Both the position numbers and the translations under genes were made by a program. Shown piece after piece: positions 1 through 64,000 of a DNA stretch of 64,000 bases. Below the pieces are notes generated by a model. It was not told where the DNA came from, made no database searches, and saw nothing but the letters and a program-made list of their open reading frames with translations. The DNA is from Candidatus Magasanikiibacteriota bacterium. GTDB lineage: Bacteria; Patescibacteriota; Patescibacteriia; Magasanikbacterales; GWA2-37-8. How positions within the stretch are numbered: position 1 is the stretch's first letter; each line of letters opens with the position of its first letter. Location: NCBI GenBank assembly GCA_023246655.1, contig JAHFHX010000005.1, forward strand, positions 67 through 64,066, written 5' to 3'.

Positions 1-60
1 TAGGGGCCGTCAAAACCAAGTCGTCGGAGCTTTTGAAGAAACTTTTTATGGGAAATATTT

Positions 61-315
61 TTAAGCATGGTGAACCAGGGAAGATTTGGTAGTGTGAAGC
101 TGGCGAATGGACAAACCTGACACTGGTTCACGAGCAAGCAACTTGTGAATAGTCCATTCTTCCAAAACTTCGCGCAACTCTTCGCGGCACGCTTCAAGGG
201 TGGCGGCGTTTGCCCAGACGCCTTTTAAACCGGCAATCTCACCAAAATATGCTCCATTTTTGAGGAGTTTATATTGTGCTGACTGTAATTTTTTAGCAAA
301 AAATTGACTCAACAT
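61..315 (-). CDS. HicB-like antitoxin (UPF0150 family) candidate
   Basis: 84 aa; motif YFGEIAGLKG...TLEACREELREVLEEW resembles HicB/UPF0150 N-domain; possible partner truncated at window edge. Confidence 0.4.
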   Translation of the reverse strand: MLSQFFAKKLQSAQYKLLKNGAYFGEIAGLKGVWANAATLEACREELREVLEEWTIHKLLAREPVSGLSIRQLHTTKSSLVHHA

Positions 316-359
316 ATAGTAGTAGGATAAAGGATTTTGGCAAGAGCGTCAAGCGATAT

Positions 360-740
360 TTATTCTTCATACACTTCAATCGGTAACCCATCCGGGTCAC
401 GAAAGAAAGTATAACGCTTGTTCGTTGTCGGGTCAACTCGGATTGGTTCAACTTCAACGCCTTTATTTTTAAGTTCCAGCACCGTCTTCTCAATATCACT
501 CAGCGCAAACGCCACGTGTCGGAGTCCAACCGCCTCGGGGTTTGTAACGCGGGGTGGGGGAGTAGGAAAAGAAAAAAGTTCCAGTTGGCAATCAGCGAGC
601 CTGAGATCAAGTTTGTATGAATCTCGCTCCGCCCGGTACGTTTCATTAATAATTTTTGCACCTAAAATTTCCGTATAAAATTTTTTAGAAATTTTGTAAT
701 CAGAACAGATGATAGCGAGGTGGTGGAGGCGGGAGAACAT
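360..740 (-). CDS. VOC/glyoxalase family protein
   Basis: Start moved to internal Met (MFSRLHHLAII); glyoxalase-like HxA...E pattern, about 126 aa. Confidence 0.65.
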   Translation of the reverse strand: MFSRLHHLAIICSDYKISKKFYTEILGAKIINETYRAERDSYKLDLRLADCQLELFSFPTPPPRVTNPEAVGLRHVAFALSDIEKTVLELKNKGVEVEPIRVDPTTNKRYTFFRDPDGLPIEVYEE

Positions 741-757
741 ACTAATATAATTTAAAA

Positions 758-854
758 CCCTCCCCAACAAGGGGAGGGGCGCGGGGTGGGGTTTCGTTAG
801 TTACAGTGAATGATTAAACCCCTCTCTTTATTTCTCCCCTTGTTGGGGAGAGAT
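758..854. repeat. palindromic repeat family C (ccctcccc..ggggaggggcgcggggtggggtttcg)
   Basis: Same element in inverted orientation inside carA at 59199-59319. Confidence 0.8.
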
Positions 855-866
855 ACTTTTTAAATT

Positions 867-1937
867 CTATTCTTCATTGGGTGGCGGCACATCTTCATGT
901 GGTTTCCCCATTTCCTCTTCTGGTGGTTCGCCTTTTTCTACTACCTCCCATACTTGATGTTGAATTTGTTTGAGGAGTTTTGGATTCTCTTTCAAGAATC
1001 GTTTCGTGGCTTCGCGTCCCACACCCAACTTTTCTTCACCAAACGTGTACGAGTTACCTTTTTTGTCCACCACTTTGTAGGTCACGGCGGTATCAAGCAC
1101 ATCACCCGAAACCGAGATACCTTCATTATACATGATATCAAATTCACAAGTGCGGAACGGCGCAGCCACTTTATTTTTCACAACCTTAACTTTCACGCGA
1201 TTGCCGATAATTTTATCACCCTGTTTAATTTGCGCCGCGCGGCGAATTTCAATTCGGACAGACGAATAAAATTTCAAAGCCATGCCACCAGTCGTGGTTT
1301 CCGGATTCCCAAACACAATCCCAATCTTCATGCGTGTCTGGTTAATAAAAATCACCACCGTCTTAGATTTACTTACAATACCCGTCAACTTCCGTAGCGC
1401 CTGACTCATGAGACGTGCTTGGAGTCCCATGTGACTGTCGCCCATTTCACCTTCAATTTCTGCTTTCGGGACAAGTGCTGCTACCGAGTCAACTACAACA
1501 ACGTCAACCGCATTAGAGCGCACCAGTGTTTCCAAAATTTCTAAAGCTTGTTCACCCGTGTCTGGTTGTGAAATCAAAAGTTCGTCAACTTTCACCCCAA
1601 TTTTTTTGGCATAGTCTGGGTCGAGTGCGTGCTCGGCATCAATAAACGCCGCAATGCCACCCAGCTTTTGCACCTCCGCTACAATGTGTTGGGCAAGCGT
1701 AGTTTTTCCTGATGCTTCCGGACCGTAAATTTCAATCACGCGTCCTCGTGGTACACCGCCAACGCCCAGCGCAATGTCAACTGAGAGACATCCCGTTGGC
1801 ACGGCATCCACCTTCATGGCTTTGGATTCACCAAAGCGCATAATCGCTCCCTCCCCAAACCGAGTTTTAATTTGGTCAATAGCGCTCTCCGCTGCCTTTA
1901 ATTTTTCCTTAACCTCCTCCGATACTTGTTTAACCAT
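867..1937 (-). CDS. recA: recombinase RecA
   Basis: 356 aa; Walker [10 protein letters not shown], RecA L1/L2 regions, acidic C-tail. Confidence 0.95.
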
Positions 1938-2020
1938 AGGAATATTAGTCTAAAGTCTAAAGTCAAAGGTCCAAAAGTCGTTGTGACTTTATAGACTTTC
2001 GACTTTTAACTTTTTGACTA

Positions 2021-2746
2021 TTACAGCCCCATCTTACCGCTATTCTCATTTTTATTCAAACTCACCTGCTCTACCCTCTTTGGCAGTTGCACCACCAAGT
2101 GGCGGGTGATGGTGGAAATTTTGCCATGTTTTTTAGTTGCCTCCACGGTAATGGTGTTAACACCATGGGCCAAATCAATCTTAGTTTCAAATTCACCATG
2201 ATTATTCACCATTGCCGCCTGCCCATTAATAGTAAGAGTTGATTCTGGTTCCGTTTGACCTTGAATAATAGTGTTCAATTGGCTAATTACTTCACCCTCG
2301 AGTGGTGCATACAGTACGAGTTGCGGTGGTCGTACAATTCTAATAATTTGCCCGGTAAGGTAAACACCAAAAAGGAGTACGCCCCCGGCCACCAGGCCAA
2401 GGCGCAACATAGTTGCCAATGATGTAAAAGAAGAATATTTAATGGTTTGATGCGGATGAATTAAAGCTATTCCTTCTAGACCTCCTTCGCGAGTAAATTG
2501 GTCTAAGCAGGCTTCGGTTGGTAGGCCCACCAGGTGAGCGTACTCGCGAATATAGGCCAGACGGAAAGTTCGAGAAGTAGGCAATTTGCGAAAATTTCCT
2601 TGTTCAATAGCGGAAAGATATTTTTTTTGAATGTGGGTAGCACTCGCGATATCATCCAAGGTAATACAACGCTCTTCACGACGTTTCTGAAGTTGCTGCC
2701 CCAGGGAAGTCGTGAGGGGGAGTTTTTTGAAACAAAAGATGGACAT
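2021..2746 (-). CDS. XRE-type HTH domain membrane protein (RodZ-like)
   Basis: N-terminal HTH (ITLDDIASATHIQKKYLSAIEQG), central TM helix, C-terminal beta-rich domain. Confidence 0.5.
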   Translation of the reverse strand: MSIFCFKKLPLTTSLGQQLQKRREERCITLDDIASATHIQKKYLSAIEQGNFRKLPTSRTFRLAYIREYAHLVGLPTEACLDQFTREGGLEGIALIHPHQTIKYSSFTSLATMLRLGLVAGGVLLFGVYLTGQIIRIVRPPQLVLYAPLEGEVISQLNTIIQGQTEPESTLTINGQAAMVNNHGEFETKIDLAHGVNTITVEATKKHGKISTITRHLVVQLPKRVEQVSLNKNENSGKMGL

Positions 2747-2805
2747 ACATTAAAAATCACAATGACCAATTTCCAAAATTCAAAACACCAATTTCACACA
2801 CGGTT

Positions 2806-5217
2806 TTAATCATTGGGGTCTGATTGGTCATTGGTCATTTGAGTTTGGTCATTTAAAACAACACCTCCCGCATCCATGGTCTGCTCTTCAGCGGGAATTT
2901 CGTCCTCTTGGGCGAGTCGAAGATGTTCGGTAAATACTTCGCGTGGTTTGGCACCATCAGCTGGTCCTACTATACCATTCTCTTCCAGCTCGTCAAGAAG
3001 CCGCGCAGCGCGGGCATAGCCTACTTTCATTCGGCGTTGCAAAAGTGATGCACTGGCTTTACCCGATTCCAAAACAATTTTTTTAGCATCCTCAAACAAG
3101 GGGTCTTGGTCATCGCTGACCCCACCAAACATATTTACCGTGCCACCGCTGTTCGTTTTCGCAACAATCGAATCATCATACTCTGGCGGTTCGTCACCCT
3201 TTAGGTAGTTTACTACTTCTTTCATTTCTTCTTCCGAAACGTAGGCACCCTGGAGTCGTTTTGGTTTAGAGAGCTCAGCGGTTAAGAACAGCATGTCGCC
3301 GCGTCCCAACAGTTTGTCGGCACCGGGACAATCTAAAATCGTTCGTGAATCAACAATTGATGCTACTGAAAAGGCAATTCGTGCCGGAATATTAGCCTTC
3401 ATAAGTCCGGTGATGACTTCCACGCTTGGTCGCTGAGTTGCCACGACCAAGTGAATTCCCACTGCGCGTGCCATTTGGGCGAGGCGGATAATTCCAGCCT
3501 CTACCTCGCTGGCTGCCGTCGCCATCAGATCAGCCAATTCGTCAATCACAAAAACAATGTATGGTATCTTTTCCTCCGCAGTTTTATTATACGAAAGAAT
3601 GTCGCGTTTACCGGCGGTGGACAACACATCAAAGCGTCGTTCCATTTCACCCAGCGTCCATTTAAGAGCGTTAATCGTTTTGCCAGCATCAGTTATGACC
3701 GGCGTTAAAAGATGTGGAATACCATTATACAGGGTTAACTCCACTCGTTTCGGATCAACCATAATCATGCGTAATGTTTCCGGTGTATTTTGAAACAAGA
3801 GACTGAGAATAATAGTATTGATACAGACTGTTTTCCCCGAGCCGGTCGCACCGGCAATAAGGAGGTGAGGCATTTTTGGGAGGTCGCCTAACCACACTTT
3901 GCCCGCAACGTCTTTTCCAATAGCAATCATCATGGAATGTTCCCGGGTTTTATAGTCCTGAGTTTCCAATAGTTCACGTAGCGTCACCACGGCAACTTTT
4001 TGATTTGGCACTTCAATTCCGACCAATGACTGCCCGGGAATTGGTGCTTCAATCCGAATGGGATGCGCCGCCAAAGAAAGTGCTAAATCATTTGCCAGTG
4101 CTGTGATACGGGTTAACTTGATTCCCTTGGATGGCTTGAGCGAATATTGCGTCACCGTCGGCCCCACTCGCACTTCACCCATGTCCACCTCGATGCCAAA
4201 ATTTTGTAGAGTATCTTTAATGGTCTCGGCATTCGCTTTAATATCTCCCGAGGTTGGTTTGCTCTTAGATGCACGCAGAATGTCAATCGGCGGAACGTTT
4301 TTATATACCACGGGGGGTTTATGGATAGAAATTTTTTCTTCCGCCGGTTCTTCAGAGTCCGGGGGATCTTTTTCTTCGCTATGCGTTTTTTTTAAAACAT
4401 TTTTATGTTGAAAAATACGTGCCTCCTCGGTTTCATCATCAACGTTCGTTTGGTCGCCTACTAATTCTTCCGCTGCTTCGCTCGGGGGAACAGTGGTTTC
4501 ATAATCGCCTTTGATTTTAAATTTCACGGCGTCTGATTTTTTAAATGAAGCAAAAAACAGCACCACATGCTTACCTAGCCAGCCCAAGACCAAAAAAAAT
4601 TTTTTATGAACAGCCACAATTTGCGCCAGGGAGGTATTAAAGAGAAAGATGATCGAAGCGAGCAGTAGCCCTATGAGAATAAGGAGCGCCCCCCAATAAC
4701 CGACATACGTTCCAAGTGGCCAAGCCAAGGCAAGCCCGACAAGCCCACCACCATAACCCTGTAGTGCCAGCGTCGTCATATCAGCTACCGGTTTGTGCAG
4801 ATGAATGAGGCCGTTGAAACTCAAGAAAAATAGAACTGAACCAAGGGTATGGGTGGAACGATACTCATATTTTACATCCTTTATGAGGAGTGCGGCGACA
4901 ACACCAAGCACGAGGGGGAAGATATAGCGTACCTGGCCAAAAACAATAGCCAGTAACGAATCAATAAACTGTCCTGCGACTCCAGCGAGCGAAAAAAAAC
5001 TAAGGGCGGCAAGACCGGCCACGATACATAACAAAATTGCCAACAGTCCCGGACTGATCTCGGGGTTTACGTCGATTTTTTCATACCAGGTAACCTTTCG
5101 GCGGCGCGGGTAAGAATGAGAGCGTGCGTAGCGCATGGAAGGGAGTATGAAATTAAGGGAATTATTCAGGAGTAAATAACTACGTTTACAATCATGACGA
5201 TGCCCATAGTATAACAT
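2806..5217 (-). CDS. ftsK: DNA translocase FtsK/SpoIIIE
   Basis: N-terminal TM helices, Walker A GATGSGKTV, C-terminal gamma winged-helix (RRMKVGYARAARLLDELE). Confidence 0.9.
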   Translation of the reverse strand: MLYYGHRHDCKRSYLLLNNSLNFILPSMRYARSHSYPRRRKVTWYEKIDVNPEISPGLLAILLCIVAGLAALSFFSLAGVAGQFIDSLLAIVFGQVRYIFPLVLGVVAALLIKDVKYEYRSTHTLGSVLFFLSFNGLIHLHKPVADMTTLALQGYGGGLVGLALAWPLGTYVGYWGALLILIGLLLASIIFLFNTSLAQIVAVHKKFFLVLGWLGKHVVLFFASFKKSDAVKFKIKGDYETTVPPSEAAEELVGDQTNVDDETEEARIFQHKNVLKKTHSEEKDPPDSEEPAEEKISIHKPPVVYKNVPPIDILRASKSKPTSGDIKANAETIKDTLQNFGIEVDMGEVRVGPTVTQYSLKPSKGIKLTRITALANDLALSLAAHPIRIEAPIPGQSLVGIEVPNQKVAVVTLRELLETQDYKTREHSMMIAIGKDVAGKVWLGDLPKMPHLLIAGATGSGKTVCINTIILSLLFQNTPETLRMIMVDPKRVELTLYNGIPHLLTPVITDAGKTINALKWTLGEMERRFDVLSTAGKRDILSYNKTAEEKIPYIVFVIDELADLMATAASEVEAGIIRLAQMARAVGIHLVVATQRPSVEVITGLMKANIPARIAFSVASIVDSRTILDCPGADKLLGRGDMLFLTAELSKPKRLQGAYVSEEEMKEVVNYLKGDEPPEYDDSIVAKTNSGGTVNMFGGVSDDQDPLFEDAKKIVLESGKASASLLQRRMKVGYARAARLLDELEENGIVGPADGAKPREVFTEHLRLAQEDEIPAEEQTMDAGGVVLNDQTQMTNDQSDPND

Positions 5218-5222
5218 ACAAA

Positions 5223-5330
5223 ATGTCTAAGACCTAATATTTAATTTCTAATAAAATGACTAATCCAGCCTTCAATGACCAAGGTTGTATATGTAGAAGT
5301 TTTAGAAATTAGATATTAGGTCTTAGACAT
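5223..5330. repeat. inverted-repeat element family D (atgtctaagacctaatatttaatttctaa ... ttagaaattagatattaggtcttagacat)
   Basis: About 108 bp with perfect about 29-bp terminal IRs; paralogs at 19625-19732 and 50684-50790. Confidence 0.8.
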
Positions 5331-5332
5331 TA

Positions 5333-5360
5333 AAAAATCCCGACTCAGTCGGGATTAAAT
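5333..5360. terminator. hairpin tcccgactcagtcgggatt flanked by A-run and T-run
   Basis: Perfect 8-bp stem with A6 upstream and aaatttt downstream; bidirectional terminator-like. Confidence 0.4.
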
Positions 5361-5785
5361 TTTCTCCCCCACTACACTGCGAGAAGAGATGCATGTTTTA
5401 GCTAACGAACCGCATCTAGAAAATATTACCAAAAAACACAGGAGTGTTTGATGGTAAGAGAGAGAATTATTTTTTAGATATACGATCCGGTTGAAACATC
5501 AACTCTTTCGCAGTTGAGTAGAGGAGTAATTTTGTTGCTCTCATTGTAGTGGAGAGAAAAGAGGGCTGTCAAGTGTACAACTATAATAGGAAATATAAAG
5601 GCTGCGGAAAGTACTCAATGAGAACTTTTTCAGATGTTAAGTTTAATTTTTTTTATATCGCCCGCCTCTCAGGAGTATAATGAGGTTGTGGATAATTTTT
5701 GCGCTTAAGCACTCTTAAGATCAATTTTATTTTACTTTAGCTAAAAAATTTTATCCCTTGACAAATAGTTGTCCCCCTGCTGAGC

Positions 5786-5814
5786 TTGACAATGTTTTTT
5801 CTTTATTATAAAAT
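5786..5814 (+). promoter_or_regulatory. sigma70-type promoter upstream of rpoB (TTGACA-17-TAAAAT)
   Basis: Consensus -35 at 5786-5791, 17-nt spacer, -10 at 5809-5814; second extended -10 tgtataat at about 6059-6066. Confidence 0.55.
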
Positions 5815-6083
5815 GTAGGTACTTTAGAAAATTGTACGGACGATCAGCCTTATTTTGGCTAAAAATAGTTAAAATGAGCTTGATCGGACGAGCGTCTCTC
5901 CAGTTTGAACATCTGAAGAGGTGCATGGTACTCCTTAAATCCACTTTTTAGGCCCGCCGCCATGCCTTTTTTTGCTCGGAAATAAGCCAAAAATAAATAA
6001 ACCTCTCGGACGAGGCCTTTTTTTGTTGTTTGAAACACGAATCCCATAAATCACTATTTTTGTATAATCACTAAACTGAATCT

Positions 6084-9000
6084 ATGTCTATTTTCAAACG
6101 CCAACCATTGTCCTCTACCGATCGCCGTTTTTTTACCCGTGAAAGTTATGTTCCGCTACCTGATCTCATTGAAATCCAAAAAAATTCCTATGATTGGTTT
6201 TTGAAATTTGGTATTAAAGAATTGTTTGAAGAAGTTTCCCCAATCACTGATTTTAGTGGCCGTGATTTAGAATTGTATTTAGAAAATTATTATTTAGATG
6301 AAGCCCGATTTGATGAGGTCGTCTGTCGAGAGCGTAATATTACCTTTGAAGCGCCTCTGCGGGTAACGGCCCGCCTGTTGAATAAACGTACCAAGGAAAC
6401 CAAAACCCAGGAGATTTACTTGGGCGATGTCCCGGTTATGACGACGCGGGGAACTTTTGTTATCAATGGCATTGAACGCGTCGTGGTTTCCCAATTAATT
6501 CGAAGCGCGGGAGCATTTTTTATGGCCGAAAATGTTCGTGGCCGCCGTTACTATGGTGCTAAAATTATTCCCAACCGCGGTGCTTGGATTGAAATTGAAA
6601 CTGATCAGAGTAATGTTATTTGGATTAAGGTTGATCGTAAACGTAAGGTAGCAGCAACGTCACTGCTCCGGGCATTTGGATATGAAACTGATGAACAAAT
6701 TCATGATTTGTTTAAGGATGTTAATAATCACCCGCATATTGATTATGTTGATGCCACTATAAAGAAGGATATGGCCAAGAATATGGACGAAGGGTTGATT
6801 GAAGTATATAAAAGAATTCGTCCCGGGGATTTAGCAACTGCCGATAACGCCAAAAGTCTTATTTATGCAATGTTCTTTAATTTTGATCGCTATGATTTAG
6901 GACGGGTTGGTGTCTACAAATTTAATACTAAATTTGAAATGAATTTATCACCCGAAGATTTCGATGTTAAAGAGAATCGGGTATTGTCGGCCGAAAAGCT
7001 TCTCTATGTGCTTAAAGAAGTGGTGCGATTAAATATTACTCAAGAAGAACCAGATGATGTTGATCACTTGGGCAACCGTCGTGTGCGGGCGGTGGGTGAA
7101 CTTACCCAGAATCGTTTCCGTGTGGGGTTAGCGCGGATGGAGCGCATTATTAAGGATAGAATGAGTACCTATGAACTTGATCAATTAACACCCAATAAAC
7201 TCATCAATGCTCGGCCCGTAACCAGTGCTATCCGGGAGTTCTTTATGAGTTCGCAACTTTCTCAGTTCATGGATCAAACAAATCCTCTTGCTGAATTGGA
7301 GCACAAGCGTCGTCTCTCGGCGCTTGGCCCGGGTGGTTTATCGCGTGATCGCGCTGGCTTTGAAGTGCGTGATGTGCATACTACCCATTATGGTCGCATC
7401 TGTCCGATCGCCACCCCTGAAGGTCCCAATATCGGTCTGGTCAATCATCTTTCCAGTTACGCGCGGATTAATGAATTTGGTTTTATCGAAACACCCTACC
7501 GCACGGTTTTAAAAGAAATTAAAAACGATCCTAAATTTACTGAAGGGGAAACGATACGAGGGACTGTTGAAGGTTATAAAGATGGCACTATAATTAGTAA
7601 AGAAATTGCTACTAAACTTGCTAAATCAAAGGCTGCCACCATTGCAATTAAACCTCGGATTACTAACGAAGTGGTATATCTCAATTCTTTTAAAGAAGAA
7701 AAAGTTATTACCGCCGCAGCCAGCGTTAAAACTGATGATCGCGGGTACTTTGTTGAGGGCACTGTGCCGGCTCGAGTATTTGGTCACCCCAGCGTTGCTG
7801 CCACGAATGATCTTGATTATGTTGATGTTGACTCTAACCAGATCGTAAGTATCGCGACCTCCTGTATTCCGTTTTTAGAACATGATGATGCTACCCGCGC
7901 GCTGATGGGTACCAACATGCAGCGTCAAGCCGTACCGTGTATTAAACCAGAGCCGCCGTTAGTTGGTACCGGTGTCGAGCGTTCCGCAGCAATGTACTCA
8001 GGACAAATGGTGGTAGCAGAAGAAGATGGCGAAGTTACCGAAGTGGATGGTAATCGTATTGTGGTGACAACGAAGAAAAGCGGAGCACACAGTTATCGTC
8101 TCAATAAATTTATTCGTTCCAATGCCTCTACCTGTATTAATCAGCATGTAACCGTCCAGTTGGGCGATAAGGTTAAAAAAGGCCAGCCGCTCACTGATGG
8201 CCCTTGTGTTAAAGACGGTGAGTTGGCGCTGGGCCAAAATGTGCTGGTAGCCTATATGGTATGGGATGGTTTCAATTATGAAGATGCGGTGATTGTATCG
8301 GAACGTTTAGTCCAGAGTGATCGTTATAGCTCCATTCATATTGAGGATTATAGTGTGGATGTCTGTGAAACCAAATTGGGTGCTGAGGTTGTAACGGCTG
8401 ATATCCCCAACGTAAGTGAAGAAAAGCTAAAAAATTTGGATAGTGAAGGTATAATTCGTATTGGTGCCGAAGTAAAATCGGGTGATATTTTGGTCGGCAA
8501 AATTACTCCCAAAGGTGAGACGGAGCTCTCCGCGGAAGAGCGTCTGCTGCGAGCAATATTTGGTGAAAAAGCCCGTGATGTGCGCGATTCTTCGCTTTAC
8601 CTTGAACACGGTGAACATGGAAAAGTCATTGATATTAAAACTTTTTCCGCCGAAAACGGAGACAAACTTGAGCCGGGTGTGATTAAGCAAATTCAAGTTA
8701 CAGTGGCTGATCTGCGTAAAGTTCAAGTGGGCGACAAAATGGCTGGTCGTCATGGTAATAAAGGTGTTATTTCTAAAATTGTCCCCATGTCCGATATGCC
8801 GTTTCTAGAGGATGGCACCCCTGTTGATATTATTCTCTCGCCGCTGGGTGTTGTTTCCCGTATGAATTTGGGGCAACTGCTTGAGACCCACTTGGGGTTG
8901 GCGGCAAACGCACTGGGTTATAAAGCCGCTACGCCTGTCTTAAATGGTATTACCGAAGAGCAAATTAAAACTGAGTTAGCAAAAGCAACTCTCCCCACCA

Positions 9001-9509
9001 ACGGCCAAGTGCAACTGTATGATGGCCGCACCGGTGAACCATTCGATCATAAGGCCACCATTGGTTATAACTACATGTTAAAATTGAATCATATGGTGGA
9101 AGACAAAATTCACCAACGTTCAATTGGGCCGTATAGTCTTATCACTCAACAACCACTGGGTGGTAAAGCCCAGTTTGGTGGCCAGCGTTTTGGAGAAATG
9201 GAAGTATGGGCACTGGAGGCGTATGGCGCCGCGCATACCTTGCAAGAGATGATTACCATTAAATCCGATGACGTGCAGGGCCGTTCTAAAGCCTACGAGG
9301 CGATTATTAAGGGTGAAGCAGTTAGTAAGGTAAATATTCCCGAATCATTTAATGTGTTGGTGCGTGAATTGAAAGGTCTTGGTCTTGACGTTGAACTTTT
9401 GAGTCGTTCGTCATCAGGTGAATATCGCCCTGCCGAAGAGGTAAAAGCCGAAGCAGATCGAGAGCGGCGGATGATGGAGCCAGAACAGACAACGGAGACG
9501 GCGAAATAA
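6084..9509 (+). CDS. rpoB: DNA-directed RNA polymerase subunit beta
   Basis: 1141 aa with canonical RpoB conserved blocks. Confidence 0.97.
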
Positions 9510-9611
9510 AGAAATAGAAAAATAAGCGACTGCCCATTCTCCGCTGGGGCGGGGAATCCAACGCCCAATCACAAATTATAAATCTGAAATCTTAAATCTG
9601 AAATCAACTCT

Positions 9612-12600
9612 ATGTCCCGTGAACTCACCCATTCTATTCACTTCGATGCCATCCGTCTAAAATTAGCTTCACCGGAGGTAATTCGTTCTTGGAGCTATGG
9701 TGAAGTTAGTAAACCCGAGACCATTAACTACCGTACCCAAAAACCAGAAAAGGGTGGTTTGTTTGCCGAAGAAATTTTTGGGCCAACCAAAGATTGGGAA
9801 TGTTATTGTGGTAAATATAAAAAAATTCGCTATAAAGGCATTGTATGTGATAAGTGCGGCGTGGAGGTAACGCATTCCTTGGTTCGCCGTGAGCGGATGG
9901 GCCATATTGAATTGGTGGCTCCGGCCGCCCATATTTGGTTTCTTCGCTCTGTGCCATCCAAAGTTGGATTAGTATTGGATTTAGGCGCCCAAGCTTTAGA
10001 AAAGGTAATTTACTTTGCTTCTTTTATTATTACCCACGTTGATGAACCCGGGAAAAAACAAACTGCTGACTTGCTTCGGCAAGAATTTAAAGTCAAAAAG
10101 AAACAAATTGAACATGAACACGAAGAAACACTGAAGCGAGCCGCTGATGATAAAGCAACCCAGAAGGCACTTGATAAAATTCAAGATGAAACCGAACGCA
10201 AACGTAAAGCACTGGAAGCTGATTTTACAAGCGCGGAACGTGAGTTGAAAGAGCTTCAGGTGATGCGCATTATTTCCGAAAATAAATATCAAGAGTTATC
10301 GCTCCGTTACGGTCATTTGTTCGAGGCCTCAATTGGTGCCGAAGGAATTTATCATCTTTTGTCGCGAATTAACGTCGAAGAAACTATCAAGAAACTCACC
10401 GTGGAACAGCAACAAGCGAAGGGAACAAAGCTGGAGCGCATTATTCGTCGCAAAAAACTTTTAAAGAGTTTGGCCATGAATAGCATTCGTCCCGAATGGA
10501 TGGTGCTTAAAAATATTCCCGTCATCCCGCCGGACCTGCGCCCAATGGTGGCTCTGGATGGTGGGCGGTTTGCAACCTCAGATTTGAACGATCTCTACCG
10601 TCGTGTTATTAATCGCAACAATCGTTTGCGACGTCTGTTGGAACTTGATGCCCCGGAAGTTATTTGTCGAAATGAAAAAAGAATGCTGCAGGAAGCGGTG
10701 GATGCCCTCATCGATAACAGCGCTCGCCATTCCAAAACCGTTACTGCCTCAACGGGCCAAAAGCGTCAACTGCGTTCATTGGCCGATATTCTTAAAGGTA
10801 AGCAAGGGCGCTTCCGTCAGAATTTGCTTGGAAAAAGAGTAGATTATTCCGGTCGTTCAGTCATCGTCGTCGGCCCTCAATTGAGTATTGATGAATGCGG
10901 TCTTCCCAAACGGATGGCTCTGGAACTATTCAAACCATTTATCATGGGAGAAATTATTAAACGCGAATTAGCTCACAATGTTCGCAGTGCGAGCCGGTTT
11001 ATTGAATCGCAAGTTGATGAAGTGTGGGATATTTTAGAAGAATTAACCAAAACCAGCCGTGTAATGTTAAACCGCGCCCCTACGCTGCACCGCCTTGGTA
11101 TCCAAGCGTTTCACCCTCGCTTGGTAGAAGGTAAAGCCATCCAGTTACATCCCTTGGTTTGTACCGCTTTTAATGCCGACTTTGATGGTGACCAAATGGC
11201 GGTGCACCTGCCCTTAACAGCGGAAGCTCGTTGGGAAGCGGAAAATCTCATGGCTGCGGAAAAAAATCTGTTAAAGCCAGCTACTGGTCAGCCGGTAATT
11301 ACTCCCAAGCAGGATATTGCCCTTGGTTGTTTTTATTTAACTAAATCCGATGTGGATGATTCTGCAACAACCATTAAATACTTTGGGAGTGAAAAAGAAG
11401 CTAAGTTAGCATATAAAATGCGTACCGCTACACTTCACGAGCGAGTTAAAGTTCGTTTTACTAAACTTGACAAATTCCCCGCCGAGACACCAGCGCTCAT
11501 TGAGACAACCGTTGGTCGCATCCTGTTTAATGAGGTGGTGCCAGACAAGCTGCCCTATTATAACGAAACTATTACCGTTAAAAAATTAGCCAGCATCATT
11601 CGGTTGTGTCTCGAACTCTACGGTCAACAGGACACCGCCTTCTTTTTGGATGAATTGAAGAATCTTGGATATCGCTATGTTACTAAATCTGGTTACTCCC
11701 TTGGTATGGATGATTTTCCGAAGATCGTGCAAAAGCCAAGTTTGATTCGCGAGGGTGATGAGCGGGTACGCGTTATGGAAGAACAATATCGGGAGGGTCT
11801 ATTAACGCAGGGTGAACGCCACGCTAAAATTTTAGAAATTTGGACCGAAACAAAAGATAAAATCCTCAGCAATACACGGGATGTCTTAGATAAACATGGT
11901 CCGGTATTTGCGATGATTGACTCTGGCGCCCGTGGTACTTACGGGCAGCTTGGCCAGGTGATGGGCATGAAGGGCTTAGTCGTTTCCCCCTCCGGTGACA
12001 TTATTGAACTACCCATTAAAGGCAACTTTAAAGAAGGTTTTGATGTCCTTGAATTCTTTATCTCCTCACACGGTACCCGCAAAGGTTTGTCTGATACCGC
12101 TTTGCGCACAGCCAACGCCGGGTATCTTACTCGTCGTTTGGTAGATGTCTCGCAAGATGTGATTGTTATTGAAGATGATTGTGGTGACAAAGAAGGCGAA
12201 ATATTTACAGCGGAACAATCCCGTGAAATGGGTGAAAAACTCTCGGATCGCGTTTGGAGTCGTTACGTTTTGGCCGATGTTAAAGTGGGCAGTACCGTTA
12301 TTGTTCCGGCTGGCGAAGCCATTAATGATCGAGCCGCGCGGTTAGTTGATGAACACAACATTACTTCCATCCATGTGCGCAGTATTATGCAGTGTAGGCT
12401 GGCAAAGGGCGTATGTCGTAAATGCTATGGTTTTGATTTGGGAAGCAACCAGCCAGCCGAAATGGGAACCGCCGTAGGTATTATTGCTGCACAAAGCATT
12501 GGTGAACCGGGTACTCAGCTTACCTTACGCACCTTCCATACCGGTGGTGTGGCTGGTGGGGATATTACCCAAGGGTTGCCACGGGTTGAAGAATTGTTTG

Positions 12601-13484
12601 AAGTGCGTTCCCCCAAACATCAAGCGGTGTTAGCCGACGTCGATGGTAAAATAGAAATTGAAGATGCCGACGGTAAAATTGTTACTTCACCAACGGGCAA
12701 GAAAATTTTTGAAGGCCGCCGCGGACAAAAAATTATCAAGATTCATTTTGAAGGTTTAGATGAAATGAAAATTAAGTATAAGTCTGAAGATGAAGTGGTG
12801 GCAAAAGATGGTGCGGAAGTAAATGTTGATGATGTCTTGGTAGTACGCGGTGCGTCGGGCGAAGAGATTAAAGCTAAATATTCTGGTCGTGTGGCGGTGA
12901 CAAAAACCACGGTCACGCTACATTATGAAGGCCCGCGGGTGCGCGAAAATATTATCCCCCTGGGGTATAAATTGTATGTTAAGACGGGTGACACGGTAGA
13001 AAAAGGTGCTCAAATGACGGATGGCAGTATCAATCTGCAGCAACTTTTTGAACTCAAGGGTCGCGCCGCGGTGCAGCGCTATATCTTGCAAGAAGTGCAG
13101 AATATTTATTCCTCACAAGGTCAGAAAGTGAACGATAAACATGTGGAACTTATTATTCGTCAGATGTTTAGCCGGGTATATGTAGAAGATGCGGGGGACA
13201 CGGATCTCTTGCCGGGAGAAGTGGTAGAGAAAGCACAGGTTGATCAGTCCAACCGTTTAGCTAAAAAAGAAGGGGGCAAGCTAGCGGCAGCCCGTGAATT
13301 ACTCCTTGGCATTAGTAAAGTGGCTTTAACAACGCAAAGCTTCCTCTCCGCCGCCTCATTCCAAGAGACCGCACGTATTCTTATTAATACCGCTTCAACC
13401 GGTAAGATTGATCACCTCGAAGGCCTTAAGGAAAATGTGATCATCGGCCGCCTGATTCCGGCAGGGACGGGGTTCAAACAGTGA
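9612..13484 (+). CDS. rpoC: DNA-directed RNA polymerase subunit beta'
   Basis: 1290 aa; Zn-finger CxxC...CxxC, NADFDGD active site. Confidence 0.97.
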   Translation: MSRELTHSIHFDAIRLKLASPEVIRSWSYGEVSKPETINYRTQKPEKGGLFAEEIFGPTKDWECYCGKYKKIRYKGIVCDKCGVEVTHSLVRRERMGHIELVAPAAHIWFLRSVPSKVGLVLDLGAQALEKVIYFASFIITHVDEPGKKQTADLLRQEFKVKKKQIEHEHEETLKRAADDKATQKALDKIQDETERKRKALEADFTSAERELKELQVMRIISENKYQELSLRYGHLFEASIGAEGIYHLLSRINVEETIKKLTVEQQQAKGTKLERIIRRKKLLKSLAMNSIRPEWMVLKNIPVIPPDLRPMVALDGGRFATSDLNDLYRRVINRNNRLRRLLELDAPEVICRNEKRMLQEAVDALIDNSARHSKTVTASTGQKRQLRSLADILKGKQGRFRQNLLGKRVDYSGRSVIVVGPQLSIDECGLPKRMALELFKPFIMGEIIKRELAHNVRSASRFIESQVDEVWDILEELTKTSRVMLNRAPTLHRLGIQAFHPRLVEGKAIQLHPLVCTAFNADFDGDQMAVHLPLTAEARWEAENLMAAEKNLLKPATGQPVITPKQDIALGCFYLTKSDVDDSATTIKYFGSEKEAKLAYKMRTATLHERVKVRFTKLDKFPAETPALIETTVGRILFNEVVPDKLPYYNETITVKKLASIIRLCLELYGQQDTAFFLDELKNLGYRYVTKSGYSLGMDDFPKIVQKPSLIREGDERVRVMEEQYREGLLTQGERHAKILEIWTETKDKILSNTRDVLDKHGPVFAMIDSGARGTYGQLGQVMGMKGLVVSPSGDIIELPIKGNFKEGFDVLEFFISSHGTRKGLSDTALRTANAGYLTRRLVDVSQDVIVIEDDCGDKEGEIFTAEQSREMGEKLSDRVWSRYVLADVKVGSTVIVPAGEAINDRAARLVDEHNITSIHVRSIMQCRLAKGVCRKCYGFDLGSNQPAEMGTAVGIIAAQSIGEPGTQLTLRTFHTGGVAGGDITQGLPRVEELFEVRSPKHQAVLADVDGKIEIEDADGKIVTSPTGKKIFEGRRGQKIIKIHFEGLDEMKIKYKSEDEVVAKDGAEVNVDDVLVVRGASGEEIKAKYSGRVAVTKTTVTLHYEGPRVRENIIPLGYKLYVKTGDTVEKGAQMTDGSINLQQLFELKGRAAVQRYILQEVQNIYSSQGQKVNDKHVELIIRQMFSRVYVEDAGDTDLLPGEVVEKAQVDQSNRLAKKEGGKLAAARELLLGISKVALTTQSFLSAASFQETARILINTASTGKIDHLEGLKENVIIGRLIPAGTGFKQ

Positions 13485-13508
13485 AGTGAATAGAGGAATA
13501 AAGAAATA

Positions 13509-13538
13509 AAAAGACGCCCCAACCGGGGGGCGTCTTTT
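13509..13538 (+). terminator. rho-independent terminator after rpoC
   Basis: gacgcccc-aacc-ggggggcgtc stem followed by tttt. Confidence 0.7.
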
Positions 13539-13625
13539 GGTGTTGACAATTATTAACACGCCTCGCCGGCCTCTTCTTATATGTACGAATTATTCGCAGA
13601 TATAAAGAGAGGCTATTGTACAATC

Positions 13626-13654
13626 TTGACACTAATTCTAAATGCAATTACAAT
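13626..13654 (+). promoter_or_regulatory. sigma70-type promoter (TTGACA-17-TACAAT) upstream of peroxiredoxin
   Basis: Perfect -35, 17-nt spacer, TACAAT -10 about 55 nt upstream of ATG 13712. Confidence 0.55.
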
Positions 13655-13711
13655 CACAAGAGCATTCTCACGAGCTCTTGTTTTAATTAGCCTCTAAATA
13701 ATTTTACAATT

Positions 13712-14296
13712 ATGGTTGAAGCAGCTTTTCAAATTCCACTCATCGGGCAATCTTTGCCTGAGATGGAACTTACAATGTATCATGAGGATAAAGAAAAAAT
13801 TATTAAACTCTCCAGTTATCGTGGTCAATGGCTCATCCTCTTTTTTTATCCCGCCGACTTTACCTTTATTTGTCCCACCGAACTCGAAGAGATGGCTGTC
13901 AACTATCCTGAGTTTCAAAAGCTTAATGCCGAAGTATTAAGTGTCTCGACCGACACCGTTTTTGTTCACAAAGCGTGGCATGATAACTCCCCAGCTATCA
14001 AAAAAATAAATTTTCCCATGGTCGCAGACCCCACGGGCGAATTGTGTAAATCACTTGGCGTATATATTCCCCGTGAAGGCTTAGCATTGCGTGGTACTTT
14101 TATTATTGATCCTGATGGTATAATTAAAGCCATGGAGGCACACGATAACAGCATCGGCCGCTCTGCGTCTGAACTCTTGCGCAAACTCCAAGCCGCGCAA
14201 TATGTACGTGAACACGGGGGCGAAGTCTGCCCCGCCTCGTGGCGCCCGGGCGGGGCAACGCTCAAGCCGGGGATGGATTTGGTGGGGAAATTATAG
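13712..14296 (+). CDS. 2-Cys peroxiredoxin (AhpC/Prx1 family)
   Basis: FTFICPTE peroxidatic Cys motif, resolving Cys near C-terminus (EVCPASW). Confidence 0.85.
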   Translation: MVEAAFQIPLIGQSLPEMELTMYHEDKEKIIKLSSYRGQWLILFFYPADFTFICPTELEEMAVNYPEFQKLNAEVLSVSTDTVFVHKAWHDNSPAIKKINFPMVADPTGELCKSLGVYIPREGLALRGTFIIDPDGIIKAMEAHDNSIGRSASELLRKLQAAQYVREHGGEVCPASWRPGGATLKPGMDLVGKL

Positions 14297-14316
14297 AATT
14301 AAGAATCAAGAATTCT

Positions 14317-14895
14317 ATGTCATATCAACCAAAAAATTACGATCACCTCCTTGGCACCCCTGGCTTTAGTGATCAACTTCTCAGAAATCATTTTACGCTC
14401 TATCAGGGTTACGTCACCAATACCAACAAATTATCCGACGAGCTCGCTCAACTCACCAAAGATGGCAAGGCCGGCACGCCGGCGTATGCCGAAATGAAAC
14501 GCCGAATAGGTTGGGAATTTGATGGTATGCGCCTCCATGAATATTACTTTGGAAACATGTCAAAAACGAGTTCAAAGTTATCAAGTGGAAAGTTATCAAG
14601 TGCGCTCGAAAAAGATTTTGGTAGTTACGAAGCGTGGGAAAAAGATTTTAAAGCCGTCGGCATGATGCGCGGGATAGGTTGGGTCATTTTATATTGGGAT
14701 AAGGAGGCAGATCGGCTCTTCAATGTGTGGATCAATGAGCATGATGTCGGTCACTTTGCTGGCTGCACACCTATTCTCATTATGGACGTATTTGAACACG
14801 CCTTTATGTTAGATTATGGCACCAAACGGGCAGATTATATAGAGGCCTTCTTTAAAGCAATTGATTGGGTAGTGGTAGAAAATCGGCTAGTTTAA
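14317..14895 (+). CDS. Fe/Mn superoxide dismutase-like protein
   Basis: Start moved to in-frame ATG 14317 (MSYQPK); SOD motifs DVFEHAF and GWVILYWD; N-terminal His motif atypical. Confidence 0.65.
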   Translation: MSYQPKNYDHLLGTPGFSDQLLRNHFTLYQGYVTNTNKLSDELAQLTKDGKAGTPAYAEMKRRIGWEFDGMRLHEYYFGNMSKTSSKLSSGKLSSALEKDFGSYEAWEKDFKAVGMMRGIGWVILYWDKEADRLFNVWINEHDVGHFAGCTPILIMDVFEHAFMLDYGTKRADYIEAFFKAIDWVVVENRLV

Positions 14896-14936
14896 GAAAT
14901 AGATTATCTTACTGTTCCTTGTAATTTCCACTCTTT

Positions 14937-15329
14937 ATGTCTTTTTTTGAGCAAGAAGCAGTACCGACACCCCTGTCGGAACCGGCAGCAATAAGAACAA
15001 GTGATTTTACCCTTGGTATTTCTGATATTGGCGATGATCCGATTGCAGAATTAGAAGAGGACCCACGCCCTGATTTGCCTCGTGCGATGCGATTATTTCG
15101 CGACTATGGTTTCCACCGCGGCGATTGGGTTCGAGGTGAGCCTGGTGGTGGAGATAAGGAGTGGAAAATAATAAAATTTATTGGCCATGTCGCTAATCCA
15201 TCAATACCAGCAGTTATGATAGCACACCGGTCTGGTGATTTTAAGACGTTGACTTTTGGAGAATTTAGAGAACTCAATATCGTAGAAAATACCGGTGCTA
15301 AGCCGATAGTAACCGGTAGCAAAAAATAA
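14937..15329 (+). CDS. hypothetical protein
   Basis: 130-aa ORF in native AT-rich context between sod and capA-like gene. Confidence 0.35.
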   Translation: MSFFEQEAVPTPLSEPAAIRTSDFTLGISDIGDDPIAELEEDPRPDLPRAMRLFRDYGFHRGDWVRGEPGGGDKEWKIIKFIGHVANPSIPAVMIAHRSGDFKTLTFGEFRELNIVENTGAKPIVTGSKK

Positions 15330-15443
15330 GATAAAACAGTAGAGTTACTGCAATAATGGCGATGAAGCCATTTTTTAATACCCGAGCACCGAATTGACGG
15401 AGAACTCATTTTTGTCTAAAATAAAAGAAATTTTAACAATCCC

Positions 15444-16736
15444 ATGCCGTCATCGCTCGTGAAAAAATTAATCGTTGTTGGTTGCGTGTTGCTGGGCGCA
15501 GTAGGGGCAACAGTATTTTTGTGCTTGCATATGCAACCTCCAATAATTGCCCGCAATAATCCTGAGCCAAATACGTCGTTCGCTGTATTATCCACCACAA
15601 TTAAAATCCCCATACTTACATTTGCCTCTGTCGAAAATTCTCTCACTACCGTGAGTTCCACGGTTAGCCTCTACCACATTTTTACCAACGATGTTATAGC
15701 TGCCAAGCAAGCTAATTCTTCTACCATTTCGCTCCAATTTTTTGGCGATATGATGCTTGATCGTAATGTTGCAAAAAGTATGGGTAGTCGTGGACTTGAT
15801 TATATTTTTGCCAAGGTGAATTGTCATCCTGAGCCCGGAATGACCAGGTGCGATAATAGAATGTTTGGAGCTGCGGACATTCTCATAGCTAACTTGGAAG
15901 GTCCTTTTGCACCAACCCGCGTGTTCACAACTAAGTCGATTGCCTTCCGTTTTGATCCCAAATGGGCGAAACAGCTCAAACACTACGGCTTCACCGCCTT
16001 TACACTCGCCAATAACCATACCATGGACATGGGTGCGGCGAATAGTAACTTTACGCGCAAAGTGCTTGCCGAAAACGGGATTAATTATTTTGGTCAGGAA
16101 TATAAAGAAAGTCCGAGTTTGACGTGGTATGCCACGTCGACCCCTCCGCACCTCCCCTTCGTAAGGGGAGGTCAATTATCCCCTCCTTACGAAGGAGGGG
16201 ATCAAGGGGTGGTTTCGTCGTCGGTCGCTCTTCCCGCCACCATCGCCTTCATTGGCATTGAAACCGTCGATCATCCTATCAACAAAGCCCAAGTCCTGGC
16301 TGCTCTGAACGAAGCCAAACAAAAAACTCGCTACATAATCGTCAACGTGCACGGTGGCGTAGAATACAAACGTATCTCCACGAAAGCACAACGCACGTTA
16401 TACCACTGGCTCATCGACAACGGCGCCACGGCCGTCATCGGTCACCATCCCCACGTTGTTGAGGAGATGGAAATGTACAAGGGCGCTCCTATTTTTTATT
16501 CCCTCGGTAATTTTATTTTTGATCAGTATTTTTCCAAAGACACCCAAGAAGGGTTGAGTGTCGGATTGACTTTGCAGGACGGAGGAGTAAAATCGGTGTA
16601 TCTCTTTCCGTTTTTTGGGGTTAAGTCGCAGGTACAGCTGATGACGGGGGAACGACGAGATGGATTTTTGAAATGGATGGAAGATAATAGTCGGTTGGAT
16701 GGTCATACGATCACCAACGGAAAAGTCCAACTATAA
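15444..16736 (+). CDS. CapA/PGA_cap family metallophosphatase-like protein
   Basis: N-terminal TM, FFGDMMLDR, ANLEGP, LANNHTMD motifs typical of CapA; palindromic insert in frame at 16141-16203. Confidence 0.7.
   Translation: MPSSLVKKLIVVGCVLLGAVGATVFLCLHMQPPIIARNNPEPNTSFAVLSTTIKIPILTFASVENSLTTVSSTVSLYHIFTNDVIAAKQANSSTISLQFFGDMMLDRNVAKSMGSRGLDYIFAKVNCHPEPGMTRCDNRMFGAADILIANLEGPFAPTRVFTTKSIAFRFDPKWAKQLKHYGFTAFTLANNHTMDMGAANSNFTRKVLAENGINYFGQEYKESPSLTWYATSTPPHLPFVRGGQLSPPYEGGDQGVVSSSVALPATIAFIGIETVDHPINKAQVLAALNEAKQKTRYIIVNVHGGVEYKRISTKAQRTLYHWLIDNGATAVIGHHPHVVEEMEMYKGAPIFYSLGNFIFDQYFSKDTQEGLSVGLTLQDGGVKSVYLFPFFGVKSQVQLMTGERRDGFLKWMEDNSRLDGHTITNGKVQL
16141..16203. repeat. palindromic insert (ctccccttcgtaaggggag / cccctccttacgaaggagggg) in frame in capA-like gene
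   Basis: 63 bp (21 codons) translating to PPHLPFVRGGQLSPPYEGGDQ. Confidence 0.6.
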
Positions 16737-16908
16737 TTGCCCCCCGAGGGGGGAACGGCGACACAACAATTTCTAATACTTACTACTTGCTACTAAATAC
16801 TTCACACACTATGTCCGGTCACTCCAAATGGCACCCCGCACAATGCCTCTCCGCCCAAGGCGGATCGGCCTATACGGGGCAGGCAACATCTAAGTAGCTT
16901 TCATCCAT

Positions 16909-17631
16909 ATGTCGGGACATTCAAAATGGCACAACATACAAGTAAGAAAAGGTGCGCAAGATGCCAAGAAGGCTAATGTCTTTACCAAATACGCTAAGGC
17001 CATTACCATTGCTGCACAAAAAGGTGGTGATCCAGCCACCAATTTCTCACTCCGCCTCGCGGTTGATAAAGCACGCGCTGTCGGGATGCCCAAAGACAAC
17101 ATCGATCGTGCCATAAAGCGTGGCACCGGTGAACTCAAAGGCGAAGCCAAGATGGAGGAAGTTCTCTACGAGGCCTACGGTCCGGGTGGTGTCGCTATCC
17201 TCATCAAAGCCGTCACCGACAACAAAAATCGTACCGTTTCTGACCTCAAGCATATTCTCAACCTGCATGGAGGATCTTTTGGCAGCGCGGGGAGTGTGCA
17301 GTGGATGTTTGGGCAGTGGGGAGTGGTTGTAGTTAACAAAGAACAAATAACAATTAACAAAGATAAGCTCGAACTTGAATTGATTGAGGCGGGAGCGGAA
17401 GATATTGGAGATAGTGATGGAGATATAGAGATAAAAACGAAAGTCGAAAATTTTCAAAAAGTTTTGCATAAACTCAAAGAACTTGGAATCGAACCGAAAG
17501 ATTCGGGGATCCGGTGGATTGCAAAAGATACGACAGAGATAGATAGAGATACCGGAGGTGAGCTGGGGGAATTATTTACTGAGCTGGAGAGCCACGATGA
17601 TGTGGAAGATTATTTTACGAATGCGGAATAA
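16909..17631 (+). CDS. yebC: YebC/PmpR family DNA-binding regulator
   Basis: MSGHSKWHNIQ...RAIKRG signature; 240 aa. Confidence 0.9.
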   Translation: MSGHSKWHNIQVRKGAQDAKKANVFTKYAKAITIAAQKGGDPATNFSLRLAVDKARAVGMPKDNIDRAIKRGTGELKGEAKMEEVLYEAYGPGGVAILIKAVTDNKNRTVSDLKHILNLHGGSFGSAGSVQWMFGQWGVVVVNKEQITINKDKLELELIEAGAEDIGDSDGDIEIKTKVENFQKVLHKLKELGIEPKDSGIRWIAKDTTEIDRDTGGELGELFTELESHDDVEDYFTNAE

Positions 17632-17665
17632 TATACGAATTTTATAAAATGACAAATACAAAATT

Positions 17666-18151
17666 ATGATAAGTACATTACTATCGGATTTTTCTAGAGT
17701 TTGGCTGTTTCCAAAAGATAAAAATTATCTGGGCGGGCTTAATGAGCTATATGATAAATTAAAAAAACAAGGAAAGTTCAATTTTTTTGATTATTTTGAG
17801 CTCAACGAAGAGCTTTTGACCAAAGTAAAAGATTGGAATCAAAAACTAGAGATATATATTTTTACAACTGGTCATATACAAAATACTCCGGGTGTCATAG
17901 AACGCGTTAAGCCGTTGGTGAAGGGAATTTATTCCGCGGAAGATTTACCCATTAATAAATTATCTCCCGAAGGCTTTGTCTATATGGCCCAACTCATTGG
18001 TAAAAAATCGGAAGAAATTTTGTATATCGACGATAAAGCAGCAAATCTAGAAAGAGCGCAACAGGCAGGAACAGCAATCTGCTTGTATACAGAAAATAAA
18101 TTGTTGTTTCAACATATCGATAATCTGTCTAATCAAAGTAAATCAGCGTAA
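17666..18151 (+). CDS. HAD-like hydrolase domain protein (degenerate N-terminal motif)
   Basis: C-terminal LYIDDKAANLERAQQAGT resembles HAD motif III/IV; no DxD nucleophile motif. Confidence 0.35.
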   Translation: MISTLLSDFSRVWLFPKDKNYLGGLNELYDKLKKQGKFNFFDYFELNEELLTKVKDWNQKLEIYIFTTGHIQNTPGVIERVKPLVKGIYSAEDLPINKLSPEGFVYMAQLIGKKSEEILYIDDKAANLERAQQAGTAICLYTENKLLFQHIDNLSNQSKSA

Positions 18152-18159
18152 TCTGTGTT

Positions 18160-18693
18160 ATGGTCCGCATTCTCGGTATCGACCCCGGCTTTGGCCGCAT
18201 TGGCTACGGGGTAATTGAACACAAGAAAAACAGCACTGACTGGCAAGCCGTTAGTTATGGTTGTATTTCCACCAACCCCAAGGAAACCTTCGTTGAACGC
18301 CTCAAAGACCTGCATGAAGAACTCATCGATCTCATCAAAGAATACCAGCCTACCCGCATGGCTGTGGAAGAATTATTTTTTTTCAAGAATTTAAAAACCG
18401 CCATTGAAGTTGCCCAAGCTCGTGGAGTGATTCTTCTCACGGCAGTTGAAAGCAGTCTCCCCGTCGACGAATTTACTCCGCTTCAAGTAAAACAAGCCAT
18501 GACCGGCTACGGCCGGGCCGAAAAAGGTCAAATGCAAAAAATGGTGGCGATGATTTTAGGAATCAAAGGCAAAATTAAATCCGACGACGCGGCGGATGCG
18601 CTGGCGGTGGCGCTGACGGCGGGTCAGTCACTCTGGGTCGCAAAAATAAAATCCGGATATACGGATGCATCCGGATCTACAGATAAAAAATAA
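18160..18693 (+). CDS. ruvC: crossover junction endodeoxyribonuclease RuvC
   Basis: ILGIDPGFGRIGYGVIE N-terminus, catalytic acidic residues; C-terminal 12 aa encoded by inverted repeat. Confidence 0.9.
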   Translation: MVRILGIDPGFGRIGYGVIEHKKNSTDWQAVSYGCISTNPKETFVERLKDLHEELIDLIKEYQPTRMAVEELFFFKNLKTAIEVAQARGVILLTAVESSLPVDEFTPLQVKQAMTGYGRAEKGQMQKMVAMILGIKGKIKSDDAADALAVALTAGQSLWVAKIKSGYTDASGSTDKK

Positions 18694-19133
18694 GTGATTA
18701 ATTTTATAAATATGGAGGGAAAATTACTACATGAGGAATTAACTTATAAAATTAGAGGTTTACTTTTTAATATCCATAACGAGCTCGGTAGATTTAGAAA
18801 TGAACAACAATATTGTGATGCTTTAGAAAATGTATTAAAAGAGAATAATATTGTTTATCAACGAGAATTTATTTTACCACCATCTTTTGACGGAGAGAAA
18901 AAAGGAAGGAATAAAGTTGATTTTTTAATCGAAGGAAAGATTATTATTGAAGCAAAATGCGTTTCTTTTCTTAATAAAGATAACTATTTCCAATGTCAAC
19001 GTTATCTCAACTCACTCAATCTCGATTTGGCATTATTGGTAAACTTTAGGTCTAAAAATTTGTTAATCCGACGTATTCTTAATTCTAGTCGTCTACAAAA
19101 TCCGTAAATCCGGATGCATCCGTATATCCGGAT
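18651..19133. mobile_element. IR-flanked cassette carrying a GxxExxY-family ORF
   Basis: Perfect 26-bp inverted repeats atccggatatacggatgcatccggat (18651-18676) and its reverse complement (19108-19133) flank ORF 18694-19107. Confidence 0.7.
18694..19107 (+). CDS. GxxExxY family protein (PD-(D/E)XK-like)
   Basis: 137 aa; homologous to ORF 29281-29691 at both N- and C-terminal blocks; family typical of rRNA intervening sequences. Confidence 0.7.
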   Translation: MINFINMEGKLLHEELTYKIRGLLFNIHNELGRFRNEQQYCDALENVLKENNIVYQREFILPPSFDGEKKGRNKVDFLIEGKIIIEAKCVSFLNKDNYFQCQRYLNSLNLDLALLVNFRSKNLLIRRILNSSRLQNP

Positions 19134-19144
19134 ATGGTTCCTCT

Positions 19145-19609
19145 ATGGCTAATCAGCAGTTTATCCTCATCCTCCCCAACATCCGCAGTGGCCACAACGT
19201 CGGCGCCATGTTTAGGACAGCCGACGGTGCTGGTGTCGACAAAATCTATCTCACCGGTTACAGTCCCTGTCCGCCCCATCCCCAAGTGGACAAAGTCTCC
19301 CTCGGCGCCGAAAAGTCCGTACCCTGGGAATACGTTAAACAACCCGGGCGGCTGCTCAAAAAACTCAAAGCCGAAGGGTATCATATTGTTGCCTTGGAGC
19401 AAACTAAAAAGAGTGTTACACTATACCAATGGCAGCCGCAGTTTCCCTTAGCACTTATTGTCGGCAACGAAAAAACCGGTGTCACTAAAAACCTCCTTAA
19501 GTATTGCGATGAGACAGTTGAAATCACTATGCGAGGGAAAAAGAGGAGTCTCAATGTCAGCGTGGCGGCGGGAGTAGCGATGTACTATATAGGTAGTAAA
19601 TCTATCTGA
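19145..19609 (+). CDS. SpoU/TrmH family RNA 2'-O-methyltransferase
   Basis: SPOUT fold motifs (HNVGAMFRTADGAG, LIVGNEKTGV, SLNVSVAAGVAMY). Confidence 0.8.
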   Translation: MANQQFILILPNIRSGHNVGAMFRTADGAGVDKIYLTGYSPCPPHPQVDKVSLGAEKSVPWEYVKQPGRLLKKLKAEGYHIVALEQTKKSVTLYQWQPQFPLALIVGNEKTGVTKNLLKYCDETVEITMRGKKRSLNVSVAAGVAMYYIGSKSI

Positions 19610-19624
19610 TTAGATTGAAAAATT

Positions 19625-19732
19625 TCTAAGTATCTAATTTCTAATGTCTAATATAAGGTCAAATGACAAAATTGGACATTGGAAATTTTATTAGAAATTA
19701 GACATTAGGTGAATTAGACATTTATGGAGTCC
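19625..19732. repeat. inverted-repeat element family D
   Basis: ctaatttctaat ... ttagaaattag IRs, paralog of 5223-5330. Confidence 0.75.
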
Positions 19733-20452
19733 ACTATTTCTCTCTTCCGCCATCTCTACGACCATCTTCCGCCGCTTTTCCCCGACGAGGTGAAACAAAA
19801 GATGTCGCACGCTCTGAATCATTTAGAAAACGATCAAACCATCACGCTCGAAGAAGTTGAGGACACCATGATTGAATTTGGGATAGAAGCGTGGCCATGG
19901 AATCAGGCGTATAAAGAATTTTTGGCTTTGGCCGAGTCCAAAGTGGGGGAACATTTTTTGCTTCCTAAATTGTCTGCCAGCCTTCAGCAAAAGTATCATG
20001 ATTTTAAAGTTTATGGAGGAACCTTGCGCGATTTGCACTCTGGAAATCCAGCCCAATTTTTTACTTCAGAAGAACGTGGTGAAGTGTGCGCCGCCCTTGT
20101 GGATATGCAGCTTGAACTGAGAGTGTACGTTGATCATGAAGTTAAAGGAATGGAGAGAAGCCGATATCTTAAACGCGTGGGAGAGTTTAAGGATCTCTTG
20201 GAGAACATTGAACAAACATTAGAACACCTTCGTAATCTTGCTAATACGGAACAAGATCATCCTACTCTCGCCGACGAAATCCGGGCCCGCGTTCGGAGTT
20301 TTGAGCATAGCCTCTGTCTCCTTGGGCCAGAGCTTAATTATGATGCTATTTGTCAGTCGGCTGATTTTTTCAAGGAACGCAAATTGCATCTCAGCCATAT
20401 GAAGGGTATCCACGTGCCGACAGAGGTGGATTTTTACACACAAATGGATTGA
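19724..20452 (+). CDS. hypothetical protein
   Basis: 242-aa ORF with native composition and no recognisable motifs. Confidence 0.4.
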   Translation: MESTISLFRHLYDHLPPLFPDEVKQKMSHALNHLENDQTITLEEVEDTMIEFGIEAWPWNQAYKEFLALAESKVGEHFLLPKLSASLQQKYHDFKVYGGTLRDLHSGNPAQFFTSEERGEVCAALVDMQLELRVYVDHEVKGMERSRYLKRVGEFKDLLENIEQTLEHLRNLANTEQDHPTLADEIRARVRSFEHSLCLLGPELNYDAICQSADFFKERKLHLSHMKGIHVPTEVDFYTQMD

Positions 20453-20531
20453 CAAATTTTGCAGATGATATATAATCACCGCAATTTTTTAATATGTCTA
20501 AATCTTCACATAATCTGTCTAAATCCGTATT

Positions 20532-21914
20532 ATGAAAAATAATAACTTTAAGAAATTTTGGAAACTCGGAAAAAAAGAAATTAATACACAATATTTTGAT
20601 ATTAATAAAGACGGGGATTTAATTATCTTTGAGGGTAATTATCAGTACAATGTGCGGGAGTTAGCAGAAAAATACGGTACGCCACTCAAGGTAATGTTGC
20701 CATACATTATTGAACAGCGCGTGGAGGACATGATGGACATGTTTGCGGATGTTATTCGCGAGTATAAATATCGCGGCCAGTTTTATTATCACTATCCCAT
20801 GAAAGTGAATCAAAGCCGGGAGTTTGTTTTGCCGCTTATTTCCGAAGGTGCTAACTTAGAAACAACCTCTGCTAATGAGTTGTGGGTGGCAAAGCGCATG
20901 TGGCAGCAAAATCGGTTTAATTCACGCATCAAAGTTATCTGCAATGGTCCGAAGACCGAAGAATATGTCAGCTTAATTGCCGAGCTCAAGGATAACGGGC
21001 TTGATATTGTTCCGATTATTGAAGATTTAGAAGAAGCTGAAGCGCTCAAAAGTTTCCGCGGCCAGGTTGGTGTGCGGTTTGACAACGATATTAAAGTAGA
21101 ATCGCACTGGGATAAAAAAATTGAGCGTTTTGGGCTCAGCCTCGATGAATTATGGACGCTCGGTAAAATAAAAAATCTTACCATGCTTCACTATCACCTG
21201 GGTTGTGAAGTAAAGCGAGAGCGTTATTTTATACAATCCCTCCGGAAAGCCATGGATGTCTACGCCCGTCTTAAAAAAATTAACCCCTCTCTGGATACCA
21301 TTAACATTGGTGGCGGGTTTCGTGCCAATTACTATCGTGATCCCCGCGGCGGCTATTCATATTCCATGAACAACGTGGTGCGGGGCATTATTAAATTCTT
21401 AACTCATTTCTGCGCCGAGCAGGATATCCCGCATCCGAATATTATTAATGAATGGGGATCGTATATTGCCGCCCCTGCTCAAATTACAGTGTACTCGGTG
21501 TTGTCGAAGAAACACATTCCTAATTCCACCGCCAAGCAGTGGTATATTATTAACGGCAGTCTCCAAACACAGCTTCTTGATACTTGGGCAATTCATAAGC
21601 AATGGCATATTGTGCCGGTAAACAATGCCCGCGCCCCCAAACTCACCCGTACCTGGCTCGCGGGCCTCTCCTGTGACGCTGATGATAAATATACTGCTGG
21701 GGGGAGCTACATCTTGTTGCCCCGGTTGGAAGACTTAGAAATAGGTGAAAAACAACATATCGCCGTTTTAGACACGGGCAATTATCAAGACGGTTTTTCT
21801 AATCATCATTGTCTAAATGCCGCCCCCGCCAGGGTCGTCTGCCAGGACGGCGATGTGAAGCTGATCCGTAAACGCGAATCACCAGAAGAAATTGGAAAGA
21901 TGTTTGGATGGTAG
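20532..21914 (+). CDS. speA: SpeA-like biosynthetic arginine decarboxylase (PLP-dependent, short form)
   Basis: YPMKVNQ motif (SpeA YPIKVNQ), alanine-racemase-like TIM barrel blocks; 460 aa. Confidence 0.65.
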   Translation: MKNNNFKKFWKLGKKEINTQYFDINKDGDLIIFEGNYQYNVRELAEKYGTPLKVMLPYIIEQRVEDMMDMFADVIREYKYRGQFYYHYPMKVNQSREFVLPLISEGANLETTSANELWVAKRMWQQNRFNSRIKVICNGPKTEEYVSLIAELKDNGLDIVPIIEDLEEAEALKSFRGQVGVRFDNDIKVESHWDKKIERFGLSLDELWTLGKIKNLTMLHYHLGCEVKRERYFIQSLRKAMDVYARLKKINPSLDTINIGGGFRANYYRDPRGGYSYSMNNVVRGIIKFLTHFCAEQDIPHPNIINEWGSYIAAPAQITVYSVLSKKHIPNSTAKQWYIINGSLQTQLLDTWAIHKQWHIVPVNNARAPKLTRTWLAGLSCDADDKYTAGGSYILLPRLEDLEIGEKQHIAVLDTGNYQDGFSNHHCLNAAPARVVCQDGDVKLIRKRESPEEIGKMFGW

Positions 21915-21961
21915 ACCGCGCAATTTGACACCCATTTGTTGTCGTAGTATAGTTTCAGCAT

Positions 21962-22219
21962 ATGAACGAAGATAAAGTCATTCAAAAATTATTGGAACAT
22001 GATGACCGGTTTGAACGAATGGAACAGAAGCTTGAGAACACTGCAACGAGGGACGAGTTGCGGGAGATAAAAACCATTCTTGAATCGGTAGCGGTTGATG
22101 TTAAAAAGATTCGCGAAGATCATCTTTTCGTATTGGAATGGATGAAACGGCTTCAAGATAAAGTTGACCAGCAAGAGGAAGAGATTCGAAGGATAAAAAT
22201 GCAACTCAAGATGGCATAA
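21962..22219 (+). CDS. coiled-coil hypothetical protein
   Basis: 85-aa charged heptad-rich ORF followed by terminator. Confidence 0.35.
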   Translation: MNEDKVIQKLLEHDDRFERMEQKLENTATRDELREIKTILESVAVDVKKIREDHLFVLEWMKRLQDKVDQQEEEIRRIKMQLKMA

Positions 22220-22233
22220 AAAATTACAGAAAC

Positions 22234-22262
22234 AAAAAACCCGCTGATGAGGCGGATTTTTT
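22234..22262. terminator. bidirectional terminator (cccgc-tgatgag-gcgg, A-run and T-run)
   Basis: Immediately precedes conserved boundary motif 22257-22292. Confidence 0.5.
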
Positions 22263-22292
22263 GTCTCGTTTGTGCACAAGGTGAGATGCCGG
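22257..22292. repeat. conserved island-boundary motif ttttttgtctcgtttgtgcacaaggtgagatgccgg
   Basis: Reappears at 34917-34990 with a 36-bp palindromic insertion; both copies sit 3' of GC-rich minus-strand cargo. Confidence 0.7.
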
Positions 22293-22355
22293 AGATTCAT
22301 GCCGGCTCATGGGGTGACGAACCAGGATTCGTCGTCCTCTCCTTTTTGTCGCTGG

Positions 22356-22796
22356 TTACTCGGTGTCCGGGTAGACCAGGCACGTGGGGTCGTCGAGCGG
22401 GATGAAGGGCAGATGCATGGAATGCACCAGCAATCCTTCCGGTCCGGTCTCGAAGGTGTGAAGTGTGCCGCGCGGCATCCACACGCGCATGCCGGGGACG
22501 AGCTCGTGCTCCATGAGTTCGCCGTTGCGTTCCGCCTTGAACTGGCCGCCGCCGGAGATGATCGAAACGATACGATCGCTCTTCGGGTGCAAGTGGAGCC
22601 GCTCGCCCTCGACGTATCCAGCCGGGAACTTGATGAAAAGTTCCCCAACCAGCCCTTCCCGGATGATCCAGGCCGTCATGTAGCTCTCGTAGTACACCCT
22701 TCCTCTGTTGAGCGACGGAACCGGCAACCGTTCCAAATACTCAATGAAGTTTCCGTTTTCCCACCTGCGGGCGATTTCTTCGCTGAGGTTGGTCAT
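22356..22796 (-). CDS. cupin domain protein (GC-rich, Shine-Dalgarno-bearing)
   Basis: Cupin motifs HLHP...E...G and PRGTLHTFE; aggagg 5 nt upstream of ATG; GC visibly above native background. Confidence 0.7.
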   Translation of the reverse strand: MTNLSEEIARRWENGNFIEYLERLPVPSLNRGRVYYESYMTAWIIREGLVGELFIKFPAGYVEGERLHLHPKSDRIVSIISGGGQFKAERNGELMEHELVPGMRVWMPRGTLHTFETGPEGLLVHSMHLPFIPLDDPTCLVYPDTE

Positions 22797-22804
22797 GCTA
22801 CCTC

Positions 22805-23176
22805 CTACCGGTAAGGGTGATCTTTCAATTCAGGCGGTGACGTCGGCGGCCTGAATTTTTTTTCCAACCACCTTCGCCAGGGCCCGTGATAATGATCCCC
22901 TGAAGCACTAGGGAATCTCACGTTAAGTAGAGCCATATAAAGGAACAGAAAACCAATAACTAAAATTAAGAAAGACAGGCTCTTAATCCCCTCGGGGAAC
23001 CAAGGCTGGTGGGTCGCCCATGCCAAAAGATTTAGCGGGACTCCCACTTCCAAAATAAAAATAAAGATGTCGGCGAAGCCCTTGTGGTTGGCCCAGACAT
23101 AGGCCGCCACCGGTATAAGCTTGATACAACACACGAAGATGATGCTCCGCGCGATACTACGAATGCGTTCGCTCAT
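22805..23176 (-). CDS. small multi-TM membrane protein
   Basis: Start at internal Met MSERIRS; 3-4 predicted TM helices; part of island 1. Confidence 0.4.
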   Translation of the reverse strand: MSERIRSIARSIIFVCCIKLIPVAAYVWANHKGFADIFIFILEVGVPLNLLAWATHQPWFPEGIKSLSFLILVIGFLFLYMALLNVRFPSASGDHYHGPWRRWLEKKFRPPTSPPELKDHPYR

Positions 23177-23313
23177 GGCTGTCTCCTTGTTTTGGTTCGT
23201 TTGAACACTACACCATACTACATTTTTTGTCAATACTTTTCTACATAATCTTATCCACAGATAGAGTAAAAATTATAGCATTATTCACATTATTTTAGCT
23301 AAATTATAAGTAC

Positions 23314-23342
23314 TTGACAAAATACCAGCATTATTATAAAAT
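23314..23342 (+). promoter_or_regulatory. sigma70-type promoter TTGACA-17-TAAAAT for TrmB-family gene
   Basis: Consensus hexamers with 17-nt spacer, about 45 nt upstream of ATG 23387. Confidence 0.5.
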
Positions 23343-23386
23343 AAAAATGTAGTAATTTTTCTACAACATTTATTTAAAAAACAACT

Positions 23387-24118
23387 ATGATCACCGCCCC
23401 ACAATTAGAAGAATTTGGGCTTAGCTTAAAGGAAGCTCAGGTCTATTTAGCCTCCCTGCAATTAGGCCCGGCGAGCGTGCAAGCTCTCGCGGAGCAGGCG
23501 GCCATTCACCGCGTTTCTACCTACGATATTATCCAATCGTTAATCGAAAAGGGGTTTGTTCACCAAACCGCTCAAGGCAAAAAACGGCATTTAGAAGCAG
23601 TCGCGCCCGACAAGGTACTGCTCTCGCTCCGCGCCAAGGAAACGTCGTTTCTTAATTTGCTCCCGGAATTAAAGGCCATTGCCTGTAAAGGCGCCAGCAA
23701 GCCCAAGGTTATGTATTTTGAGGGCAGAGACACCGTGTGGAAAGCGTATCTCGATAGAATTAGGCACGACACCAGTGATAAGGAAAATTTGGTGTATGGC
23801 ACGTCCACGGAATTATTAACCACCTACCCCAAAGAATACGAACAATTCACCAAAGAACGATTGGCGCGGGGCATCAAAGCCAGAATCATCGTGGAAAAAT
23901 CAGCCTACGGCATGGTAGAAGCCAAACGCGCCAAAGACGAACTACGCGAAGTAAAATTTTTGCCCGAAGGTAAAAAATTTAAAACCCACACCGTTATCTA
24001 CGGCAATCGCGTTATGACCGTATCGTGGGAGAGCATGATTTTGGTAATTATTGAAGATCAAGCGAATGCAGATAATCAACGTTTAGTTTGGGAGATGTTG
24101 TGGAATAGTTTGAAATAG
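23387..24118 (+). CDS. TrmB family transcriptional regulator
   Basis: N-terminal wHTH (LKEAQVYLASLQLGPASVQALAEQAAIHRVSTYDIIQSLIEKGFV) plus C-terminal TrmB-like domain. Confidence 0.7.
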   Translation: MITAPQLEEFGLSLKEAQVYLASLQLGPASVQALAEQAAIHRVSTYDIIQSLIEKGFVHQTAQGKKRHLEAVAPDKVLLSLRAKETSFLNLLPELKAIACKGASKPKVMYFEGRDTVWKAYLDRIRHDTSDKENLVYGTSTELLTTYPKEYEQFTKERLARGIKARIIVEKSAYGMVEAKRAKDELREVKFLPEGKKFKTHTVIYGNRVMTVSWESMILVIIEDQANADNQRLVWEMLWNSLK

Positions 24119-24158
24119 TTATTTTCGCTTGCCTTTTTGGCTGAATTTGTTAGAATGG

Positions 24159-24264
24159 AACACAGATTACACAGATTGACGACGAGGATTACGCAGATGT
24201 GATCCGTCAATTACCTCCGTCTTCACAATCTGTGTAGCTTACTTTAATCAGCGTAATCTGTGTT
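24159..24264. repeat. repeat family F (cacagattacgcagat / aatcagcgtaatctgtgttatg)
   Basis: Palindromic copies; 22-mer aatcagcgtaatctgtgttatg also immediately precedes ruvC ATG (18138-18159). Confidence 0.7.
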
Positions 24265-25371
24265 ATGAACAAAAAAATTCTCTCCGAACTCTCCCCCGGT
24301 CTGCGCAAACTCATTGTTACCGACACCACTTCCAAAACCAATCGCATCGCCGGCATCCACGCGCATACTTCCAAAGCCAAAAGCCCAGTTTCCACATATG
24401 CCATGGAAACATTACAACACCTTAACGGCGGTTCCACACTCAACGCCGCACTTTGGCTTAAGGAACATCTCGATAATGGCGGCAAGCTCGTGGTTACGCT
24501 CGCGGGTGCTTTGAGTTCGTTCCAAATTGGTGTTATGCTTGCGGAACTCATTCGCCAAGGCAAAGTTCATCTCATCTCGGCAACGGGCGCTAACCACGAA
24601 GAATCGTATTACCGCTACGTCGCGCACTCCCATTACGCCTACATTCCCCGCTACACCGAGCTCACTCCCGAGCAAGAAGCCGAACTGCGCGACGCGGGCC
24701 TCCGCCGCATCACTGATACTTTTCTCCCCGAAGATGAATCCGTCCGCATCATGGAGCCGCACCTCCTTAAAATGTGGAAGGAAGCCGAAAAAAAAGGCAA
24801 GCGCTATTTCCCCCACGAATATTTCCGTCGCCTCTTCTCCGAAGGTCTTATTAAGCCCGACAAAGGCGCCAACCCAGCCGACTGCTGGACGTACGAAGCG
24901 TACAAAAAAAATGTTCCCACTGTCATCCCGGGCTTTGAAGACTCCACCATGGGAAATATCTTCGCGAGCTACGTCTACAATGGCCCGCATAAAAAGAAAG
25001 AGGATACGAGCGTCAGTGGTAGTGTGATGAAAACCGGCCTAGAATATTTTGGCTTTCTCTACGATTGGTATCAAGCTGAATCAGCCAATGCCCCGATTGC
25101 ATTTCTCCAACTCGGTGGTGGCATTGCCGCTGATTTCCCCATCTGCGTGGTTCCATCTCTCAAACATGATCTTAAATTAAAAAAAGTTCGTGACTGGGCT
25201 GGGTTTATTGAAATCGGCTCCAGCCCCATGTCCTACGGTTCCTACTCTGGCGCCGGCGGCAAAGAAAAAATTACGTGGGATAAGTTATCCACGAAGAGTT
25301 ATTACCAGATTATTCAGAGTGATGTGACTGTAGCGTTTCCGTGGATTGCGGCGGTGTTACTTGGGCTATAG
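24265..25371 (+). CDS. deoxyhypusine synthase family protein (homospermidine synthase-like)
   Basis: Blocks VVTLAGALSS, ISATGANHEE, QLGGGIAADF, ITWDKL, FPWIAAVLLG align to the DHS NAD-binding core. Confidence 0.75.
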   Translation: MNKKILSELSPGLRKLIVTDTTSKTNRIAGIHAHTSKAKSPVSTYAMETLQHLNGGSTLNAALWLKEHLDNGGKLVVTLAGALSSFQIGVMLAELIRQGKVHLISATGANHEESYYRYVAHSHYAYIPRYTELTPEQEAELRDAGLRRITDTFLPEDESVRIMEPHLLKMWKEAEKKGKRYFPHEYFRRLFSEGLIKPDKGANPADCWTYEAYKKNVPTVIPGFEDSTMGNIFASYVYNGPHKKKEDTSVSGSVMKTGLEYFGFLYDWYQAESANAPIAFLQLGGGIAADFPICVVPSLKHDLKLKKVRDWAGFIEIGSSPMSYGSYSGAGGKEKITWDKLSTKSYYQIIQSDVTVAFPWIAAVLLGL

Positions 25372-25390
25372 AAGCGGATAAGCGCGGAGG

Positions 25391-25465
25391 CAACAACCCC
25401 CCCGAGGGGGGGGCTACGGGGTGTCACAATTCCCCGCCCAAGCGGGGAATCCAGTGAGCGAATTG
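25391..25465. repeat. partial family B palindrome (cccccccgagggggggg ... ttccccgcccaagcggggaatcc)
   Basis: Related to 54084-54196, 56114-56226 and 58997-59112. Confidence 0.5.
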
Positions 25466-25595
25466 TTGATATGATTGAGCGACGGACAAAATGAACGAAT
25501 TGTTACGCAAAGGACTTGCGCTCTCCTGTTTCCCTCGAGAGAGGGATGATAACGCGAATTTGCGAACTCAAACCTCATAATTTCTTATATAAAAT

Positions 25596-25991
25596 ATGCT
25601 CCTAGTAAAAACAAAAATCGGACCCAGTAAAATTCAAGGCTCCGGACTTTTTGCTGCGGAGTTTATCTCTAAAGGCACACTAATTTGGAAGTTCGCGCCT
25701 GGTTTTGATATGGCAATTGACAAAACTGAAGTAGAAAAGTTACCAGAAATTGCTCGAAAAACTTTTTTAAGATATGCACCGCTCCACCCGATAATGAAAA
25801 AATACATACTATCGTTTGATGATGCTCGTTTTTTCAACCATTCAGAAAATCCAAATGTGGAAAGCACCTGGCCAAATGGCTCTGAGGCAACCGATGTGGC
25901 TGTAGCAGCGCGAGATATTGAAGAAGGGGAGGAGCTAACGGAGAATTATAAAGAGTATGATGCAACTTTTGATTATAAAATGAAGAATTAA
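25596..25991 (+). CDS. SET domain-containing protein
   Basis: GSGLFAAEFISKGTLI, RFFNHSENPN and C-terminal EL..NY motifs of SET methyltransferases. Confidence 0.75.
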   Translation: MLLVKTKIGPSKIQGSGLFAAEFISKGTLIWKFAPGFDMAIDKTEVEKLPEIARKTFLRYAPLHPIMKKYILSFDDARFFNHSENPNVESTWPNGSEATDVAVAARDIEEGEELTENYKEYDATFDYKMKN

Positions 25992-25994
25992 TTT

Positions 25995-26846
25995 ATGTCA
26001 AAAAATGTCACCCTCGGCCTCATTCAAATGCAGTGTAGTACCGACCCTAAGGAAAATTTAGTCAAAGGTCTCAAAAAGGCAGAAGAGTGCATCGCCAAAG
26101 GCGCACAAATTGTAGTCTTGCCAGAACTTTTTTTGTCGCACTATTTTTGCCAAGGGCCAAAGGATAAAAAATATTTTGATCTGGCGGGGCCAATCCCTGG
26201 CCCGACCACCGCAGCCTTCGGCGAATTGGCAAAGAAAAATAAGGTGGTAGTAGTCTGTTCATTATTTGAAAAATCCCAAGCAGGAAAATTTTTTAACACG
26301 ATCGCTGTAATCGGAGTAAATGGAGAGGTAATGGGTACGTATCGAAAAATACACATCCCGTCGCTGCCACCAGATTTTTACGCCGAGAATTATTATTTTG
26401 AACCGGGTTCAGAAACCAAAGTGTTTAAAACACCGTATGCCACAATCGGCACGTTAATTTGCTACGACCAATGGTTTCCCGAGGTGGCCCGGATGGCAAC
26501 CGTACAGGGCGCACAGATTTTATTGTATCCAACCGCCATTGGATGGACCCCCGCCCAGCTTAGTTCCCGGGGCCCAGCGGAGTATGAAGCTTGGCAAATA
26601 ACACAACGAAGCCACGGCATTGATAACAATGTGTTTGTGGCGGCCGTGAATAGGGTTGGACAAGAAAAAGATCTCAAGTTTTGGGGAACGTCGTTCGTGA
26701 GTGACCCGTATGGGCAAGTTTTGGTAAAAGCCTCTCTTGACAAAGAAGAAAACATTATTATTACCATTGATCTTGGTGTCATTGACGAAATGCGTCGGGA
26801 ATGGCCGTTTTTGGATGAGCGGCGGATTAAAGTGGAAAACGCCTAA
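25995..26846 (+). CDS. aguB: N-carbamoylputrescine amidase (carbon-nitrogen hydrolase)
   Basis: C-N hydrolase catalytic E..K..C (ICYDQWFPE); directly precedes agmatine deiminase. Confidence 0.75.
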   Translation: MSKNVTLGLIQMQCSTDPKENLVKGLKKAEECIAKGAQIVVLPELFLSHYFCQGPKDKKYFDLAGPIPGPTTAAFGELAKKNKVVVVCSLFEKSQAGKFFNTIAVIGVNGEVMGTYRKIHIPSLPPDFYAENYYFEPGSETKVFKTPYATIGTLICYDQWFPEVARMATVQGAQILLYPTAIGWTPAQLSSRGPAEYEAWQITQRSHGIDNNVFVAAVNRVGQEKDLKFWGTSFVSDPYGQVLVKASLDKEENIIITIDLGVIDEMRREWPFLDERRIKVENA

Positions 26847-26851
26847 CGTAT

Positions 26852-27862
26852 ATGTTTTATCAAATGCCCGCCGAATGGGAACCGCACGAAGCCACCTGGC
26901 TCGCCTGGCCGCACCTCAAAAGTCACTGGCCTGGAAAATTTGAACCAATTCCGTACGTCTACGCCGAAATTATTCGCGCCCTCTCTGGCAGTGAAATGGT
27001 ATACTTGTGCGTGAATGATAAAAAAATGGAAGCTGAAGCGCGTGCAATTCTCAAGGAAAAAGCAGTACCAACCGATCATGTAAAATTTTTTTACATCCCC
27101 ACCAACGCCTCCTGGAGCCGCGACCACGGCCCTATTTTTGTTAGAAATGAAAAAGGGAAACGGATCATTTCCGATTGGGATTACAACGCATGGGGCGGTC
27201 AGTGGGAATACGACCTTGATGATGTCGTACCACAAAAAATCGGCAAACTCCTCAACATCCCGGTTATACAAACCCACCGCGTACTCGAAGGCGGGTCAAT
27301 CGATGTGAACGGGAAAGGCTCCCTTCTTACTACCACACAATGTCTCCTCAACAAAAACCGCAACCCGGACGCGAATCAACAAGATATTGAAAACTTTCTC
27401 AAAGAATTTTTAGGCGCGACCAATATTCTCTGGCTCAAAGATGGCGTCGCTGGCGATGATACCAGCGGCCACATTGATGATTTTGCCCGGTTTGTGAATG
27501 AAACAACGGTTGTCTGCGGGCTCGAGAAAGGCAAAAATGACGAAAATTACCAAGCGCTCAAAAATAATTTTGAAGCACTTCAAACCATGAAAGATCAAGA
27601 CGGTAAGGAACTCACGGTTATTGCTATGCCTATGCCCTCTCCCGTAGTTTACGAAAATCGCCGGCTCCCGGCCAGCTATGCCAATTTTTATATCAGTACC
27701 AAAGCAGTCTTAGTCCCCACGTTCCGCTGCCCAGAGGATGAAAAAGCGTTCGAGACTCTTGGACCGTATTTTCCAGACAGAAAAATAATCGGAGTTGACT
27801 GTACTGATCTGGTGTGGGGGCTGGGGACGATTCATTGTTCAACCCAACAGATGCCGAGATAA
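26852..27862 (+). CDS. aguA: agmatine deiminase
   Basis: MPAEWEPHEATWLAWPH N-terminus, catalytic GTIHCSTQQ. Confidence 0.9.
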   Translation: MFYQMPAEWEPHEATWLAWPHLKSHWPGKFEPIPYVYAEIIRALSGSEMVYLCVNDKKMEAEARAILKEKAVPTDHVKFFYIPTNASWSRDHGPIFVRNEKGKRIISDWDYNAWGGQWEYDLDDVVPQKIGKLLNIPVIQTHRVLEGGSIDVNGKGSLLTTTQCLLNKNRNPDANQQDIENFLKEFLGATNILWLKDGVAGDDTSGHIDDFARFVNETTVVCGLEKGKNDENYQALKNNFEALQTMKDQDGKELTVIAMPMPSPVVYENRRLPASYANFYISTKAVLVPTFRCPEDEKAFETLGPYFPDRKIIGVDCTDLVWGLGTIHCSTQQMPR

Positions 27863-27870
27863 TTTAAGCA

Positions 27871-27912
27871 AAATTACAAAATCCGAGTTTTTAGCTCGGA
27901 TTTTGTAATTCT
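27871..27912. terminator. bidirectional terminator hairpin acaaaatccgag-tttttag-ctcggattttgt
   Basis: 12-bp stem between convergent aguA(+) and ORF 27891-28172(-). Confidence 0.55.
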
Positions 27913-28172
27913 CGTGGGGCCATGTATTGCCATAAAAATACATCTAGTGAATCAGCAGTTACGGTCTGTTTTTCACCAGTTTCAGTATTTTCACAGTGAA
28001 TAGTCACTTCTACTTTTTGCTCGTTATTATATCCAAAATTTAGAATTTCTCCGCGTTCCCATTTTCCACTTTTTCGTTTGACCCATATGCGGCCACGCTC
28101 CTTTAGGCGCTCTACTGCTTCTAACATTTTATCTCCAGCGTATGGCCTAGCAGCATCTAGTGGTTTCTCCAT
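27891..28172 (-). CDS. hypothetical protein
   Basis: 93-aa ORF convergent with aguA. Confidence 0.3.
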   Translation of the reverse strand: MEKPLDAARPYAGDKMLEAVERLKERGRIWVKRKSGKWERGEILNFGYNNEQKVEVTIHCENTETGEKQTVTADSLDVFLWQYMAPRELQNPS

Positions 28173-28190
28173 AAGTAAATTACTAGGTAA

Positions 28191-29180
28191 TTAAATTATT
28201 TTTTGTGGTTTTATTTTTTTAAATCTCCTTATAAATCCCTGTACACCGTTTTGATCCATCATCCCGGCCTGTGGCCCGTGTTGTTGCACCACATTACACG
28301 CATTGGCCGTGCCCCATTCGAGCGCATGGGGGATATCGTGTCCAAAATGCCTGGCCGCGATGTAAGCTGAAGAAAATGCGTCCCCAGCGCCGGTTTTCGC
28401 TACTACTTCAACAGGGTACGGATCCAAGTGCCATAATTCGTCTCTGTCACCCGCCCAGGCACCTCGTTTGGCGTCTGTCAGTGCGACTTCTCTAACCCCC
28501 ATCCCTAAAAGTTCGTGAATCACTGCCGTAATACTTTTTTCTTCTTCCTCCGTCCGCCCTAAAATTTTTTCGGCTTCTTCTTTATTAACGATCAAGAGAT
28601 CCGCTCGGCGTACCACATCACGTAAGGTCGTCAAAGCGTATTTAAGCAGGTACGAACCAGGGTTGATCGCCAATTTAATCGTCGGGTGGTCCATTAAAAG
28701 TTTTATAAGAGCCGTCTGTACTGTATCGTGGCCTTCACTTAGTCCCGTGTAATAAATCCATTCAGTCGCCGGAAAGGGTTGCGGCCATTGGTAGTTTTTT
28801 TTGTCAGTGTAGGACAATATTGTCCGTTCCTGTTTGTAATTTAAAATTATGGAATACCGAGTTTTGGCATCCTTATCAAACGTAATATAATCAGTATTTA
28901 CGTTCTGTTTTTTAAGTTCCTCAATCGCACTTTGTCCATTCATATCACCACCGACGGTGCTCACGACCGCCGTAGTCAGCCCAAGTTTTTGCGCTCCCAC
29001 CGCGACATTGGGCGCGTTACCACCCAGAGCTTGGAAACTATCAACAATCGGAATTTTAGCGCCATAATCCAGGCATAGTTCCATCTCCTTAAGTTCGGCA
29101 ACCTGACATTCCGCGCAGGAATCATCAATTTGAATGTGAGTATCAATGACGGGGTCGCCAATCGCGATTAAGTTATACAT
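28191..29180 (-). CDS. PfkB family carbohydrate kinase
   Basis: GG motif ALGGNAPN near N-terminus and TGAGDAF signature near C-terminus. Confidence 0.8.
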   Translation of the reverse strand: MYNLIAIGDPVIDTHIQIDDSCAECQVAELKEMELCLDYGAKIPIVDSFQALGGNAPNVAVGAQKLGLTTAVVSTVGGDMNGQSAIEELKKQNVNTDYITFDKDAKTRYSIILNYKQERTILSYTDKKNYQWPQPFPATEWIYYTGLSEGHDTVQTALIKLLMDHPTIKLAINPGSYLLKYALTTLRDVVRRADLLIVNKEEAEKILGRTEEEEKSITAVIHELLGMGVREVALTDAKRGAWAGDRDELWHLDPYPVEVVAKTGAGDAFSSAYIAARHFGHDIPHALEWGTANACNVVQQHGPQAGMMDQNGVQGFIRRFKKIKPQKII

Positions 29181-29192
29181 ATATGTACGAAT

Positions 29193-29724
29193 ATACGAAA
29201 TAATACGAACTTACGAACTACGAACACACCATGCATGATGTGCTAATTTAGAAACAAAATACTTACGAACTACGAACAAATTAATATTCATTAATTACTC
29301 TTTTAATTACAACTCCACGGTAAGTAAAACAGGCGATAATAGCTAATTTTAAGTTGAGCGCGGACAAGTATTGTTTTGTTTGTTCAATGACAGAAGCTGA
29401 AATAAATTCGCCGCGCTTTAATTCTAAAACAATTTTATTTTCAATCAAAAAATCAAGAAAATATTTACCGACAATTTCATTTTCGTACCGGAGAGGTACA
29501 TAAACTTGTTCGCCAAAGATAAGGTGTCTGTATCCTAGCCCAATGCCAACGGCTTTCTGGTAATATTTCTCTTGATGTCCGCCGCCAAGGCGTTTAGAGA
29601 CATCGATTAAAATGCCGTTAATAATAAAACTCAACTCTGGAAATAGTAAATCTTTTTTATTTACTACATATTGTTTCCCTCCACCAGGCATATTCGTAGT
29701 TCGTAAGTTCGTATTATTTCGTAT
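29193..29724. mobile_element. IR-flanked cassette carrying a GxxExxY-family ORF (tacgaa-type IRs)
   Basis: 33-bp IR atacgaaataatacgaacttacgaactacgaa (29193-29225) and its reverse complement at 29692-29724. Confidence 0.7.
29281..29691 (-). CDS. GxxExxY family protein
   Basis: GHQEKYY (GxxExxY) motif; homolog of ORF 18694-19107. Confidence 0.7.
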   Translation of the reverse strand: MPGGGKQYVVNKKDLLFPELSFIINGILIDVSKRLGGGHQEKYYQKAVGIGLGYRHLIFGEQVYVPLRYENEIVGKYFLDFLIENKIVLELKRGEFISASVIEQTKQYLSALNLKLAIIACFTYRGVVIKRVINEY

Positions 29725-29738
29725 GTTCGGATATAGTT

Positions 29739-30047
29739 TTATTCTCGTTCATATTCCTTAACCATGTCAGAGCTGTGCTTGTGTTTCCCTCGTATAATCT
29801 GAATTAATTCTCGTCCTGCAACGAGGAACATCAACCCCATCGCAAACATGACGATCTTGTCATGATGGACTAATGCGTACACAAAGAGCGATGCTGAAGC
29901 CACTACAAAGACCGCGTCCTGACGTTTTTCTGCTTCGAGTAATACGCCATACGCAAGTGCGAGCGCACCCATAAAGCCGACGACGTAGACGGCGAGGTCG
30001 ACGAACGAGGTTGGGAGGTTGGGAAGTAGGTTTTCGAGAGGAATCAT
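29739..30047 (-). CDS. LAB_N-like small membrane protein
   Basis: SLFVYALVHHDKIVMFAMGLMFLVAGRELIQI resembles lipid-A-disaccharide synthase N-terminal domain. Confidence 0.4.
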   Translation of the reverse strand: MIPLENLLPNLPTSFVDLAVYVVGFMGALALAYGVLLEAEKRQDAVFVVASASLFVYALVHHDKIVMFAMGLMFLVAGRELIQIIRGKHKHSSDMVKEYERE

Positions 30048-30717
30048 ATAATATGTTTTAGTAATTTATTAATAGTTCCAGGATTTTTGAGAGTTTCAGT
30101 TCCTGCTATATCAAAAACTTTCCACCAAATATCCATGTAAGGGTAGGAAGCAAGAAAGTCAAAAAATTCTTTATGGTGGCCGGGATGTTCTTTATTAATA
30201 ACGTCGGCAACATAAATCCATTGAACCAAATGCGATAGATCTCCATGGCCGTTTTCGTTCAGATCCTCCAAGTCAATGAATGGCTTTCCTTGAGAAATGA
30301 CTTTTTCTCTCAGGTCTCTTGGACCTCGTATATTCATTTCTGGGGTTACGGTAATAATTTCATCATACCCCAGTTGGGAGGCTCTTTTTTTCAGAATTTT
30401 TAACAAATTTTCACGTCCGGAACCACCACTATTTGCACAGACTTCGACTCCAAGATCCTCTAACCATAGACTAAACCCACTCTTATCCTCCAATCCTCCA
30501 AGGCATTTGAAGCACACGTCGCAAGCGGTCGAATATCGTGAGGGATGTCTCTCCAGACAGTATTTCTGAGATCGGGAATAGGGATTTTTTGTCCTGTCTC
30601 ATGGTCTTCATGATAAGAGCACTTGTCCCACGTTTCTAGTGGTAGTGTTTTAAGCTGTGCCAACAATTTTTGCCAACCCTCGCTTAATTGTGGTTTTTTC
30701 CAAAAGTCAAATCTCAT
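30044..30717 (-). pseudogene. possible frameshifted gene (two overlapping ORFs 30460-30717 and 30044-30517)
   Basis: Two same-strand ORFs overlap by 58 nt in different frames; combined about 225 aa of unknown function. Confidence 0.3.
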
Positions 30718-30718
30718 A

Positions 30719-30940
30719 TTATTTTTTCTTTATTAACCGCCACTCCCGATACAAATTCGACACAATAAAAACCATCTGCAAAATAATAAAAATTAAATCG
30801 TGTAAATAGATGCTGTAGGCGAGTAAAAAAATTCCCCCAATCGCAAAATTCCAGTCGCGCGGTTTTTCTTTTTTAATGAAAATGCCGTGGGTGATTATGA
30901 GAAGGCCGATGACGCCGAGGAGTTTGAAGAGGTAGGACAT
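30719..30940 (-). CDS. LAB_N domain membrane protein
   Basis: LLAYSIYLHDLIFIILQMVFIVSNLYREW matches LAB_N consensus. Confidence 0.55.
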   Translation of the reverse strand: MSYLFKLLGVIGLLIITHGIFIKKEKPRDWNFAIGGIFLLAYSIYLHDLIFIILQMVFIVSNLYREWRLIKKK

Positions 30941-30945
30941 AGTGA

Positions 30946-31435
30946 AGGATTGTAGGCGAGTAGGACGGTAGGATTGTAGAAAAATTAGTTAAAATTATTT
31001 ACCATCTTGTTGAGCATTCTCATTACTTCGTCTAATAAAGTATCGCATTTTTTAAAATCAAGCTGACTACCAAACGGTAAGCGCCTCGTGATTTCTAGTT
31101 GAGTTTCTAATTCCGATCCTGAACCAAAGGCAATGAGTAAAAATTGGCGATATTCCTTTTCACCTCCGCGGCGTCTTCCTTCAGCAATGTTTGACGGTAT
31201 AGAAACGGCAGCGCGTCTCATTTGAGATGCCAAACCATACATTTCTGACTTTGGAAATTTATCCGTTAATTCGTAAATACAAACCACCAACTCCATCGCT
31301 TTCTGCCAAACTATGAGGTCTTTGTATGTATCCCGCATATTTATTAGGATGGTAGGTGAGTAGAGTGTGGTAAACAAGTGAAAGACACTACTGCCGTAAT
31401 CACCCTACTTTCCTACCGTCCTACAATCCTATTAC
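30946..31435. mobile_element. IR-flanked cassette carrying a four-helix-bundle ORF
   Basis: gtaggacggtagga-containing IRs at 30946-30978 and 31403-31435 (reverse complement). Confidence 0.6.
30985..31377 (-). CDS. four helix bundle protein (TIGR02436 family)
   Basis: DLIVWQKAMELVV..Y.LTDKFPKSEMYGLASQMRRAAVSIPSNIAEG signature. Confidence 0.8.
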   Translation of the reverse strand: MFTTLYSPTILINMRDTYKDLIVWQKAMELVVCIYELTDKFPKSEMYGLASQMRRAAVSIPSNIAEGRRRGGEKEYRQFLLIAFGSGSELETQLEITRRLPFGSQLDFKKCDTLLDEVMRMLNKMVNNFN

Positions 31436-32379
31436 TCTTTCCACAGGTTAACGTAACCAATCGCCTCCAACGCCGCCACCACGCCTTGCCCGGCGGCAAT
31501 TGCAATCTGCTTGTGGGGGACATCGGTGACGTCGCCGGCAGCAAAAATCCCGGGGACATTGGTGTGGCATAGTTTATCCGCCACAATCTCTCCGGCTGCA
31601 TTTCGTTCTAAGTTAGTGGCGAATTGCGAATTAGGAATCGCGCCAATATGCACCATCACGCCCTGCACGGGGAGCATATGCTCGGCGCCATCGGGGGTTT
31701 TGTATTTTATTCCCTCAACTTTTGTCTCGCCCATAATTTCGGTGGTCATGGCTTCGTATAGAATGGTCACATTTCTCATTTCCTTTAATTTATCAATAAG
31801 AATTTTATCACCCTTGGGGAAGCCGTCTTGCTTCTCTTGGGTATTAGGATATTTGGTCAGGACGTAAACTTGTTTGGCAATGCCACTCATCATGAGAGCC
31901 GACTCCAGGGCGCTGTTGCCTGCCCCAATCGTCACGGTATCTTTACCTTTGAAGAGTGGTCCATCGCATACCGTGCAGGAGGTAATGCCTTTGCGGTCCA
32001 GTTTCATCTCCCCCGGAATACCAAGTTTTTTAGGGTGAATGCCGGTACCAATAATCACCGTCTTCGTCTCATACGTCTTCTCTTCGCCCACGGCGTTTTT
32101 GGCCTTCACAAGGTGATAATTTTTGGTCGGCACGATTTCCGTCACCATCCATCCTTCATCAAATTCTACGCCATAGGATAGTGCATGCTCATGAAATTTT
32201 TGCGCCAAATCATACCCTTGGATGCTCTGAATCCCCGGCCAGTTGTTGGTTTCCCCCGACAATGCCACTTCGCCACCGATGTTATCAGTCACGACTTTAA
32301 AATTAAGTTTTCGCCGCGCCGCGTACACGGCCGCACTACAGCCCACAGCTGCTCCTCCGATGATGATAAGATCAAACAT
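31432..32379 (-). CDS. trxB: thioredoxin-disulfide reductase
   Basis: FAD GGAAVG, redox CTVCDG, NAD(P) GAGNSALE, GIFAAGD. Confidence 0.9.
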   Translation of the reverse strand: MFDLIIIGGAAVGCSAAVYAARRKLNFKVVTDNIGGEVALSGETNNWPGIQSIQGYDLAQKFHEHALSYGVEFDEGWMVTEIVPTKNYHLVKAKNAVGEEKTYETKTVIIGTGIHPKKLGIPGEMKLDRKGITSCTVCDGPLFKGKDTVTIGAGNSALESALMMSGIAKQVYVLTKYPNTQEKQDGFPKGDKILIDKLKEMRNVTILYEAMTTEIMGETKVEGIKYKTPDGAEHMLPVQGVMVHIGAIPNSQFATNLERNAAGEIVADKLCHTNVPGIFAAGDVTDVPHKQIAIAAGQGVVAALEAIGYVNLWKE

Positions 32380-32390
32380 AATATAAAATA

Positions 32391-33647
32391 TTAACTAAAT
32401 TTTTTTTCCATTCTTTCGTAATCCGCTTGAACAATCTCTTGTATTGCTTTATAAGGAACGCCAAGTGCAACACGTGTTTGCGTAAAGCATCTCTTAAAAC
32501 CACTAATATTGTTTCGAAGATACAGTCTCCGTAACTCATTAAGTCGGCTGACGATGGGCGGTTCATCAAAAATTTTTTCAGGATCAGGCAAATTTGCTCC
32601 TTTGATTTTTCGTAGGTACTCAACCAGCGCATTAAATTGGTTTTCAATATCTATGGAAGGAAATTTTGTCACCGCTTCTTCTAAATTAAGATCATATTTT
32701 TCTTTAAGAATTTTTTCCAAACGGGCAACCACATCAGAAAATCTTTGTTGTTCTCCGTTTACGCTCCCGGACTCATTAGCTGATCTCTGGTCAATGAGTG
32801 CCTGTAATTCTGCAACAAGAACAGTGATTTCAGGGTCACTCTTCATCGCTTTTCGTCGTGGATCGTTAAGGATTCGTAGAATGTTGGGCAATACTTCTGT
32901 AGACCCAGGAGTCTGTAGTCTATCAATTGGGGATGGTTCGGCCGTGAGCTGGGCAACCAAGTCATTAATATAACGTCCTCGTGCTGCCTCAATCTCTATT
33001 CTCTTGGTACGAGCGGTTACAATATCGTAGTGGCGCGCAACATTTTTTATAAATTCTTTTATCTCTCCTACCAACCTCCGTTTTCCCCGATGAGGAAAAT
33101 GTTGAGTATATGGTGCAAGGGGAGCAATATGTGCAGTGAACTCAATCGTGTCACCGAGAACACGAAAGTTAAGGTTATAGTTACCATCGCCGTAAGAAAA
33201 AACATAACCACGGTCTGGTTCTTTGTGATAGAGCGGTTCCCCCAGACCAGGAATTTTGAGGTCAATTGAGTCTGCGCCAATATGAAACTCGTGTGTTAAC
33301 TTATTATAGCGACCAATGTCCACCGTTTGATAATCTAACGATCGCTCCTCATAGAATTGCGACAAAGCGTTAGCCAGAGAATCCTGACATTGCTCAAGTC
33401 TTTGGCTTAAATCAGCAAATAATACAGGATATGTATCATCAGAGGCACGCGAGAGATTGCCCAAATCTTGGTCTAAGATATCAAGCGGGTGAAGCCAGAG
33501 TTGTATCTGACGTTGAGGAACCTTAGCTTCTTCAGTGGCTTCAATAAATACTCGCCGGGCTTCTAATAGTCGCGTGTGGAGTGATTCAGCTTGAAGTTCG
33601 CGAGGAGTTTTCTCCGTTACTAATGGTGTATCTGATCGTTCACCCAT
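32391..33647 (-). CDS. hypothetical protein (418 aa)
   Basis: Long ORF with native composition and no recognisable motifs. Confidence 0.5.
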   Translation of the reverse strand: MGERSDTPLVTEKTPRELQAESLHTRLLEARRVFIEATEEAKVPQRQIQLWLHPLDILDQDLGNLSRASDDTYPVLFADLSQRLEQCQDSLANALSQFYEERSLDYQTVDIGRYNKLTHEFHIGADSIDLKIPGLGEPLYHKEPDRGYVFSYGDGNYNLNFRVLGDTIEFTAHIAPLAPYTQHFPHRGKRRLVGEIKEFIKNVARHYDIVTARTKRIEIEAARGRYINDLVAQLTAEPSPIDRLQTPGSTEVLPNILRILNDPRRKAMKSDPEITVLVAELQALIDQRSANESGSVNGEQQRFSDVVARLEKILKEKYDLNLEEAVTKFPSIDIENQFNALVEYLRKIKGANLPDPEKIFDEPPIVSRLNELRRLYLRNNISGFKRCFTQTRVALGVPYKAIQEIVQADYERMEKKFS

Positions 33648-33662
33648 ATACTTGGTTTTGGT

Positions 33663-34298
33663 CTATAATGAGATTATTTTTTTTAATTCTTCGTACGCTT
33701 GTTTTACATCCTCCCCCCACACGAGTGCACTGCCCGGGTAAACGATGTCTGCGCCAGCCTCTTCTAAACCTTTAATTGTAGTCGCGTTAACGGCGCCGTC
33801 TACTCCGCACAAAGGTCGGGGAGTTAAGCTGGCGAACATTTTAATTTTTTCTTTAACTTTTTCCACAAACGGCGTACCCTGCTTGCCAGGATACACCGTC
33901 ATAAAGAGAATTAGGCTGACCAAAGAAAAGTAAGGCGCTACGTCTGAAAGCGGCGTGTCGGGGTTTAAGACCAAACCAGCCTCCCAACCATGCTCGCGGA
34001 TAAAGGCGATAATTTTTTTAGTGTTGCCAACCTCAATCGGGAAAATAACGCGAAACACTTTGTTATTACCTTCCCATTTTTTCATTTCCGCAATCGGATC
34101 GGCCACCATCAAGTGCAATTCAAATTTTAAAGGCGTTTGCAAATCTTTTAACTGGTCTACTTCCGCAAAAGATCTTGTTTCCACAAATTTTCCATCCATC
34201 ACGTCAACTTGAATGAAAGGGAAAAAGGGCTCTACGCGACGCAGTTTAGTAATAAAACCTTCAAATGTAGCCTCCAAAATGCTGGGGATGATGGTCAT
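33663..34298 (-). CDS. rpe: ribulose-phosphate 3-epimerase
   Basis: IIPSIL, VDVMDGKFV, HLMV blocks. Confidence 0.85.
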   Translation of the reverse strand: MTIIPSILEATFEGFITKLRRVEPFFPFIQVDVMDGKFVETRSFAEVDQLKDLQTPLKFELHLMVADPIAEMKKWEGNNKVFRVIFPIEVGNTKKIIAFIREHGWEAGLVLNPDTPLSDVAPYFSLVSLILFMTVYPGKQGTPFVEKVKEKIKMFASLTPRPLCGVDGAVNATTIKGLEEAGADIVYPGSALVWGEDVKQAYEELKKIISL

Positions 34299-34304
34299 AA
34301 TAAT

Positions 34305-34745
34305 TTATTTCTCAATCGCCGCAATTTTATTCATTCTCCGCGCATGCCGGCCACCGTCAAAACCAGACTCCAAGAATTTTTTTACAATCGCTACGGCATG
34401 CTCATTAGAAAGTACGTCGCCGCCGAGGCACAATACGTTCCCATTGTTGTCCCTGCGTCCATACTCGGCCGCTTCAATGCTGTAACCGATAATGGCGCGA
34501 ATGCCTTTTATTTTATTAGCCGCAATGTTCGTTCCATTTCCCATCCGGCAAATTACTATTCCTTGGTTATTTTTACCTTTCGCGACCTTCCGAGCCAAAG
34601 GGATTATATAATCTGGGTAATCATCATCCTTATCATATTTTTTTGGCCCCAAATCAACCGCCTTTTTTTTAAGCTGGGTTTTAAGATAACGAATAAGGTA
34701 TTTTTTAAGCTGGAATCCTCCGTGGTCGGTAGCGATGTAAAGCAT
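34305..34745 (-). CDS. rpiB: ribose 5-phosphate isomerase B
   Basis: TDHGG...GIVICRMGNGTNIAANK RpiB/LacAB motifs. Confidence 0.85.
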   Translation of the reverse strand: MLYIATDHGGFQLKKYLIRYLKTQLKKKAVDLGPKKYDKDDDYPDYIIPLARKVAKGKNNQGIVICRMGNGTNIAANKIKGIRAIIGYSIEAAEYGRRDNNGNVLCLGGDVLSNEHAVAIVKKFLESGFDGGRHARRMNKIAAIEK

Positions 34746-34840
34746 AATGTAAGCAGATTAAGCAGAGTAAGTTTGTAAGCAGATTAAGCAGAAATAACGT
34801 CGCGATTTTTAATCTGCCTATTCTGCTTACCTTGCTTACT
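34745..34840. repeat. repeat family G (taagcagattaagcaga palindromic)
   Basis: gtaagcagattaagcaga x2 and inverted partner aatctgcctattctgcttac. Confidence 0.6.
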
Positions 34841-34891
34841 AACTGGATTATTATATCTTTTTCCTCTATTTTTGGCAACCTCAAGAAAAAC

Positions 34892-34923
34892 AAAAAACCA
34901 CCGTTTCCCACGGTAGGTTTTTT
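34892..34923. terminator. bidirectional terminator (accgt-ttccc-acggt, A-run and T-run)
   Basis: Precedes the second copy of the conserved boundary motif. Confidence 0.5.
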
Positions 34924-34990
34924 GTCTCGTTTGTGCCCGTCTGCAACGCTAGCGCTAGCTTAGCGGGCAGGCACAAGGTGAGATGCCCGG
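34917..34990. repeat. conserved island-boundary motif, copy 2 with internal 36-bp palindrome
   Basis: ggttttttgtctcgtttgtgc[ccgtctgcaacgctagcgctagcttagcgggcaggc]acaaggtgagatgcccgg. Confidence 0.7.
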
Positions 34991-35067
34991 CGTTGTTGCC
35001 TGCCGGGCGAAGACGCCATTTTGAGAACGTGTGTGGCGCACGGTTGCGGTGGAGGGTCATTCAGCGA

Positions 35068-35784
35068 TCACCCGTCGCGCTTGCGGGAGACGAGCACCCG
35101 GTAGCTCATGGAGATGGGGATCTTAGACGGGAAATCGTAGAACGCCAAGATGCGGTTGTCGCCGCGGCCCATGAGACCCGGCACGCGCAGGTGGTAACGG
35201 CCCGAATGCCACGAGTGGTCCCTCCACGCGACGATGGGCCGACGGAGCTGTGCTTTGGGATTGGCGGCGGCGAAGGCGAGGAGCTCGGGGAAGCCCTCGA
35301 GCTGGTATCCTTTCTCCTCGATCTCGGCGATGCCCTCGAGATCGTTGATCGTACGATCGAACTCGTACAGCTCCAGGTCGACCTTGCGGATGCCCGTGCC
35401 CTCGATCGGGAGCATTCTGGGGGAGAGCTCGCCGCCGGTACCGCTGATATCCTGGTCCGCGGCCTTCAGCAGGCCTTTGAAGCCGAGATCGAGGTTGACC
35501 AGAGTAGGATAGATGTGCTTCTCGCTGCGCCCGATCCCGATGCCGATCAGTATGGTCTGCTGCAGAGCCGCCTGGAAGGCGCGCCCAGCCGATCCCGCCT
35601 CACCGGCGCTCTTGGCGATGGATTTGATGAGGTCGGAGTGGGGGTTGTCGCCGGGGAGCTTCGGCTCGTGGCTGGAGATGAACTCGGAGCCGTCCTCGGT
35701 GAAAGTCGTTCGGAACTCCTCCTCGGGTAGGTCCGAGAGCACCAGGCTGTAGTTGTCGTCCGTCTTCAGGATGTTCATCCTCAT
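35068..35784 (-). CDS. hypothetical protein, GC-rich foreign-like gene 2 of island 2
   Basis: About 239 aa from ATG 35784 (MRMNIL); GIGIGRS glycine-rich segment; no confident family assignment. Confidence 0.5.
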   Translation of the reverse strand: MRMNILKTDDNYSLVLSDLPEEEFRTTFTEDGSEFISSHEPKLPGDNPHSDLIKSIAKSAGEAGSAGRAFQAALQQTILIGIGIGRSEKHIYPTLVNLDLGFKGLLKAADQDISGTGGELSPRMLPIEGTGIRKVDLELYEFDRTINDLEGIAEIEEKGYQLEGFPELLAFAAANPKAQLRRPIVAWRDHSWHSGRYHLRVPGLMGRGDNRILAFYDFPSKIPISMSYRVLVSRKRDG

Positions 35785-35816
35785 GGTCGTTCCCTTTCTG
35801 GCCAGGTTCAACTGGC

Positions 35817-36155
35817 CTACCAACTGGAAGACTGGTTGGCGATGAGCAGGTAGAGGTAATTCTCAGCGAAAGAATCAGGACTGATCCTCCCTCCGAAGCC
35901 GAGGAAGAGGGGGTCGCTGGCCCCCGGCATCTCGCCAGGCTCCACACCGAGGGCCACGATCGTTCCCTCGTCAGCGATCTGGGGACGGTACTGCTGGAGT
36001 GCCTTGAGGTGGCGCCGACTCGCGAGCGTGAAGTGGTGCCTCTGCGCGATCTGCCGGATGATGTCGGCGTCGTTCCGCCGGGCAAGGATCAAGCAGGCAC
36101 GCACCACTTCATGGTCGACTATGAGCTCGATGCTTCTAGCACCGTAAGGGGTCAT
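35817..36155 (-). CDS. hypothetical protein, GC-rich foreign-like gene 1 of island 2
   Basis: About 113 aa from ATG 36155 (MTPYGARS) with strong Shine-Dalgarno gaggagg 5-6 nt upstream. Confidence 0.45.
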   Translation of the reverse strand: MTPYGARSIELIVDHEVVRACLILARRNDADIIRQIAQRHHFTLASRRHLKALQQYRPQIADEGTIVALGVEPGEMPGASDPLFLGFGGRISPDSFAENYLYLLIANQSSSW

Positions 36156-36421
36156 GACGTCCTCCTCTCTTTTCTTTGCCGGGACCCATTCCCAGCCTCC
36201 AGCCAATTCTTTTATAAGAACTCGCTGGAGGCCAGGACTATGTCCAGCAGAGAGCCACCAGGCTATTCTGCTGGGTTTTGTAAAGAACAGTGTTTCACTG
36301 CGGAAACTAGTGAGTATACGTTATTTTTACAATCTTGTCAATATATACCAATAGATAGTAAGTATAATTTTGGCTTATTTTAAATAAAAATATAGAAATA
36401 TACAAAATATGTCGGAATAAC

Positions 36422-36450
36422 TTGACATATTTTTGAGAATGTGCTATACT
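36422..36450 (+). promoter_or_regulatory. sigma70-type promoter TTGACA-17-TATACT for second TrmB-family gene
   Basis: Consensus hexamers with 17-nt spacer; palindrome tccctctcccggcgggagaggga (about 36464-36500) lies between promoter and ATG. Confidence 0.55.
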
Positions 36451-36513
36451 ATAAACACTTATTCCCTCACCCTCTGTCCCTCTCCCGGCGGGAGAGGGAC
36501 ACTTGTGGCCACT

Positions 36514-37284
36514 ATGCAAACCATTAATTTAGAAAATCTTAAAAAATTGGGGCTAAAGCCCAATGACGCCGCTGTTTATCTAGCTCTTTTAGAGTTGGGG
36601 AACGGCACGGTAACGGAAATTAGCCATAAAGCCGCCTTAAACAGAACCACTGGTTACGATATTTTGGAACGATTATGCCTGTATGGTATTGTTGGTCGAG
36701 TCACTACTGGAAAGAAGAAGATTTATGCCGCGGAATCGCCCACCCGTCTCCGGCAATTTTTGGAAAATAAAAAACAAGTGGCCGAACGGCGCCTCGAGGA
36801 TCTAAAAACTTTGCTGCCCGATTTGCAGTCGCTGTATAAAACTGAACTCAAACCCACGATCAAGTTTGCCGAGGGCAAAGAGCAGATGGAAAAAATATAT
36901 AATGATGCCTTAGAAACCAAAGGCCCCATCTATTCCATTTTGAATTTAAAAAATTATGCGGAATTTTTTGAAGAAGCCGGAACTAAACAGTCCATTGAGC
37001 GTGCCAAGCGTGGTATTAAAGAAAAAGTGTTATCTATAAAAAATGAAACTGCACTCGCCTGGCACGAAAAAACATATAAAGGCAAGAAAAAATTACAAGC
37101 GCATACGGAATATCGCTGGATCGAGCAGAAGAAAGAATATTCCACGGCTGGAGAAATTAATGTATTTGATGATAAGGTTATTGTGATGCTTTCCCGCCCC
37201 GATGAAAATGCGGCTTTTGAAATTCAAAGCCAAACGTTTGCAGACTTTTTGAAAATTGTGTTTGAACGGGCATGGAATGGTTGA
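36514..37284 (+). CDS. TrmB family transcriptional regulator
   Basis: Start at MQTINLENLKKLGLKPNDAAVYLALLELG; wHTH plus TrmB C-domain; paralog of 23387-24118. Confidence 0.7.
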   Translation: MQTINLENLKKLGLKPNDAAVYLALLELGNGTVTEISHKAALNRTTGYDILERLCLYGIVGRVTTGKKKIYAAESPTRLRQFLENKKQVAERRLEDLKTLLPDLQSLYKTELKPTIKFAEGKEQMEKIYNDALETKGPIYSILNLKNYAEFFEEAGTKQSIERAKRGIKEKVLSIKNETALAWHEKTYKGKKKLQAHTEYRWIEQKKEYSTAGEINVFDDKVIVMLSRPDENAAFEIQSQTFADFLKIVFERAWNG

Positions 37285-37811
37285 TAATTTAGATTTGACA
37301 AATTAGTGAGAAAGGTTACTTTTACAAAATATAATATAAGAATCAAAATAGAATTTTAATCTATCATACCTATGGCTGGAGAAGGCGGAGGAGAACAGAA
37401 CGCAATTGATTCCGGACTTCATTTTCCAAGCTTTGAATATTCAACGTGGGCAACGAGACGTGGAAGCTGACCGCCAAGAGCAATTTGCCGATGATCCTGA
37501 AGCACTAATGGAATTTGGTAGAGTTATCCTTGAACTTGAACACCAAGTGCGTCGTATTATTGACGATGCTGCGCAAGTTCAAACTGCAGTTCAACAACGT
37601 ACTGTCAGACTTTAGAGATTGTCAGTAACGTACGTAACCTTATAGCCAGTTTGAGAAAAGGAGAAGACAAATCTCACCACCTACTCTTCCGGTTAGGCGA
37701 GTTATCTGATGGGGCGAGGCTAGAGGAAGTTTCTGATTATCTTAGTGGACTAGATAAGTATTTAGACGCTTTGGCACGGCGGTTAGGTGCTAAGGATTTT
37801 GGTGAAAGAGG

Positions 37812-37840
37812 TTGACAAGTGGAATAAGATCAACTATCAT
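37812..37840 (+). promoter_or_regulatory. sigma70-type promoter TTGACA-17-TATCAT driving a non-coding leader
   Basis: Consensus -35, 17-nt spacer; no ORF downstream before terminator at 38049-38069. Confidence 0.45.
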
Positions 37841-37846
37841 GTAATA

Positions 37847-38069
37847 AAGCGTTATCACCCGTAATCAGCGGGGAGCTGGAGGCAGAACTCCGTCAGTCGG
37901 AAAGTAGATCCTCCCGGGTACGCCCGTTATAGCAGTAATTAAGTAAAAGCACAAGATGGTACCGTCTGCGGCTTGCCGCACCCCGAGCGCAGCCCTCGAG
38001 CAAAGTCGAGAGGCCGAAGTCGAGGGGTCGTCAAATCATGGACTCTTGGCACGTGGAAGCGTGCTTTTT
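37847..38069 (+). ncRNA. candidate structured 5' leader/sRNA upstream of ileS (weak T-box-like features)
   Basis: GC-rich, stem-rich about 220 nt bounded by promoter and terminator (gcacg-tggaa-cgtgc-ttttt); contains CCGUUA and GAUGGUACCGUC; not confidently classified. Confidence 0.3.
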
Positions 38070-38155
38070 AATTTTCAATTTACAATCAAGGCCCAATATA
38101 TCAATGATGCCTTCAAAATTCATTGGAAATTGAAAATTATAAATTGAAAATTTTT
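38066..38155. repeat. palindromic repeat family I (aattttcaatttacaat ... attgaaaattataaattgaaaatt)
   Basis: Between leader terminator and ileS ATG; same IR family flanks the 4HB cassette at 51975-52431. Confidence 0.65.
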
Positions 38156-38162
38156 ACAAACT

Positions 38163-41100
38163 ATGTACAACGCCAACACCGAAGAACAAAAAATTCTCGA
38201 ATTCTGGAAAGAAAACAAAGCTTTCGAAAAATCTGTCCAAAATCGTCCCGAAGATAAACCCTACGTTTTTTATGATGGTCCACCATTTGCCACCGGTCTC
38301 CCACACTATGGGCATATTTTAGCTTCCGTTATTAAAGATGTGGTGCCGCGTTATTGGACCATGAAAGGCTACCGCGTGCCGCGCAAGTGGATTTGGGATT
38401 GTCACGGGCTCCCGATTGAGAGTTTGATTGAAAAAGAATTGGGTATTTCATCTAAAAAACAGATTGAAAATGAATTTGGCGTAGATAAATTTAACGACGC
38501 CTGCAAATCTAAGGTGCAATTATATGTTGGCGAATGGAAAAAAATGGTAGAGCGTATCGGTCGCTGGGTAGAATATGATAATTCCGCCAAAACTATGGAC
38601 CCAACCTATATGGAATCGGTCTGGTGGGCCCTCAAAACCATTTGGGATAAAGGCCTCATCTACGAAGGTCGGAAAGTCCTTATGTACTGCCCGCACTGCG
38701 AAACGCCCGTCTCCAAGGCAGAGATTGCCATGGATAATAGCTATAAGGATATAACGGAAGAGTCCGTCACCGCGAAGTTTAAATTAAAAAATAAAAATGA
38801 AAAAATAAAAAATATTGAAGGCGATATTTTTATACTCGCGTGGACGACAACGCCGTGGACATTGCCGGGGAATGTGGCGCTGGCGGTTGGGAAGGATATC
38901 TTTTACTCAGTCGTCCAAGCGACTAATGGAGTATATATTGTTGCGTCTGACCGAGTGGAAAAAGTTTTTGCTGGAGAAACAGTTGAAGTCCTGAAAGAAG
39001 TGAGAGGCGTGGATTTGGCTGGCTTAGAATACGAGCCGCTTTTTGACATGCCGGCCATGCAAGAAACTGGCAAGAAGGCATATTATGTCTCAACGGCCAA
39101 TTTTGTCACGACCGCTGATGGTACCGGTGTCGTCCATACGGCCGTGATTTATGGTGAAGACGACTATAATCTTGGCCTCAAACTCGATCTGCCCATGGTA
39201 CCAATGTTAAATGAGAGAGGGGAGTTTAATGAGGTGGCACCAGAATTTCTCCGCGGGGCTTATTTCAAAAAAGCGGAGAAAGAAATTAAGAACGACCTCG
39301 AAAAACGTGGTTTATTATTTTCCCGCGAGCAATTCACGCACTCCTATCCGCATTGTTGGCGCTGCAACACCCAGCTTATTTACAACGCTATTTCCGCATG
39401 GTTCATTAATATTCAAAAAATTAAAACTCGTCTCATTGAACTCAACCAAAATATTAATTGGTACCCAGAGCACTTGAAAGAGGGTCGTTTTCTGAATATC
39501 CTTGAGACAGCACCAGATTGGAATATTTCCCGTAATCGCTACTGGGCGACGCCGTTGCCGTTTTGGAAATGTAGTCGAAAGGAACAAGGAACAAGGAACA
39601 AGGAACAAGGTGATTGCGACAACATTGTATGCATCGGTAGTGTCGCCGAGCTGAAAGAGAAAGCGACCAACTTTTCCGAAGTATTCCCGACCGACAATGT
39701 TGCCGAGCTGGATTTGCACAAACAGTTCATGGATAAAATCAAACTCAAGTGTGACCAATGTGGGGGAATAATGGAGCGCATTCCGGAAGTGATTGATTGT
39801 TGGGTAGAATCTGGTTCGGTGCCATTTGGGCCGTTGCATTACCCGTTTGAGAACAAACAGGAGTTTAAAGACAAATTCCCGGGCCAATATATTGCTGAGT
39901 ATATTAATCAAACTCGCGCCTGGTTTTATTACACGCATGTGATGGCGACGCTTTTGTTTGATTCTAATGCTTTTGAGAATTGCGTTACCACCGGTGAAAT
40001 CCAAAATGACAAAGGCGAAAAATTGTCCAAGTCAAAACGAAATTTTACTGACCCCTGGATTATTATTGAGCAGTATGGCGTTGATGCTCTCCGTTATTAT
40101 TTAATGACCAGCCCAGTGATGCTCGCGGATAATTTGTTATTCAACGACCGCGAAGTCAAAGATATTTATAACAAAGTCGTCAACATGCTCTCGAATGTGC
40201 TGGAGTTTTATCAGATGTACGCAGCACCAACTGTCATCCCGAGCGAGGCTCGCGCCGACGAGGGATCTCTGGCTCACTCGACGACGGACAGAGATTCCTC
40301 ACCCCTGCGACGGGGATTCGGAATGACAAAACATAGCAAACATATTCTCGATCGTTGGATTATGGCTAAACTCCATGAGTTAGTCAAAACCGTCACCGAG
40401 GAAATGGATAAATACAACACGGTAAAAGCCGGCCGGCCAATTAAGGATTTTATTGATGATCTTTCCACGTGGTATCTGCGCCGGAGCCGCGATCGCTTTA
40501 AGGGTAGTGACGAGCTCGATAAACAGCACGCTCTCCACACCCTCCGTGAAGTGCTTCTGGCACTCTCCAAACTCATGGCTCCGTTCACGCCGTTCATTGC
40601 CGAAAAAATCTATCAATCCCTACATTCCTACTCGCCTACCGCCCTACAACCCTCGGTTCACCTAGAAGATTGGCCTCAGTACCACGAAGAGCATCACGTG
40701 CAAGGCGTGCTTGATGAGATGAGTGGTGTCCGTAAAATGGTGGAACTCGGTTTGGCGCTCCGGGCTGAGAATAAAATTAAAGTCCGTCAGCCACTGTATC
40801 AATTAACAGTGAACAATGAACATTTATCACACGAACTCAAGAGTATCATTGCTGATGAGCTAAATGTTAAACAGGTTGATTTCGCTGAATTCGTTGAGGA
40901 GAATCCAGATTGGGTGAGCAAAGAGGACGGTAAGCCCAAAGTGTGGCTCAATATCAAACTTGATGAGCAATTAAAAAAAGAGGGGCTACTCCGCGAAGTG
41001 ATTCGCACTATTAACCAATTGCGCAAAGAGATGAAGTTGACGATTCAGGATCAGGTGGTAATTTTGTATTCAACTAATGATGCGGAGTTACAACAAGTAT

Positions 41101-41225
41101 TTACACAGTTCGCTGAAGAGGTTAAACGATCGGTACTCGCGAGCGACCTGGTGGCAAGCAAAGACATCGCAAAAGTTGAGATCGAAATTGATAAAAAATC
41201 GCTAAAATTAGAGATAAAAAAGTAG
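38163..41225 (+). CDS. ileS: isoleucine--tRNA ligase (type 2)
   Basis: HIGH (PHYGHIL), KMSKS (KLSKSK), editing domain; 1020 aa. Confidence 0.95.
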   Translation: MYNANTEEQKILEFWKENKAFEKSVQNRPEDKPYVFYDGPPFATGLPHYGHILASVIKDVVPRYWTMKGYRVPRKWIWDCHGLPIESLIEKELGISSKKQIENEFGVDKFNDACKSKVQLYVGEWKKMVERIGRWVEYDNSAKTMDPTYMESVWWALKTIWDKGLIYEGRKVLMYCPHCETPVSKAEIAMDNSYKDITEESVTAKFKLKNKNEKIKNIEGDIFILAWTTTPWTLPGNVALAVGKDIFYSVVQATNGVYIVASDRVEKVFAGETVEVLKEVRGVDLAGLEYEPLFDMPAMQETGKKAYYVSTANFVTTADGTGVVHTAVIYGEDDYNLGLKLDLPMVPMLNERGEFNEVAPEFLRGAYFKKAEKEIKNDLEKRGLLFSREQFTHSYPHCWRCNTQLIYNAISAWFINIQKIKTRLIELNQNINWYPEHLKEGRFLNILETAPDWNISRNRYWATPLPFWKCSRKEQGTRNKEQGDCDNIVCIGSVAELKEKATNFSEVFPTDNVAELDLHKQFMDKIKLKCDQCGGIMERIPEVIDCWVESGSVPFGPLHYPFENKQEFKDKFPGQYIAEYINQTRAWFYYTHVMATLLFDSNAFENCVTTGEIQNDKGEKLSKSKRNFTDPWIIIEQYGVDALRYYLMTSPVMLADNLLFNDREVKDIYNKVVNMLSNVLEFYQMYAAPTVIPSEARADEGSLAHSTTDRDSSPLRRGFGMTKHSKHILDRWIMAKLHELVKTVTEEMDKYNTVKAGRPIKDFIDDLSTWYLRRSRDRFKGSDELDKQHALHTLREVLLALSKLMAPFTPFIAEKIYQSLHSYSPTALQPSVHLEDWPQYHEEHHVQGVLDEMSGVRKMVELGLALRAENKIKVRQPLYQLTVNNEHLSHELKSIIADELNVKQVDFAEFVEENPDWVSKEDGKPKVWLNIKLDEQLKKEGLLREVIRTINQLRKEMKLTIQDQVVILYSTNDAELQQVFTQFAEEVKRSVLASDLVASKDIAKVEIEIDKKSLKLEIKK
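39578..39610 (+). repeat. tandem heptamer (ggaacaa)x4 inside ileS
   Basis: Encodes KEQGTRNKEQG; perfect 7-bp units. Confidence 0.6.
40232..40330. repeat. family A palindromic element inserted in frame in ileS
   Basis: ctgtcatcccgagcgaggc...gagggatctctggctca...ggaatgacaa; 99 bp (33 codons) translating to VIPSEARADEGSLAHSTTDRDSSPLRRGFGMT. Confidence 0.75.
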
Positions 41226-41438
41226 AACGTCTTGACAAAAGTATTCCCAGTGACTAAACTAGTGGTTTGAATTATCGAAGGAGACCAAATTCATACCACA
41301 CTACTTATGAGTTTGCATAACTCAGAGGAGCCCGATCCTGGTACGTGCAGCTACGAAAATAAAATTACTAAAGAATTCACTATAACCCAGCGAGTGCGAG
41401 TGGCCGTTGGGTTATTTTAATTCTAAAAAAATTATACT

Positions 41439-42728
41439 ATGAACAGTAATAACGTAACCGTAGCCGGAAAAACAATCTTATTAATTCATGCTGGTTCAAT
41501 GCGTAAAAAATTTATTTTTGATCGACTAAAAGAATTAGGTATACAAATTGTTTGTTTAAATAAGGAAAGAACCACTTTGGCCGAGCCCTATGTGAGTCAC
41601 TGGATTACCGCCGATTTAAAAGATTACCAGGCGTGTCTTGACCAAGTGAAACAATTCATGAGCGATAATCCGACGGTTAAAATTGACGGAGCGTTGACAT
41701 TTTGGGATGAATGCATCTTGCTCACTTCCAAAATTGTTGACGCATTTGGTTGGGTTGGTATTCCTTTTGCGGTATCAGATCGAATCAAGAATAAATATGT
41801 TTTTAGAGACGCTTGCCAAACCGAAGGAATCTCGGCACCGTGCCATGTACTTATTCATCAAGAAACGGACTTAGACCAGGTTGATAAAAAACTAGAATAT
41901 CCGCTCGTGATTAAACCAATTTACGGTGCCTGTAGTGCCTTTGTGGTACGGGTAGAAAACCAGGCAGAACTTCAAGCAGCCTACGCCACAATCAAAAAAA
42001 ATATTAATAATTTTTGGTTAGCGCCAGAATGGAAGAATCTCGAAGTACAAGCAGAAGAATACATTGACGGTCAAGAAGTGGATATTGATATTCTGTTGCA
42101 AGATGGGCAGTGTACATATATCGCCATTATTGATAATAAGGAGACCAATGAGCCTTATTTTGTGGAGACTGGTTGGTCCTCACCTTCGCGATTATCCGCT
42201 CCGGAGCAGCGCGCTTTAGAAGCAATGGCTCTATCCACGCTTGATAAACTTGGGGTTAAAAATGGTTGCGTCCACTTTGAAGCTAAAATTGGTTCTCAGG
42301 GAGCGGTTCCTATTGAAGTCAACTTACGTATGGGCGGTGGCGAGGTTTATATTTACTCAAAGCTCGTATGGGGAGTTGATTTAGTAGAAGGTGCCGCCAC
42401 GATTGCCCTGGGTTTACCGTTGCACGTTGCTAAAGCCGCCTCTCCGCATTATCACCTCTTGTCGCATCGTTTTTTGTCTGGTGATACCTGCCAGGTAACT
42501 AAAATCAACGTTCATAAAGACCTCTACACTCAAGACTATTTTGTGGATCTATATTTTGAAAAACAGGCCGGCGATATATTTTTAGCTCCTCCAGAAGGTT
42601 ATGATCGCAGCATCGGTGTTATCACTGTAAAGGGTCAGAGCCACCAAGAAACAGCCAATAATTTAGCCAAGGCGCTTAAGTATATTGATTATACTCTGAA
42701 AAAAATGGAAACCAAACAGCAGGATTAA
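41439..42728 (+). CDS. ATP-grasp domain protein (carboxylate-amine ligase-like)
   Basis: Pre-ATP-grasp plus ATP-grasp blocks (EEYIDGQEVDIDIL, VHFEAK, EVNLRMGGG). Confidence 0.75.
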   Translation: MNSNNVTVAGKTILLIHAGSMRKKFIFDRLKELGIQIVCLNKERTTLAEPYVSHWITADLKDYQACLDQVKQFMSDNPTVKIDGALTFWDECILLTSKIVDAFGWVGIPFAVSDRIKNKYVFRDACQTEGISAPCHVLIHQETDLDQVDKKLEYPLVIKPIYGACSAFVVRVENQAELQAAYATIKKNINNFWLAPEWKNLEVQAEEYIDGQEVDIDILLQDGQCTYIAIIDNKETNEPYFVETGWSSPSRLSAPEQRALEAMALSTLDKLGVKNGCVHFEAKIGSQGAVPIEVNLRMGGGEVYIYSKLVWGVDLVEGAATIALGLPLHVAKAASPHYHLLSHRFLSGDTCQVTKINVHKDLYTQDYFVDLYFEKQAGDIFLAPPEGYDRSIGVITVKGQSHQETANNLAKALKYIDYTLKKMETKQQD

Positions 42729-42752
42729 ATCTCTATTTCTGTCATTTAAACT

Positions 42753-44132
42753 ATGTTGCAAAACAAAGAAAAAATTTTATTCGTGCAAAGTAAACTCATT
42801 ACCAATGGTATACAGATTACGGTAAAGGGGAAGCGCTTTGCGATTCAATATCCACTACCCATTTGGCGGAAGACTCCACCAGCGATTCGACAAATTTTAT
42901 TAGAGCATTTAACGTTTGGAAATACCCATTTTTTACCAGTCACCTTAGGTTACGATCGAATTCGCTACAATACCGCACTCCCGCTTTTTGAGCCATTACT
43001 TTTTCGAAATCAAGCAATCTCTATTGTTAAGGCTGAGAAGTATGATAAAGTACCACCCCTAACATATTTGCGAAAATTTTTTAATTTGCAGTTTGATTTT
43101 GCGCCAAGAGCCGGGACAGTAGTAGGTGAAGATGCCCGGAAAAAATTTTCCAAAACTCCAGTAACGGCTATCATCCCATTTACCTTCGGCAAAGAGAGTC
43201 TTGCCACCTTTGCCTTATGTCGCGAGGTGGGTATTAAACCGGTATTAGTTTATTCCCAAGAACCATCCTCACCATACGAGGAAGCTTACAAAAAGAAACA
43301 ATTAATTAATTTTAGCAAAGAATTTAATGTTGATACGTATTTTGTTAAAAATGAACCTGGATTATTTCGCTATGATGTTGCTTTTAAACAGAAGCCAGGT
43401 ACGGAGGTAGGGTGGGGGCTTCAGACAACGTTACTTTCTTGGCAGGTATTGCCTTTTGTTTTTGCCTATCAAGCACAATATATTTTTTTTGGTAGTGAAT
43501 ATTCAAACAATGAATATGAGATCAATGAAGCTGGGTGGCGTGTGCAGTTATCATATGATCAGACCAGTTTTTTTACTATGGAGCAAGATAATGCTATTCG
43601 TGTGTTGACGCATGATAACTGTCGCGTGCGGACCAGCTTAGAACCTATGGAGGAAACTGCTATTCTATTTATGTTGCATCGACGCTATCCAGAGATTGGT
43701 AAATATCAATTCTCGTGTACCGGAGAAAAATCATTGTACCCTGGCTCGCAGTGGTGCCACCAGTGTTATAAATGCTGGCGGATGTTTTTAATTGCTTGTT
43801 GTGTTGGAGTTGATCCATATTCCTTTGGGTTTAAAAAAGATCTCTTAAATACACCGGGCATCTTTACTAATTATTTTGGCGAGGAGATTAAAAGTGGTTC
43901 TCAAGATGAACTCGATTTCTGTTTCTATGTTCTGCATAAAAAGAATTGGCCATCTCCATATGTTACCAAATTCCGCCGCCACCGGCTCTCACACCTTAAG
44001 CCCTGGGGTTTCTACCGCAAAAATTTTACTTCGCTCCAACCTCATCTTAATCTTCCCGCACCCTATCGCGAAAAGTTTTTAGCTATCTTTGCACAGGAAT
44101 TACGCCAGCTCAAAAAAGTCCTGCCACGGTAG
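42753..44132 (+). CDS. hypothetical protein, possible degenerate PP-loop/PAPS-reductase-like ATPase with C-terminal Cys cluster
   Basis: AIIPFTFGKESLATFAL resembles degenerate SGGKDS PP-loop; Cys cluster C..12..CHQCYKC. Confidence 0.4.
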   Translation: MLQNKEKILFVQSKLITNGIQITVKGKRFAIQYPLPIWRKTPPAIRQILLEHLTFGNTHFLPVTLGYDRIRYNTALPLFEPLLFRNQAISIVKAEKYDKVPPLTYLRKFFNLQFDFAPRAGTVVGEDARKKFSKTPVTAIIPFTFGKESLATFALCREVGIKPVLVYSQEPSSPYEEAYKKKQLINFSKEFNVDTYFVKNEPGLFRYDVAFKQKPGTEVGWGLQTTLLSWQVLPFVFAYQAQYIFFGSEYSNNEYEINEAGWRVQLSYDQTSFFTMEQDNAIRVLTHDNCRVRTSLEPMEETAILFMLHRRYPEIGKYQFSCTGEKSLYPGSQWCHQCYKCWRMFLIACCVGVDPYSFGFKKDLLNTPGIFTNYFGEEIKSGSQDELDFCFYVLHKKNWPSPYVTKFRRHRLSHLKPWGFYRKNFTSLQPHLNLPAPYREKFLAIFAQELRQLKKVLPR

Positions 44133-44221
44133 TATAAAGGGTTGACAATATCTTTGTTTTATTTTACAGTTATCTATAGTGGGGAACCATACCACCTTTT
44201 TTTCTATATCTCATAATCAGT

Positions 44222-45187
44222 ATGATAACTGTCAAGCAAGTTTTTGATCTCAGCCTCAAAATGGGGATGGCCGCTGATCCACGTGGTCTGCAAGCGATAA
44301 AAAAACACTTCAATCGGGTTAAACATCAGTATAATGATCTTCCTGCCGCCGAGAAGGAATACTTTGACATCAATCGCCTCACAAACCCTTACCTCGATAG
44401 CTCAGTACTTATCGATGACGGTACAACCAAAGTTAAACGGGTGTTAGCCGGCATCGATATTGGTGCTGGAGAAATTTTACTCGCGAGCCAACTCAATGAG
44501 CGTGGCAAGAAAATCGATGTCGTTATTGGTCATCACCCGCTTGGTAAAAATTTGGCTTATTTAGATGAAGCTATGGAACTGCAAGCTGAAGTGCACGAGA
44601 GTCATGGTGTGCCTATTCATCTAGCAGAGAAAATTTTGGAAGAACGTGTCAACGAAGTGGGTCGGGGTATTCACCCTATGAATCATTATCAAGTGGTTAA
44701 TATTGCTGAATTACTCCATATTAATTTAATGAATACACACACCACGACGGATAATTTGGTTGATCAATTCATGTATAACTTTTTGAAGAAAAGAGCTCCC
44801 GAGACCGTGGGAGATTTAATGAAAGCGCTCATGGAAATTCCTGAATATCAGCAGGCTAAGCGACTTGGGACTGGTCCTAAAATTTTTGCTGGCAATCCCA
44901 AACACCGCATTGGCAAATTTTTACTCGAGATGACCGGTGGCACTAACCCCTCGAGTAAAGTGTATGAGCAATACTCCCGCGCTGGTATCAGTACTATTGT
45001 TGGAATGCATATCCGGGAACAATCTATGGAAGCCGTTAACACGCACCAGCTTAATGTTATTATTGCCGGTCACATTTCATCCGATTCGCTTGGCATGAAT
45101 TTGTTTCTTGATGAACTTGAAAAGCGCGGCATCGAAGTTGTGCCCTGTGGTGGGTTGATAAGGGTGAGTCGGGTTAAAAAGAAGTAA
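44222..45187 (+). CDS. Nif3-like dinuclear metal center protein
   Basis: DVVIGHHPL and VIIAGHISSDSLG resemble Nif3/YqfO HHP and AGHY.TE motifs. Confidence 0.5.
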   Translation: MITVKQVFDLSLKMGMAADPRGLQAIKKHFNRVKHQYNDLPAAEKEYFDINRLTNPYLDSSVLIDDGTTKVKRVLAGIDIGAGEILLASQLNERGKKIDVVIGHHPLGKNLAYLDEAMELQAEVHESHGVPIHLAEKILEERVNEVGRGIHPMNHYQVVNIAELLHINLMNTHTTTDNLVDQFMYNFLKKRAPETVGDLMKALMEIPEYQQAKRLGTGPKIFAGNPKHRIGKFLLEMTGGTNPSSKVYEQYSRAGISTIVGMHIREQSMEAVNTHQLNVIIAGHISSDSLGMNLFLDELEKRGIEVVPCGGLIRVSRVKKK

Positions 45188-45251
45188 TTCTCATAACGCG
45201 TAACGTGGAACTTGGAGCGTTACGCGTTTTACGTTATGCGTTACACGAAAT

Positions 45252-45833
45252 ATGATCTCTCTCCTCCAAGGTAAAATTATCTCAAACGCCAACGGTGAGA
45301 TCACGCTCATGACCACGGGTGGTGTTGGGTACCGCGTAAAAGTAAGCCCTAACGCTAGCCTCAATTGCATTGTGGGCACAGAGGTTACCCTCGACACGTA
45401 TTTGGTAGTTCGCGAAGACGTCCTCGAACTTTCTGGTTTTGCCAACATCGCGGAGAAAGAGTTGTTTAAACAATTTATTACCGTGACTGGCGTTGGCCCT
45501 AAGACCGCTCTCCATTTGCTTTCACTGGGCACCGTAGAAGAAATTACTATTGCCATCGGCCGTGGAGACATTGATTACCTCACCAAGGTGAGCGGCATTG
45601 GCAAAAAAACCGCCGAGCGGATTGTGGTTGAACTCAAAAGCAAACTCAAAGAACATTTGGAAGAGAGCGGTACAACGTTTACCCCGGGTAGCGACACTCT
45701 CGGCGATGTTATTGATGCTTTGGTAACGCTTGGTTACTCTGTTTTACAAGCGCGAGAAACGGCTAAAAAACTTGATCCAGCCGGGAAGACGAGTGAGCAG
45801 TTGTTGCGAGAAGCGCTAAGGGTGATAAAGTAA
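45252..45833 (+). CDS. ruvA: Holliday junction DNA helicase RuvA
   Basis: N-terminal OB domain, two HhH motifs, C-terminal RuvB-interaction domain. Confidence 0.9.
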   Translation: MISLLQGKIISNANGEITLMTTGGVGYRVKVSPNASLNCIVGTEVTLDTYLVVREDVLELSGFANIAEKELFKQFITVTGVGPKTALHLLSLGTVEEITIAIGRGDIDYLTKVSGIGKKTAERIVVELKSKLKEHLEESGTTFTPGSDTLGDVIDALVTLGYSVLQARETAKKLDPAGKTSEQLLREALRVIK

Positions 45834-45841
45834 ACTTTCAA

Positions 45842-45944
45842 CTGTCATTCCGAGCGAGGCGTTGCAGCCGACGAGGGATCTCTGGCTCAATCAACATTGG
45901 GTGGTCAAGTGAGCCAGAGATCCCTCCTGCGGTCGGGATGACAA
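45842..45944. repeat. family A palindromic element (intergenic ruvA/pyrF)
   Basis: tgtcattccgagcgaggc...gagggatctctggctca / tgagccagagatccctc...gggatgacaa. Confidence 0.8.
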
Positions 45945-45952
45945 TTGGAGTG

Positions 45953-46726
45953 CTAGGATTTTGACATTCTCGCCTGATAGGCGAGCCACCCCGCCTCCCG
46001 ATATTTCTTCGCCTCCGCCGCCATATCGGCAGATTCATAAATTCCTCGTCCGACAATAATAATGTCGGATTTTTGTTTACCGATGACGTTTTCAGGTGTG
46101 TTATATTGTTGGCCTAAATTATCTCCACCAACAGCCAGCTGTACGCCCGGGGTCATGTTGATGAAACAGGGCTCGTCAATGAGTTGGCGGGTGGTGATAA
46201 AGCCGATTACAAAATCTTTGTTATCTTGGGCCATTTTGAGGGATTCTTCAGTGTACGCTCCTTTCGCTAGGTTGCCTTTTGGTGTCATTTCCGCAAGAAG
46301 GAGTAACGCGCGCCCTTTGGAAAGTCCTATTTCCTTGAGCCCTTGAATAATTCCCGGCCCCGGCACGGTATGGCAATTCACAATGTCGGCCCAATCCGCA
46401 ATGTGGTAGATGCCGTCTTGATATTGATGTTTCACCGTGTTACCAATGTCGGCAAATTTGCGGTCTTCGAATAATAAGAAATTGTGTTTTTCAGCGAGTC
46501 GTTGTAATTGTATCACTAAGTCAGTATCAAAATCTTCTACGATATCAATGTGTGTCTTGAGAAGACATATTTCCGGACCAACGGTATTGGCAATTTTTAA
46601 AAGTTCAGCTTTTGTTATCACATCAGCAGCGATAGAGAGATTTGTCTGTTTATCATCCATGAGATCGAGCAGTTTTTTGGCAGTTGGATTGGTACAAAGT
46701 TTGGCGCGTTCTGAGTAGGAGGGCAT
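45953..46726 (-). CDS. pyrF: orotidine 5'-phosphate decarboxylase
   Basis: URA3-like blocks LLKTHID and [10 protein letters not shown]; 257 aa. Confidence 0.9.
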
Positions 46727-46729
46727 AAG

Positions 46730-47473
46730 TTATGATTTAAACAATTTCATAGTTAGTATTTGTGGCAGTCGCATCGCAGTTTCAAATTTTTTTCTATCCA
46801 CTTTTTTCGCTGCTGGCAACGGGCGTGGCTCAATAATATTCTGGATAAGAAATCCAGCTTTAGCCGTGGCTTGAGTGTAATCTTGCAGAGGGCGAGTAAA
46901 TTTTGGTACTACCATGCCACCACCAAAATTTGCTTGACGCACACTTTGCTTAAAATAATCCTCCAGTATCCAAATTTCTTTGCCATCTTTTTCAATCTTG
47001 GTAATCTGCGCTCGAGTGGGGTGAGAGATTGATATTATGCAAAAACCACCGTGTTGTAATACGCGATAAAATTCTTGGAAAACTTTGTTAATGTTTTGAA
47101 TATTCTCAATAACATACATGCATACAATTCCATCAAATGTCGTAGGGCGGAAGGGGAGCTTGCTGATACTCCCGTTGAGATAGTGTACGCCTAGTTTTGT
47201 TGGAGTTTCGTTACTGGCAATTTCTAGCATTTTTTTACTGACATCAATACCGGTTACTTGAGCACCCTTTTTTGCTAGCGCTTGAGCGTAAATACCAGAT
47301 CCACACCCTGCGTCGAGCACGCGCAAACCTCGCAACTGTTTGGGTAACAAAGAGAACGCCGCCGGCATATCAATGTATTCATTATGTACTCGGCCACCGG
47401 CGTTGTTTCGAGAATCGTGGTACTGTTGGCCGAAAGTATTATAGACTCCAGTAACTTTTTTAGTCATGTTCAT
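46730..47473 (-). CDS. class I SAM-dependent methyltransferase
   Basis: VLDAGCGSGIYAQALAKKGAQVTGIDVS motif I and post-I. Confidence 0.8.
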   Translation of the reverse strand: MNMTKKVTGVYNTFGQQYHDSRNNAGGRVHNEYIDMPAAFSLLPKQLRGLRVLDAGCGSGIYAQALAKKGAQVTGIDVSKKMLEIASNETPTKLGVHYLNGSISKLPFRPTTFDGIVCMYVIENIQNINKVFQEFYRVLQHGGFCIISISHPTRAQITKIEKDGKEIWILEDYFKQSVRQANFGGGMVVPKFTRPLQDYTQATAKAGFLIQNIIEPRPLPAAKKVDRKKFETAMRLPQILTMKLFKS

Positions 47474-47474
47474 A

Positions 47475-48125
47475 TTAAGTTGTTGTTGAAATAGTACTCC
47501 ACCAATTTTCCGGATCAGCGCTCCACGAGAGCGCTTGTTTTTTCTCCGTTGGTTTCAAATAGTTTTCCGTGGTCGCAACATCAATAAGTGTAGAAAAATT
47601 ACTCAGTGTATCAAGCATAATATTGGCCGCGGTAAAAGCCTGTTTAGCTTGGTTCATTTGATAATTAAAAATAGCAATCACGTTAGTCACGGTTGCGTTA
47701 TGTTCGCGTTGGCAGGCGGCAGCGGATTTTAATGAGCTCCCACCCGAAGAAATTAAATCCTCTACTATTAAAACTTTGGAACCAGGTTTCATAAAGCCCT
47801 CCACTTGTTTGCCTTTGCCGTGGGCTTTTGGTTCTGGACGAATATAGACCATTGGCTTATTTAATTCATAAGCCAAAAATGATGCCCAGGGGACTGCCGC
47901 CATGGCCGTGCCGCCAATAATATCAAATTGAATACCGCGCTCCTCGACGAGTTTTTTAAAGGCCATAATGACTTTTTTTCGTTCCTCGGGGAATGAAATT
48001 ATCAGTCGGTTATCACAGTAGATTGGCGCTTTCATCCCCGAAGCCCATGTGTATGGGGGGTTGGTACTGACGGTCACCGCTTTTATTTTTAACAAAATTT
48101 TAGCAATTTCTTCGGCTGTAGTCAT
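47475..48125 (-). CDS. pyrE: orotate phosphoribosyltransferase
   Basis: PRPP-binding VLIVEDLISSGGS; located within pyr cluster. Confidence 0.75.
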   Translation of the reverse strand: MTTAEEIAKILLKIKAVTVSTNPPYTWASGMKAPIYCDNRLIISFPEERKKVIMAFKKLVEERGIQFDIIGGTAMAAVPWASFLAYELNKPMVYIRPEPKAHGKGKQVEGFMKPGSKVLIVEDLISSGGSSLKSAAACQREHNATVTNVIAIFNYQMNQAKQAFTAANIMLDTLSNFSTLIDVATTENYLKPTEKKQALSWSADPENWWSTISTTT

Positions 48126-48175
48126 ATTATTTCACGAAATCATGCCGCGCAACGACAGTTGAAGTGCGGCTTTTA

Positions 48176-49057
48176 TTAATAATAAATTTTTGCCCCGCTT
48201 TTATCACGATGATATTTGCCAAACTCAGTAAGTTGGTTAGCAACTGCTTTTGATACCACCGGCCCTTCCATGCACATGCGGATACCAAGCGGGTCAACGC
48301 AACACTGCCCGCAGATGCCGATGCCGCATTTCATAAAGCGTTCAATGCTAATTTCGCATTCGAGATTACGCAGATTACAAAATTCTAAGACTTTAAATTC
48401 CATCAACTCAGGACCACATGTTACAAATAGTAGCTTTTTTGGCATTGTCTGATTACGCAGATACGAGTCGGCAAGTTCAGACAATAAATCCGTCACATAA
48501 CCTTTGTGTCCCGCGCTACCATCATCAGTTGCCAGGTGGAGAGTTACGTTCGGTAATTTTTTTACCCTTTCTTCAAATAATAAATTGTCTTTATCACGTG
48601 CGCCGACGCAAAAGTCGATTGTGACGTTGTTGTCGTGAGCCAGAGATCCCTCGTCGGCCGCGAGGCCTCGCTCGGGATGACAATTGGAGAGTTCTTCTGC
48701 CAAAAAACCCAGTGGTGCTGCGCCGTATCCGCCCGCGACCATTATGTAGTGGGTGTTTGGTTTTACAGAAAAAGCAGTGCCATAGGGGCCGGTAATGCCT
48801 ACTCGGTCACCAATCTTCATTTCAAACAAAGCTTTGGTAAGAGGGCCGCGGTTGAAAATAGTTAAGCCAAATTGTGCGCCACTATCATAACCAATTGAAA
48901 ACGGTTTTTGGTCGAGTCCGGGTACCCAGAGCATGACGAATTGGCCGGGTTTGCTTTTGAGAGAAAAATTAAAATAAAAAGTTTTGACCTGTTCAGTTTC
49001 GTTGACGATTTTTGTGATCGGTAGAAAAATTGGTTGGTCCATATTTGCAAGTGTCAT
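48176..49057 (-). CDS. pyrK: dihydroorotate dehydrogenase electron transfer subunit
   Basis: FAD/NAD-binding fold plus C-terminal 2Fe-2S Cys cluster CGIGICGQCC; start moved to internal Met because the upstream extension lies in a repeat. Confidence 0.8.
   Translation of the reverse strand: MTLANMDQPIFLPITKIVNETEQVKTFYFNFSLKSKPGQFVMLWVPGLDQKPFSIGYDSGAQFGLTIFNRGPLTKALFEMKIGDRVGITGPYGTAFSVKPNTHYIMVAGGYGAAPLGFLAEELSNCHPERGLAADEGSLAHDNNVTIDFCVGARDKDNLLFEERVKKLPNVTLHLATDDGSAGHKGYVTDLLSELADSYLRNQTMPKKLLFVTCGPELMEFKVLEFCNLRNLECEISIERFMKCGIGICGQCCVDPLGIRMCMEGPVVSKAVANQLTEFGKYHRDKSGAKIYY
48635..48683. repeat. family A half-element inserted in pyrK
   Basis: gtgagccagagatccctcgtcggccgcgaggcctcgctcgggatgacaa in frame (DEGSLAHDNN). 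Confidence 0.65.
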
Positions 49058-49148
49058 TGCGAGGAGTGAGGAACGAACGACGCGGCAATCTCCCTGCTTA
49101 AGACATACGTAAATCGGGGAGATTGCTTCGCTTCGCTCGCAATGACAG
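49053..49148. repeat. family A variant element between pyrD stop and pyrK start
   Basis: gtcattgcgaggagtgaggaacgaacgacgcggcaatctccc...gggagattgcttcgcttcgctcgcaatgacag. Confidence 0.7.
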
Positions 49149-50054
49149 TTAGTGTGCGGCACCTCGAATCTCATCGAGCGATTTAATCCCTTCCTCTTTC
49201 ATAATTCGTTCCATTTCGTCAGTCATGGTTTTGAACACCTCAACACCGCCATAATAAATGGCTGATCCAACTCCGATGAGCGTTGCGCCAGCCATAATCA
49301 TCGCTAGGGCATCTTCACCGGTCGTCACGCCTCCGGTGCCAATGATGGGGATTTTGACGGCCTGGAAAATGTCGTAGACGCATTTGAGGGCAATGGGAAA
49401 GAGCGCCGGGCCAGAAATACCTCCTTGTTTGTTGTGTAAAATTGGTCGACGGGCACGCACATCAATGGCCATGCCGCTGACGGTATTCACCGCCGTAATC
49501 GCGTCCGCGCCAGCCGTTTCTGCCGCTTTGGCAATGTCTACAATATTCCAGGCATTGGGGGATAGTTTCATGATCACTGGGACATTGGTCACGGCCTTTA
49601 CTTTTTTGGTAATCATCTCAATCGCCGGGATAGAATAAGCAAACGGGTCGCCAAATTCGCGGCTCACGTTGGGGCAGGAGACATCAATTTCTAAAAAATC
49701 AATCGGCGCGGCACAGATACGCTCCGACACCGCGGCAAATTCGTCTGGGGTTCCAGCGAACACGCTGCCAATAAGTGGTGCCTCACAAACCGTTTTAAAT
49801 AGTTTTAATTCTTCAACCCCAGCCTCAACTCCCGGGTTGGAAAGACCAACCGCGTTAATATAATAATTTGTCGTACCCATTTGCGTAGGGTTGGGGTGCC
49901 CAGTGCGTGGTGTCAGTGAAAGCGATTTCACCGTCACGCCACCCGCTCCATTCTCAATCACATTTTTCATGCTCGCGGCCGTAACGCCCATGATGCCGGA
50001 GGCGAGGACGAGCGGGTTCTCGAAGGATTTATTAAGGAAGGTGGTTGTGAGCAT
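49149..50054 (-). CDS. pyrD: dihydroorotate dehydrogenase catalytic subunit (class 1B)
   Basis: Start moved to internal Met 38 (MLTTTFLNKSFENPLVLASG); FMN-binding blocks. Confidence 0.9.
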   Translation of the reverse strand: MLTTTFLNKSFENPLVLASGIMGVTAASMKNVIENGAGGVTVKSLSLTPRTGHPNPTQMGTTNYYINAVGLSNPGVEAGVEELKLFKTVCEAPLIGSVFAGTPDEFAAVSERICAAPIDFLEIDVSCPNVSREFGDPFAYSIPAIEMITKKVKAVTNVPVIMKLSPNAWNIVDIAKAAETAGADAITAVNTVSGMAIDVRARRPILHNKQGGISGPALFPIALKCVYDIFQAVKIPIIGTGGVTTGEDALAMIMAGATLIGVGSAIYYGGVEVFKTMTDEMERIMKEEGIKSLDEIRGAAH

Positions 50055-50067
50055 ATAAACCGTTTTT

Positions 50068-50430
50068 CTATAGCTGTTTTGTTTGTTGTTTTTTGTGAAG
50101 CAATTCGCGCGCTTTGGAAGTAGAGATATGAAACCAGTAAGTAGAGTGGCACTCTGGGCACTCATGTACTTGGGCCAGACGATCTCCGTTTGAATTTTCT
50201 TGGCGAGGAGCTACAGCAAGCTGCACAGAAATAATTTTTCCCTTGTCGTGTTGACCATGCAGCAAGCAATTTTTTTTGGGGCAAGTAACACCTGGGCTGT
50301 AGGTTTCGCTGGTAGGAAAAACATTACCCCATATATATTTTTTTTGAGGTAGGGGGTCAGCTTCAATTAGGGTAGTTTGCCGGAACAATAATTCTGAATC
50401 AGAGCCCATATTATTTAGTATTCCGTTCAT
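50068..50430 (-). CDS. small zinc-ribbon hypothetical protein
   Basis: CPKKNC...CPEC pairs; 120 aa. Confidence 0.35.
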   Translation of the reverse strand: MNGILNNMGSDSELLFRQTTLIEADPLPQKKYIWGNVFPTSETYSPGVTCPKKNCLLHGQHDKGKIISVQLAVAPRQENSNGDRLAQVHECPECHSTYWFHISTSKARELLHKKQQTKQL

Positions 50431-50668
50431 TTATAAGTAAACGAATTTTATTTTTCTCTCCACGGTTATACCCACCCATCTTTCCATCACTCCTAATCAC
50501 TCGGTGGCAGGGGATTGCGGGATTATAATTTTTACTTAAAATAGTCCCAACTGCTCGGGAAGCGTTAGGCCGGCCGGCTAGCTTAGCGACTTGTTTGTAA
50601 GTCAACGTTTTGCCAGCAGGGATTTTTTTAACGATGGCGTGGACTTTTTCTTTGAAAGAAGTTTTCAT
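50411..50668 (-). CDS. MGMT family protein (methylated-DNA-protein-cysteine methyltransferase DNA-binding domain only)
   Basis: IPCHRVI active-site motif; 85 aa. Confidence 0.7.
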   Translation of the reverse strand: MKTSFKEKVHAIVKKIPAGKTLTYKQVAKLAGRPNASRAVGTILSKNYNPAIPCHRVIRSDGKMGGYNRGEKNKIRLLINERNTK

Positions 50669-50683
50669 AACGATCGAAAAAAA

Positions 50684-50790
50684 TCCTAAGTACCTAATTT
50701 CTAATATCTAATATAATGCCCAATGCCAAATTTGACATTTTGATTTAGGAATTTTATTAGAAATTAGATATTAGATGAATTAGAAATTAT
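50684..50790. repeat. inverted-repeat element family D
   Basis: Paralog of 5223-5330 and 19625-19732. Confidence 0.75.
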
Positions 50791-51970
50791 AAACCTTTCC
50801 ATTTAAAACAGTTGCGACCGGCCACCCTTTTAATTTCCACCCCGCAAAGGGCGACCAACCACATTTGGTTTTTAAATCCTCGTTTCTAACTTCTTTCTCT
50901 AAATTAAGATCTACTATAACCCAATCATTCGTTTCCGGCAACTCAAAAATTTTTTGTGCATTGCCACTCATCACAGCTACCAATTTTTCCAGTGATAATT
51001 TACCTTTATTGTATGCACTTAGGAGTAAGGGAAGCGAAGTCTCAATCCCCGGAACACCAGAAGGAGAATCCGGATAGGCTCGAGCTTTTTCTTCGAGCGT
51101 GTGCGGGGCGTGGTCGGTTCCAATGGTATCAATAGTACCATCCGCAATGCCCGCCCACAGAGCGCGCTGATCTTCCGGTGTGCGGAGCGGAGGGTTCATC
51201 TGCGCCTTGGAGCCAAGCACGGCGTAGGCTTCGCTATCTAAAAATAAATGATGCGGTGTGGTTTCGGCTGAGACGTTTACCCCTTTTGCCTTGGCCTCGC
51301 GGATTAAATCCACCTCCTCTTTTGTACTCGCGTGGAGAACATAGAGTTTAGTTTTATAAAATTCCGCCATCTCAATAGCCTGCGCCACGGCGCTAGCGGC
51401 GACCGACCGATCTCTAATTAATCCATGCACTTTGATACTATCATTATCTTTAAATTTTTCTTTTTGCATTTTTATTTTTATTTCGTCCTCCGCGTGCACC
51501 GCCACAACTAAATTCAATTCAGCCGCCAGTTTAAAAATTTGTTCTTGGTTAGATCTCTTATCCACGAGTAAATTACCGGTACTTGAACCCATGAACAGTT
51601 TAATTCCAATAATTTCATCTTTTACTTTCTTTATTTCCTCTAAATTATCCGGCGTTGCCCCAAAGTAAAAATAATAATGAAGAGGAATTTCAACTTCAGA
51701 GAGCTGTTCATCAATTATTTGTTTTTTGTTTCTTAGTGCTTCGGCAGTGGTGATAGCCGGTGTATTATTGGGCATATCAAAAACCGTTGTCACACCACCA
51801 TGGATAGCAGCTTGTGCGCCAGTTTTCCAATCTTCTTTATGCTCTCCGCCGGGGACACGAAAGTGGACGTGCGGGTCAATGAGGGCGGGGAGGGCGAGGA
51901 GGTTATTGAGGTTGAGGGAAGAGGGGAGATCAAGGTCAAGATTCTGATTGTTGTAGCTTTTGATCAGCAT
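50780..51970 (-). CDS. pyrC: dihydroorotase (amidohydrolase)
   Basis: DPHVHFR metal-binding start, DHAPH motif; within pyr cluster. Confidence 0.8.
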   Translation of the reverse strand: MLIKSYNNQNLDLDLPSSLNLNNLLALPALIDPHVHFRVPGGEHKEDWKTGAQAAIHGGVTTVFDMPNNTPAITTAEALRNKKQIIDEQLSEVEIPLHYYFYFGATPDNLEEIKKVKDEIIGIKLFMGSSTGNLLVDKRSNQEQIFKLAAELNLVVAVHAEDEIKIKMQKEKFKDNDSIKVHGLIRDRSVAASAVAQAIEMAEFYKTKLYVLHASTKEEVDLIREAKAKGVNVSAETTPHHLFLDSEAYAVLGSKAQMNPPLRTPEDQRALWAGIADGTIDTIGTDHAPHTLEEKARAYPDSPSGVPGIETSLPLLLSAYNKGKLSLEKLVAVMSGNAQKIFELPETNDWVIVDLNLEKEVRNEDLKTKCGWSPFAGWKLKGWPVATVLNGKVYNF

Positions 51971-51974
51971 GTGT

Positions 51975-52431
51975 TAATTTTCAATTTTTAATTTACAATT
52001 TTCAATGAATGATCAATTTCCAATTCAGCTCTTTTTACCGTCTAACGTCATTAAAATTTTTTGAAAAATCAACGTTAACTCCTGAGCTTCTTTCCAATTT
52101 ATTCGCAATTCCTCTTGTCTATTTGCGTCGGTGGTCGCTAACATTCTTAACCAATGTTTTGTCTCCTGAACTTCCTTTTTACAAATATAAATTTTATTTC
52201 TAAAATCTTTTGGTGATGAGGCGCCATTAGCCTCCATATAATTTGCTCCAACACTCGTAGCCGACCGTAGTATCTGGGAAACAATAGAACGATTAAATTC
52301 ATTAAGTGTCAAACTCTTACAAAATTTAATAATAATCTCACCAAAGCGAGCCGTCCTATCTTCCAAATCATATTTTGAAAATTGAGTCATTGCAAATTGA
52401 TTGAAAATTGTAAATTAAAAAATTGAAAATT
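51975..52431. mobile_element. IR-flanked cassette carrying a four-helix-bundle ORF
   Basis: About 33-bp IRs aattttcaatttttaatttacaattttcaat / attgaaaattgtaaattaaaaaattgaaaatt. Confidence 0.7.
52025..52390 (-). CDS. four helix bundle protein (TIGR02436 family)
   Basis: FPK.E...L..Q..RSATSVGANYMEANG signature. Confidence 0.8.
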   Translation of the reverse strand: MTQFSKYDLEDRTARFGEIIIKFCKSLTLNEFNRSIVSQILRSATSVGANYMEANGASSPKDFRNKIYICKKEVQETKHWLRMLATTDANRQEELRINWKEAQELTLIFQKILMTLDGKKS

Positions 52432-52896
52432 TCAAAGGTTATAATCCTTAATCTCTTCCTGTTCAAAAATTTTCTCGCAATATTTGCAACTCAACTTAAT
52501 CACCGTGCCGTAGCGTTTTACAGAAAACAAGGTCGTCATGCGCTCAAAGTTGGTAATGCACTTGGGGTTGGGGCATACTACTACGCGTTCGATTGTTTGC
52601 GGAATTTGGACTTTAAATTTTTTGGTGACTTTATAATTTTTAATAATATTAATTGATGCCTCGGGAGCGAGCAAAGCAACCTCGTTGGCTTCTTCTGGCG
52701 TGAGTTCACGCCCCTCCACTTTGATTAAATCTTTGTGCCCCATGGCGCGGCTGGGGAGGTTAAGACCAACCGTGACAACCTTCTTGTGATCAGGGAGACG
52801 TAAAACGCGAATAATTTTTAACGCTCGGCCAGCGGTAATGTGGTCAATCACGGTGCCGTCTTTGATGGCGGAGACTAGTAATTCTTGTGGAGTCAT
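52432..52896 (-). CDS. pyrI: aspartate carbamoyltransferase regulatory subunit
   Basis: Allosteric domain plus zinc domain CPNPKC...CKYCE. Confidence 0.9.
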   Translation of the reverse strand: MTPQELLVSAIKDGTVIDHITAGRALKIIRVLRLPDHKKVVTVGLNLPSRAMGHKDLIKVEGRELTPEEANEVALLAPEASINIIKNYKVTKKFKVQIPQTIERVVVCPNPKCITNFERMTTLFSVKRYGTVIKLSCKYCEKIFEQEEIKDYNL

Positions 52897-52935
52897 AAGA
52901 TATTTAATTATTTTGAGTTACAAAACATCAATTTT

Positions 52936-53138
52936 TGTCATCCCGAGCGCACGAGGGATCTCTGGCTCACACATTTGTCATTTCGAGCGGAGTGACGCCT
53001 CGCGGCGGAACGAAGTCGAGAAATCTCGTCGTATCGTTGCGAGATTCATCCACTACGCTCCTTCGTCGTCGCTTCGGTCGGAATGACAAGTAAGCCAGAG
53101 ATCCCTCGTCGGCTGCGAAGCCTCGCTCGGGATGACAG
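52936..53138. repeat. tandem family A elements between pyrB stop and pyrI start
   Basis: Two adjacent copies of gtcatcccgagcg...gagggatctctggctca ... gggatgacag. Confidence 0.8.
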
Positions 53139-53144
53139 TGTATG

Positions 53145-54062
53145 TTAGAATTTTCCTAAAACCAAACCAAACAGCGCCTCGCGAACATACAACCCATTCT
53201 CAGCTTCTTGAAAATAATAGGCATACGGCGTGGCATCAACGTCGGGGGCAACTTCGTTCACGCGCGGCAGGGGATGAAGGATTTTTAAATTTGATTTTAC
53301 ACCCTTGAGCATAGCGGCGGTGAGTACATACGCATTTTTTACTTTCTCATACTCCGCTGGATCACCAAAACGCTCTGCCTGAATGCGGGTCATGTAGAGA
53401 ATATCAACTTTCGGCAGTATCGGTTCTAATTCGGAATGTAGAGAAAATTTAATGCGACTTAATTTAAATTCATCCAAAATATATTCCGGCATCTGGAGCA
53501 TTTCTGGCGCGACACAGTAAACCCGCGAATTAAAGTGGCACAGTGCCTGTGCAAGCGAGTGTACCGTGCGCCCATATTTTAAGTCACCAACAAACGCAAT
53601 GGATAAATTTTCTAATTTTTTTTGCGTTTCCTGAATGCTCAATAAATCCAGAAAAGTTTGGCTGGGGTGTTGATTAGCGCCATCGCCGCCATTGATGATG
53701 GGTTTTTCGCTCGCTTCAGCTGCTCGGCGTGCTGCTCCTTCCAGCGGATGGCGCATCGCAATAACATCCGCATATTGCGAGATAATTTTAATTGAATCAT
53801 AGAGTGTCTCGCCTTTTTTAGTGGAGGTAACATTTGGATCAGCGAAACCAATAACCTTACCTCCTAGACGTTGCATAGCGGTTTCAAAAGAAAGCCGGGT
53901 TCTAGTGGACGGCTCAAAAAAACAACTCCCGAGGACATAGCCGTCGAGGAGTTTTGGCTGCGGTTTCTTTTTGAGCGCGCTCGCTACTTTTAGAACATGA
54001 AGAATTTCTTCTTTGGTGAATTCTTTGATGGAGAGGATGTCGCGATTTTTAAATGTGAGCAT
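53145..54062 (-). CDS. pyrB: aspartate carbamoyltransferase catalytic subunit
   Basis: STRTR carbamoyl-phosphate motif, HPLP. Confidence 0.95.
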
Positions 54063-54083
54063 AGTAGATGGTTATTAGTTAAT

Positions 54084-54196
54084 CCCCCCTCGAGGGGGGC
54101 TCACGGGGGGTGTAAGACTCTTGTGTGGCCGTTTCGTCGTCCAACCGTTAGCGACGCAAAGGTCTCACACCCCCACTACCCCCCTCGAGGGGGGAA
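54084..54196. repeat. family B palindromic element overlapping the carB 3' end
   Basis: cccccctcgaggggggc...ggtgtaag...tctcacaccccc...cccctcgagggggg; supplies the last about 15 codons and stop of carB. Confidence 0.75.
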
Positions 54197-57100
54197 TTTA
54201 CAAATTCCTGCCACGAGAGAGGCACTCCGTCCTTTTTTGCTCTATTCGTCAAACAATCCAGAAACAACATTGCCGTTTGCAGGTTGGTAATAATAGGCAC
54301 GTGATGGTTAATAGCCATGCGGCGAATTTGGTAACCATCAGTCGTCACTTTCTTGCCCTGGCCACTTGGAATATTTATTACCACATCCACCTCGCGCTCC
54401 GCAATTGCTGTCAACACATTTGGCTCACCGCCCTCGCGTGCTTTATATAAAAAAGCCGAGGCAATACCGTGGCGTGACAGAAAATCGTGCGTGCCTTCAG
54501 TAGCATAAATGTTCCACCCCTCTTCGTCAAGCTGTTTAATAGCCGGCAGAAGTTCTAATTTTTTATCGCCACCAATGGAGAGTAAAATATTTTTGCCCTT
54601 AACCGTTTGTTCAGTCGCAAGCCAGGACATAAAGAACGCTTCTTGGTAGTTGCGCCCCAGGCACGCCACCTCGCCAGTCGAGGCCATCTCCACACTGGCA
54701 ATCGGGTCCGACCCTTTGAGTCGGTTATAAGAGAATTGCGGGGTTTTTACCCCCACATAGTCCAAATCAAGGGTAAAATACTGGGCTGGCACGTGACGAC
54801 CCAGCATCACTTGCGTGGCAATCTCAATAAAATTATGGCCGGTCACTTTGGAAACAAACGGAAAAGAGCGTGAAGCACGTAAATTACATTCAATAACTTT
54901 AACCTCATTATTTTTGGCCAGCAGTTGAAAGTTAAAAGGCCCGGTAATGTTAAGCGCCGCCACAATCTGGCGCGCGATGTGTTTTGCTTGGCGAATTGTT
55001 TCGAGGTAGAGCCGCTGTGGTGGAAGTACAATGGTCGCGTCTCCCGAATGTACGCCCGCATTTTCAATATGTTCCGAAATTGCCTTAATCACAATTTCTC
55101 CATCCTGCGCCACGCCATCCACCTCCAATTCTTTTGCTCCAGTAATAAATTTTGACATTACCACCGGGTGCTCGGGCGACACAATCGCCGCTTCGCCCAA
55201 ATATTTCTCCAATTCTTCGTCACTCCACACCACATTCATGGCTGTGCCGGAAAGAATATATGAAGGGCGGATGATAAGAGGATACTGAACATCACTCGCA
55301 AATTTTTTAGCGGCCGAGAGGTTAGTCACTTCTTGCCAGGTTGGCTGGTCTATTTTAAGTTTATTCAAAAGTGCGGAAAATTTTTGACGATTTTCAGCGA
55401 TGTCGATTGATTGGGGGGAGGTGCCGAGGATGAGCATCGTCGGTTTACTGTCATCCCGACGACGAAGGAGGGATCTCTGGCTTACCGATTCAACTGTCAT
55501 CCCGAGCGAGGCCTCGCGGCCGACGAGGGATCTTTGTCCGTCGATTGGTGAGCCAGAGATTCCTTGTCGCTGCGGCGCTCCTCGGAATGACAATTGAGGG
55601 TATGCCTTCGCGAGTGGAAGTGCCAAATTATTCGGAATTTGCCCACCCACCGACACAATGATCCCCTTGGGATTTTCAAAATCCGCAATGTCGCGCACTC
55701 TTTCCAAAGTTAATTCTTCAAAATACAAACGATCTGATTCGTCATAATCAGTGGAGACCGTTTCCGGGTTAGAGTTGATAATAATGGGGGATTCATCTAG
55801 TTTGCGCAGTGTCCGGGCGGTGTTGACGGCGCACCAATCAAATTCTACGGATGATCCGATACAGTACGGGCCAGAGCCAAGGACGATAATGGATTTTTTT
55901 GTACTCGGTTTTATATCATGTTCGGTGCCATGATACGTTGTGTAAAGATAATTAGTTTCGGCAGAAAATTCTCCAGCCAAAGTATCAATTTGTTTTATCA
56001 CCGGCGTAATTTTATTTTTAATGCGCAGTTCTCGGATTTTGTCTTCGGTTGAGTTGATTAATTTGGCGATGGTTTTGTCGGAGAAGCCGAATTGTTTGGC
56101 GGTGCGGAACAACTCCCCCCTCGAGGGGGGTAGTGGGGGTGTGAGTCCTTTGCGTCGCGGATCATTCGCCAACCGTGAGCCACGCAGGGGTCTTACACCC
56201 CCCATGAGGCCCCCCTCGAGGGGGGATTTGCGAACGCTGTGTTCAACATCCACAATCGCCTTCACATGCTCCAAAAACCATTTATCAATCTTCGACATCT
56301 CATGAATTTTCTCCACACTCATCCCACCACGCATCGCCTTATAAATTGCAAACAAACGCCGATCGGTTGGGTGTTCAATTTCCGCCTCGGGATCAGGAAT
56401 ATCATGCGGATAGTCACTCAAGCCATTGGCGCCAATGTTTAACATGCGCACGGCTTTTTGGAGCGCCTCCGGAAATGATCGCCCAATTGCCATCACCTCA
56501 CCAACACTTTTCATTTCCGATCCAATGGTCCGTTCCGCGATTTTAAATTTCGTTAAATCCCACCGCGGAATTTTCACCACGAGATAGTCGAGCGCCGGTT
56601 CAAAACAGGCGGACGTTTTTTTCGTCACGGAATTTCGGAGTTCATGCAATTGTTTCCCCAGCGCTAGTTTCGCAGCGACGAACGCAAGGGGATACCCAGT
56701 GGCTTTAGATGCGAGCGCACTCGACCGGCTCAACCGCGCGTTCATCTCAATCACGCGGTAATCGCCGTTCTTAGGGTTCAGCGCATACTGAATATTACAT
56801 TCGCCGACAATTCCCATTGCTCGCGCTACCTTGATAGCTACCTCGCGCAGCATGTGATACTCCTCATTCGTCAGCGTCTGCGACGGCGCGACCACAATGC
56901 TCTCGCCCGTATGAATACCCATGGGGTCAAAATTTTCCATGTTACACACCGTAATGGCGGTGTCATTACTATCGCGCACAATTTCGTATTCAATTTCTTT
57001 CCACCCGCCCAAATATTCTTCAATCAAAATTTGGGGAGCACCATGCAGTGCTTCCCCGGCGCGTTCGCGGAGTTCAGCCTCATTCTCAATTTTTCCTGAT

Positions 57101-57627
57101 CCTAATCCGCCGAGCGAAAAACCCGAGCGCATCATAATCGGGTATTTTATTTTTTTTGCTGCCTCAAGGGCTTCCTCCACCGTCGTCACCGCAAAACTCA
57201 CCGGAGTCTTAATCCCAATCTTAGTCAAAGCCCTCTTGAAGAAATCCCGATCCTCAGTAATGCGTATCGCTTCCACTGGAGTCCCGAGAACCACAACCCC
57301 ATTTTTTTTTAACACCCCTTTTGCCTCCAACGCGAGCCCCAAATTCAGCGCCGTCTGCCCGCCAAAACCCAAGAGGATCCCGTCCGGTTTTTCTTTTTTA
57401 ATAATTTGCGAAACGGTTTCTAAATTGAGTGGCTGTAAATAAACCGTGTCTGCCATCCCCGGGTCCGTTTGCACCGTGGCAATATTGGGGTTCACGAGTA
57501 CGGTAAAAATTCCCTCTTCTTTAAGAGCTTTAATGGCCTGTGAGCCGGAGTAATCGAATTCGCCAGCTTGGCCAATGCGGAGACCGCCGGAGCCGAGGAG
57601 GAGGATTTTTTTAATTTGTTTGGGCAT
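54148..57627 (-). CDS. carB: carbamoyl-phosphate synthase large subunit
   Basis: Two ATP-grasp halves, oligomerisation and MGS-like domains; two extra internal inserts. Confidence 0.95.
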   Translation of the reverse strand: MPKQIKKILLLGSGGLRIGQAGEFDYSGSQAIKALKEEGIFTVLVNPNIATVQTDPGMADTVYLQPLNLETVSQIIKKEKPDGILLGFGGQTALNLGLALEAKGVLKKNGVVVLGTPVEAIRITEDRDFFKRALTKIGIKTPVSFAVTTVEEALEAAKKIKYPIMMRSGFSLGGLGSGKIENEAELRERAGEALHGAPQILIEEYLGGWKEIEYEIVRDSNDTAITVCNMENFDPMGIHTGESIVVAPSQTLTNEEYHMLREVAIKVARAMGIVGECNIQYALNPKNGDYRVIEMNARLSRSSALASKATGYPLAFVAAKLALGKQLHELRNSVTKKTSACFEPALDYLVVKIPRWDLTKFKIAERTIGSEMKSVGEVMAIGRSFPEALQKAVRMLNIGANGLSDYPHDIPDPEAEIEHPTDRRLFAIYKAMRGGMSVEKIHEMSKIDKWFLEHVKAIVDVEHSVRKSPLEGGLMGGVRPLRGSRLANDPRRKGLTPPLPPSRGELFRTAKQFGFSDKTIAKLINSTEDKIRELRIKNKITPVIKQIDTLAGEFSAETNYLYTTYHGTEHDIKPSTKKSIIVLGSGPYCIGSSVEFDWCAVNTARTLRKLDESPIIINSNPETVSTDYDESDRLYFEELTLERVRDIADFENPKGIIVSVGGQIPNNLALPLAKAYPQLSFRGAPQRQGISGSPIDGQRSLVGREASLGMTVESVSQRSLLRRRDDSKPTMLILGTSPQSIDIAENRQKFSALLNKLKIDQPTWQEVTNLSAAKKFASDVQYPLIIRPSYILSGTAMNVVWSDEELEKYLGEAAIVSPEHPVVMSKFITGAKELEVDGVAQDGEIVIKAISEHIENAGVHSGDATIVLPPQRLYLETIRQAKHIARQIVAALNITGPFNFQLLAKNNEVKVIECNLRASRSFPFVSKVTGHNFIEIATQVMLGRHVPAQYFTLDLDYVGVKTPQFSYNRLKGSDPIASVEMASTGEVACLGRNYQEAFFMSWLATEQTVKGKNILLSIGGDKKLELLPAIKQLDEEGWNIYATEGTHDFLSRHGIASAFLYKAREGGEPNVLTAIAEREVDVVINIPSGQGKKVTTDGYQIRRMAINHHVPIITNLQTAMLFLDCLTNRAKKDGVPLSWQEFVNSPLEGGSGGVRPLRR
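55448..55593. repeat. family A element inserted in frame in carB
   Basis: Translates to ...GQRSLVGREASLGMTVESVSQRSLLRRRDDSK... inside carB. Confidence 0.75.
56114..56226. repeat. family B element inserted in frame in carB
   Basis: Translates to PLEGGLMGGVRPLRGSRLANDPRRKGLTPPLPPSRGE. Confidence 0.75.
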
Positions 57628-57636
57628 AGTCTTTAA

Positions 57637-57685
57637 CTGTCATCCCGAGCGAGGCTTCGCAGCCGACGAGGGATCTCTGTCTCAG
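57637..57685. repeat. family A half-element immediately upstream of carB start
   Basis: ctgtcatcccgagcgaggcttcgcagccgacgagggatctctgtctcag. Confidence 0.7.
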
Positions 57686-57804
57686 TTTTTACTTTATCTT
57701 AGCCAAATTTATTAAATTTCACCCTGTCGTCACTTGCTTTCTTCTTCTTCTGCTATTATGCCTTGTTCCTCTAGCGCCACGGTAGCGCGAGAAAGGAGGA
57801 CAAA

Positions 57805-58032
57805 ATGGTGGCAGACATAGTAAAACCGTTACTGACTACTCTGATGGTAGTGTTCGGTTGGGGAGGGTGGTTTCTAACCTTTCAGGTTTTCGTGTCATGG
57901 GCCCTGTCATGGGCAATGGGCGGGGGGCGGGTCACGAACGCCGAGATGGCGGAGTGGGTGGGATGGTCGGTGCTCTTCACCGCCGTCCCCTGGTTGATTC
58001 TGCGCCGGCTTGACCGTCGGCCGCGGAACTGA
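57805..58032 (+). CDS. small GC-rich two-TM membrane protein with strong Shine-Dalgarno sequence
   Basis: aaggagg 5 nt upstream of ATG; 75 aa, Trp/Gly-rich hydrophobic; two downstream hairpin terminators (58042-58089, 58098-58164). Confidence 0.4.
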   Translation: MVADIVKPLLTTLMVVFGWGGWFLTFQVFVSWALSWAMGGGRVTNAEMAEWVGWSVLFTAVPWLILRRLDRRPRN

Positions 58033-58041
58033 CCCCCCAAG

Positions 58042-58164
58042 CCTCGCCGCCACATCTCCGGCAATTCGGGAGACTGTGGCGGCGAGGCCAAGCGAAAAAC
58101 CAACCTACCAATCTCACCATGTTTTCAAATCCTTGAAGATATGGTGAGTAGGTTGGTTTTTTGT
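58042..58164 (+). terminator. tandem terminator hairpins after small ORF
   Basis: 13-bp stem cctcgccgccaca...tgtggcggcgagg, then accaacctac...gtaggttggt followed by tttttt. Confidence 0.5.
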
Positions 58165-58185
58165 TTTAAAAGGACACTCGCCATT

Positions 58186-58352
58186 TGTCATTCCGACCGC
58201 AGGAGGAATCTCTGGCTCACTCAACGGTGTCGACATCGGTCGTTGGTTGAGCCAGAGATCCCTCGTCGCCGCGAGGCTCGCTCGGGATGACAGATCGCCA
58301 TAACCATTTAGCCATGTCAACTAGATCCTTCGCTCCGACTCAGGATGACACC
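58186..58352. repeat. family A elements at carA 3' end
   Basis: tgtcattccgaccgc...gagccagagatccctcgtcgcc...gggatgacag plus half copy ctagatccttcgctccgactcaggatgaca. Confidence 0.7.
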
Positions 58353-59737
58353 AAGTTGTAGAATTTCTGAAATAAAAATTTCGTATCCGTCGGCCCCGGG
58401 CTCGCTTCCGGGTGAAACTGCACCGAAAAAAACGGCAGCGTCTCGTGCGCCACGCCTTCTACCGAATTATCATTCAAATTTCTAAAATTCACATACCAAC
58501 CCTTCGGGAGTGTTTTCTCATCCACCGCATACCCATGGTTTTGGCTGGTAATGACACACTTGCCCGAAAAGGAGCTACGCTCCCTCGGGCCAAGTTTCGT
58601 CCCTGCCCCGAGAGGGCCGCGCCCTTTTTCGGGGGCAAGTTCCATACATGGCTGATTCTGCCCGCGGTGGCCAAAGGGGAGTTTGTACGTTTTGGCGCCA
58701 GCGGCGAGCGCCATCAGTTGCGACCCCAAACAAATTCCCATAATTGGTTTTGGTTTTTTTCCGCCCGAAGCGGATCCGCCTTGGGCGGAGAGTGCCTTCT
58801 TTAAAATCGTAATCGTCTCCGTACACTGCGCCGGGTCGCCCGGGCCGTTGGAGAGGAAGAGGCCGTCGAATTTATCATTCGTGTAATCGTAATTGTAGGG
58901 CACGCGTTCAATAGTCCAGGGGAATTGTTGGAGGGAGCGGATGATGTTTTCTTTCATGCCGCAGTCCACGGCGATAATTGTTTTTGTCCGGCCAAGTCCC
59001 CCCTGTGAGGGGGGTAGGGGGGTGTGAGCCGTCGGGGACAATAAACTCGCATCCTTTGATAATTGGCGACGCACCGGTCTTACACCCCCCGGTGAGCCCC
59101 CCTCGAGGGGGGAGTTTCCGTGATACGTTTTTGGACGAGTGATTGAGACTTCGGCGACGAGATTGCGGGTATTGGGGTCGACAAAAGTGAGACCGCGAAC
59201 GAAACCCCTCTCTGTATCTCTCCCCTTATAGGAGAGAGAGTGATTGAGAGAAACGGCGATAGTTCCTTCGTTTACGGTTTTCCCTCCCCTATAAGGGGAG
59301 GGGCGCGGGGTGGGGTTTCGGTCACCGCTCACCATCGCCCCGAGCATCACCCCACTCTCCCTAATAATTTTCGTCAACGCCCGCGTATCCACGCCCATGA
59401 TAATCGGCACCTGTTCGTCCTTGAGCCACTCCAACAGCGACCGCAAGGCGGTAGCATGGCTATATTTCTCACACGCCTCACTTACCACCACTCCAGAAAG
59501 ATGAATTTTTTTGGATTCCCAGCGTCCAGGGCCAGGCACGCCGTAATTACCAATCAACGGATACGTAAACGTTAAAATTTGCCCATTATACGATGGGTCA
59601 GTCAGCGTTTCCACGTAGCCGGTCATGCCAGTGTTAAAGACGACCTCGCCATGAAAAACACCCTTCTGATGGGTGGGGGAGAGGCCAGGGAAGGATTGGC
59701 CGTTTTTTAGGAGGAGTTGGGAGGGGTTGAATTTCAT
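58340..59737 (-). CDS. carA: carbamoyl-phosphate synthase small subunit (glutamine amidotransferase)
   Basis: CarA N-domain plus class I GATase (GICLGSQ, HPE); about 85 aa longer than typical because of three palindromic inserts. Confidence 0.9.
   Translation of the reverse strand: MKFNPSQLLLKNGQSFPGLSPTHQKGVFHGEVVFNTGMTGYVETLTDPSYNGQILTFTYPLIGNYGVPGPGRWESKKIHLSGVVVSEACEKYSHATALRSLLEWLKDEQVPIIMGVDTRALTKIIRESGVMLGAMVSGDRNPTPRPSPYRGGKTVNEGTIAVSLNHSLSYKGRDTERGFVRGLTFVDPNTRNLVAEVSITRPKTYHGNSPLEGGSPGGVRPVRRQLSKDASLLSPTAHTPLPPSQGGLGRTKTIIAVDCGMKENIIRSLQQFPWTIERVPYNYDYTNDKFDGLFLSNGPGDPAQCTETITILKKALSAQGGSASGGKKPKPIMGICLGSQLMALAAGAKTYKLPFGHRGQNQPCMELAPEKGRGPLGAGTKLGPRERSSFSGKCVITSQNHGYAVDEKTLPKGWYVNFRNLNDNSVEGVAHETLPFFSVQFHPEASPGPTDTKFLFQKFYNLVSS
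58582..58616. repeat. small palindromic insert in carA (ccctcggg...ccccgagaggg)
   Basis: Encodes extra GPRERSSFSG-like segment. Confidence 0.45.
58997..59112. repeat. family B element in frame in carA
   Basis: tcccccctgtgagggggg...ggtgtgag...tcttacacccccc...cccctcgagggggg. Confidence 0.75.
59199..59319. repeat. family C element in frame in carA
   Basis: cgaaacccctctct...ccctcccctataaggggaggggcgcggggtggggtttcg; inverted copy of 758-854. Confidence 0.8.
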
Positions 59738-59807
59738 AAGGATATCCGCCAGAGGCGGGATTGTCAGCCAGACGGACTCTCTGTGCGAACAGCTCGTCTC
59801 GTCGCTG

Positions 59808-59840
59808 ACAAAAAAATACCACCCATTGTCGGGTGGCCGT
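59808..59840 (-). terminator. rho-independent terminator downstream of gatB
   Basis: ccacccgacaatgggtgg hairpin followed by T-run on the minus strand. Confidence 0.6.
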
Positions 59841-59938
59841 TAGTTTGTCTCCTGGTCAGTTGTATCGTTGGGATGGATTTTCATATCTAGCCCAGTATAA
59901 CAAACAGGAGTTAGGTAATCAAGTAGTACTATCCACAG

Positions 59939-61642
59939 TTATTTTAACCGTTCCCGCAGCAATTTCTCTACTACCACCGGATCCGCGCTCCCCTCCGTCG
60001 CCTTCATCGCCATGCCAATTAAAAATTTAATGATTGGGTCTTTGCCAGCTTTGAATTGAGCTACCTGAGCCGGGTAATTTTTTATTACTTCATCCACCAC
60101 GGCACCAATTTTACCAACATCGCTAACCTGCCCGTAGCCTTTTTCTTCCATAATATGCGTTGGGTCAAGATTAACACCGGAGTCGAGCATCGCGCCGAGA
60201 ATTTTTTGGGCGTTTGTTGAGTTTACGCGATTAGCATATACCAGGGCAATGAGTTCTGCAAAATTTTCTGGTTGAATTTTAAGAATTCGGATGTCAATTG
60301 TGCGTTCTTTCATGGCACCCATGAGTTTAGTGGTGAGCCACCCACCGGCAAGGCGGGCGAGTTCTTGGGCGGGTTTGCAAATCGGCGGACGAGCCCTCAC
60401 CCTGCCCTCTCCCGTGGGGAGAGGGTGTGATTGTCCGCCTCTCCCGGCGGGAGAGGTCGGGTGAGGGGCAATCGTACACTCATGCGTTTCGGGGAGGCTG
60501 TGGAGCCACTCGGACAGCTCGCTCATCACATTCTCCGCAAAATCTCCCCATACCTTGTCGGCAGTGAGCATAAACGCGTCAGCATAGGAGAAACCGTATT
60601 CTTTGTGGAAACGTTCTCGTCGTGTCTGCGGAAGTTCAGGAATGGTCACGCTCGCCGCAATCTCAAGGGGATGAAAAGCAGGAATATCTGGCTCCGGAAA
60701 ATAGCGATAGTCCGCCGAGGTTTCTTTGGAACGTTGGCGTACAGTCGTTTGTGTCGGGTCATCCCAGCCACGCGTCTCCTGGGCCCAACTCTCACCTTTT
60801 TCCAGCATCTCAGTCTGTCGCTTAATTTCAAACTCAATGGCTTTTTCCACCGCGCGGAACGAGTTAATATTTTTTACCTCAACTTTAGAATTTAATTTGC
60901 ATCCCGGCTTCGCCACAATCATTCCTTTTTCCTTGCTCCATGTTCCTTCCGTCTGCAAGGACACGTTCGCCTCACACCGCATCTGTCCTTTTTCCATATC
61001 GGCATCAGAGACACCAAGATAACGGAAAATGAGTTGTAATTCCTGACAGTACGTCTTGGCTTCTAACGCACTCTCAACGTCCGGCTCGGAAACAATTTCG
61101 ACGAGCGGTACTCCGGCACGATTGAAGTCGATCAACGTGCAATTGTCATTCTGAGAGAGCTTCGCAGCGACCGAAGAATCTAGTTGTCGCGAACTAGATC
61201 CTTCGCTGCGCTCAGGATGACAAATAGCATGGGCTAATTTAGCCGTATCCTCTTCCAAATGCACGCGCGTAATGCCGATGCGCGCCGTCCCTCGCGGATT
61301 TTTATCCGTCAACGTCAACTCAATTGCCCCATGTTCACCAATGGGTTCATCATACTGCGAAATCTGGTAACCTTTGGGCAAATCAGGATAAAAATAATGC
61401 TTACGATCAAATTTACTGTTCTCATTTATGCTGCAACCAAGCGCCCGCGCAATTTTTACGGTATCAATAATTGCCTGCTTATTTGGCACGGGCAATGTCC
61501 CCGGGTGCGCCAAACACACCTCGCATATGTTTACATTAGGAGTCTGGATGAACGGGTCATTCTTGCACGAACAAAACATTTTACTCGCTGTGTTGAGTTC
61601 AACGTGGATTTCAAGACCAATTATTGGTATATACTTGAGCAT
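59939..61642 (-). CDS. gatB: Asp/Glu-tRNA amidotransferase subunit B
   Basis: GatB N-terminal catalytic blocks and C-terminal YqeY domain; two in-frame palindromic inserts. Confidence 0.9.
   Translation of the reverse strand: MLKYIPIIGLEIHVELNTASKMFCSCKNDPFIQTPNVNICEVCLAHPGTLPVPNKQAIIDTVKIARALGCSINENSKFDRKHYFYPDLPKGYQISQYDEPIGEHGAIELTLTDKNPRGTARIGITRVHLEEDTAKLAHAICHPERSEGSSSRQLDSSVAAKLSQNDNCTLIDFNRAGVPLVEIVSEPDVESALEAKTYCQELQLIFRYLGVSDADMEKGQMRCEANVSLQTEGTWSKEKGMIVAKPGCKLNSKVEVKNINSFRAVEKAIEFEIKRQTEMLEKGESWAQETRGWDDPTQTTVRQRSKETSADYRYFPEPDIPAFHPLEIAASVTIPELPQTRRERFHKEYGFSYADAFMLTADKVWGDFAENVMSELSEWLHSLPETHECTIAPHPTSPAGRGGQSHPLPTGEGRVRARPPICKPAQELARLAGGWLTTKLMGAMKERTIDIRILKIQPENFAELIALVYANRVNSTNAQKILGAMLDSGVNLDPTHIMEEKGYGQVSDVGKIGAVVDEVIKNYPAQVAQFKAGKDPIIKFLIGMAMKATEGSADPVVVEKLLRERLK
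60394..60468. repeat. palindromic element family C'' in frame in gatB
   Basis: ccctcaccctgccctctcccgtggggagagggtg...ctctcccggcgggagaggtcgggtgagggg; 75 bp (25 codons); related to 36464-36500. Confidence 0.7.
61143..61223. repeat. family A variant element in frame in gatB
   Basis: ttgtcattctgagagagcttcgcagcgaccgaagaatctag...ctagatccttcgctgcgctcaggatgacaa; 81 bp (27 codons). Confidence 0.75.
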
Positions 61643-61654
61643 ACATCATGAAAA

Positions 61655-61770
61655 ATCTGCGAACATACGAACGGCTACGAACGTACGAACTACGAATAAT
61701 AATTAACGATGCCATTTTTGTTCGTAATTCGCATGTTCGTACTAAATTCGTACGTTCGTACATAATTACG
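61655..61770. repeat. repeat family E (tacgaa/ttcgta palindromic)
   Basis: cgaacatacgaacggctacgaacgtacgaactacgaa ... ttcgtaattcgcatgttcgtactaaattcgtacgttcgtac. Confidence 0.7.
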
Positions 61771-61850
61771 GTTGTTAGCTTACCATTCCTCTTGATTTTT
61801 GACAATATAAAAACCCCGAGTGAAACCCGGGGCCAAGTTGCCTGTGATAT

Positions 61851-62618
61851 TTAGATATTTGAGGGCGGAAGAGAGGAAGCTAAAGTAGTCGGGACAGGAT
61901 TTTTTTTGGCGCTGTGATACAAGAGTACCATGGCCAGAGTTGTAAGTGGGGCAATTAAGGCGCTGCTTACTGAAGTGGCAAAGTTGCGCACAACGTCCAT
62001 AACAAGCTCCGAGGAAATAATAAACGAGAATGGTGTGGCAATAAGAAATCGTATCACGACGGAGATAATGACAAAAAGTACATTAGGAGCAAAAATCAAT
62101 AGTGCCATTAACCACCAGCGACCAATAACCAACTTTTTGCTGGCTTTCAGAGCTTCGATACCACGTTGGTTGTCCAGAATGACAGCGTAGACAGCGAAAG
62201 AGAACCAGATGGTGAAGATCATTCCGGGAATAATAAAAAGGAGCGTGCCACCAAAAATAGCCAGACCAGCTAAGATTGAAGTAAAGATAAATGGCCAGAG
62301 TAGGCGACTAGAGGAGCTAAAAATTTGTTTCCATTCTGCCATAGTTTGGCCGCTCACAATTTGATTAACAGCATAGGTAAGAGAAACGGTGGCCCATAAA
62401 CTAAATAACAAACTGGCGACTACAACTACTACAATAATAATATTACTCATGAGAGCCGACGAAGGAATGAGTGAATTGAGGTACAGGCCCAGTACACCAA
62501 AAATGGAGCTGACGAGGGTGGGAAGGAATAGAAACAGCACGTAGATAGCCAAGCGCCGCCAATGCTGGCAGTAGGTTTTCCAGCTCGTAGTAATAAGTTC
62601 CGATAGTGAGATGAGCAT
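61851..62618 (-). CDS. multi-pass membrane hypothetical protein
   Basis: 255 aa with about 6 hydrophobic helices. Confidence 0.5.
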   Translation of the reverse strand: MLISLSELITTSWKTYCQHWRRLAIYVLFLFLPTLVSSIFGVLGLYLNSLIPSSALMSNIIIVVVVVASLLFSLWATVSLTYAVNQIVSGQTMAEWKQIFSSSSRLLWPFIFTSILAGLAIFGGTLLFIIPGMIFTIWFSFAVYAVILDNQRGIEALKASKKLVIGRWWLMALLIFAPNVLFVIISVVIRFLIATPFSFIISSELVMDVVRNFATSVSSALIAPLTTLAMVLLYHSAKKNPVPTTLASSLPPSNI

Positions 62619-62641
62619 ATGCTCGAATGATGAATGAAGAG

Positions 62642-63355
62642 TTAAGAATGATGAATCAGGAGAGTTCGTAACAAGTCAGTGGCTCGTTTTTTCATTATAC
62701 CAACATTTTCTTCTGCCGGCAAATTATGAATAACGCTGCCACGCCTGGTAAATAGTCTTTGATAGTTTGAAGAAGCAAACGTGCGAGCAATTTTTTTCTG
62801 GAATGTTAAACGTTCAAAGATAACGTTATCTTGTTTATTAGAGCGTCCGGTTAAGCGCCGTAGGGCTTGCTCTGGATCAATCGCGAGCAACACCAGGTGG
62901 TCAGGGCGATACTGGAGCGCCAACTTGTTGCCAACGAGATTGCTAACGATCGTCGTGGTCAAACTTTTTTCCATTGTCGGTTGATAGCACAACGAAGTTG
63001 AGACGCCGCGGTCTTGGACGACACATTTTTTATCTTGGAGCGCGGGGATAATAATTTTTTTATACAAGATAAGGCGGTCCAGCGAATAACTTTCGGCAAT
63101 AGCGCGCGGTGGGTAGTTATTGTTTTTATTAATTAATTCTTCGCGAATAATTTTACCAATGCCAACGTAACTTGGTTCGGAGCTAAAAATAAAATCATAG
63201 CTTTTGAGTTCAGCGTATGCTGGATAGTCGCCATTAGTTTTCCAATAGTCAGTCAAATCAAAAATGGCGTTACCTTCGGCGGTAAGGTAGTCTTTCCAGG
63301 TTTTAATTATGGTACTTTTACCGGAGCCGTCGATGCCGTCGAGCATTATAAACAT
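62642..63355 (-). CDS. tmk: thymidylate kinase
   Basis: P-loop DGIDGSGKST, DR(G) motif; adjacent to folA. Confidence 0.7.
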   Translation of the reverse strand: MFIMLDGIDGSGKSTIIKTWKDYLTAEGNAIFDLTDYWKTNGDYPAYAELKSYDFIFSSEPSYVGIGKIIREELINKNNNYPPRAIAESYSLDRLILYKKIIIPALQDKKCVVQDRGVSTSLCYQPTMEKSLTTTIVSNLVGNKLALQYRPDHLVLLAIDPEQALRRLTGRSNKQDNVIFERLTFQKKIARTFASSNYQRLFTRRGSVIHNLPAEENVGIMKKRATDLLRTLLIHHS

Positions 63356-63440
63356 AACTATGTACGAAATTACGAAATGTACGAAAGATACGAACTATAA
63401 AATTTCGTACCTTTCGTATTATTCGTATGTTCGCACATAA
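63356..63440. repeat. repeat family E overlapping folA 3' end
   Basis: tgtacgaaattacgaaatgtacgaaagatacgaa ... ttcgtattattcgtatgttcgcac; encodes folA C-terminal TYVRTYE. Confidence 0.65.
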
Positions 63441-63895
63441 GTTACAAACGCCAACCCTTCCCGCTCCTCCCTCTCCATCTCTTTCCAAACCTTCTTATCA
63501 ATCTCCGGGAAAAAAACGTCCCCTTCAATCGTCTGGTGGACCTCGGTAATATAGAGTGTATCAGCCTGGTCGAACGTTTGTCGATACATTTCGCCGCCGC
63601 CGATTACCATCACGTCGCCCTTCGCATGGGTGTTCAAGGCCTCATCAATCGTATGGTACACCTCGACACCGGCAGGCACCACGAGATCAGTGTGCCTTGT
63701 CACTACCACATTCGTCCGATTTGGCAGTGGACGAAATTTTTCCGGAATTGATTCCCAGGTTTTCCGGCCCATTAAGACAACTTTCCCCGTGGTCAATTTT
63801 TTGAAATGCTTAAGATCCTCCGGCAGGTACCACGGAAGAGTGTTGCTTTTGCCAATGCAATTGTTGTCTGAGACAGCGGCGATGAGTGATAACAC
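63419..63895 (-). CDS. folA: dihydrofolate reductase
   Basis: LIAAVS..N.IG..N.LPW, GRKTWESIP, VIGGG motifs; apparent GTG start. Confidence 0.85.
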   Translation of the reverse strand: MLSLIAAVSDNNCIGKSNTLPWYLPEDLKHFKKLTTGKVVLMGRKTWESIPEKFRPLPNRTNVVVTRHTDLVVPAGVEVYHTIDEALNTHAKGDVMVIGGGEMYRQTFDQADTLYITEVHQTIEGDVFFPEIDKKVWKEMEREEREGLAFVTYVRTYE

Positions 63896-63974
63896 AGATT
63901 ACGCAGATTATAATGGATTACGCAGATTCGAATCTGTGTAATCCACTTAAATCTGTCTGAATCTGTGTTATATC
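63891..63974. repeat. repeat family F (cacagattacgcagattcgaatctgtgta)
   Basis: Paralog of 24159-24264. Confidence 0.65.
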
Positions 63975-64000
63975 GCAATTGGGAAAGCAATTCTCGGATA

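Follow-up and report, generated by a model that had tools for sequence, protein, structure and literature searches.

An apparent insertion at the ruvC-spoU junction of a Patescibacteriota genome: inverted arms around a predicted nuclease gene, and their likeness to rRNA intervening sequences

In a Candidatus Magasanikiibacteriota genome, the junction of ruvC and spoU holds an element of 483 bases (18651-19133; element 1) in which two inverted arms surround one small gene for a predicted nuclease. How such a structure came to lie there, and whether arms and gene form a single mobile unit, is the question that this locus raises. Positions are those of the window, the whole stretch of 64,000 nucleotides that was analysed (Table 1).

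Perfect inverted repeats of 26 bp had been described in the first-pass annotation, and on re-inspection they are exact: ATCCGGATATACGGATGCATCCGGAT occupies 18651-18676 and its reverse complement 19108-19133 (26 nt). The repeat stretches to 34 nt (18651-18684 and 19100-19133) with 2 mismatches, an identity of 94%. A 12-nt palindrome, CGGATGCATCCG, lies within the arms, and each arm is quasi-palindromic, so that the two arms also align as 82% direct repeats. Within the 64-kb window there is no further copy of ATCCGGATATACGGATGCATCCGGAT with up to 3 mismatches, nor does the 12-nt core of the 26-mer occur elsewhere. The interior of the element is of foreign base composition, with a GC content of 26-29% as against ~50% in both neighbouring genes.

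The probability that the structure is a chance similarity or an assembly artefact is negligible. None of 100 dinucleotide-preserving shuffles reached even 2 matches, which leaves no chance expectation for the arm repeat, and the bracketed architecture was found at more than 20 independent loci. Element 1 is also 100% identical in two other public assemblies, assembled independently (L001 from ENA and L002 from Logan). An assembly artefact is excluded because three independent assemblies carry the same sequence; being identical to the window, L001 and L002 are useful solely for this purpose and not as independent comparators.

Table 1. Features of the window discussed in the text (nt, nucleotides; aa, amino acids).
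Feature	Position	Strand	Basis and remarks
ruvC	18160..18693	+	PF02075 163 bits, NF000711 203 bits; matches end ~aa 153-158 of 177
Left arm, element 1	18651..18684	+	Exact over 18651-18676; units ATCCGGAT-ATACGGAT-GC-ATCCGGAT-CTACAGAT
GxxExxY / PDDEXK_3 gene, 131 aa, minimal PD-(D/E)xK nuclease (predicted)	18712..19107	+	Family profiles
Right arm, element 1	19100..19133	+	Reverse complement of left arm; exact over 19108-19133
spoU-type RNA 2'-O-methyltransferase	19145..19609	+	PF00588, 130 bits
ORF-less foldback hairpin, CTAAT-unit arrays, companion repeat	19627..19724	+	Diverged copies ~5215-5335, ~50687-50790
Element 2, 50-nt arms (88%, TACGAA units) around GxxExxY gene 29281-29691	29175..29742	-	Inverted repeat and family match
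Element 3, 27-nt arms (81%, TAGGAnnG units), four-helix-bundle gene 30985-31377	30946..31431	-	TIGR02436, 124 bits, cut-off 24
Element 4, 40-nt arms (83%, TTTnCAA units), four-helix-bundle gene 52025-52390	51978..52428	-	Between pyrC and pyrI

At the left border, native ruvC ends at codon 164 (18649-18651), and the left arm starts at the third base of this codon. Residues 165-177 of RuvC (SGYTDASGSTDKK) and the stop are encoded by the element (18652-18693, with TAA at 18691-18693). The earlier proposal that the left repeat lies inside ruvC and donates the C-terminus and the stop is borne out, except that the donated codons number 13 and not about 12. The tail is absent from 118 of the 120 closest RuvC proteins; most tail-less proteins stop ...SLW(V/I)KK(I/L)K at the start of the left arm, while some have short unrelated extensions. 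The other two are a 99%-identical variant with the tail and a protein without an anchor in the pattern extraction, which is unassessed. A tail shared without the element, the outcome that would have spoken against donation, was not found among these closest proteins. The tail itself is probably a tolerated by-product and no functional extension.

At the other border, the spoU start codon lies 11 nt past the right arm; in relatives with an empty site the ATG falls within the 'LW' codons of ruvC. These 11 nt loosely resemble ruvC's own ...GGTCAGTCACTCTGG, by eye and in this single case; a long duplication of the target at the ruvC/spoU overlap was considered for this reason and set aside, the likeness of the flanks being too loose. 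Empty sites are present in L004 (RuvC 85% identical) and L005 (81-82%), where ruvC abuts or overlaps spoU with no insert and no tail. The gap from ruvC to spoU is -35 to ~+120 nt in most syntenic relatives, compared with 451 nt here, and a GxxExxY gene was found at none of the 80 ruvC loci of species representatives. Since relatives with a similar RuvC have neither insert nor tail, the insertion is specific to the lineage. To judge from the aligned loci, element 1 was inserted into a junction that is empty in relatives, and ruvC, deprived of its own stop, now reads 13 codons into the element before it ends.

The enclosed gene matches PF13366 (PDDEXK_3) with 84.4 bits (cut-off 22) and TIGR04256 (GxxExxY) with 83.8 bits (cut-off 35). 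These are its only profile matches, and no recognised transposase family is encoded by element 1. A single GxxExxY ORF between the arms was also what the first-pass annotation reported, but its length of 137 aa follows from a mechanical GTG start at 18694; homologues and public gene calls favour ATG 18712, and hence 131 aa. The TAA stop (19105-19107) falls within the extended right arm. The PD-(D/E)xK signature (D ... E-x-K) and the N-terminal glutamate of GxxExxY are both present, and in an alignment of 27 sequences E31, D70, K82, Q94 and Y98 are invariant, with E80 in at least 90%. An AlphaFold2 model of the 131-aa protein (pLDDT 92, pTM 0.85) has a restriction-endonuclease-like alpha-beta-beta-beta-alpha-beta fold, which Foldseek matches best to Cas4, lambda-type exonucleases and MGME1 (TM ~0.5, E ~1e-3). 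A PD-(D/E)xK homing endonuclease is among the weak structural matches. A sequence search of solved structures gave no significant relative; T7 endonuclease I (E = 0.86) was dismissed as noise. The protein is thus confidently predicted to be a PD-(D/E)xK nuclease. The PF13366/GxxExxY family is large: 21,783 cluster representatives match at E <= 1e-3.

Whether the arms belong to the gene, or merely happen to lie beside it, can be asked of other family members. Bracketing by inverted repeats was scored without gaps (+1/-2), with 381 ORFs as controls. The control ORFs have a median of 8, a 99th percentile of 12 and a maximum of 22. The scores of 12 non-redundant GxxExxY ORFs are 40, 34, 28, 19, 15, 15, 13, 12, 11, 8, 8 and 7, and those of six ORFs for four-helix-bundle proteins are 23, 17, 15, 14, 8 and 7. 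Bracketing is therefore specific to these genes in comparison with control ORFs. The outliers among the controls (L083, L079 and L020) were considered as a third cargo family and rejected, since they are unrelated proteins, judged from their sequences only. The bracket is not universal: it is missing, or the flanking repeats are direct and not inverted, in L092, L089 and members from Sphingomonas, Fusobacteria and Prevotella.

The arms of GxxExxY elements also share a motif. In 18 elements, CNRAT occurs 59 times upstream of the gene and its complement 57 times downstream, against ~11 expected, which is an enrichment of about fivefold; in the opposite polarity the counts are 18 and 15. Neighbouring motifs are most often 8 nt (35 cases) or 9 nt (14 cases) apart. 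There is no CNRAT enrichment in the four-helix-bundle elements. Members with similar flanking arrays occur in Bacteroidota and Spirochaetota (Bacteroides, score 21; Bernardetia, score 16; Treponema), and two contigs of the viral collection carry inverted repeats, of 33 nt (94%) in one and 26 nt (92%) in the other. As the scan of viral contigs yielded only 3 loci, the family is not centred on phages. These comparisons show arms and gene to belong together, as far as can be read from conserved arrays of 8-9-nt CNRAT units that have a fixed polarity relative to the gene, are specific to GxxExxY and extend to other phyla.

Evidence for movement comes from relatives at other loci. One GxxExxY protein (L087/L104) is 77% identical (76% on the L104 gene call), has the same ATCCGGAT-ATACGGAT units and sits in an element between a recombinase fragment and miaA. 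Close relatives of this kind are 64-77% identical, and others of them are found in front of smpB and in the interval from gap to pgk. Compared locus by locus, the window protein is 64-76% identical to copies at other loci, but only 47% identical to the L006 protein at the same ruvC-spoU junction, while RuvC is ~85% identical throughout. By this comparison, two different lineages entered the ruvC-spoU junction independently, and the presence of close relatives with homologous arms in different operons shows comparatively that the element type has moved. The 64-kb window contains no second copy of these particular arms and so gives no sign of recent transposition within the source genome. On inspection of elements 1 and 2, L006, L104, L094 and L119, where the arm ends are fuzzy, a target-site duplication was not apparent.

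We favour, with a probability of roughly 0.6, the reading that element 1 is a selfish foldback element of ~480 bp, similar to the intervening sequences (IVSs) of rRNA, in which the inverted arms and the enclosed nuclease gene travel as one unit and the arms are candidate cis sites. The description in the first-pass annotation, a miniature cargo-carrying inverted-repeat element, is a fair one, and it generalises to three more elements in the window and to the 77%-identical copy with homologous arms at another locus. The mobility of such elements is seen in the comparison of loci, and their enzymology is inferred.

Could the gene instead be an ordinary host gene? A small repair or defence nuclease might have been gained in the usual manner and domesticated, the inverted repeat serving as a regulatory RNA (a processing site, a translational coupler or a terminator). 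Such a history would fit the purifying selection on catalytic residues, the strict orientation with the operon and the lack of multicopy identical elements in the window. It would also fit the gap-pgk copies, which are conserved between two species (GxxExxY 68% identical, PGK 59%) and look vertically inherited and selected; this could mean that they have a function beneficial to the host. However, presence is patchy among relatives whose RuvC is ~85% identical, homologous arms and gene recur together at unrelated loci, in-frame insertions interrupt conserved RecG, GatB and enolase, and a census published in 2012 noted 'multiple transfers, mixed clades' for PF13366 (PMC3424549). Domestication is therefore decidedly unlikely.

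The in-frame insertions deserve a closer description. A whole element lies in-frame inside recG, confirmed in DNA, and the insertion is found between helicase motifs II and III in two subclades. The GxxExxY domain is likewise embedded in GatB (twice at the same position), FolD and enolase. The catalytic motif is intact by eye in copies embedded in RecG, AsnB and GT4 proteins, and the aligned proteins show the catalytic residues of the putative nuclease to be conserved, embedded copies included. There is no Hint domain in the embedded copies. Arms that are translated might be expected to avoid stop codons, but the counts are too weak to say so: 23 observed against 29.7 expected in left arms (P ~0.05), and 21 against 25.5 in right arms (P ~0.13).

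Repeated occupation of the same site raises the possibility of homing, in which GxxExxY would cleave empty junctions or sites in other cells and repair would copy the element in, with the arms acting as an RNA-level insulator that spares the host operon. The elements are similar to homing endonuclease genes, whether free-standing or intein-borne, in that a small nuclease gene lies in or between housekeeping genes, recurs at a site and is sporadic in distribution. The ruvC-spoU junction (with 47%-identical elements), the motif II/III site of recG and the GatB position all point in this direction, as do the predicted DNA-nuclease fold, its weak match to a homing endonuclease and the target-site duplication not seen. 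On the other hand, conserved inverted arms are absent from homing genes and unnecessary for homing, yet here they carry a conserved polar motif beyond mere complementarity. The occupied sites have no evident common target sequence, and recurrence at one junction could reflect the few places in a compact genome that tolerate insertion. The elements also differ from homing genes in having neither a Hint domain nor an intron ribozyme, and an Rfam scan of the window gave nothing (no rRNA, no intron). Homing is thus unlikely.

The window contains four bracketed elements in all, two with GxxExxY genes and two with genes for the four-helix-bundle '23S-IVS protein'. Element 2 takes up all of the space from a sugar-kinase gene to the gene of a small membrane protein, its GxxExxY paralogue is 32% identical to the protein of element 1, and its empty site is present in L031. 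Hairpins without an ORF, including three diverged copies of one repeat of ~100 nt, are scattered in the window; their unit grammar resembles that of the elements, and they have unit types in common with element 2, element 4 and the CNRAT class. No exact match to the units of element 1 was seen in the rest of the window. In L004, which is without the hairpin after spoU, the spoU stop is a few nt from the start of the next gene. A tRNA scan of the window found none.

It is conceivable on this basis that the genes are passive cargo: the elements would be foldback hairpins similar to miniature inverted-repeat elements (MITEs), moved in trans by another hairpin-recognising enzyme, with GxxExxY and four-helix-bundle genes as interchangeable passengers (e.g., for defence or addiction). 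Two unrelated protein families do occur in one architecture, which weakens the case for the enclosed protein as mobility enzyme, since the four-helix-bundle genes have no nuclease fold and share the bracket type. Moreover, ORF-less hairpins of similar unit grammar are dispersed in the window and also fill the ruvC-spoU spacer in several relatives. We nevertheless find passive carriage rather doubtful. Only GxxExxY elements have the CNRAT array with its polarity; four-helix-bundle elements are without it. The motif is also retained in other phyla, where protein identity has fallen to 30-40%, as expected if protein and site co-evolve. Furthermore, ~17 ORFs of the window were scanned with Pfam or NCBIfam, and there is no candidate transposase among them.

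The IVSs of 23S rRNA are the closest known counterpart. In the IVS of Coxiella burnetii a terminal stem of 28 bp encloses a loop with an ORF, GACAGAT heptamers are present, and excision by RNase III has been shown; IVSs are also cited for Leptospira, and their origin and mobility were called unclear in the same 2016 paper (PMC4990558). Element 1 resembles them in size (~430-480 nt), in its terminal inverted-repeat stem (26-34 bp as against 28 bp in Coxiella), in its single small loop ORF and in its tandem 7-9-nt units by the ORF start, where (C/T)TACAGAT and ATACGGAT correspond to GACAGAT. The sporadic distribution, consistent with horizontal spread, is a further likeness, and elements 3 and 4 carry the IVS protein family itself. 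In contrast, element 1 has protein-coding genes as its neighbours, while IVSs sit in helix 25 or 45 of 23S rRNA; its ORF is a predicted PD-(D/E)xK nuclease and not S23p, part of one arm is translated as the tail of a host protein, and RNase III processing, demonstrated in Coxiella, is here inferred from the stem. The statement in the first-pass annotation that the GxxExxY family is otherwise known from rRNA IVSs needs correction: the IVS protein is the four-helix-bundle S23p (TIGR02436/PF05635; PMC4990558), and there is no record of a GxxExxY rRNA IVS in the searched literature. The link to IVSs holds indirectly, because four-helix-bundle genes occupy the same type of bracket in the window.

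How might such an element live in an operon? The gene downstream is on the same strand in 23 of 23 cases and the gene upstream in 19 of 21 (background rate 0.76; P ~0.002 and ~0.0006). Matches to promoter consensus within the element are not above shuffles, and none is positioned to drive the ORF. The gene thus rides on the operon transcript, being always co-oriented with the downstream host gene and lacking an above-chance promoter. In predicted folds of the RNA, whether of minimum free energy or the centroid, the arms pair as the terminal stem (z = -4.3 in element 1, -5.8 in element 2). By analogy with the Coxiella IVS, the arms would pair in the operon RNA into a stem of 26-34 bp that may be a substrate of RNase III, and cleavage would free the nuclease mRNA and part the ruvC and spoU messages. 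Mismatches between arms are of G·U type in 13 cases and of A·C type in 11; as there is no sense-strand bias, selection on the RNA stem has no separate support from them. At the DNA level, the PD-(D/E)xK nuclease that the element encodes may bind the unit arrays as cis-acting ends, and by cutting DNA it would promote the copying of the element, or its transfer, to further gene junctions. A more radical version, in which the element is a protein-dependent intron whose RNA stem is cut by the nuclease, is disfavoured because ORFs are maintained through the embedded copies.

It is tempting to go further and to regard GxxExxY proteins as the missing mobility enzymes of IVS-type foldback elements. 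Each would be an unusually small PD-(D/E)xK nuclease (~130 aa) that identifies its own element by the arrays of 8-9-nt units at the two ends and carries this element to gene junctions, to conserved loops in housekeeping proteins and, with a different cargo, to rRNA helices. We regard this as possible, though with the odds against it. If it is true, more than 20,000 protein clusters of one family would have a function, and the thirty-year-old question of the origin of rRNA IVSs would have an answer. That question could become testable, because the operon copies offer empty and filled sites, many independent insertions, a candidate enzyme and candidate binding sites.

The literature has little to say on the matter. 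PF13366 is listed as 'function unknown' in a superfamily census (PMC3424549). GxxExxY is nearly absent from the searchable literature, where the term occurs in three papers, one of the mentions being incidental, and no biochemical report on the family was found there. A search for GxxExxY within rRNA IVSs, or for IVS-type elements outside rRNA, returned nothing, which is weak evidence as subscription journals are poorly covered. With this proviso, the elements are a widespread IVS-like class that is undescribed in the literature searched. The GxxExxY family gains a genetic context, in that its gene lies inside a foldback element whose polar unit arrays are specific to the family, and such elements enter operon junctions and, in-frame, essential enzymes. 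They alter the ends of host proteins, as in the RuvC tail. They also cause gene calls in metagenome-assembled genomes to be inflated or split (e.g., RecG, GatB and enolase with an insert of 120-190 aa), and annotators should be able to recognise them.

Several other families of small repeats invite comparison. Firstly, Correia/NEMIS elements of Neisseria and other MITEs are short, have terminal inverted repeats, lie at gene junctions and are co-transcribed with their neighbours, and the hairpins of Correia/NEMIS are cut by RNase III. MITEs are gene-less, occur in many near-identical copies and have target-site duplications. The ORF-less hairpins of the window are similar, and terminal inverted repeats and junction insertion are shared; the elements described here, unlike MITEs, carry a gene, have different arms in each case and show no duplication. 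Secondly, RAYT/REPIN systems are called to mind by a small, single-copy nuclease gene between inverted short motifs, together with dispersed ORF-less hairpin doublets of related motifs. RAYTs, however, belong to the HUH/Y1 enzymes (IS200/IS605 type), whereas the fold predicted here is PD-(D/E)xK, and the units of element 1 lack exact counterparts in the rest of the window. Thirdly, Rickettsia palindromic elements are short, gene-less palindromes that lie in-frame in protein-coding genes and are translated as an extra peptide. The elements here differ in being longer and gene-carrying; the RuvC tail and the RecG, GatB and enolase cases are comparable, as are GC-rich palindromes that lie within carB and carA of the window.

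The best-supported reading of element 1, the insert between ruvC and spoU, is that it is a foldback element resembling the intervening sequences (IVS) of 23S rRNA, in which a nuclease gene and polar arrays of short units form one mobile unit. The first-pass annotation was confirmed in its observation and was essentially right in its interpretation, save for the family label: the protein known from rRNA IVS belongs to the four-helix-bundle family (TIGR02436, '23S-IVS protein') and not to GxxExxY.

The perfect 26-bp inverted repeats reported for element 1 are exact on recheck (ATCCGGATATACGGATGCATCCGGAT and its reverse complement), and two matches of the 26-mer occurred in 0 of 100 dinucleotide-preserving shuffles. 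Inverted complementarity extends to 34 nt with 2 mismatches, and no further copy of the 26-mer exists in the 64-kb window with up to 3 mismatches allowed. Because each arm contains a 12-nt palindrome, the arms can also be aligned as imperfect direct repeats. The lone ORF between them scores far above the curated cut-offs of PF13366 (PDDEXK_3) and TIGR04256 (GxxExxY), in agreement with the family first assigned, although the 137 aa counted from a GTG shorten to 131 aa from ATG 18712, the start used in homologues and public gene calls. The GC content of the interior is 26-29%, compared with about 50% in both neighbouring genes, and independent assemblies in two other public data sets contain the identical sequence.

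Coordinates of the window features and arm units of the elements compared
Feature	Position	Description
HAD-family hydrolase gene	17666-18151	low GC (26-40%), between yebC and ruvC
ruvC	18160-18693	5' neighbour of element 1
Element 1	18651-19133	units ATCCGGAT, ATACGGAT, ATCCGGAT, CTACAGAT
Element 1, 26-nt arms	18651-18676, 19108-19133	perfect inverted repeats
SpoU-type methyltransferase gene	19145-19609	3' neighbour of element 1
Element 2	29175-29742	50-nt arms, 88%; GxxExxY paralogue, 32% identical; TACGAA units
Element 3	30946-31431	four-helix-bundle gene (TIGR02436) inside arms; TAGGAnnG units
Element 4	51978-52428	second four-helix-bundle gene inside arms; TTTnCAA units
ORF-less hairpins	1938-2020, 5215-5335, 19627-19724, 24119-24264, 34746-34932, 38065-38143, 45188-45251, 50687-50790, 61643-61850, 63356-63418, 63904-63955	intergenic
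GC-rich palindromes, spacers	45834-45952, 52897-53144, 57628-57700, 58180-58300	
GC-rich palindromes, in-frame	carB 54148-57627 (e.g. 55469-55564, 56110-56230); carA 58340-59737	
L104 element		units ATCCGGAT, ATACGGAT, AATCCAGAT, TTACAGAT
L006 element		units ATACGAAT, CTACAAAT
L093 element		GCGAAT units
L094 element		GCTAAT units
Bacteroides finegoldii GxxExxY flanks		CACAGAGGA units; score 21
Bernardetia GxxExxY flanks		related unit arrays; score 16
Treponema saccharophilum GxxExxY flanks		ACACGGATTCG
Gemmatirosa replicon		CGCGGAT-unit hairpin directly 3' of GxxExxY gene
Two viral-collection contigs		inverted repeats, 33 nt at 94% and 26 nt at 92%

The element had also been proposed to donate the end of RuvC. 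This stands for the tail and the stop, which lie inside the element, but since the left arm opens with the last base of codon 164, the element-derived part is 13 codons rather than about 12. The 120 closest RuvC proteins, from Candidatus Magasanikbacteria and other Patescibacteria, are mostly 162-166 aa long and cover only about 90% of the 177-aa window protein in alignment. They usually end in ...SLW(V/I)KK(I/L)K, with short unrelated extensions in some, and the window protein reads ...SLWVAKIK followed by SGYTDASGSTDKK. Comparison of these C-termini (one of the 120 was left unassessed by the pattern extraction) found the tail shared by only one 99%-identical variant. The tail of this variant (P0001) reads SGYTDASRSTDKK, with G changed to R, one possible cause of which is a change from CCGGAT to CCAGAT in the left arm; the CCAGAT unit also occurs in the L104 element. 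The P0001 contig ends too early to show the right arm.

The ruvC-spoU site is empty in two relatives, L004 (RuvC 85% identical) and L005 (Magasanikbacteria, 81-82%), where the spoU ATG lies within the conserved Leu-Trp codons of ruvC (cTATGGc; 3461-3500 in both loci), leaving an overlap of about 25 nt between the two genes. In the filled sites (window 18630-19160, and L006) this ATG is gone from ruvC, and spoU begins just past the right arm. On the best-supported account, element 1 inserted into this overlapping junction, and the overlap may have been duplicated upon insertion. When the element is deleted in silico, RuvC would end in ...KIKWFLYG* and the ruvC stop would overlap ATGGCTAA of spoU, plausibly a tight ruvC/spoU junction. 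At 80 species-representative ruvC loci, none of which has a GxxExxY gene, the ruvC stop and the projected spoU start are separated by -35 to about +120 nt where syntenic; the gap in the window is 451 nt.

Other material is also encountered here. In L003 (RuvC 85% identical), ruvC and spoU are separated by an unrelated ORF of 235 aa that runs in the opposite direction (2170-2877, minus), with no recorded Pfam match and no inverted-repeat bracket. The yebC-ruvC junction is also variable, since its contents differ: yebC adjoins ruvC directly in L004, other genes lie between them in L003 and L006, and the window has a hydrolase gene there.

The claim of a cargo-carrying inverted-repeat element gains from the empty sites in relatives and from a window-wide scan, which found three further cases of arms around an ORF (elements 2, 3 and 4). 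The arm sequences differ among all four. Element 2 also has an empty site: L031 has no hairpin there, and only 22 nt separate the kinase gene from the upstream gene. A bracketing score, for which the two 160-nt flanks of each ORF were searched for their best ungapped inverted match, had a median of 8, a 99th percentile of 12 and a maximum of 22 among 381 ordinary ORFs (90-220 aa). For 12 non-redundant GxxExxY ORFs the scores were 40, 34, 28, 19, 15, 15, 13, 12, 11, 8, 8 and 7, and for six four-helix-bundle ORFs 23, 17, 15, 14, 8 and 7.

Beyond mere complementarity, the arms of GxxExxY elements are tandem arrays of 8-9-nt units sharing the motif CNRAT. Over 18 elements the count of this motif is 59 in the 70 nt upstream, and that of its complement 57 in the 70 nt downstream, against an expectation of about 11 each; the opposite polarity gives 18 and 15. 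The commonest unit spacings are 8 nt (35 cases) and 9 nt (14 cases). Four-helix-bundle elements have other units and show no CNRAT enrichment. Since the polarity is fixed relative to the gene, arms and gene are inherited jointly as a single unit rather than through entry of the gene, in either orientation, into pre-existing hairpins. Against this background it is unlikely that the gene is passive cargo of a hairpin mobilised in trans. The most economical reading is that the predicted nuclease would act on its own arms, because the motif is family-specific and conserved across phyla; this is weakened by the four-helix-bundle genes, which occupy the same kind of bracket.

Bracketing of GxxExxY genes by unit arrays is found across phyla but is not universal. 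A Sphingomonas copy in a fab operon has an upstream array only, copies from Fusobacteria and Prevotella have direct flanking repeats, and the genes in L092 and L089 lack a bracket. In L093 (2850-2990) and L091 (2860-2990), the arrays 5' of the gene belong to a larger, tandemly duplicated stretch of about 47 nt. In L123 (2308-2457) and L125 (2409-2481), both from a viral collection, an internal extra copy of the right arm pairs locally with the left arm as a small hairpin before the gene, and the left arm also pairs with the distal right arm.

The closest relatives of the element 1 protein lie in other operons. In L087/L104 a protein with 77% identity (76% by the L104 gene call) is encoded between a recombinase fragment and miaA; the arms are homologous to those of element 1, and the upstream ORF likewise runs into the arm. 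A 74%-identical copy lies upstream of smpB, and copies with 64-67% identity lie between gap and pgk in two species. L006 (RuvC 85% identical) has a GxxExxY element in the same ruvC-spoU gap, but its protein is only 47% identical to that of the window and the arm units differ; therefore, two lineages reached this junction independently. As an alternative, homing via cleavage of empty sites is rather improbable. None of the elements inspected shows an evident target-site duplication.

The GxxExxY gene shares its strand with the downstream host gene in all 23 cases and with the upstream gene in 19 of 21 (background same-strand rate 0.76; P ~0.002 and ~0.0006, respectively). The elements fill their spacers wholly, with at most about 20 nt to the next start codon where termini could be read, and the gap from the ORF to the next gene is 1-131 nt overall. 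No promoter of the element's own is predicted above chance, and element 1 would be transcribed together with the operon. A domesticated gene with a regulatory stem is improbable and, next to passive cargo and homing, the least favoured of the three rival accounts.

Across 27 aligned family members, E31, D70, K82, Q94 and Y98 do not vary and E80 is present in at least 90%; judged from the sequence, these are the predicted PD-(D/E)xK catalytic set together with the signature glutamate and tyrosine of the family. The AlphaFold2 model of the element 1 protein is confident (pLDDT 92) and has a classic PD-(D/E)xK core. Its closest matches among solved folds are Cas4, lambda-type exonucleases, MGME1 and the R2 endonuclease domain; because all these matches are at TM ~0.5 and E ~1e-3, GxxExxY is best described as a minimal predicted Cas4/RecB-type DNA nuclease. 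Neither sequence nor fold search found a close characterised relative among solved structures.

A profile search of 1.84 billion representatives gave 21,783 family members at E <= 1e-3. Of the best 150 representatives, 49 exceed 295 aa and another 40 measure 240-295 aa, many of the latter with two GxxExxY stretches. PDDEXK_3 is embedded in-frame in housekeeping enzymes in 13 of 19 long or doublet representatives scanned against Pfam. RecG carries the insert between helicase motifs II and III in two full-length representatives scanned, and in P0288 as judged by sequence; for GatB there are two cases, with the insert at the same position. Further hosts are FolD, enolase, a transketolase-family protein, asparagine synthase (AsnB), an M50 peptidase and GT4 glycosyltransferases (proteins with in-frame GxxExxY: P0280, P0288, P0358, P0342, P0299, P0284, P0333, P0259, P0319, P0338, P0295). 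For P0280 it was verified at the DNA level (L134, 2863-3410) that the entire element, including both arms, is in the recG frame. The left arm reads …CGCGGAT…GCGCAGAT·CGACGCAGAT and the right arm has four or five ATCTGCG-type units; the GC content is 39% in the insert versus 50-51% in recG, and the nearest RecG homologues all lack the insert. The catalytic motif is intact in those embedded copies inspected. Arms read as protein are a general property, of which the RuvC tail is the mild end. Since stop codons are only marginally depleted in the arms, we do not claim their adaptation to translation. P0299 has an additional in-frame hairpin insert without an ORF.

The IVS of Coxiella burnetii (428-444 nt), which has been studied by experiment, has a stem that is cut by RNase III at the first repeat; its origin is called unclear, and older hypotheses describe IVS as a 'transposon remnant' or a 'mobile element whose ORF encodes a mobility factor' (PMC4990558). 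The window elements share its size, stem and ORF-in-loop layout, the units are very similar, and two of the four carry the IVS protein family. As RNA, both GxxExxY elements of the window fold with the arms as terminal stem (elements 1 and 2, z = -4.3 and -5.8, respectively), as any inverted repeat would. By analogy with Coxiella, the operon transcript is probably processed at the element 1 stem, putatively by RNase III. An independent test based on sense-strand mismatches in the arms gave no signal (13 G·U-type versus 11 A·C-type). In the searchable literature, which includes few subscription-journal papers, GxxExxY is barely mentioned and IVS-type elements outside rRNA were not found.

Hairpins without an ORF, with arms of 7-9-nt unit arrays, make up many intergenic spacers of the window. 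One repeat of about 100 nt is present in diverged copies at 5.2, 19.6 and 50.7 kb; the 19.6-kb copy is absent from L004, in which only a few nt separate the two genes that flank it. The TACGAAC unit of element 2 recurs in the hairpins at 61.7 and 63.4 kb, and the element 4 unit in that at 38.1 kb. A second repeat family in the window consists of GC-rich nested palindromes (CTGTCATCCCGAGCGAGGC..., GAGGGATCTCTGGCTCA..., CCCCCCTCGAGGGGGG). Hairpins of a similar CTGTCAT...GATGACAG type occupy the ruvC-spoU spacers of L010 and L011, and that of L007 has a different long GC-rich hairpin. Lying both in spacers and in-frame in carB and carA, to whose products they add peptides such as SPLEGG..GGVRPLR, the palindromes of the window resemble the Rickettsia palindromic elements.

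Follow-up and report, generated by a model that had tools for sequence, protein, structure and literature searches.

A possible regulator-guarded cargo slot closed by a structured boundary element in a Magasanikbacteria chromosome

The window, by which we mean the whole 64,000-nucleotide stretch of DNA analyzed here, comes from a Candidatus Magasanikiibacteriota bacterium and is core chromosome around its two islands, with recA, ftsK, ruvABC, ileS, pyr genes, carAB, and gatB. Each island (Table 1) carries a terminator and a motif, then cargo genes on the minus strand, and then a divergent TrmB-family regulator; the slot of island A is referred to as winA and that of island 2 as winB. No mobile-element genes, and neither an integrase nor a transposase, were found in the window (about 45 ORFs, all but a few short ones, were scanned), and it contains 0 tRNA genes. 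The arrangement of island A is also present in the contigs L001 and L002 and in a third ENA contig, and that of island 2 in L053. Because the same arrangement appears in independent assemblies, an assembly artifact is excluded.

Table 1. Features of island A and island 2 (positions in the window; SD, Shine-Dalgarno sequence).
Feature	Position	Strand	Details
Hairpin T	22229-22267	both	16-pair stem, A-run, stem-loop, T-run: GAAACAAAAAACCCGC-TGATGAG-GCGGATTTTTTGTCTC
Motif	22257-22290	+	core is P2 at 22264-22286, TCTCGTTTGTG/CACAAGGTGAGA, bulged G, UGCA tip
Hairpin P1, alpha type	22288-22306	+	GCCGG-AGATTCATG-CCGGC
GC-rich segment of island A	~22291-22900		100-nt windows with GC 0.52-0.66 vs 0.45 window mean
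Hairpin P0	22311-22348	+	GGGGTGACGAACCAGGATTCGTCGTCCT then CTCCTTTTTG; between P1 and cupin stop codon
Predicted cupin-fold protein, 146 aa	22356-22796	-	HxH...H metal-binding motif; SD AGGAGG at 22801-22806
Small membrane protein, 123 aa	22805-23176	-	three hydrophobic segments; SD AAGGAGA at 23182-23188
Hairpin ATTCAGG...CCTGAAT, then T-run	22827-22864	+	within 3' tail of membrane ORF, at low-GC/high-GC junction
AT-rich divergent promoter region	23177-23386		TrmB-A promoter, minus-strand promoter, palindromic operator candidate
TrmB-A, winged-helix regulator, 243 aa	23387-24118	+	PF01978 E 3e-13
Island 2, second element copy	34886-35043	+	79 bits and 44 bits in model searches
Island 2, T	34890-34925
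Island 2, P2	34925-34983		35-nt tip at 34937-34971
Island 2, extra hairpin	34985-35008
Island 2, P1 and GCGCAC	ends 35041		loop TTTGAGAACGTGT
Island 2, cargo	35068-36155	-	238-aa ORF 35068-35784, GC3 0.87; 112-aa ORF 35817-36155, GC3 0.78; both with SD
Island 2, 5'-leader hairpin	36182-36245	-	conserved in L049 (87%) and L045
TrmB-B, 256 aa	36514-37284	+	ortholog family widespread in Magasanikbacteria/Patescibacteria

The cupin gene of island A stands apart in composition. Measured against 54 host ORFs from the window (mean GC3 0.437, sd 0.084, maximum 0.61), its coding sequence has a GC content of 0.59 and a GC3 of 0.80 (z = 4.3), which bears out the elevated GC described in a first-pass annotation of this DNA. 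That annotation had counted the membrane gene as part of the same GC-rich island, but the membrane ORF is host-like (GC 0.49, z 1.1) and the cupin part alone deviates. Since GC drops to the host level right of ~22900 and a hairpin sits at the junction, the sequence suggests that the cupin segment may have been joined onto the end of a host-like membrane gene. The SD reported before the cupin gene is present as well (cctcct on the plus strand), and an SD-like pentamer was found at -20..-4 in 0/54 host ORFs. High GC3 is retained in diverged relatives, with values of 0.70 in a 56%-identical cupin in L032 and 0.94 in the L041 homolog of the 238-aa island 2 protein; given this retention and the scarcity of homologs anywhere, a recent import from a GC-rich donor is not proven.

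The Pfam Cupin_2 model scores only 18.4 bits on the cupin, below the cut-off of 27.2. The AlphaFold model has a pLDDT of 91.1, and its Foldseek matches in the PDB are all cupins, the best of them quercetinase, ergothioneine dioxygenase, and KdgF (E about 1e-6). Only 8 homologs were found among 5.8 billion proteins, and His68, His70, and His113 are invariant in all of them. On the evidence of the model, the slot A protein is a member of the cupin superfamily (double-stranded β-helix fold, His-rich metal-binding motif), and the current slot A cargo is predicted to be a metal-binding mono-cupin enzyme. The membrane protein has no match in Pfam or PADLOC.

Judged by their N-terminal winged-helix domains, both regulators are TrmB family members, with PF01978 bit scores of 49.7 and 55.7 against a cut-off of 25.6. 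TrmBL2 structures match residues 8-79 of TrmB-A at E 6e-5, and both the winged helix-turn-helix and the length resemble TrmBL2 (~245-260 aa; PF01978; PDB 5bqt, 3qph). Divergent, autoregulated promoters with palindromic operators are a further likeness, the operators here being candidates. Unlike TrmB and TrmBL2, these are bacterial (Patescibacteria) paralogs paired with variable cargo, and sequence searches give no match for their C-terminal 170 aa. The consensus promoter ascribed to the divergent regulator is found as TTGACA-17-TAAAAT at 23314-23342 on the plus strand (11/12 matches), with a minus-strand promoter at 23320-23292. The operator candidate is a palindrome, TGTAGTAATTTTTCTACA, at 23348-23365; a partner, TACTACATTTTT, at 23216-23227 is complementary to it at 12/12 positions. 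This candidate is kept upstream of TrmB-A orthologs in L003, L004, L005, L006, and L008.

Island A had been said to mirror island 2 with shared flanks. The overall architecture does recur in both, but of the flanks they have just the 3' boundary element in common. TrmB-A and TrmB-B are 26% identical, and comparison of the two regulators revealed dissimilar promoters and 5' leaders. The slots carry different palindromic operators, so P2 is not a shared TrmB operator. TrmB-B has 185 relatives at E < 1e-20. The nearest TrmB-A orthologs (52-60% identical) have other neighbors and no element, and a search for empty sites in relatives, as the first-pass annotation had suggested, yielded none for slot A among the TrmB-A ortholog loci from JGI (L003-L014).

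The motif common to both islands is real. The window contains exactly two copies of this 35-nt motif and of each of its halves, TTTTTTGTCTCGTTTGTGC and CACAAGGTGAGATGCC (22257-22290; 34918-34936 and 34972-34987); the copy in island 2 is not contiguous because a 35-nt palindromic insert parts its halves. By chance, 0.03 copies of the left half would be expected (at least 2 matches in 0/100 shuffles) and 0.34 of the right half alone (at least 2 in 5/100), and the combined gapped pattern gave 0.00 in shuffles. The motif is a hairpin, P2, within a structured element of about 85-160 nt that runs from a bidirectional terminator, T, through P2 to a covarying hairpin, P1. We located this element at 13 places in Magasanikbacteria assemblies, a small sample that represents about 11 loci. 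Because exact P2 arms were required in the genome scan, part of the P2 invariance seen in L035-L040 follows from the search itself. In the 13-copy alignment, 88.9% of cells are paired, compared with 76% when shuffled and about 50% when partners are slid, and 17 pairs have changed on both sides.

Two models were built of the element, R1 with the terminator and R2 without it. With filters off, the window holds two copies and the next match scores 9.4 bits; a GTDB scan returned 6 exact-core matches, one per assembly in 6 assemblies. These counts led us to reject a REP/MITE repeat family. Like REP/BIME sequences, the element is a short, lineage-specific imperfect palindrome located 3' of genes beside a terminator, but it is very rare (2 copies in 64 kb), it is a composite of three hairpins strictly linked to TrmB-cargo units, and no RAYT/TnpA gene was seen. 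Rfam has no family at the gathering threshold, the best match (22.5 bits vs a threshold of 49) being terminator-like only. Scans of viral contigs with either motif half gave chance matches that lacked the other half, and a BLAST search of plasmids and phages with the P2-P1 53-mer gave no match. The sequence fits neither an attC consensus, a dif-like 11-6-11 site, nor the 5' end of a group II (IIC) intron, and a tRNA or tmRNA fragment is also no fit. A conserved small peptide from AAGGTGAGATG was considered and discarded, with frames conserved only for Met-Pro and no ATG in L038 and L049. An apparent element 3' of the cupin homolog in L032/L033 was likewise dismissed; its R1 score of 28.9 bits came from the terminator, and R2 finds nothing there.

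It is very improbable, in our estimate, that the two islands are a coincidence of unrelated, horizontally acquired islets lying beside members of an abundant regulator family and a REP/MITE-like repeat joined to a terminator of a common type. Many other short hairpin repeat families do occur in the window, terminators of the AACAAAAAACC...GGTTTTTTG type are commonplace in these genomes (with weak R1 matches in L008, L014, and L041), and flanking direct repeats are no better than chance. Against this stand the two and only two element copies in 64 kb, each beside one of only two TrmB genes, the same association in three genomes retrieved by pattern alone, and the persistence of the element, with changing cargo, across TrmB-B orthologs as little as 66% identical. 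The best flanking direct repeats are 15/19 (22259 vs 23190) and 12/13 (35019 vs 36431), chance-level in ~1.5 kb, and none like them recur at other slots. With such repeats, 0 tRNA genes, and no integrase, a tRNA-targeting genomic island was rejected. The suggestion of att-like sites also weakens, with flanking repeats at chance level and no recombinase nearby; att function is something we infer.

T and P2 differ in the strand on which they pair best. T qualifies as an intrinsic (Rho-independent) terminator, its GC-containing stem-loop being followed by a U-run on either strand; its stem covaries across the 13 copies, and its non-Watson-Crick cells are G-U on the cargo-sense strand in 13 cases versus 4. 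All 13 copies keep P2, which shows compensatory changes in L049 and L051 and has a tip of 0, 15, 22, 35, or 37 nt. Its G-U cells are all on the plus strand, antisense to cargo (14/14, with 0 on the cargo-sense strand), but 11 of these 14 are one and the same inherited pair. The P1 stem covaries through CG/GC swaps. P0 is also present in L052, at 1925-1975.

These observations bear on whether the element acts at the level of RNA. As a 3'-UTR module, P1-P2-T would stabilize, process, or regulate TrmB-controlled accessory mRNAs, and cargo turnover would be ordinary gene flux. The position of the element between stop codon and terminator on the cargo strand, the covariation in P1 and T, and the wobble bias of T are as such a module would have them. 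The wobble pairs of P2, however, become A-C mismatches in cargo-sense RNA, homology breakpoints and mosaicism lie in or at the element, and one ORF in L052 has a copy of a P2-like unit on either side. We therefore regard the RNA-level explanation as quite unlikely.

The slot architecture extends beyond the window. In 7/7 copies with enough flank (winA, winB, L036, L037, L040, L045, and L049), the element closes SD-bearing cargo divergent from a TrmB-family regulator, and the order of terminator, motif, cargo, and divergent TrmB gene first described for the two islands holds in all seven; L051 and L052 also fit. L036, L037, and L040 were retrieved by DNA pattern alone, so TrmB adjacency at these loci is independent evidence. 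Cargo GC3 exceeds that of the slot's own TrmB gene at 7/7 slots, reaching 0.68-0.87 at five; TrmB genes have GC3 of 0.31-0.54, and values of 0.49-0.61 are found for the cargo of L036, L051, and L052, the winA membrane ORF, and the L035 ORF. The cargo fits tightly, with its stop codon 5-45 nt from the element and an SD at the 5' junction. Cargo proteins are mutually unrelated except for two radical-SAM proteins (24% identity), and defense-system models detected only a generic radical-SAM likeness to viperins in the L037 and L040 cargo.

The sole other cargo match is between the 238-aa winB protein and a variable protein of a diversity-generating retroelement (DGR) in L041 (48% identical), a locus that is not an element-bearing slot. 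The L041 homolog has the marks of a DGR, namely a reverse transcriptase and a TR and VR that differ specifically at adenines. Action of a DGR on island 2 was rejected, as there is no repeat of 35068-35200 in the window and a reverse transcriptase is absent among the scanned ORFs.

Orthologous slots hold unrelated cargo. Between winB and L049, TrmB-B is 91% identical and the rpiB flank is conserved, yet homology ends inside P2 at 34936 and picks up at the 5'-leader hairpin at 36178. The L045 slot has a third, different cargo, and its leader hairpin shows a compensatory change (CTCCAGC/GCTGGAG to CTCCTGC/GCAGGAG). L036 and L040 also differ in cargo; here homology ends exactly after GGGCGCAC, and the swapped segment has a tRNA-Ser gene and partial duplicates at its opposite end. 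Two loci orthologous for TrmB-B have no element, L047 with an rmuC neighbor and L050 with GC-rich cargo and a hairpin of its own. Because unrelated cargo occupies orthologous slots, the terms "cassette system" and "reused site" proposed in the first-pass annotation suit island 2 and its relatives reasonably well; for island A they apply by analogy, and it is by analogy that we infer cargo exchange there.

We propose that the finding exemplifies a lineage-specific, regulator-guarded, recombination-prone cargo slot with the following mechanism, and we give this reading a probability of about 0.5. One side of the slot is formed by a TrmB-family regulator and two back-to-back sigma-70-type promoters and the other by the boundary element of P1, P2, and bidirectional T. 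TrmB-A would bind its palindromic operators, making both its own promoter and that of the cargo responsive to a ligand, and T would terminate the cargo transcript and insulate neighboring genes. The conserved P2 core and its surroundings could provide the 3' crossover sequence for swapping or adding cargo ORFs, with a second crossover near the SD and 5' leader or past the TrmB gene. Neither a recombinase, an excised circle, nor an empty site was seen. Exchange might tentatively be attributed to RecA-type homologous recombination after DNA uptake, the element serving as a portable homology block. The breakpoints vary (inside P2, after P1, and near the promoter in L050), and homologous or illegitimate recombination thus fits better than a single site-specific cut. 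That exchange depends on a hairpin-specific site-specific recombinase seems rather doubtful.

Site-specific capture in the manner of integrons deserves comparison nonetheless. In such a scheme, P2 and P1 would be an attC-like hairpin of folded single-stranded DNA antisense to the cargo, the cassette would consist of SD, ORF, P1, and half of P2, and a recombinase would insert it behind the TrmB-controlled promoter. The slots resemble integrons and attC sites (chromosomal integrons, Vibrio VCR arrays) in their compact cassettes of an ORF with a structured 3' site, in an imperfect hairpin with an unpaired base and variable tip (a resemblance at the level of structure only), in better pairing on the strand antisense to the ORF, in ORFs that are unrelated and compositionally foreign, and in expression from a resident promoter. 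Chromosomal integrons have attC sites that are specific to a lineage and resemble one another, as the element copies do.

P2 and P1 types are, moreover, mixed mosaically. In L052, P2 and its tip are like winB (49/66), and the right part is like winA (50/79), for which it is the closest copy. L052 is also the one three-ORF array, with none in the window or at the other slots; a P1/P2-type unit follows each of its ORFs, and an exact 44-nt P2-like repeat flanks its 73-aa ORF on both sides. Most slots, however, have a single element with one or two ORFs. A recombinase of the tyrosine or serine type was found neither in the window nor beside any locus (scanned ORFs and called genes of related loci), there is no IntI, attI, or R/L box consensus, and neither part of the R''/R' core RYYYAAC...GTTRRRY occurs on either strand of 22257-22312 or 34918-35043. 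The element is joined to an intrinsic terminator, every slot comes with a TrmB-family regulator of its own, and the slots are scattered in the core chromosome. Breakpoint positions are not fixed, and the antisense bias of P2 reduces largely to the single inherited pair noted above. Taken with the likenesses, these differences leave integron-like capture an improbable but not a negligible explanation. A more specific version, in which Magasanikbacteria carry dispersed single-slot "mini-integrons," each guarded by its own TrmB-family sensor, a recombinase of non-IntI ancestry cuts and joins a P2/P1 hairpin antisense to cargo, and foreign ORFs are placed precisely between resident promoter/leader and terminator, we consider unlikely.

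The regulator-guarded slot is also similar to the minimal mobile elements of Neisseria, which (Saunders and Snyder 2002, cited in PMC3787668) are variable genes between flanks conserved in close relatives, without mobility genes. At island 2, and between L036 and L040, differing content indeed lies between the same flanks with no mobility genes. Relative to that description, one flank here is a short structured element common to non-orthologous slots, and the other is a dedicated regulator with its promoter. Literature searches on Magasanikbacteria, on TrmB in the Candidate Phyla Radiation (CPR), and on integrons or attC in Patescibacteria returned nothing relevant. The slot may represent a mode of gene capture and control that has yet to be described.

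Patescibacteria (CPR) have tiny genomes, and the routes by which they gain and control accessory functions are poorly known. If the proposal is true, a conserved, regulator-guarded slot that accepts foreign ORFs of unrelated kinds would offer CPR bacteria a defined and testable way to acquire genes, and the R1 and R2 models would provide a sequence handle for listing CPR accessory genes. If a dedicated hairpin recombinase exists, the slots would constitute a new cassette system beside integrons. The anti-SD is missing in about half of Parcubacteria (PMC9297842), which makes it conceivable that SD-bearing, high-GC3 cargo with a common 3' structure is made for use in another (host) cell, an idea that we nevertheless hold to be extremely improbable. 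More generally, the slots make one ask how genes with an SD and a high GC content come to be expressed in a cell whose own genes are without SD.

The window has a GC content of ~45%, and its genes read as core chromosome (recA, ftsK, ruvA/ruvC, ileS, pyrimidine genes, carAB, gatB, and tmk), with a polyamine cluster of a speA-like gene, a deoxyhypusine-synthase-like gene, agmatine deiminase, and CN-hydrolase. Motif matches and TrmB homologues assign its source to Candidatus Magasanikbacteria (Patescibacteria/CPR). Slot A contains a cupin gene that the first-pass annotation had described as GC-rich and preceded by a Shine-Dalgarno (SD) sequence. Both points are borne out: the gene has a GC content of 0.59 and a GC3 of 0.80 (z 4.3 versus the 54 host ORFs), and an SD-like pentamer at -20 to -4 precedes 0 of those 54 host ORFs. 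The GC-rich island, said to comprise cupin and membrane protein, is narrower than proposed, as the membrane gene is host-like in GC and the compositional deviation in slot A is limited to the cupin segment, ~22291-22900. The last ~35 codons of the membrane ORF cross a hairpin and T-run (22827-22864) into GC-rich DNA, which suggests that the cupin segment was appended to the membrane gene. As predicted by AlphaFold (pLDDT 91), the 146-aa protein is a cupin; all Foldseek matches in the PDB are cupins, and HxH...H is invariant.

Features of slot A, of the second (island-2) slot, and of related loci; positions are in the window unless a locus (L number) is named
Feature	Position	Strand	Remarks
T, bidirectional terminator	22229-22267	both	
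First-pass motif	22257-22290		
Hairpin	22288-22306		
Hairpin	22311-22338		
146-aa cupin gene	22356-22796	minus	AGGAGG 5 nt upstream
123-aa gene	22805-23176	minus	three hydrophobic segments; AAGGAGA upstream
AT-rich region, 210 nt	between 123-aa gene and TrmB-A		divergent promoters
Partner of TGTAGTAATTTTTCTACA	23216-23227		at divergent cargo promoter
Palindrome TGTAGTAATTTTTCTACA	23348-23365		ahead of TrmB-A
TrmB-A	23387-24118	plus	PF01978, E 3e-13
Four-helix-bundle protein	30985-31338		~4 kb from island 2
238-aa protein gene	35068-35784		island 2
5'-leader hairpin	36182-36245; L049 1243-1304; L045 ~4725-4775		island-2 slot
Palindrome AAAATATGTC-N10-GACATATTTT	36404-36433		island-2 slot
~55-nt repeat TGTCATCCCGAGCGAGGC...GCCGACGAGGGATCTCTGGCTCA	40231, 45837, 48635, 52934, 53090, 55489, 57632, 58184, 58236	both orientations	
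CTCTCCCCTTATAGGGGAGAG/CCCCCCTCGAGGGGGG-type repeats	816-853, 36475-36501, 59202-59239; 54079-54198, 56110-56229, 58993-59116; L032 990-1100, 1500-1540		
AATCAGCGTAATCTGTGTT+ATG leaders	18122-18162, 24227-24267		inverted copy near 63900 (63889-63928)
CAGATTA and TAAGCAG units	34750-34840		upstream of rpiB
TACGAA(C/A)-type arrays	29175-29224, 29691-29742, 61655-61698, 63360-63401		intergenic
tRNA-Ser(UGA) duplicates	L036 6520-6707; L040 5706-5942		oriented loci
IS4-family DDE transposase gene	L038 1023-2397		
Retroelement	L041 VR 6428-6558, TR 6965-7095, RT 7467-8576		
Array of three ORFs	L052 1798-3754		
Exact 44-nt repeat	L052 2671-2714, 3039-3082		diverged P2

The motif reported as common to both islands is present with both halves exactly twice in the window, but the island-2 copy is interrupted by a 35-nt palindrome, which sits at the tip of a hairpin built by the two halves. 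A search with a gapped pattern across 185,579 species genomes returned six loci, every one of the contiguous form; by title, three are Magasanikbacteria, one Patescibacteria, one a Bdellovibrionales MAG, and one a Gammaproteobacteria MAG, and we suspect that the last two are mis-binned. Alignment of the copies reveals a composite element made up of the terminator hairpin T (A-run, variable stem-loop, T-run), hairpin P2 (TCTCGTTTGTGC/GCACAAGGTGAGA, with a bulged G), and hairpin P1 (covarying stem, loop TTTGAACGTGT), with GCGCAC as its terminus. A covariance model of the element (R1) and a terminator-less version (R2) recover 13 copies from ~11 loci, all metagenome assemblies: two in the window, one each in L035-L040, L045, L049, and L051, and two in L052. 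L045, L049, L051, and L052 were reached independently, via homologues of TrmB-B, the island-2 TrmB. With filters off, a search of the window returns two copies only (59 and 44 bits), the next match scoring 9.4 bits. No Rfam family matches the element, nor does any plasmid or phage record.

Pairing cells make up 88.9% in the model-fitted alignment, compared with 76% when shuffled and ~50% when partners are slid, and 17 pairs have changed on both sides; these are favorable estimates because the alignment leans toward the model. The genome scan demanded exact P2 arms, which by itself accounts in part for the lack of P2 variation in L035-L040. P2 varies in the protein-anchored copies, where changes tend to preserve pairing (GTGCAC to GAGCTC in L049; C-G to U-G and G-U to A-U in L051). 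The non-Watson-Crick cells of T include 13 G-U on the cargo-sense strand versus 4 on the opposite strand, as should be expected of a terminator for the cargo transcript. In P2, 14 of 14 G-U cells lie on the strand antisense to cargo, corresponding to A-C mismatches in mRNA; 11 of these are one inherited pair, leaving three or four independent events, so that folding on the antisense strand is no more than hinted at.

At all copies with enough flanking sequence (slot A, island 2, L036, L037, L040, L045, and L049; L035 and L039 end at contig ends), the element closes the cargo, one or two SD-bearing genes divergent from a TrmB-family paralogue; L051 and L052 also fit. The DNA pattern alone led to L036, L037, and L040, so TrmB adjacency there is independent evidence. 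There are exactly two TrmB genes in the window, one per element copy, and they are 26% identical. Cargo includes the cupin, small membrane proteins, a 112-aa and 238-aa pair, a 175-aa protein, a receiver-like 190-aa protein, two radical-SAM enzymes, two paralogous ~145-aa proteins, and proteins of 212, 73, and 225 aa; apart from the radical-SAM enzymes (24% identity), these are mutually unrelated. The fit is tight, with 5-45 nt from stop codon to element end in most copies. In L038, the element is immediately followed by an inserted transposase gene, with GC-richer DNA beyond. The palindrome TGTAGTAATTTTTCTACA is conserved ahead of TrmB-A orthologues in L003, L004, L005, L006, and L008 and is the likely TrmB-A operator; the island-2 palindrome differs. 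TrmB-A would repress both divergent promoters, and T would end the cargo transcript and insulate it.

TrmB-B is one of a large family of well-conserved orthologues. In L049 (TrmB-B 91% identical), the rpiB flank, T, the P2 left arm, the 5'-leader hairpin, both promoters, and TrmB-B align with the window, and homology is absent between 34937 and 36177, where the window encodes the 112-aa and 238-aa ORFs and L049 a single unrelated 175-aa ORF. L045 (80%) has a third cargo, and the element persists in L051 (68%) and L052 (66%), again with different cargo. The element is absent from L050 (77%), which has GC-rich cargo, and from L047 (76%), in which rmuC is present. The long conserved leader hairpin, directly upstream of the cargo SD, shows a compensatory change in L045 (CTCCAGC/GCTGGAG to CTCCTGC/GCAGGAG) and may be a cis-regulatory RNA; slot A, for which the searches turned up no relative, lacks such a hairpin. 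L036 and L040 match from the upstream gene through T and P2 to P1, and homology breaks exactly after GGGCGCAC; cargo and TrmB gene both differ (TrmB proteins 23% identical), and homology restarts at a tRNA-Ser gene with partial duplicates alongside. These tRNA-Ser(UGA) duplicates comprise a piece of the 5' part in L036 and 50 nt of the 3' part in L040; they adjoin the swapped segment and suggest recombination at the tRNA gene.

Behind the TrmB-B orthologue of L052 lies an array in the order 212-aa ORF, P1 with a diverged P2, 73-aa membrane ORF, the same diverged P2, 225-aa ORF, and full element. The terminal element is a mosaic, having a P2 with a 37-nt tip like that of island 2 (49/66) and, right of GAGATGCC, sequence like slot A (50/79, versus 46/96 for island 2). 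Across copies, each P1 type is found with both tip-bearing and tipless P2. The array, the mosaic, and these combinations place crossovers in or beside the conserved core. The element would be the 3' crossover sequence for cargo exchange; the cargo SD is positioned at the 5' junction. Tentatively (probability about 0.35), exchange may proceed by homologous recombination, as in the minimal mobile elements of Neisseria (PMC3787668), which are most alike in working without machinery. Integron cassettes are most alike in form, and a hairpin-specific recombinase, as with attC sites, is a doubtful alternative: exchange breakpoints vary among locus pairs, and no recombinase, excised circle, or empty site was seen, observations that count against a single site-specific cut. 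That P1 and P2 act purely at the RNA level is less likely still, and such a role would be compatible with homologous recombination.

By composition and SD sequences, the cargo appears to be foreign: GC3 is 0.68-0.87 at 5 of 7 slots, and 0.49-0.61 in the remainder (L036, L051, and L052 cargo, the slot A membrane ORF, and the ORF of L035), versus 0.31-0.54 for slot TrmB genes. Homologues are very rare among 5.8 billion sequences (8 for the cupin, 5 for the 238-aa protein), and diverged GC-rich ones lie beside host-like genes on Patescibacteria-like contigs (cupin, L032, 56% identical, GC3 0.70; 238-aa protein, L041, 48%, GC3 0.94), and both points complicate the straightforward idea of a recent transfer out of a GC-rich donor. 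GC3 is 0.32 in a cupin homologue from a phage-like contig, and therefore the family is not intrinsically GC-rich. The anti-SD motif is reported absent in about half of Parcubacteria (PMC9297842); no 16S gene is present in the window. The L041 protein, to which the 238-aa protein is most closely related, serves as variable protein in a diversity-generating retroelement with a 131-nt TR/VR pair (15 mismatches, 14 at template adenines); the RT gene there has a GC3 of 0.47. The window holds no template repeat for the 238-aa protein gene and no detected RT; its four-helix-bundle "23S rRNA intervening sequence protein" is weakly similar to bAvd.

Other repeats are also present. The ~55-nt hairpin family has at least nine copies, the majority between pyrimidine and carAB genes, and there are further small palindromic families, of which the CTCTCCCCTTATAGGGGAGAG type in L032 lies either side of a DUF559 endonuclease-like gene between TrmB gene and cupin homologue. 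The ruvC and deoxyhypusine-synthase-like genes have near-identical ~22-nt leaders. CAGATTA and TAAGCAG units recur in nearby promoters, and the TACGAA(C/A)-type heptamer arrays may be binding sites of another regulator.

By defining sequence and gene tests, the slot system falls outside integrons, tRNA islands, REP/MITE families, and all Rfam families, and no description of it was found in the literature searched on Magasanikbacteria, CPR TrmB, and Patescibacteria integrons/attC. Variable cassette slots are a known kind; the probability that this one is a new capture system is small but real. Its architecture, structured element, TrmB linkage, and cargo turnover in orthologous slots are directly observed, and our reading of them is a regulator-guarded cargo slot.

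Follow-up and report, generated by a model that had tools for sequence, protein, structure and literature searches.

Hairpin-enclosed small genes with cargo-specific repeat arms between co-oriented genes of a Candidatus Magasanikiibacteriota bacterium

Intervening sequences (IVSs) that carry an S23p ORF have a 28-bp stem at their boundaries and are cut out by RNase III (PMC4990558), and rRNA insertions in CPR bacteria also contain 23S_rRNA_IVP ORFs (PMC11270868). The function of the rRNA IVS ORFs and the origin of IVSs have been open questions since the early 1990s (PMC4990558). In the DNA analyzed here, a stretch of 64,000 nucleotides from a Candidatus Magasanikiibacteriota bacterium (hereafter the window), we found four gene cassettes that resemble the rRNA IVSs of Leptospira, Coxiella and Brucella and the CPR rRNA insertions in their PF05635 four-helix-bundle cargo, carried by two of the four, and in their length of about 400-600 nt (PMC4990558, PMC11270868). 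In addition, they share with IVSs an ORF in the loop of a terminal-inverted-repeat stem of about 28 bp or more, a GC content below that of the host, and a sporadic distribution. However, IVSs lie in an rRNA helix (23S helices 9, 25 or 45, or 16S), whereas the window cassettes lie in operon mRNA spacers. Unlike those of IVSs, the arms of the window cassettes are arrays of cargo-specific 7-8-nt units, and a second cargo, the GxxExxY nuclease, shares the cassette design. RNase III excision is known for IVSs and is a probable but hypothetical step for the cassettes.

Three other systems share some of these features. Free-standing homing endonuclease genes, such as those of T-even phages, are small co-oriented nuclease genes that lie between conserved genes and reuse the same junctions without target-site duplication. 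The cassettes are like them in co-orientation, in recurrent use of junctions and in the lack of target-site duplication, but a flanking hairpin is foreign to that model and one of the two cargoes, the four-helix-bundle protein, is no nuclease. To our knowledge, no cleavage specificity has been described for GxxExxY proteins. As in RAYT/REPIN systems, a single-copy gene is found between inverted short repeats whose unit types are seen in some intergenic ORF-less hairpins too, and residence is probably long-term and vertical (PMC3337134). In contrast to RAYTs, the cassette cargo is not an HUH/Y1 (IS200/IS605-like) transposase, and the repeats come as tandem arrays of units. The hairpins fit exactly between one gene's stop codon and the start codon of its co-oriented neighbor, and a cassette's own units show no significant link to dispersed hairpins. 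Meanwhile, the heptamer direct repeats (TAACTGA arrays in Beggiatoaceae, cyanobacteria and Bacteroidetes, and the cyanobacterial STRR) also consist of 7-nt units in 2-6 copies per array, are intergenic, end a few nt before start codons, overlap upstream stops, often go with a missing Shine-Dalgarno sequence, and place stops in three frames as the TAG-type clade described below does (PMC4679880). However, these are one-sided direct repeats, with neither ORF-enclosing inverted arrays nor an associated cargo protein. The cargo families and the IVS stem-loop design are already known, and what appears to be new, by comparison with these systems, is the ORF-enclosing hairpin of cargo-specific unit arrays in operon spacers. 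Literature searches in an incomplete searchable library gave no account of this hairpin architecture.

Of the four cassettes, C1 and C2 carry GxxExxY/PDDEXK_3 nuclease-like cargo, and C3 and C4 carry four-helix-bundle (23S_rRNA_IVP, Avd-like) cargo. A first-pass annotation of this DNA had reported inverted repeats around three of these ORFs, assigned to two families tied to rRNA intervening sequences. The pairing was reproduced at all three sites, with small corrections, and the family assignment was borne out by matches to PF13366/TIGR04256 and PF05635/TIGR02436; C1 (18651-19133) is another such cassette, the fourth. The flanking inverted repeats of the four ORFs are far stronger than those at other window genes, with flank-to-flank duplex energies of -96.6, -76.3, -67.8 and -57.4 kcal/mol compared with mostly about -20 to -45 for about 50 other ORFs. 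Just two other window genes fall in the same range, both bordered by unrelated GC-rich palindromes. In whole-cassette RNA folds, the arms pair over 34-52 base pairs and close around the full ORF, so that the complementary termini of each element form a long stem around it, as in IVSs. The cassette hairpins are real and not due to chance. The cassettes differ from each other in sequence, are richer in AT than the window (30-40% GC, the window having 45%), encode basic proteins (pI 8.6-9.3), and each lies between protein-coding genes. Rfam and tRNA scans of the window gave no matches, and rRNA is absent from it; no transposase was found within or near the cassettes, and no reverse transcriptase among the genes adjacent to any of the four.

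C1 lies on the forward strand. Its 5' arm (18651-18684), made of ATCCGGAT/TACGGAT/TACAGAT units, is part of the RuvC reading frame (18160-18693), where it encodes the C-terminal tail, and its 3' arm (19100-19133) overlaps the stop codon of the 131-aa cargo gene (18712-19107). The arms are 34 nt long with 32 of 34 positions matching. Downstream, the Pfam-supported start of a SpoU-methylase is at 19145, 11 nt beyond an alternative in-frame-open ATG at 19134, which is 1 nt past the arm. C2 (29175-29742) lies on the reverse strand. In mRNA sense, its 5' arm (29693-29742) of TACGAA-type units overlaps the stop codon that ends an upstream 102-aa ORF (29739-30047), the cargo gene (29281-29691) encodes a protein of 136 aa (P0241), and the outer, imperfect part of the 3' arm (29175-29224) contains the start codon of PfkB (29180-29178). 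The C2 arms are 50 nt long with 44 matches, and the inverted repeat first annotated as perfect over 33 bp is indeed perfect, but over 32 bp (29193-29224 / 29693-29724); an additional inner partial arm copy is located at 29261-29278. Both cargo proteins are members of the TIGR04256 GxxExxY / PF13366 PDDEXK_3 family, with profile scores of 84 bits for C1 and 78 bits for C2 (cutoffs 22 and 35). The family is listed as function unknown (PMC3424549). Its AF2 model has a predicted PD-(D/E)XK fold (pLDDT 90), the residues G38..E41..Y44, D80, E90 and K92 vary little or not at all among 40 GxxExxY sequences, and the catalytic set E41, D80, E90 and K92 is intact in the C2 protein.

C3 (30946-31431) and C4 (51976-52431) are likewise on the reverse strand. 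The 5' arm of C3 (31404-31431), built of GTAGGA/TTGTAGG (TAG-type) 8-nt units, begins directly after the stop codon of a TrxB-like gene (31432-32379), and its 3' arm (30946-30979), with CCTAC units, ends 6 nt from the start codon of a YgjV-like 73-aa ORF (30719-30940). A perfect 14-bp core, GTAGGACGGTAGGA, lies inside arms of 27-38 nt that are about 80% complementary (30946-30979 / 31404-31431). The ORF had been annotated as 30985-31377; the cassette stands, but the true start is the ATG at 31338, and the 117-aa product (30985-31338) is the database protein P0001. By exact-sequence database look-up, no record was found of the TTG-start version or of the neighboring TrxB-like protein. The closest homologues of the C3 protein, at 79% identity, have an unrelated gene context and related GGTTGTAGG arms. 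In C4, the 5' arm (52389-52431) of TTTNCAA 7-8-nt units begins directly after the PyrI stop codon, and the 3' arm (51976-52017) ends 6 nt from the ATG (51970) of an amidohydrolase/PyrC-like gene. The location between pyrC and pyrI given by the first-pass annotation is thus correct (50780-51970 and 52432-52896, respectively). The arms, 42 and 43 nt long with 38 matches, contain a perfect core of 22 bp and enclose the gene of a divergent 121-aa four-helix-bundle protein (52025-52390; P0121) that is 20% identical to that of C3. Homologues of the C4 type in a different gene context also have TTTNCAA arms, and in a related genome with the same pyrI-4HB-pyrC arrangement, the order and number of units have changed concordantly in both arms relative to the window, that is, the two arms co-evolve. 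Both proteins are members of PF05635 (130.4 bits for C3 and 61.6 bits for C4; cutoff 33.8) and TIGR02436 (124 and 80 bits; cutoff 24), the 23S rRNA IVS protein (S23p) family. The C3 protein matches PDB 2gsc with E = 8e-25, and the solved structures matched by the four-helix-bundle protein, 2gsc and 2rld, have five chains in each deposition. The DGR accessory protein Avd was considered as an identity and rejected, with scores of 24 bits for bAvd (cutoff 40) and 24 bits for NF033474 (cutoff 80) and no neighboring reverse transcriptase.

The architecture is widespread in Patescibacteria (CPR). Our survey took in 75 four-helix-bundle cassettes, sampled on one-genome-per-species contigs, and 74 GxxExxY cassettes of metagenomic origin. 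Across about 140 related cassettes, each arm consists of 2-6 tandem units with a period of 7-8 nt. The median flank duplex energy is -58 kcal/mol for the four-helix-bundle and -53 kcal/mol for the GxxExxY cassettes, compared with -37 and -34 for neighboring genes. When 5' arms are matched to 3' arms, the top-ranking partner is the one from the same cassette for 13 of the 75 and 19 of the 65 cassettes compared, where about one is expected by chance. The first-pass annotation had assigned each cassette its own inverted-repeat family. The exact sequences do differ, but they follow one architecture of tandem 7-8-nt units, and unit type tracks cargo. C3-like four-helix-bundle genes have TAG-type units (TAGCTTN, GTAGGAN), C4-like ones have TTTNCAA units, and GxxExxY genes have TACGAA, TACTAA, TACAGA or TACGGA units, which places C1 (TACGGAT/TACAGAT) and C2 (TACGAA) in one GxxExxY-associated class. 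The TAG-type was scored in 74 and the TAC-type in none of 75 four-helix-bundle cassettes, against 4 and 57, respectively, of 65 GxxExxY cassettes, and TAG is present 5.3 times upstream of four-helix-bundle genes compared with 1.1 times in controls. A TAG every 7-8 nt puts stops in all three frames, and we considered this as a general purpose of the arms; it holds for the TAG-type arms of the C3-like clade only and therefore is no general design principle.

The placement of the cassettes is precise. Relative to the 5' arm, the upstream co-oriented gene's stop codon ends at -3 or +2 nt (medians), and the ATG of the downstream co-oriented gene lies at a median of about 5 nt past the 3' arm; neighbors are co-oriented in 30-34 of 36 four-helix-bundle and 41-44 of 46 GxxExxY cassettes. 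Two orthologous junctions, that between PilB and PilC and that before a PrgI-like gene, can hold either cargo. When the cargo at a junction differs, so do the arm units, and therefore the arms are not interchangeable carriers. With regard to mobility, the longest word common to both boundaries does not exceed that of randomly paired boundaries in the 36 four-helix-bundle and 46 GxxExxY cassettes, giving no sign of target-site duplication. Recent jumping, sought as identical cargo in several contexts, was not found for the identical proteins P0119, P0192 and P0340, each of which occurs on many contigs in one gene context. A candidate presence/absence polymorphism between two loci (L011 and L013) was rejected, as the sequences are identical and the gene calls alone differ. 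None of the 194 sampled related loci lies in rRNA; two apparent exceptions (L044 and L062) are single-motif matches and are not rRNA by Rfam. At L044, a tRNA adjoins the cassette.

The explanation that we prefer, with about even confidence, is that these are IVS-type stem-loop gene cassettes residing in short spacers between co-transcribed protein-coding genes and not in rRNA helices. The link to true IVSs is drawn only from the shared cargo families and stem-loop design, given that the sampled loci lie outside rRNA. Each cassette is a promoterless small ORF in the loop of a 30-50-bp stem, with about 2-6 tandem 7-8-nt units per arm. Its product is basic in either case, a minimal PD-(D/E)XK nuclease-like GxxExxY protein or an S23p/Avd-like four-helix-bundle protein, and the cassette would be transcribed as part of the host operon. 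In the transcript, pairing of the arms would bring the upstream stop and the downstream start, which abut the stem base, within a few nt of each other, and the insertion would thereby be looped out of the operon mRNA. By analogy with rRNA IVSs, where cleavage is experimentally shown, the stem is probably cut by RNase III. Since each cargo clade has its own unit sequence, the arrays are probably recognized by the encoded protein, perhaps for autoregulation, processing or propagation. Recognition of their own repeats by the cargo proteins, the other possibility raised in the first-pass annotation, would fit the cargo-specific units, but a cassette's own units were not significantly enriched elsewhere in the same genome. 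The elements are probably long-term residents passed on with their junction, and replacement or acquisition would be rare and without target-site duplication, for example by recombination or homing. However, mismatches of the G.U type are not in excess over A.C in the arms (40 vs 44 in four-helix-bundle and 47 vs 34 in GxxExxY cassettes), and thus give no sign of pairing selected specifically in sense RNA; upkeep at the DNA level is equally possible.

A more far-reaching version, which we regard as tentative, is that the unit arrays are specific binding sites of the enclosed protein. About 4-5 units per arm might match a pentameric four-helix-bundle ring, for example, and 2+2 units might match the nuclease. 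The cassette would then be a self-recognizing module of a protein plus its own hairpin. Together with matching ORF-less hairpins, such modules might form an operon-punctuating post-transcriptional network in CPR or a new class of selfish elements; in the latter case, IVSs would represent a general RNA/DNA hairpin parasite with small cargo proteins in place of a transposase.

ORF-less hairpins do occur in the window. That at 61655-61765 (between two reverse-strand genes) has TACGAA-type units of the C2 flavor, that at 63360-63422 has TACGAAA units, and that at 38065-38152, with TTTTCAA/TTTACAA units of the C4 flavor, stops about 10 nt short of the ATG at 38163. These might be seen as REPIN analogues, maintained and spread in intergenic spacers by cargo, especially the GxxExxY nuclease, that binds and cuts hairpins of its own units in single-stranded DNA, while the gene itself stays single-copy, own-repeat-flanked and vertically inherited. 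The cargo specificity of the units, the intact catalytic residues, the arms without G.U bias and the single context of each identical protein, which suggests vertical, stable inheritance, are all consistent with such a REP/RAYT-like DNA system, as is the resemblance to RAYT genes with flanking inverted REPs (PMC3337134). However, we consider it rather unlikely: the four-helix-bundle cargo has neither a nuclease nor a transposase fold and yet shares the architecture, the only Pfam and NCBIfam matches are to PDDEXK_3 or 23S_rRNA_IVP and none is to an HUH/Y1 transposase, and own units are not significantly enriched outside the cassette in the same genome (about 4-kb flanks, 57 other loci). In addition, a DNA-only mechanism does not explain the precise placement at stop and start codons.

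Hairpins of other unit types, including CACAGATTA units at 24160-24270, where the downstream ATG (24265) lies within the 3' arm, and CGCAGATTA units at 63897-63970, are also abundant in the window, and therefore hairpins might be a host feature independent of cargo. At least 10 ORF-less hairpins, together with direct heptamer arrays, occupy spacers between co-oriented window genes, that between rpoB and rpoC included, and heptamer direct repeats end at start codons in other phyla as well (PMC4679880). Cassette arms adjoining stop and start codons would then serve mRNA processing or stability, translational coupling or insulation, and small genes would have accumulated in the loops as the only neutral sites of a compact genome. 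This is quite unlikely in our opinion, since cargo determines unit type even at one junction and the closest protein homologues keep related arms in unrelated contexts. The latter shows arms and ORF traveling together and not an ORF nesting in an older host hairpin, and the data point to a history shared by arms and cargo independently of the host locus. Finally, the diverse MITE-like carriers proposed in the first-pass annotation, whose terminal inverted repeats would be mobilized in trans by a transposase encoded elsewhere with the ORFs as passengers, are very unlikely and poorly supported, for although inverted-repeat termini, ORF-less versions, AT-richness relative to the host and related cassettes in unrelated gene contexts across genomes are all as expected of them, target-site duplication does not exceed random expectation, a transposase is missing from the cassettes and their surroundings, multiple near-identical copies in different contexts were not found (none in the window, and no identical protein in two contexts), units do not combine freely with cargo, the arms are tandem unit arrays and not unique terminal repeats, and such strong co-orientation with exact stop/start abutment is unexpected for random transposition.

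Two IVS-linked cargo families are thus found, by the thousand, also in the mRNA operon spacers of Patescibacteria, enclosed in hairpins of cargo-specific 7-8-nt units. The mRNA spacers, the cargo-specific hairpins, the stop/start placement and the interchangeable cargo make the vague label "IVS protein" concretely testable. If the arrays are indeed binding sites of the enclosed protein, whether as a regulatory network or as a selfish element, the ORFs of IVSs and the GxxExxY family would at last have a function. There is also a consequence for annotation, because the arms are often absorbed into neighboring ORFs, such as the RuvC tail at C1 and a pilin leader at another locus (L005). Moreover, the cassettes bear on how insertions are tolerated in essential operons, between rpsG and fusA, pyrI and pyrC, or pilB and pilC, of the extremely compact CPR genomes.

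The cassettes placed by the first-pass annotation at 29193-31435 and 52025-52390 are present as described, and a window-wide inverted-repeat search revealed a fourth of the same kind, C1, at 18651-19133. According to Pfam and NCBIfam, the ORFs enclosed by C1 (18712-19107) and C2 (29281-29691) encode GxxExxY/PDDEXK_3 proteins, and those of C3 (30985-31338) and C4 (52025-52390) encode four-helix-bundle/23S_rRNA_IVP proteins. The flanking inverted-repeat arms measure 34 nt with a 26-bp core in C1, 50 nt with a perfect inverted repeat of 32 bp (previously given as 33 bp) in C2, 27-38 nt with a perfect 14-bp core in C3, and 42 nt with a 22-bp core in C4. Each of the four ORFs fills the spacer between two genes of its own orientation, namely RuvC and a SpoU methylase (C1), a 102-aa membrane ORF and a PfkB kinase (C2), TrxB-like and YgjV-like genes (C3), and PyrI and a PyrC-like amidohydrolase (C4); the arms contact or overlap the stop and start codons of the adjoining genes. 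The cassettes are AT-rich (GC content 30-40% versus 45% in the window) and their proteins basic (pI 8.6-9.3). As a chance control, the duplex energy between both flanks was computed for 54 window ORFs. The four cassette ORFs gave -57 to -97 kcal/mol and most others about -20 to -45; only two other genes, both between unrelated GC-rich palindromes, came near the cassette values. When each whole cassette is folded as RNA, its arms form 34-52 pairs that enclose the ORF. Scans of the 64-kb window for rRNA, tRNA genes and Rfam families found none.

Cassette arms distort neighbouring gene calls. The C1 5' arm (18619-18693 region) supplies the final ~14 codons of the RuvC ORF, which runs ~24 residues past its Pfam domain (residues 4-153 of 177), and in the related locus L005 the 3' arm falls within what is annotated as a pilin leader. 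The interval between C2 and C3 (29739-30940) holds two small 3-TM-like ORFs, one of 102 aa without Pfam match and one of 73 aa matching the C-terminal half of Imp-YgjV. Between them, the overlapping ORFs 30044-30517 and 30460-30717, also without Pfam matches, may be a single frameshifted gene.

Flank pairing was likewise far stronger than around neighbouring genes in 80 loci with C3-like four-helix-bundle genes, one genome per species (median -58 kcal/mol versus -37), and in 80 metagenome GxxExxY loci (-53 versus -34). In both families the arms consist of 7-8-nt units repeated in tandem. Successive TAGs in four-helix-bundle cassettes are spaced 7 nt apart in 147 cases and 8 nt in 81, with 5.3 TAGs in the 80 nt upstream of the gene versus 1.1 in controls, and five units is the commonest array length. 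GxxExxY units are TACGAAT, TACTAAT, TACAAAT, TACAGAT or TACGGAT, frequently arranged 2+2 with outer ends CCTAC...GTAGG. Unit type splits almost perfectly by cargo, the TAG-type/TAC-type counts being 74/0 for four-helix-bundle versus 4/57 for GxxExxY; the arms of C1 and C2 thus belong to one class. The earlier statement that each cassette uses a different inverted-repeat family therefore holds for exact sequence only; what differs between the arms is in fact specific to the cargo. A third unit, TTTNCAA, occurs in the divergent C4 clade across two contexts, pyrI/four-helix-bundle/pyrC in a related genome and ParE/four-helix-bundle/laminin-G protein elsewhere.

Unit arrays also occur alone: spacers of co-oriented window genes contain at least ten ORF-less hairpins and several direct arrays of 7-9-nt units. 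Two hairpins are of the TACGAA type of C2 (61655-61765 and 63360-63422) and one of the TTTTCAA type of C4 (38065-38152). Further hairpins or arrays (1947-2020, 5222-5331, 19621-19720, 34749-34840 and 50690-50795) and direct arrays (9573-9606 in the rpoB/rpoC spacer, 16777-16802 and 62625-62656) have the units AGTCTAA, TAATTTC/TAATATC, GTAAGCAGA, AAATCTG, TACTTAC and GAATGAA, with no partner cassette in the window. Unit-array spacers seem to characterise this genome in general; in the short sequences flanking other loci, own units were not significantly enriched.

The window also carries GC-rich palindromic elements (TCCCCCCTCGAGGGGGG..., GGGATCTCTGGCTCAC...) at 52946-53114, 54083-54195, 55469-55564, 56110-56230, 58203-58264 and 59197-59323. 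Several fall within the carB-like (54148-57627) and carA-like (58340-59737) ORFs, where they are read as in-frame peptides such as SPLEGG..GGVRPLR, resembling Rickettsia palindromic elements. The carB product has 1159 aa here versus 1100 aa in the orthologue of the related genome L174, a difference consistent with insertions in the window's lineage. Between carA and carB, a GC-rich island (57637-58293) with 20-21-nt inverted repeats at both sides holds an antisense hydrophobic ORF of 75 aa (57805-58032, + strand); at the equivalent position in L174 the GC-rich segment is a different one, in which a 135-aa ORF without Pfam match follows a TATTTAG/TATCTGG unit hairpin.

Placement was examined in 36 four-helix-bundle and 46 GxxExxY cassettes with arm boundaries from strict DNA alignment. 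Neighbours are co-oriented in 83-96% of cases; the median distance from the end of the co-oriented upstream ORF to the 5' arm is -3 nt for four-helix-bundle and +2 nt for GxxExxY cassettes, and the co-oriented downstream ATG lies at a median of ~5 nt past the 3' arm. At the orthologous PilB/PilC junction and before a PrgI-like gene, some genomes carry four-helix-bundle and others GxxExxY cassettes, and at any given junction the exchange of cargo is accompanied by exchange of arm units. Four or more independent loci have a GxxExxY cassette in the rpsG/fusA spacer. In locus L044 (2474-2959), a tRNA gene (2888-2959) lies within ~35 nt past the 3' arm of a four-helix-bundle cassette, so stable-RNA genes too can adjoin cassettes. 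GIY-YIG nuclease ORFs of 79-85 aa, found between co-oriented genes ~1-1.3 kb or less from cassettes of either family (L176, L177, L180-L185 and others), may be a further small cargo type in similar spacers.

The nearest relatives of the cassette proteins (database records P0001 for C3, P0121 for C4 and P0241 for C2) are in Patescibacteria and, for GxxExxY, Ca. Magasanikbacteria; close homologues of both four-helix-bundle clades number in the thousands in Patescibacteria. The closest C3 homologues (79% identity) occur in an unrelated setting, with a large protein on one side and a pilin gene on the other, and have GGTTGTAGG arm units similar to the GGATTGTAGG/GTAGGA units of C3. Solved structures matching the four-helix-bundle protein are PDB 2gsc (E = 8e-25) and 2rld, each deposited with five chains, and Xanthomonas S23p, the product of the four-helix-bundle ORF of rRNA intervening sequences (IVSs), is a pentameric toroid (PMC4990558). 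For GxxExxY, no solved structure related by sequence was found; its confident predicted model (pLDDT 90) is a minimal PD-(D/E)XK nuclease that weakly resembles Cas4, lambda-exonuclease-like enzymes, Hjc and splicing endonucleases, and E41/D80/E90/K92 form an invariant set.

The cassettes are stable residents rather than actively jumping elements. Identical proteins on dozens of contigs have a single context every time, and a suspected presence/absence polymorphism proved to be a gene-calling difference. Between the window and L174, unit order and number in the C4 arms have changed concordantly in both arms. The single best partner of a 5' arm is its own 3' arm in 13 of 75 and 19 of 65 cassettes, where about one is expected by chance, indicating locus-specific complementarity beyond family-shared units. 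Mismatches in the arms do not favour G.U over A.C and so give no sign that pairing is under selection in the sense RNA in particular. In L106, L107 and L108, the GxxExxY gene is followed by several tandem copies of a ~27-nt module with arm units (TTTTTCGTATTTCGTAGTATGGTAAA), the first of which in L106 is unlike that in L107/L108; this suggests that arms grow and shrink by slippage.

The closest known system is the rRNA IVS with an S23p ORF, which has the same cargo and stem-loop design and which RNase III excises in Coxiella, Leptospira and Salmonella (PMC4990558); rRNA insertions of CPR bacteria likewise carry 23S_rRNA_IVP ORFs (PMC11270868). However, the window cassettes lie outside rRNA, and none of the 194 sampled loci falls in an rRNA gene, where the first-pass annotation had suggested looking. 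We therefore read them as IVS-type stem-loop cassettes established in operon mRNA spacers, a reading we hold with about even confidence. A REP/RAYT-like system acting at the DNA level is unlikely, though the strongest of its competitors. That the ORFs merely nest in punctuation hairpins of the host is quite improbable, since arms and cargo travel together. Classical transposition on MITE-like carriers, as first proposed, is slightly less probable again: the 36 and 46 aligned cassettes show no target-site duplication above random expectation, and repeated copies are lacking.

A related phenomenon, with no gene enclosed, is the direct heptamer repeats of Beggiatoaceae, cyanobacteria and Bacteroidetes, which end at start codons (PMC4679880). 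In the literature searched, whose coverage is incomplete, we found no description of operon spacers holding GxxExxY or four-helix-bundle cassettes within hairpins; unit-array arms with cargo-specific units are likewise undescribed there, and family curators may know of flanking repeats.

For IVS-type cassettes in mRNA spacers, the cargo-specific units suggest that the cargo proteins may recognise their own arms. Pairing of the stem would return the upstream stop codon next to the downstream start codon, and the stem is probably an RNase III site too; this would allow the insertion to be tolerated within essential operons.
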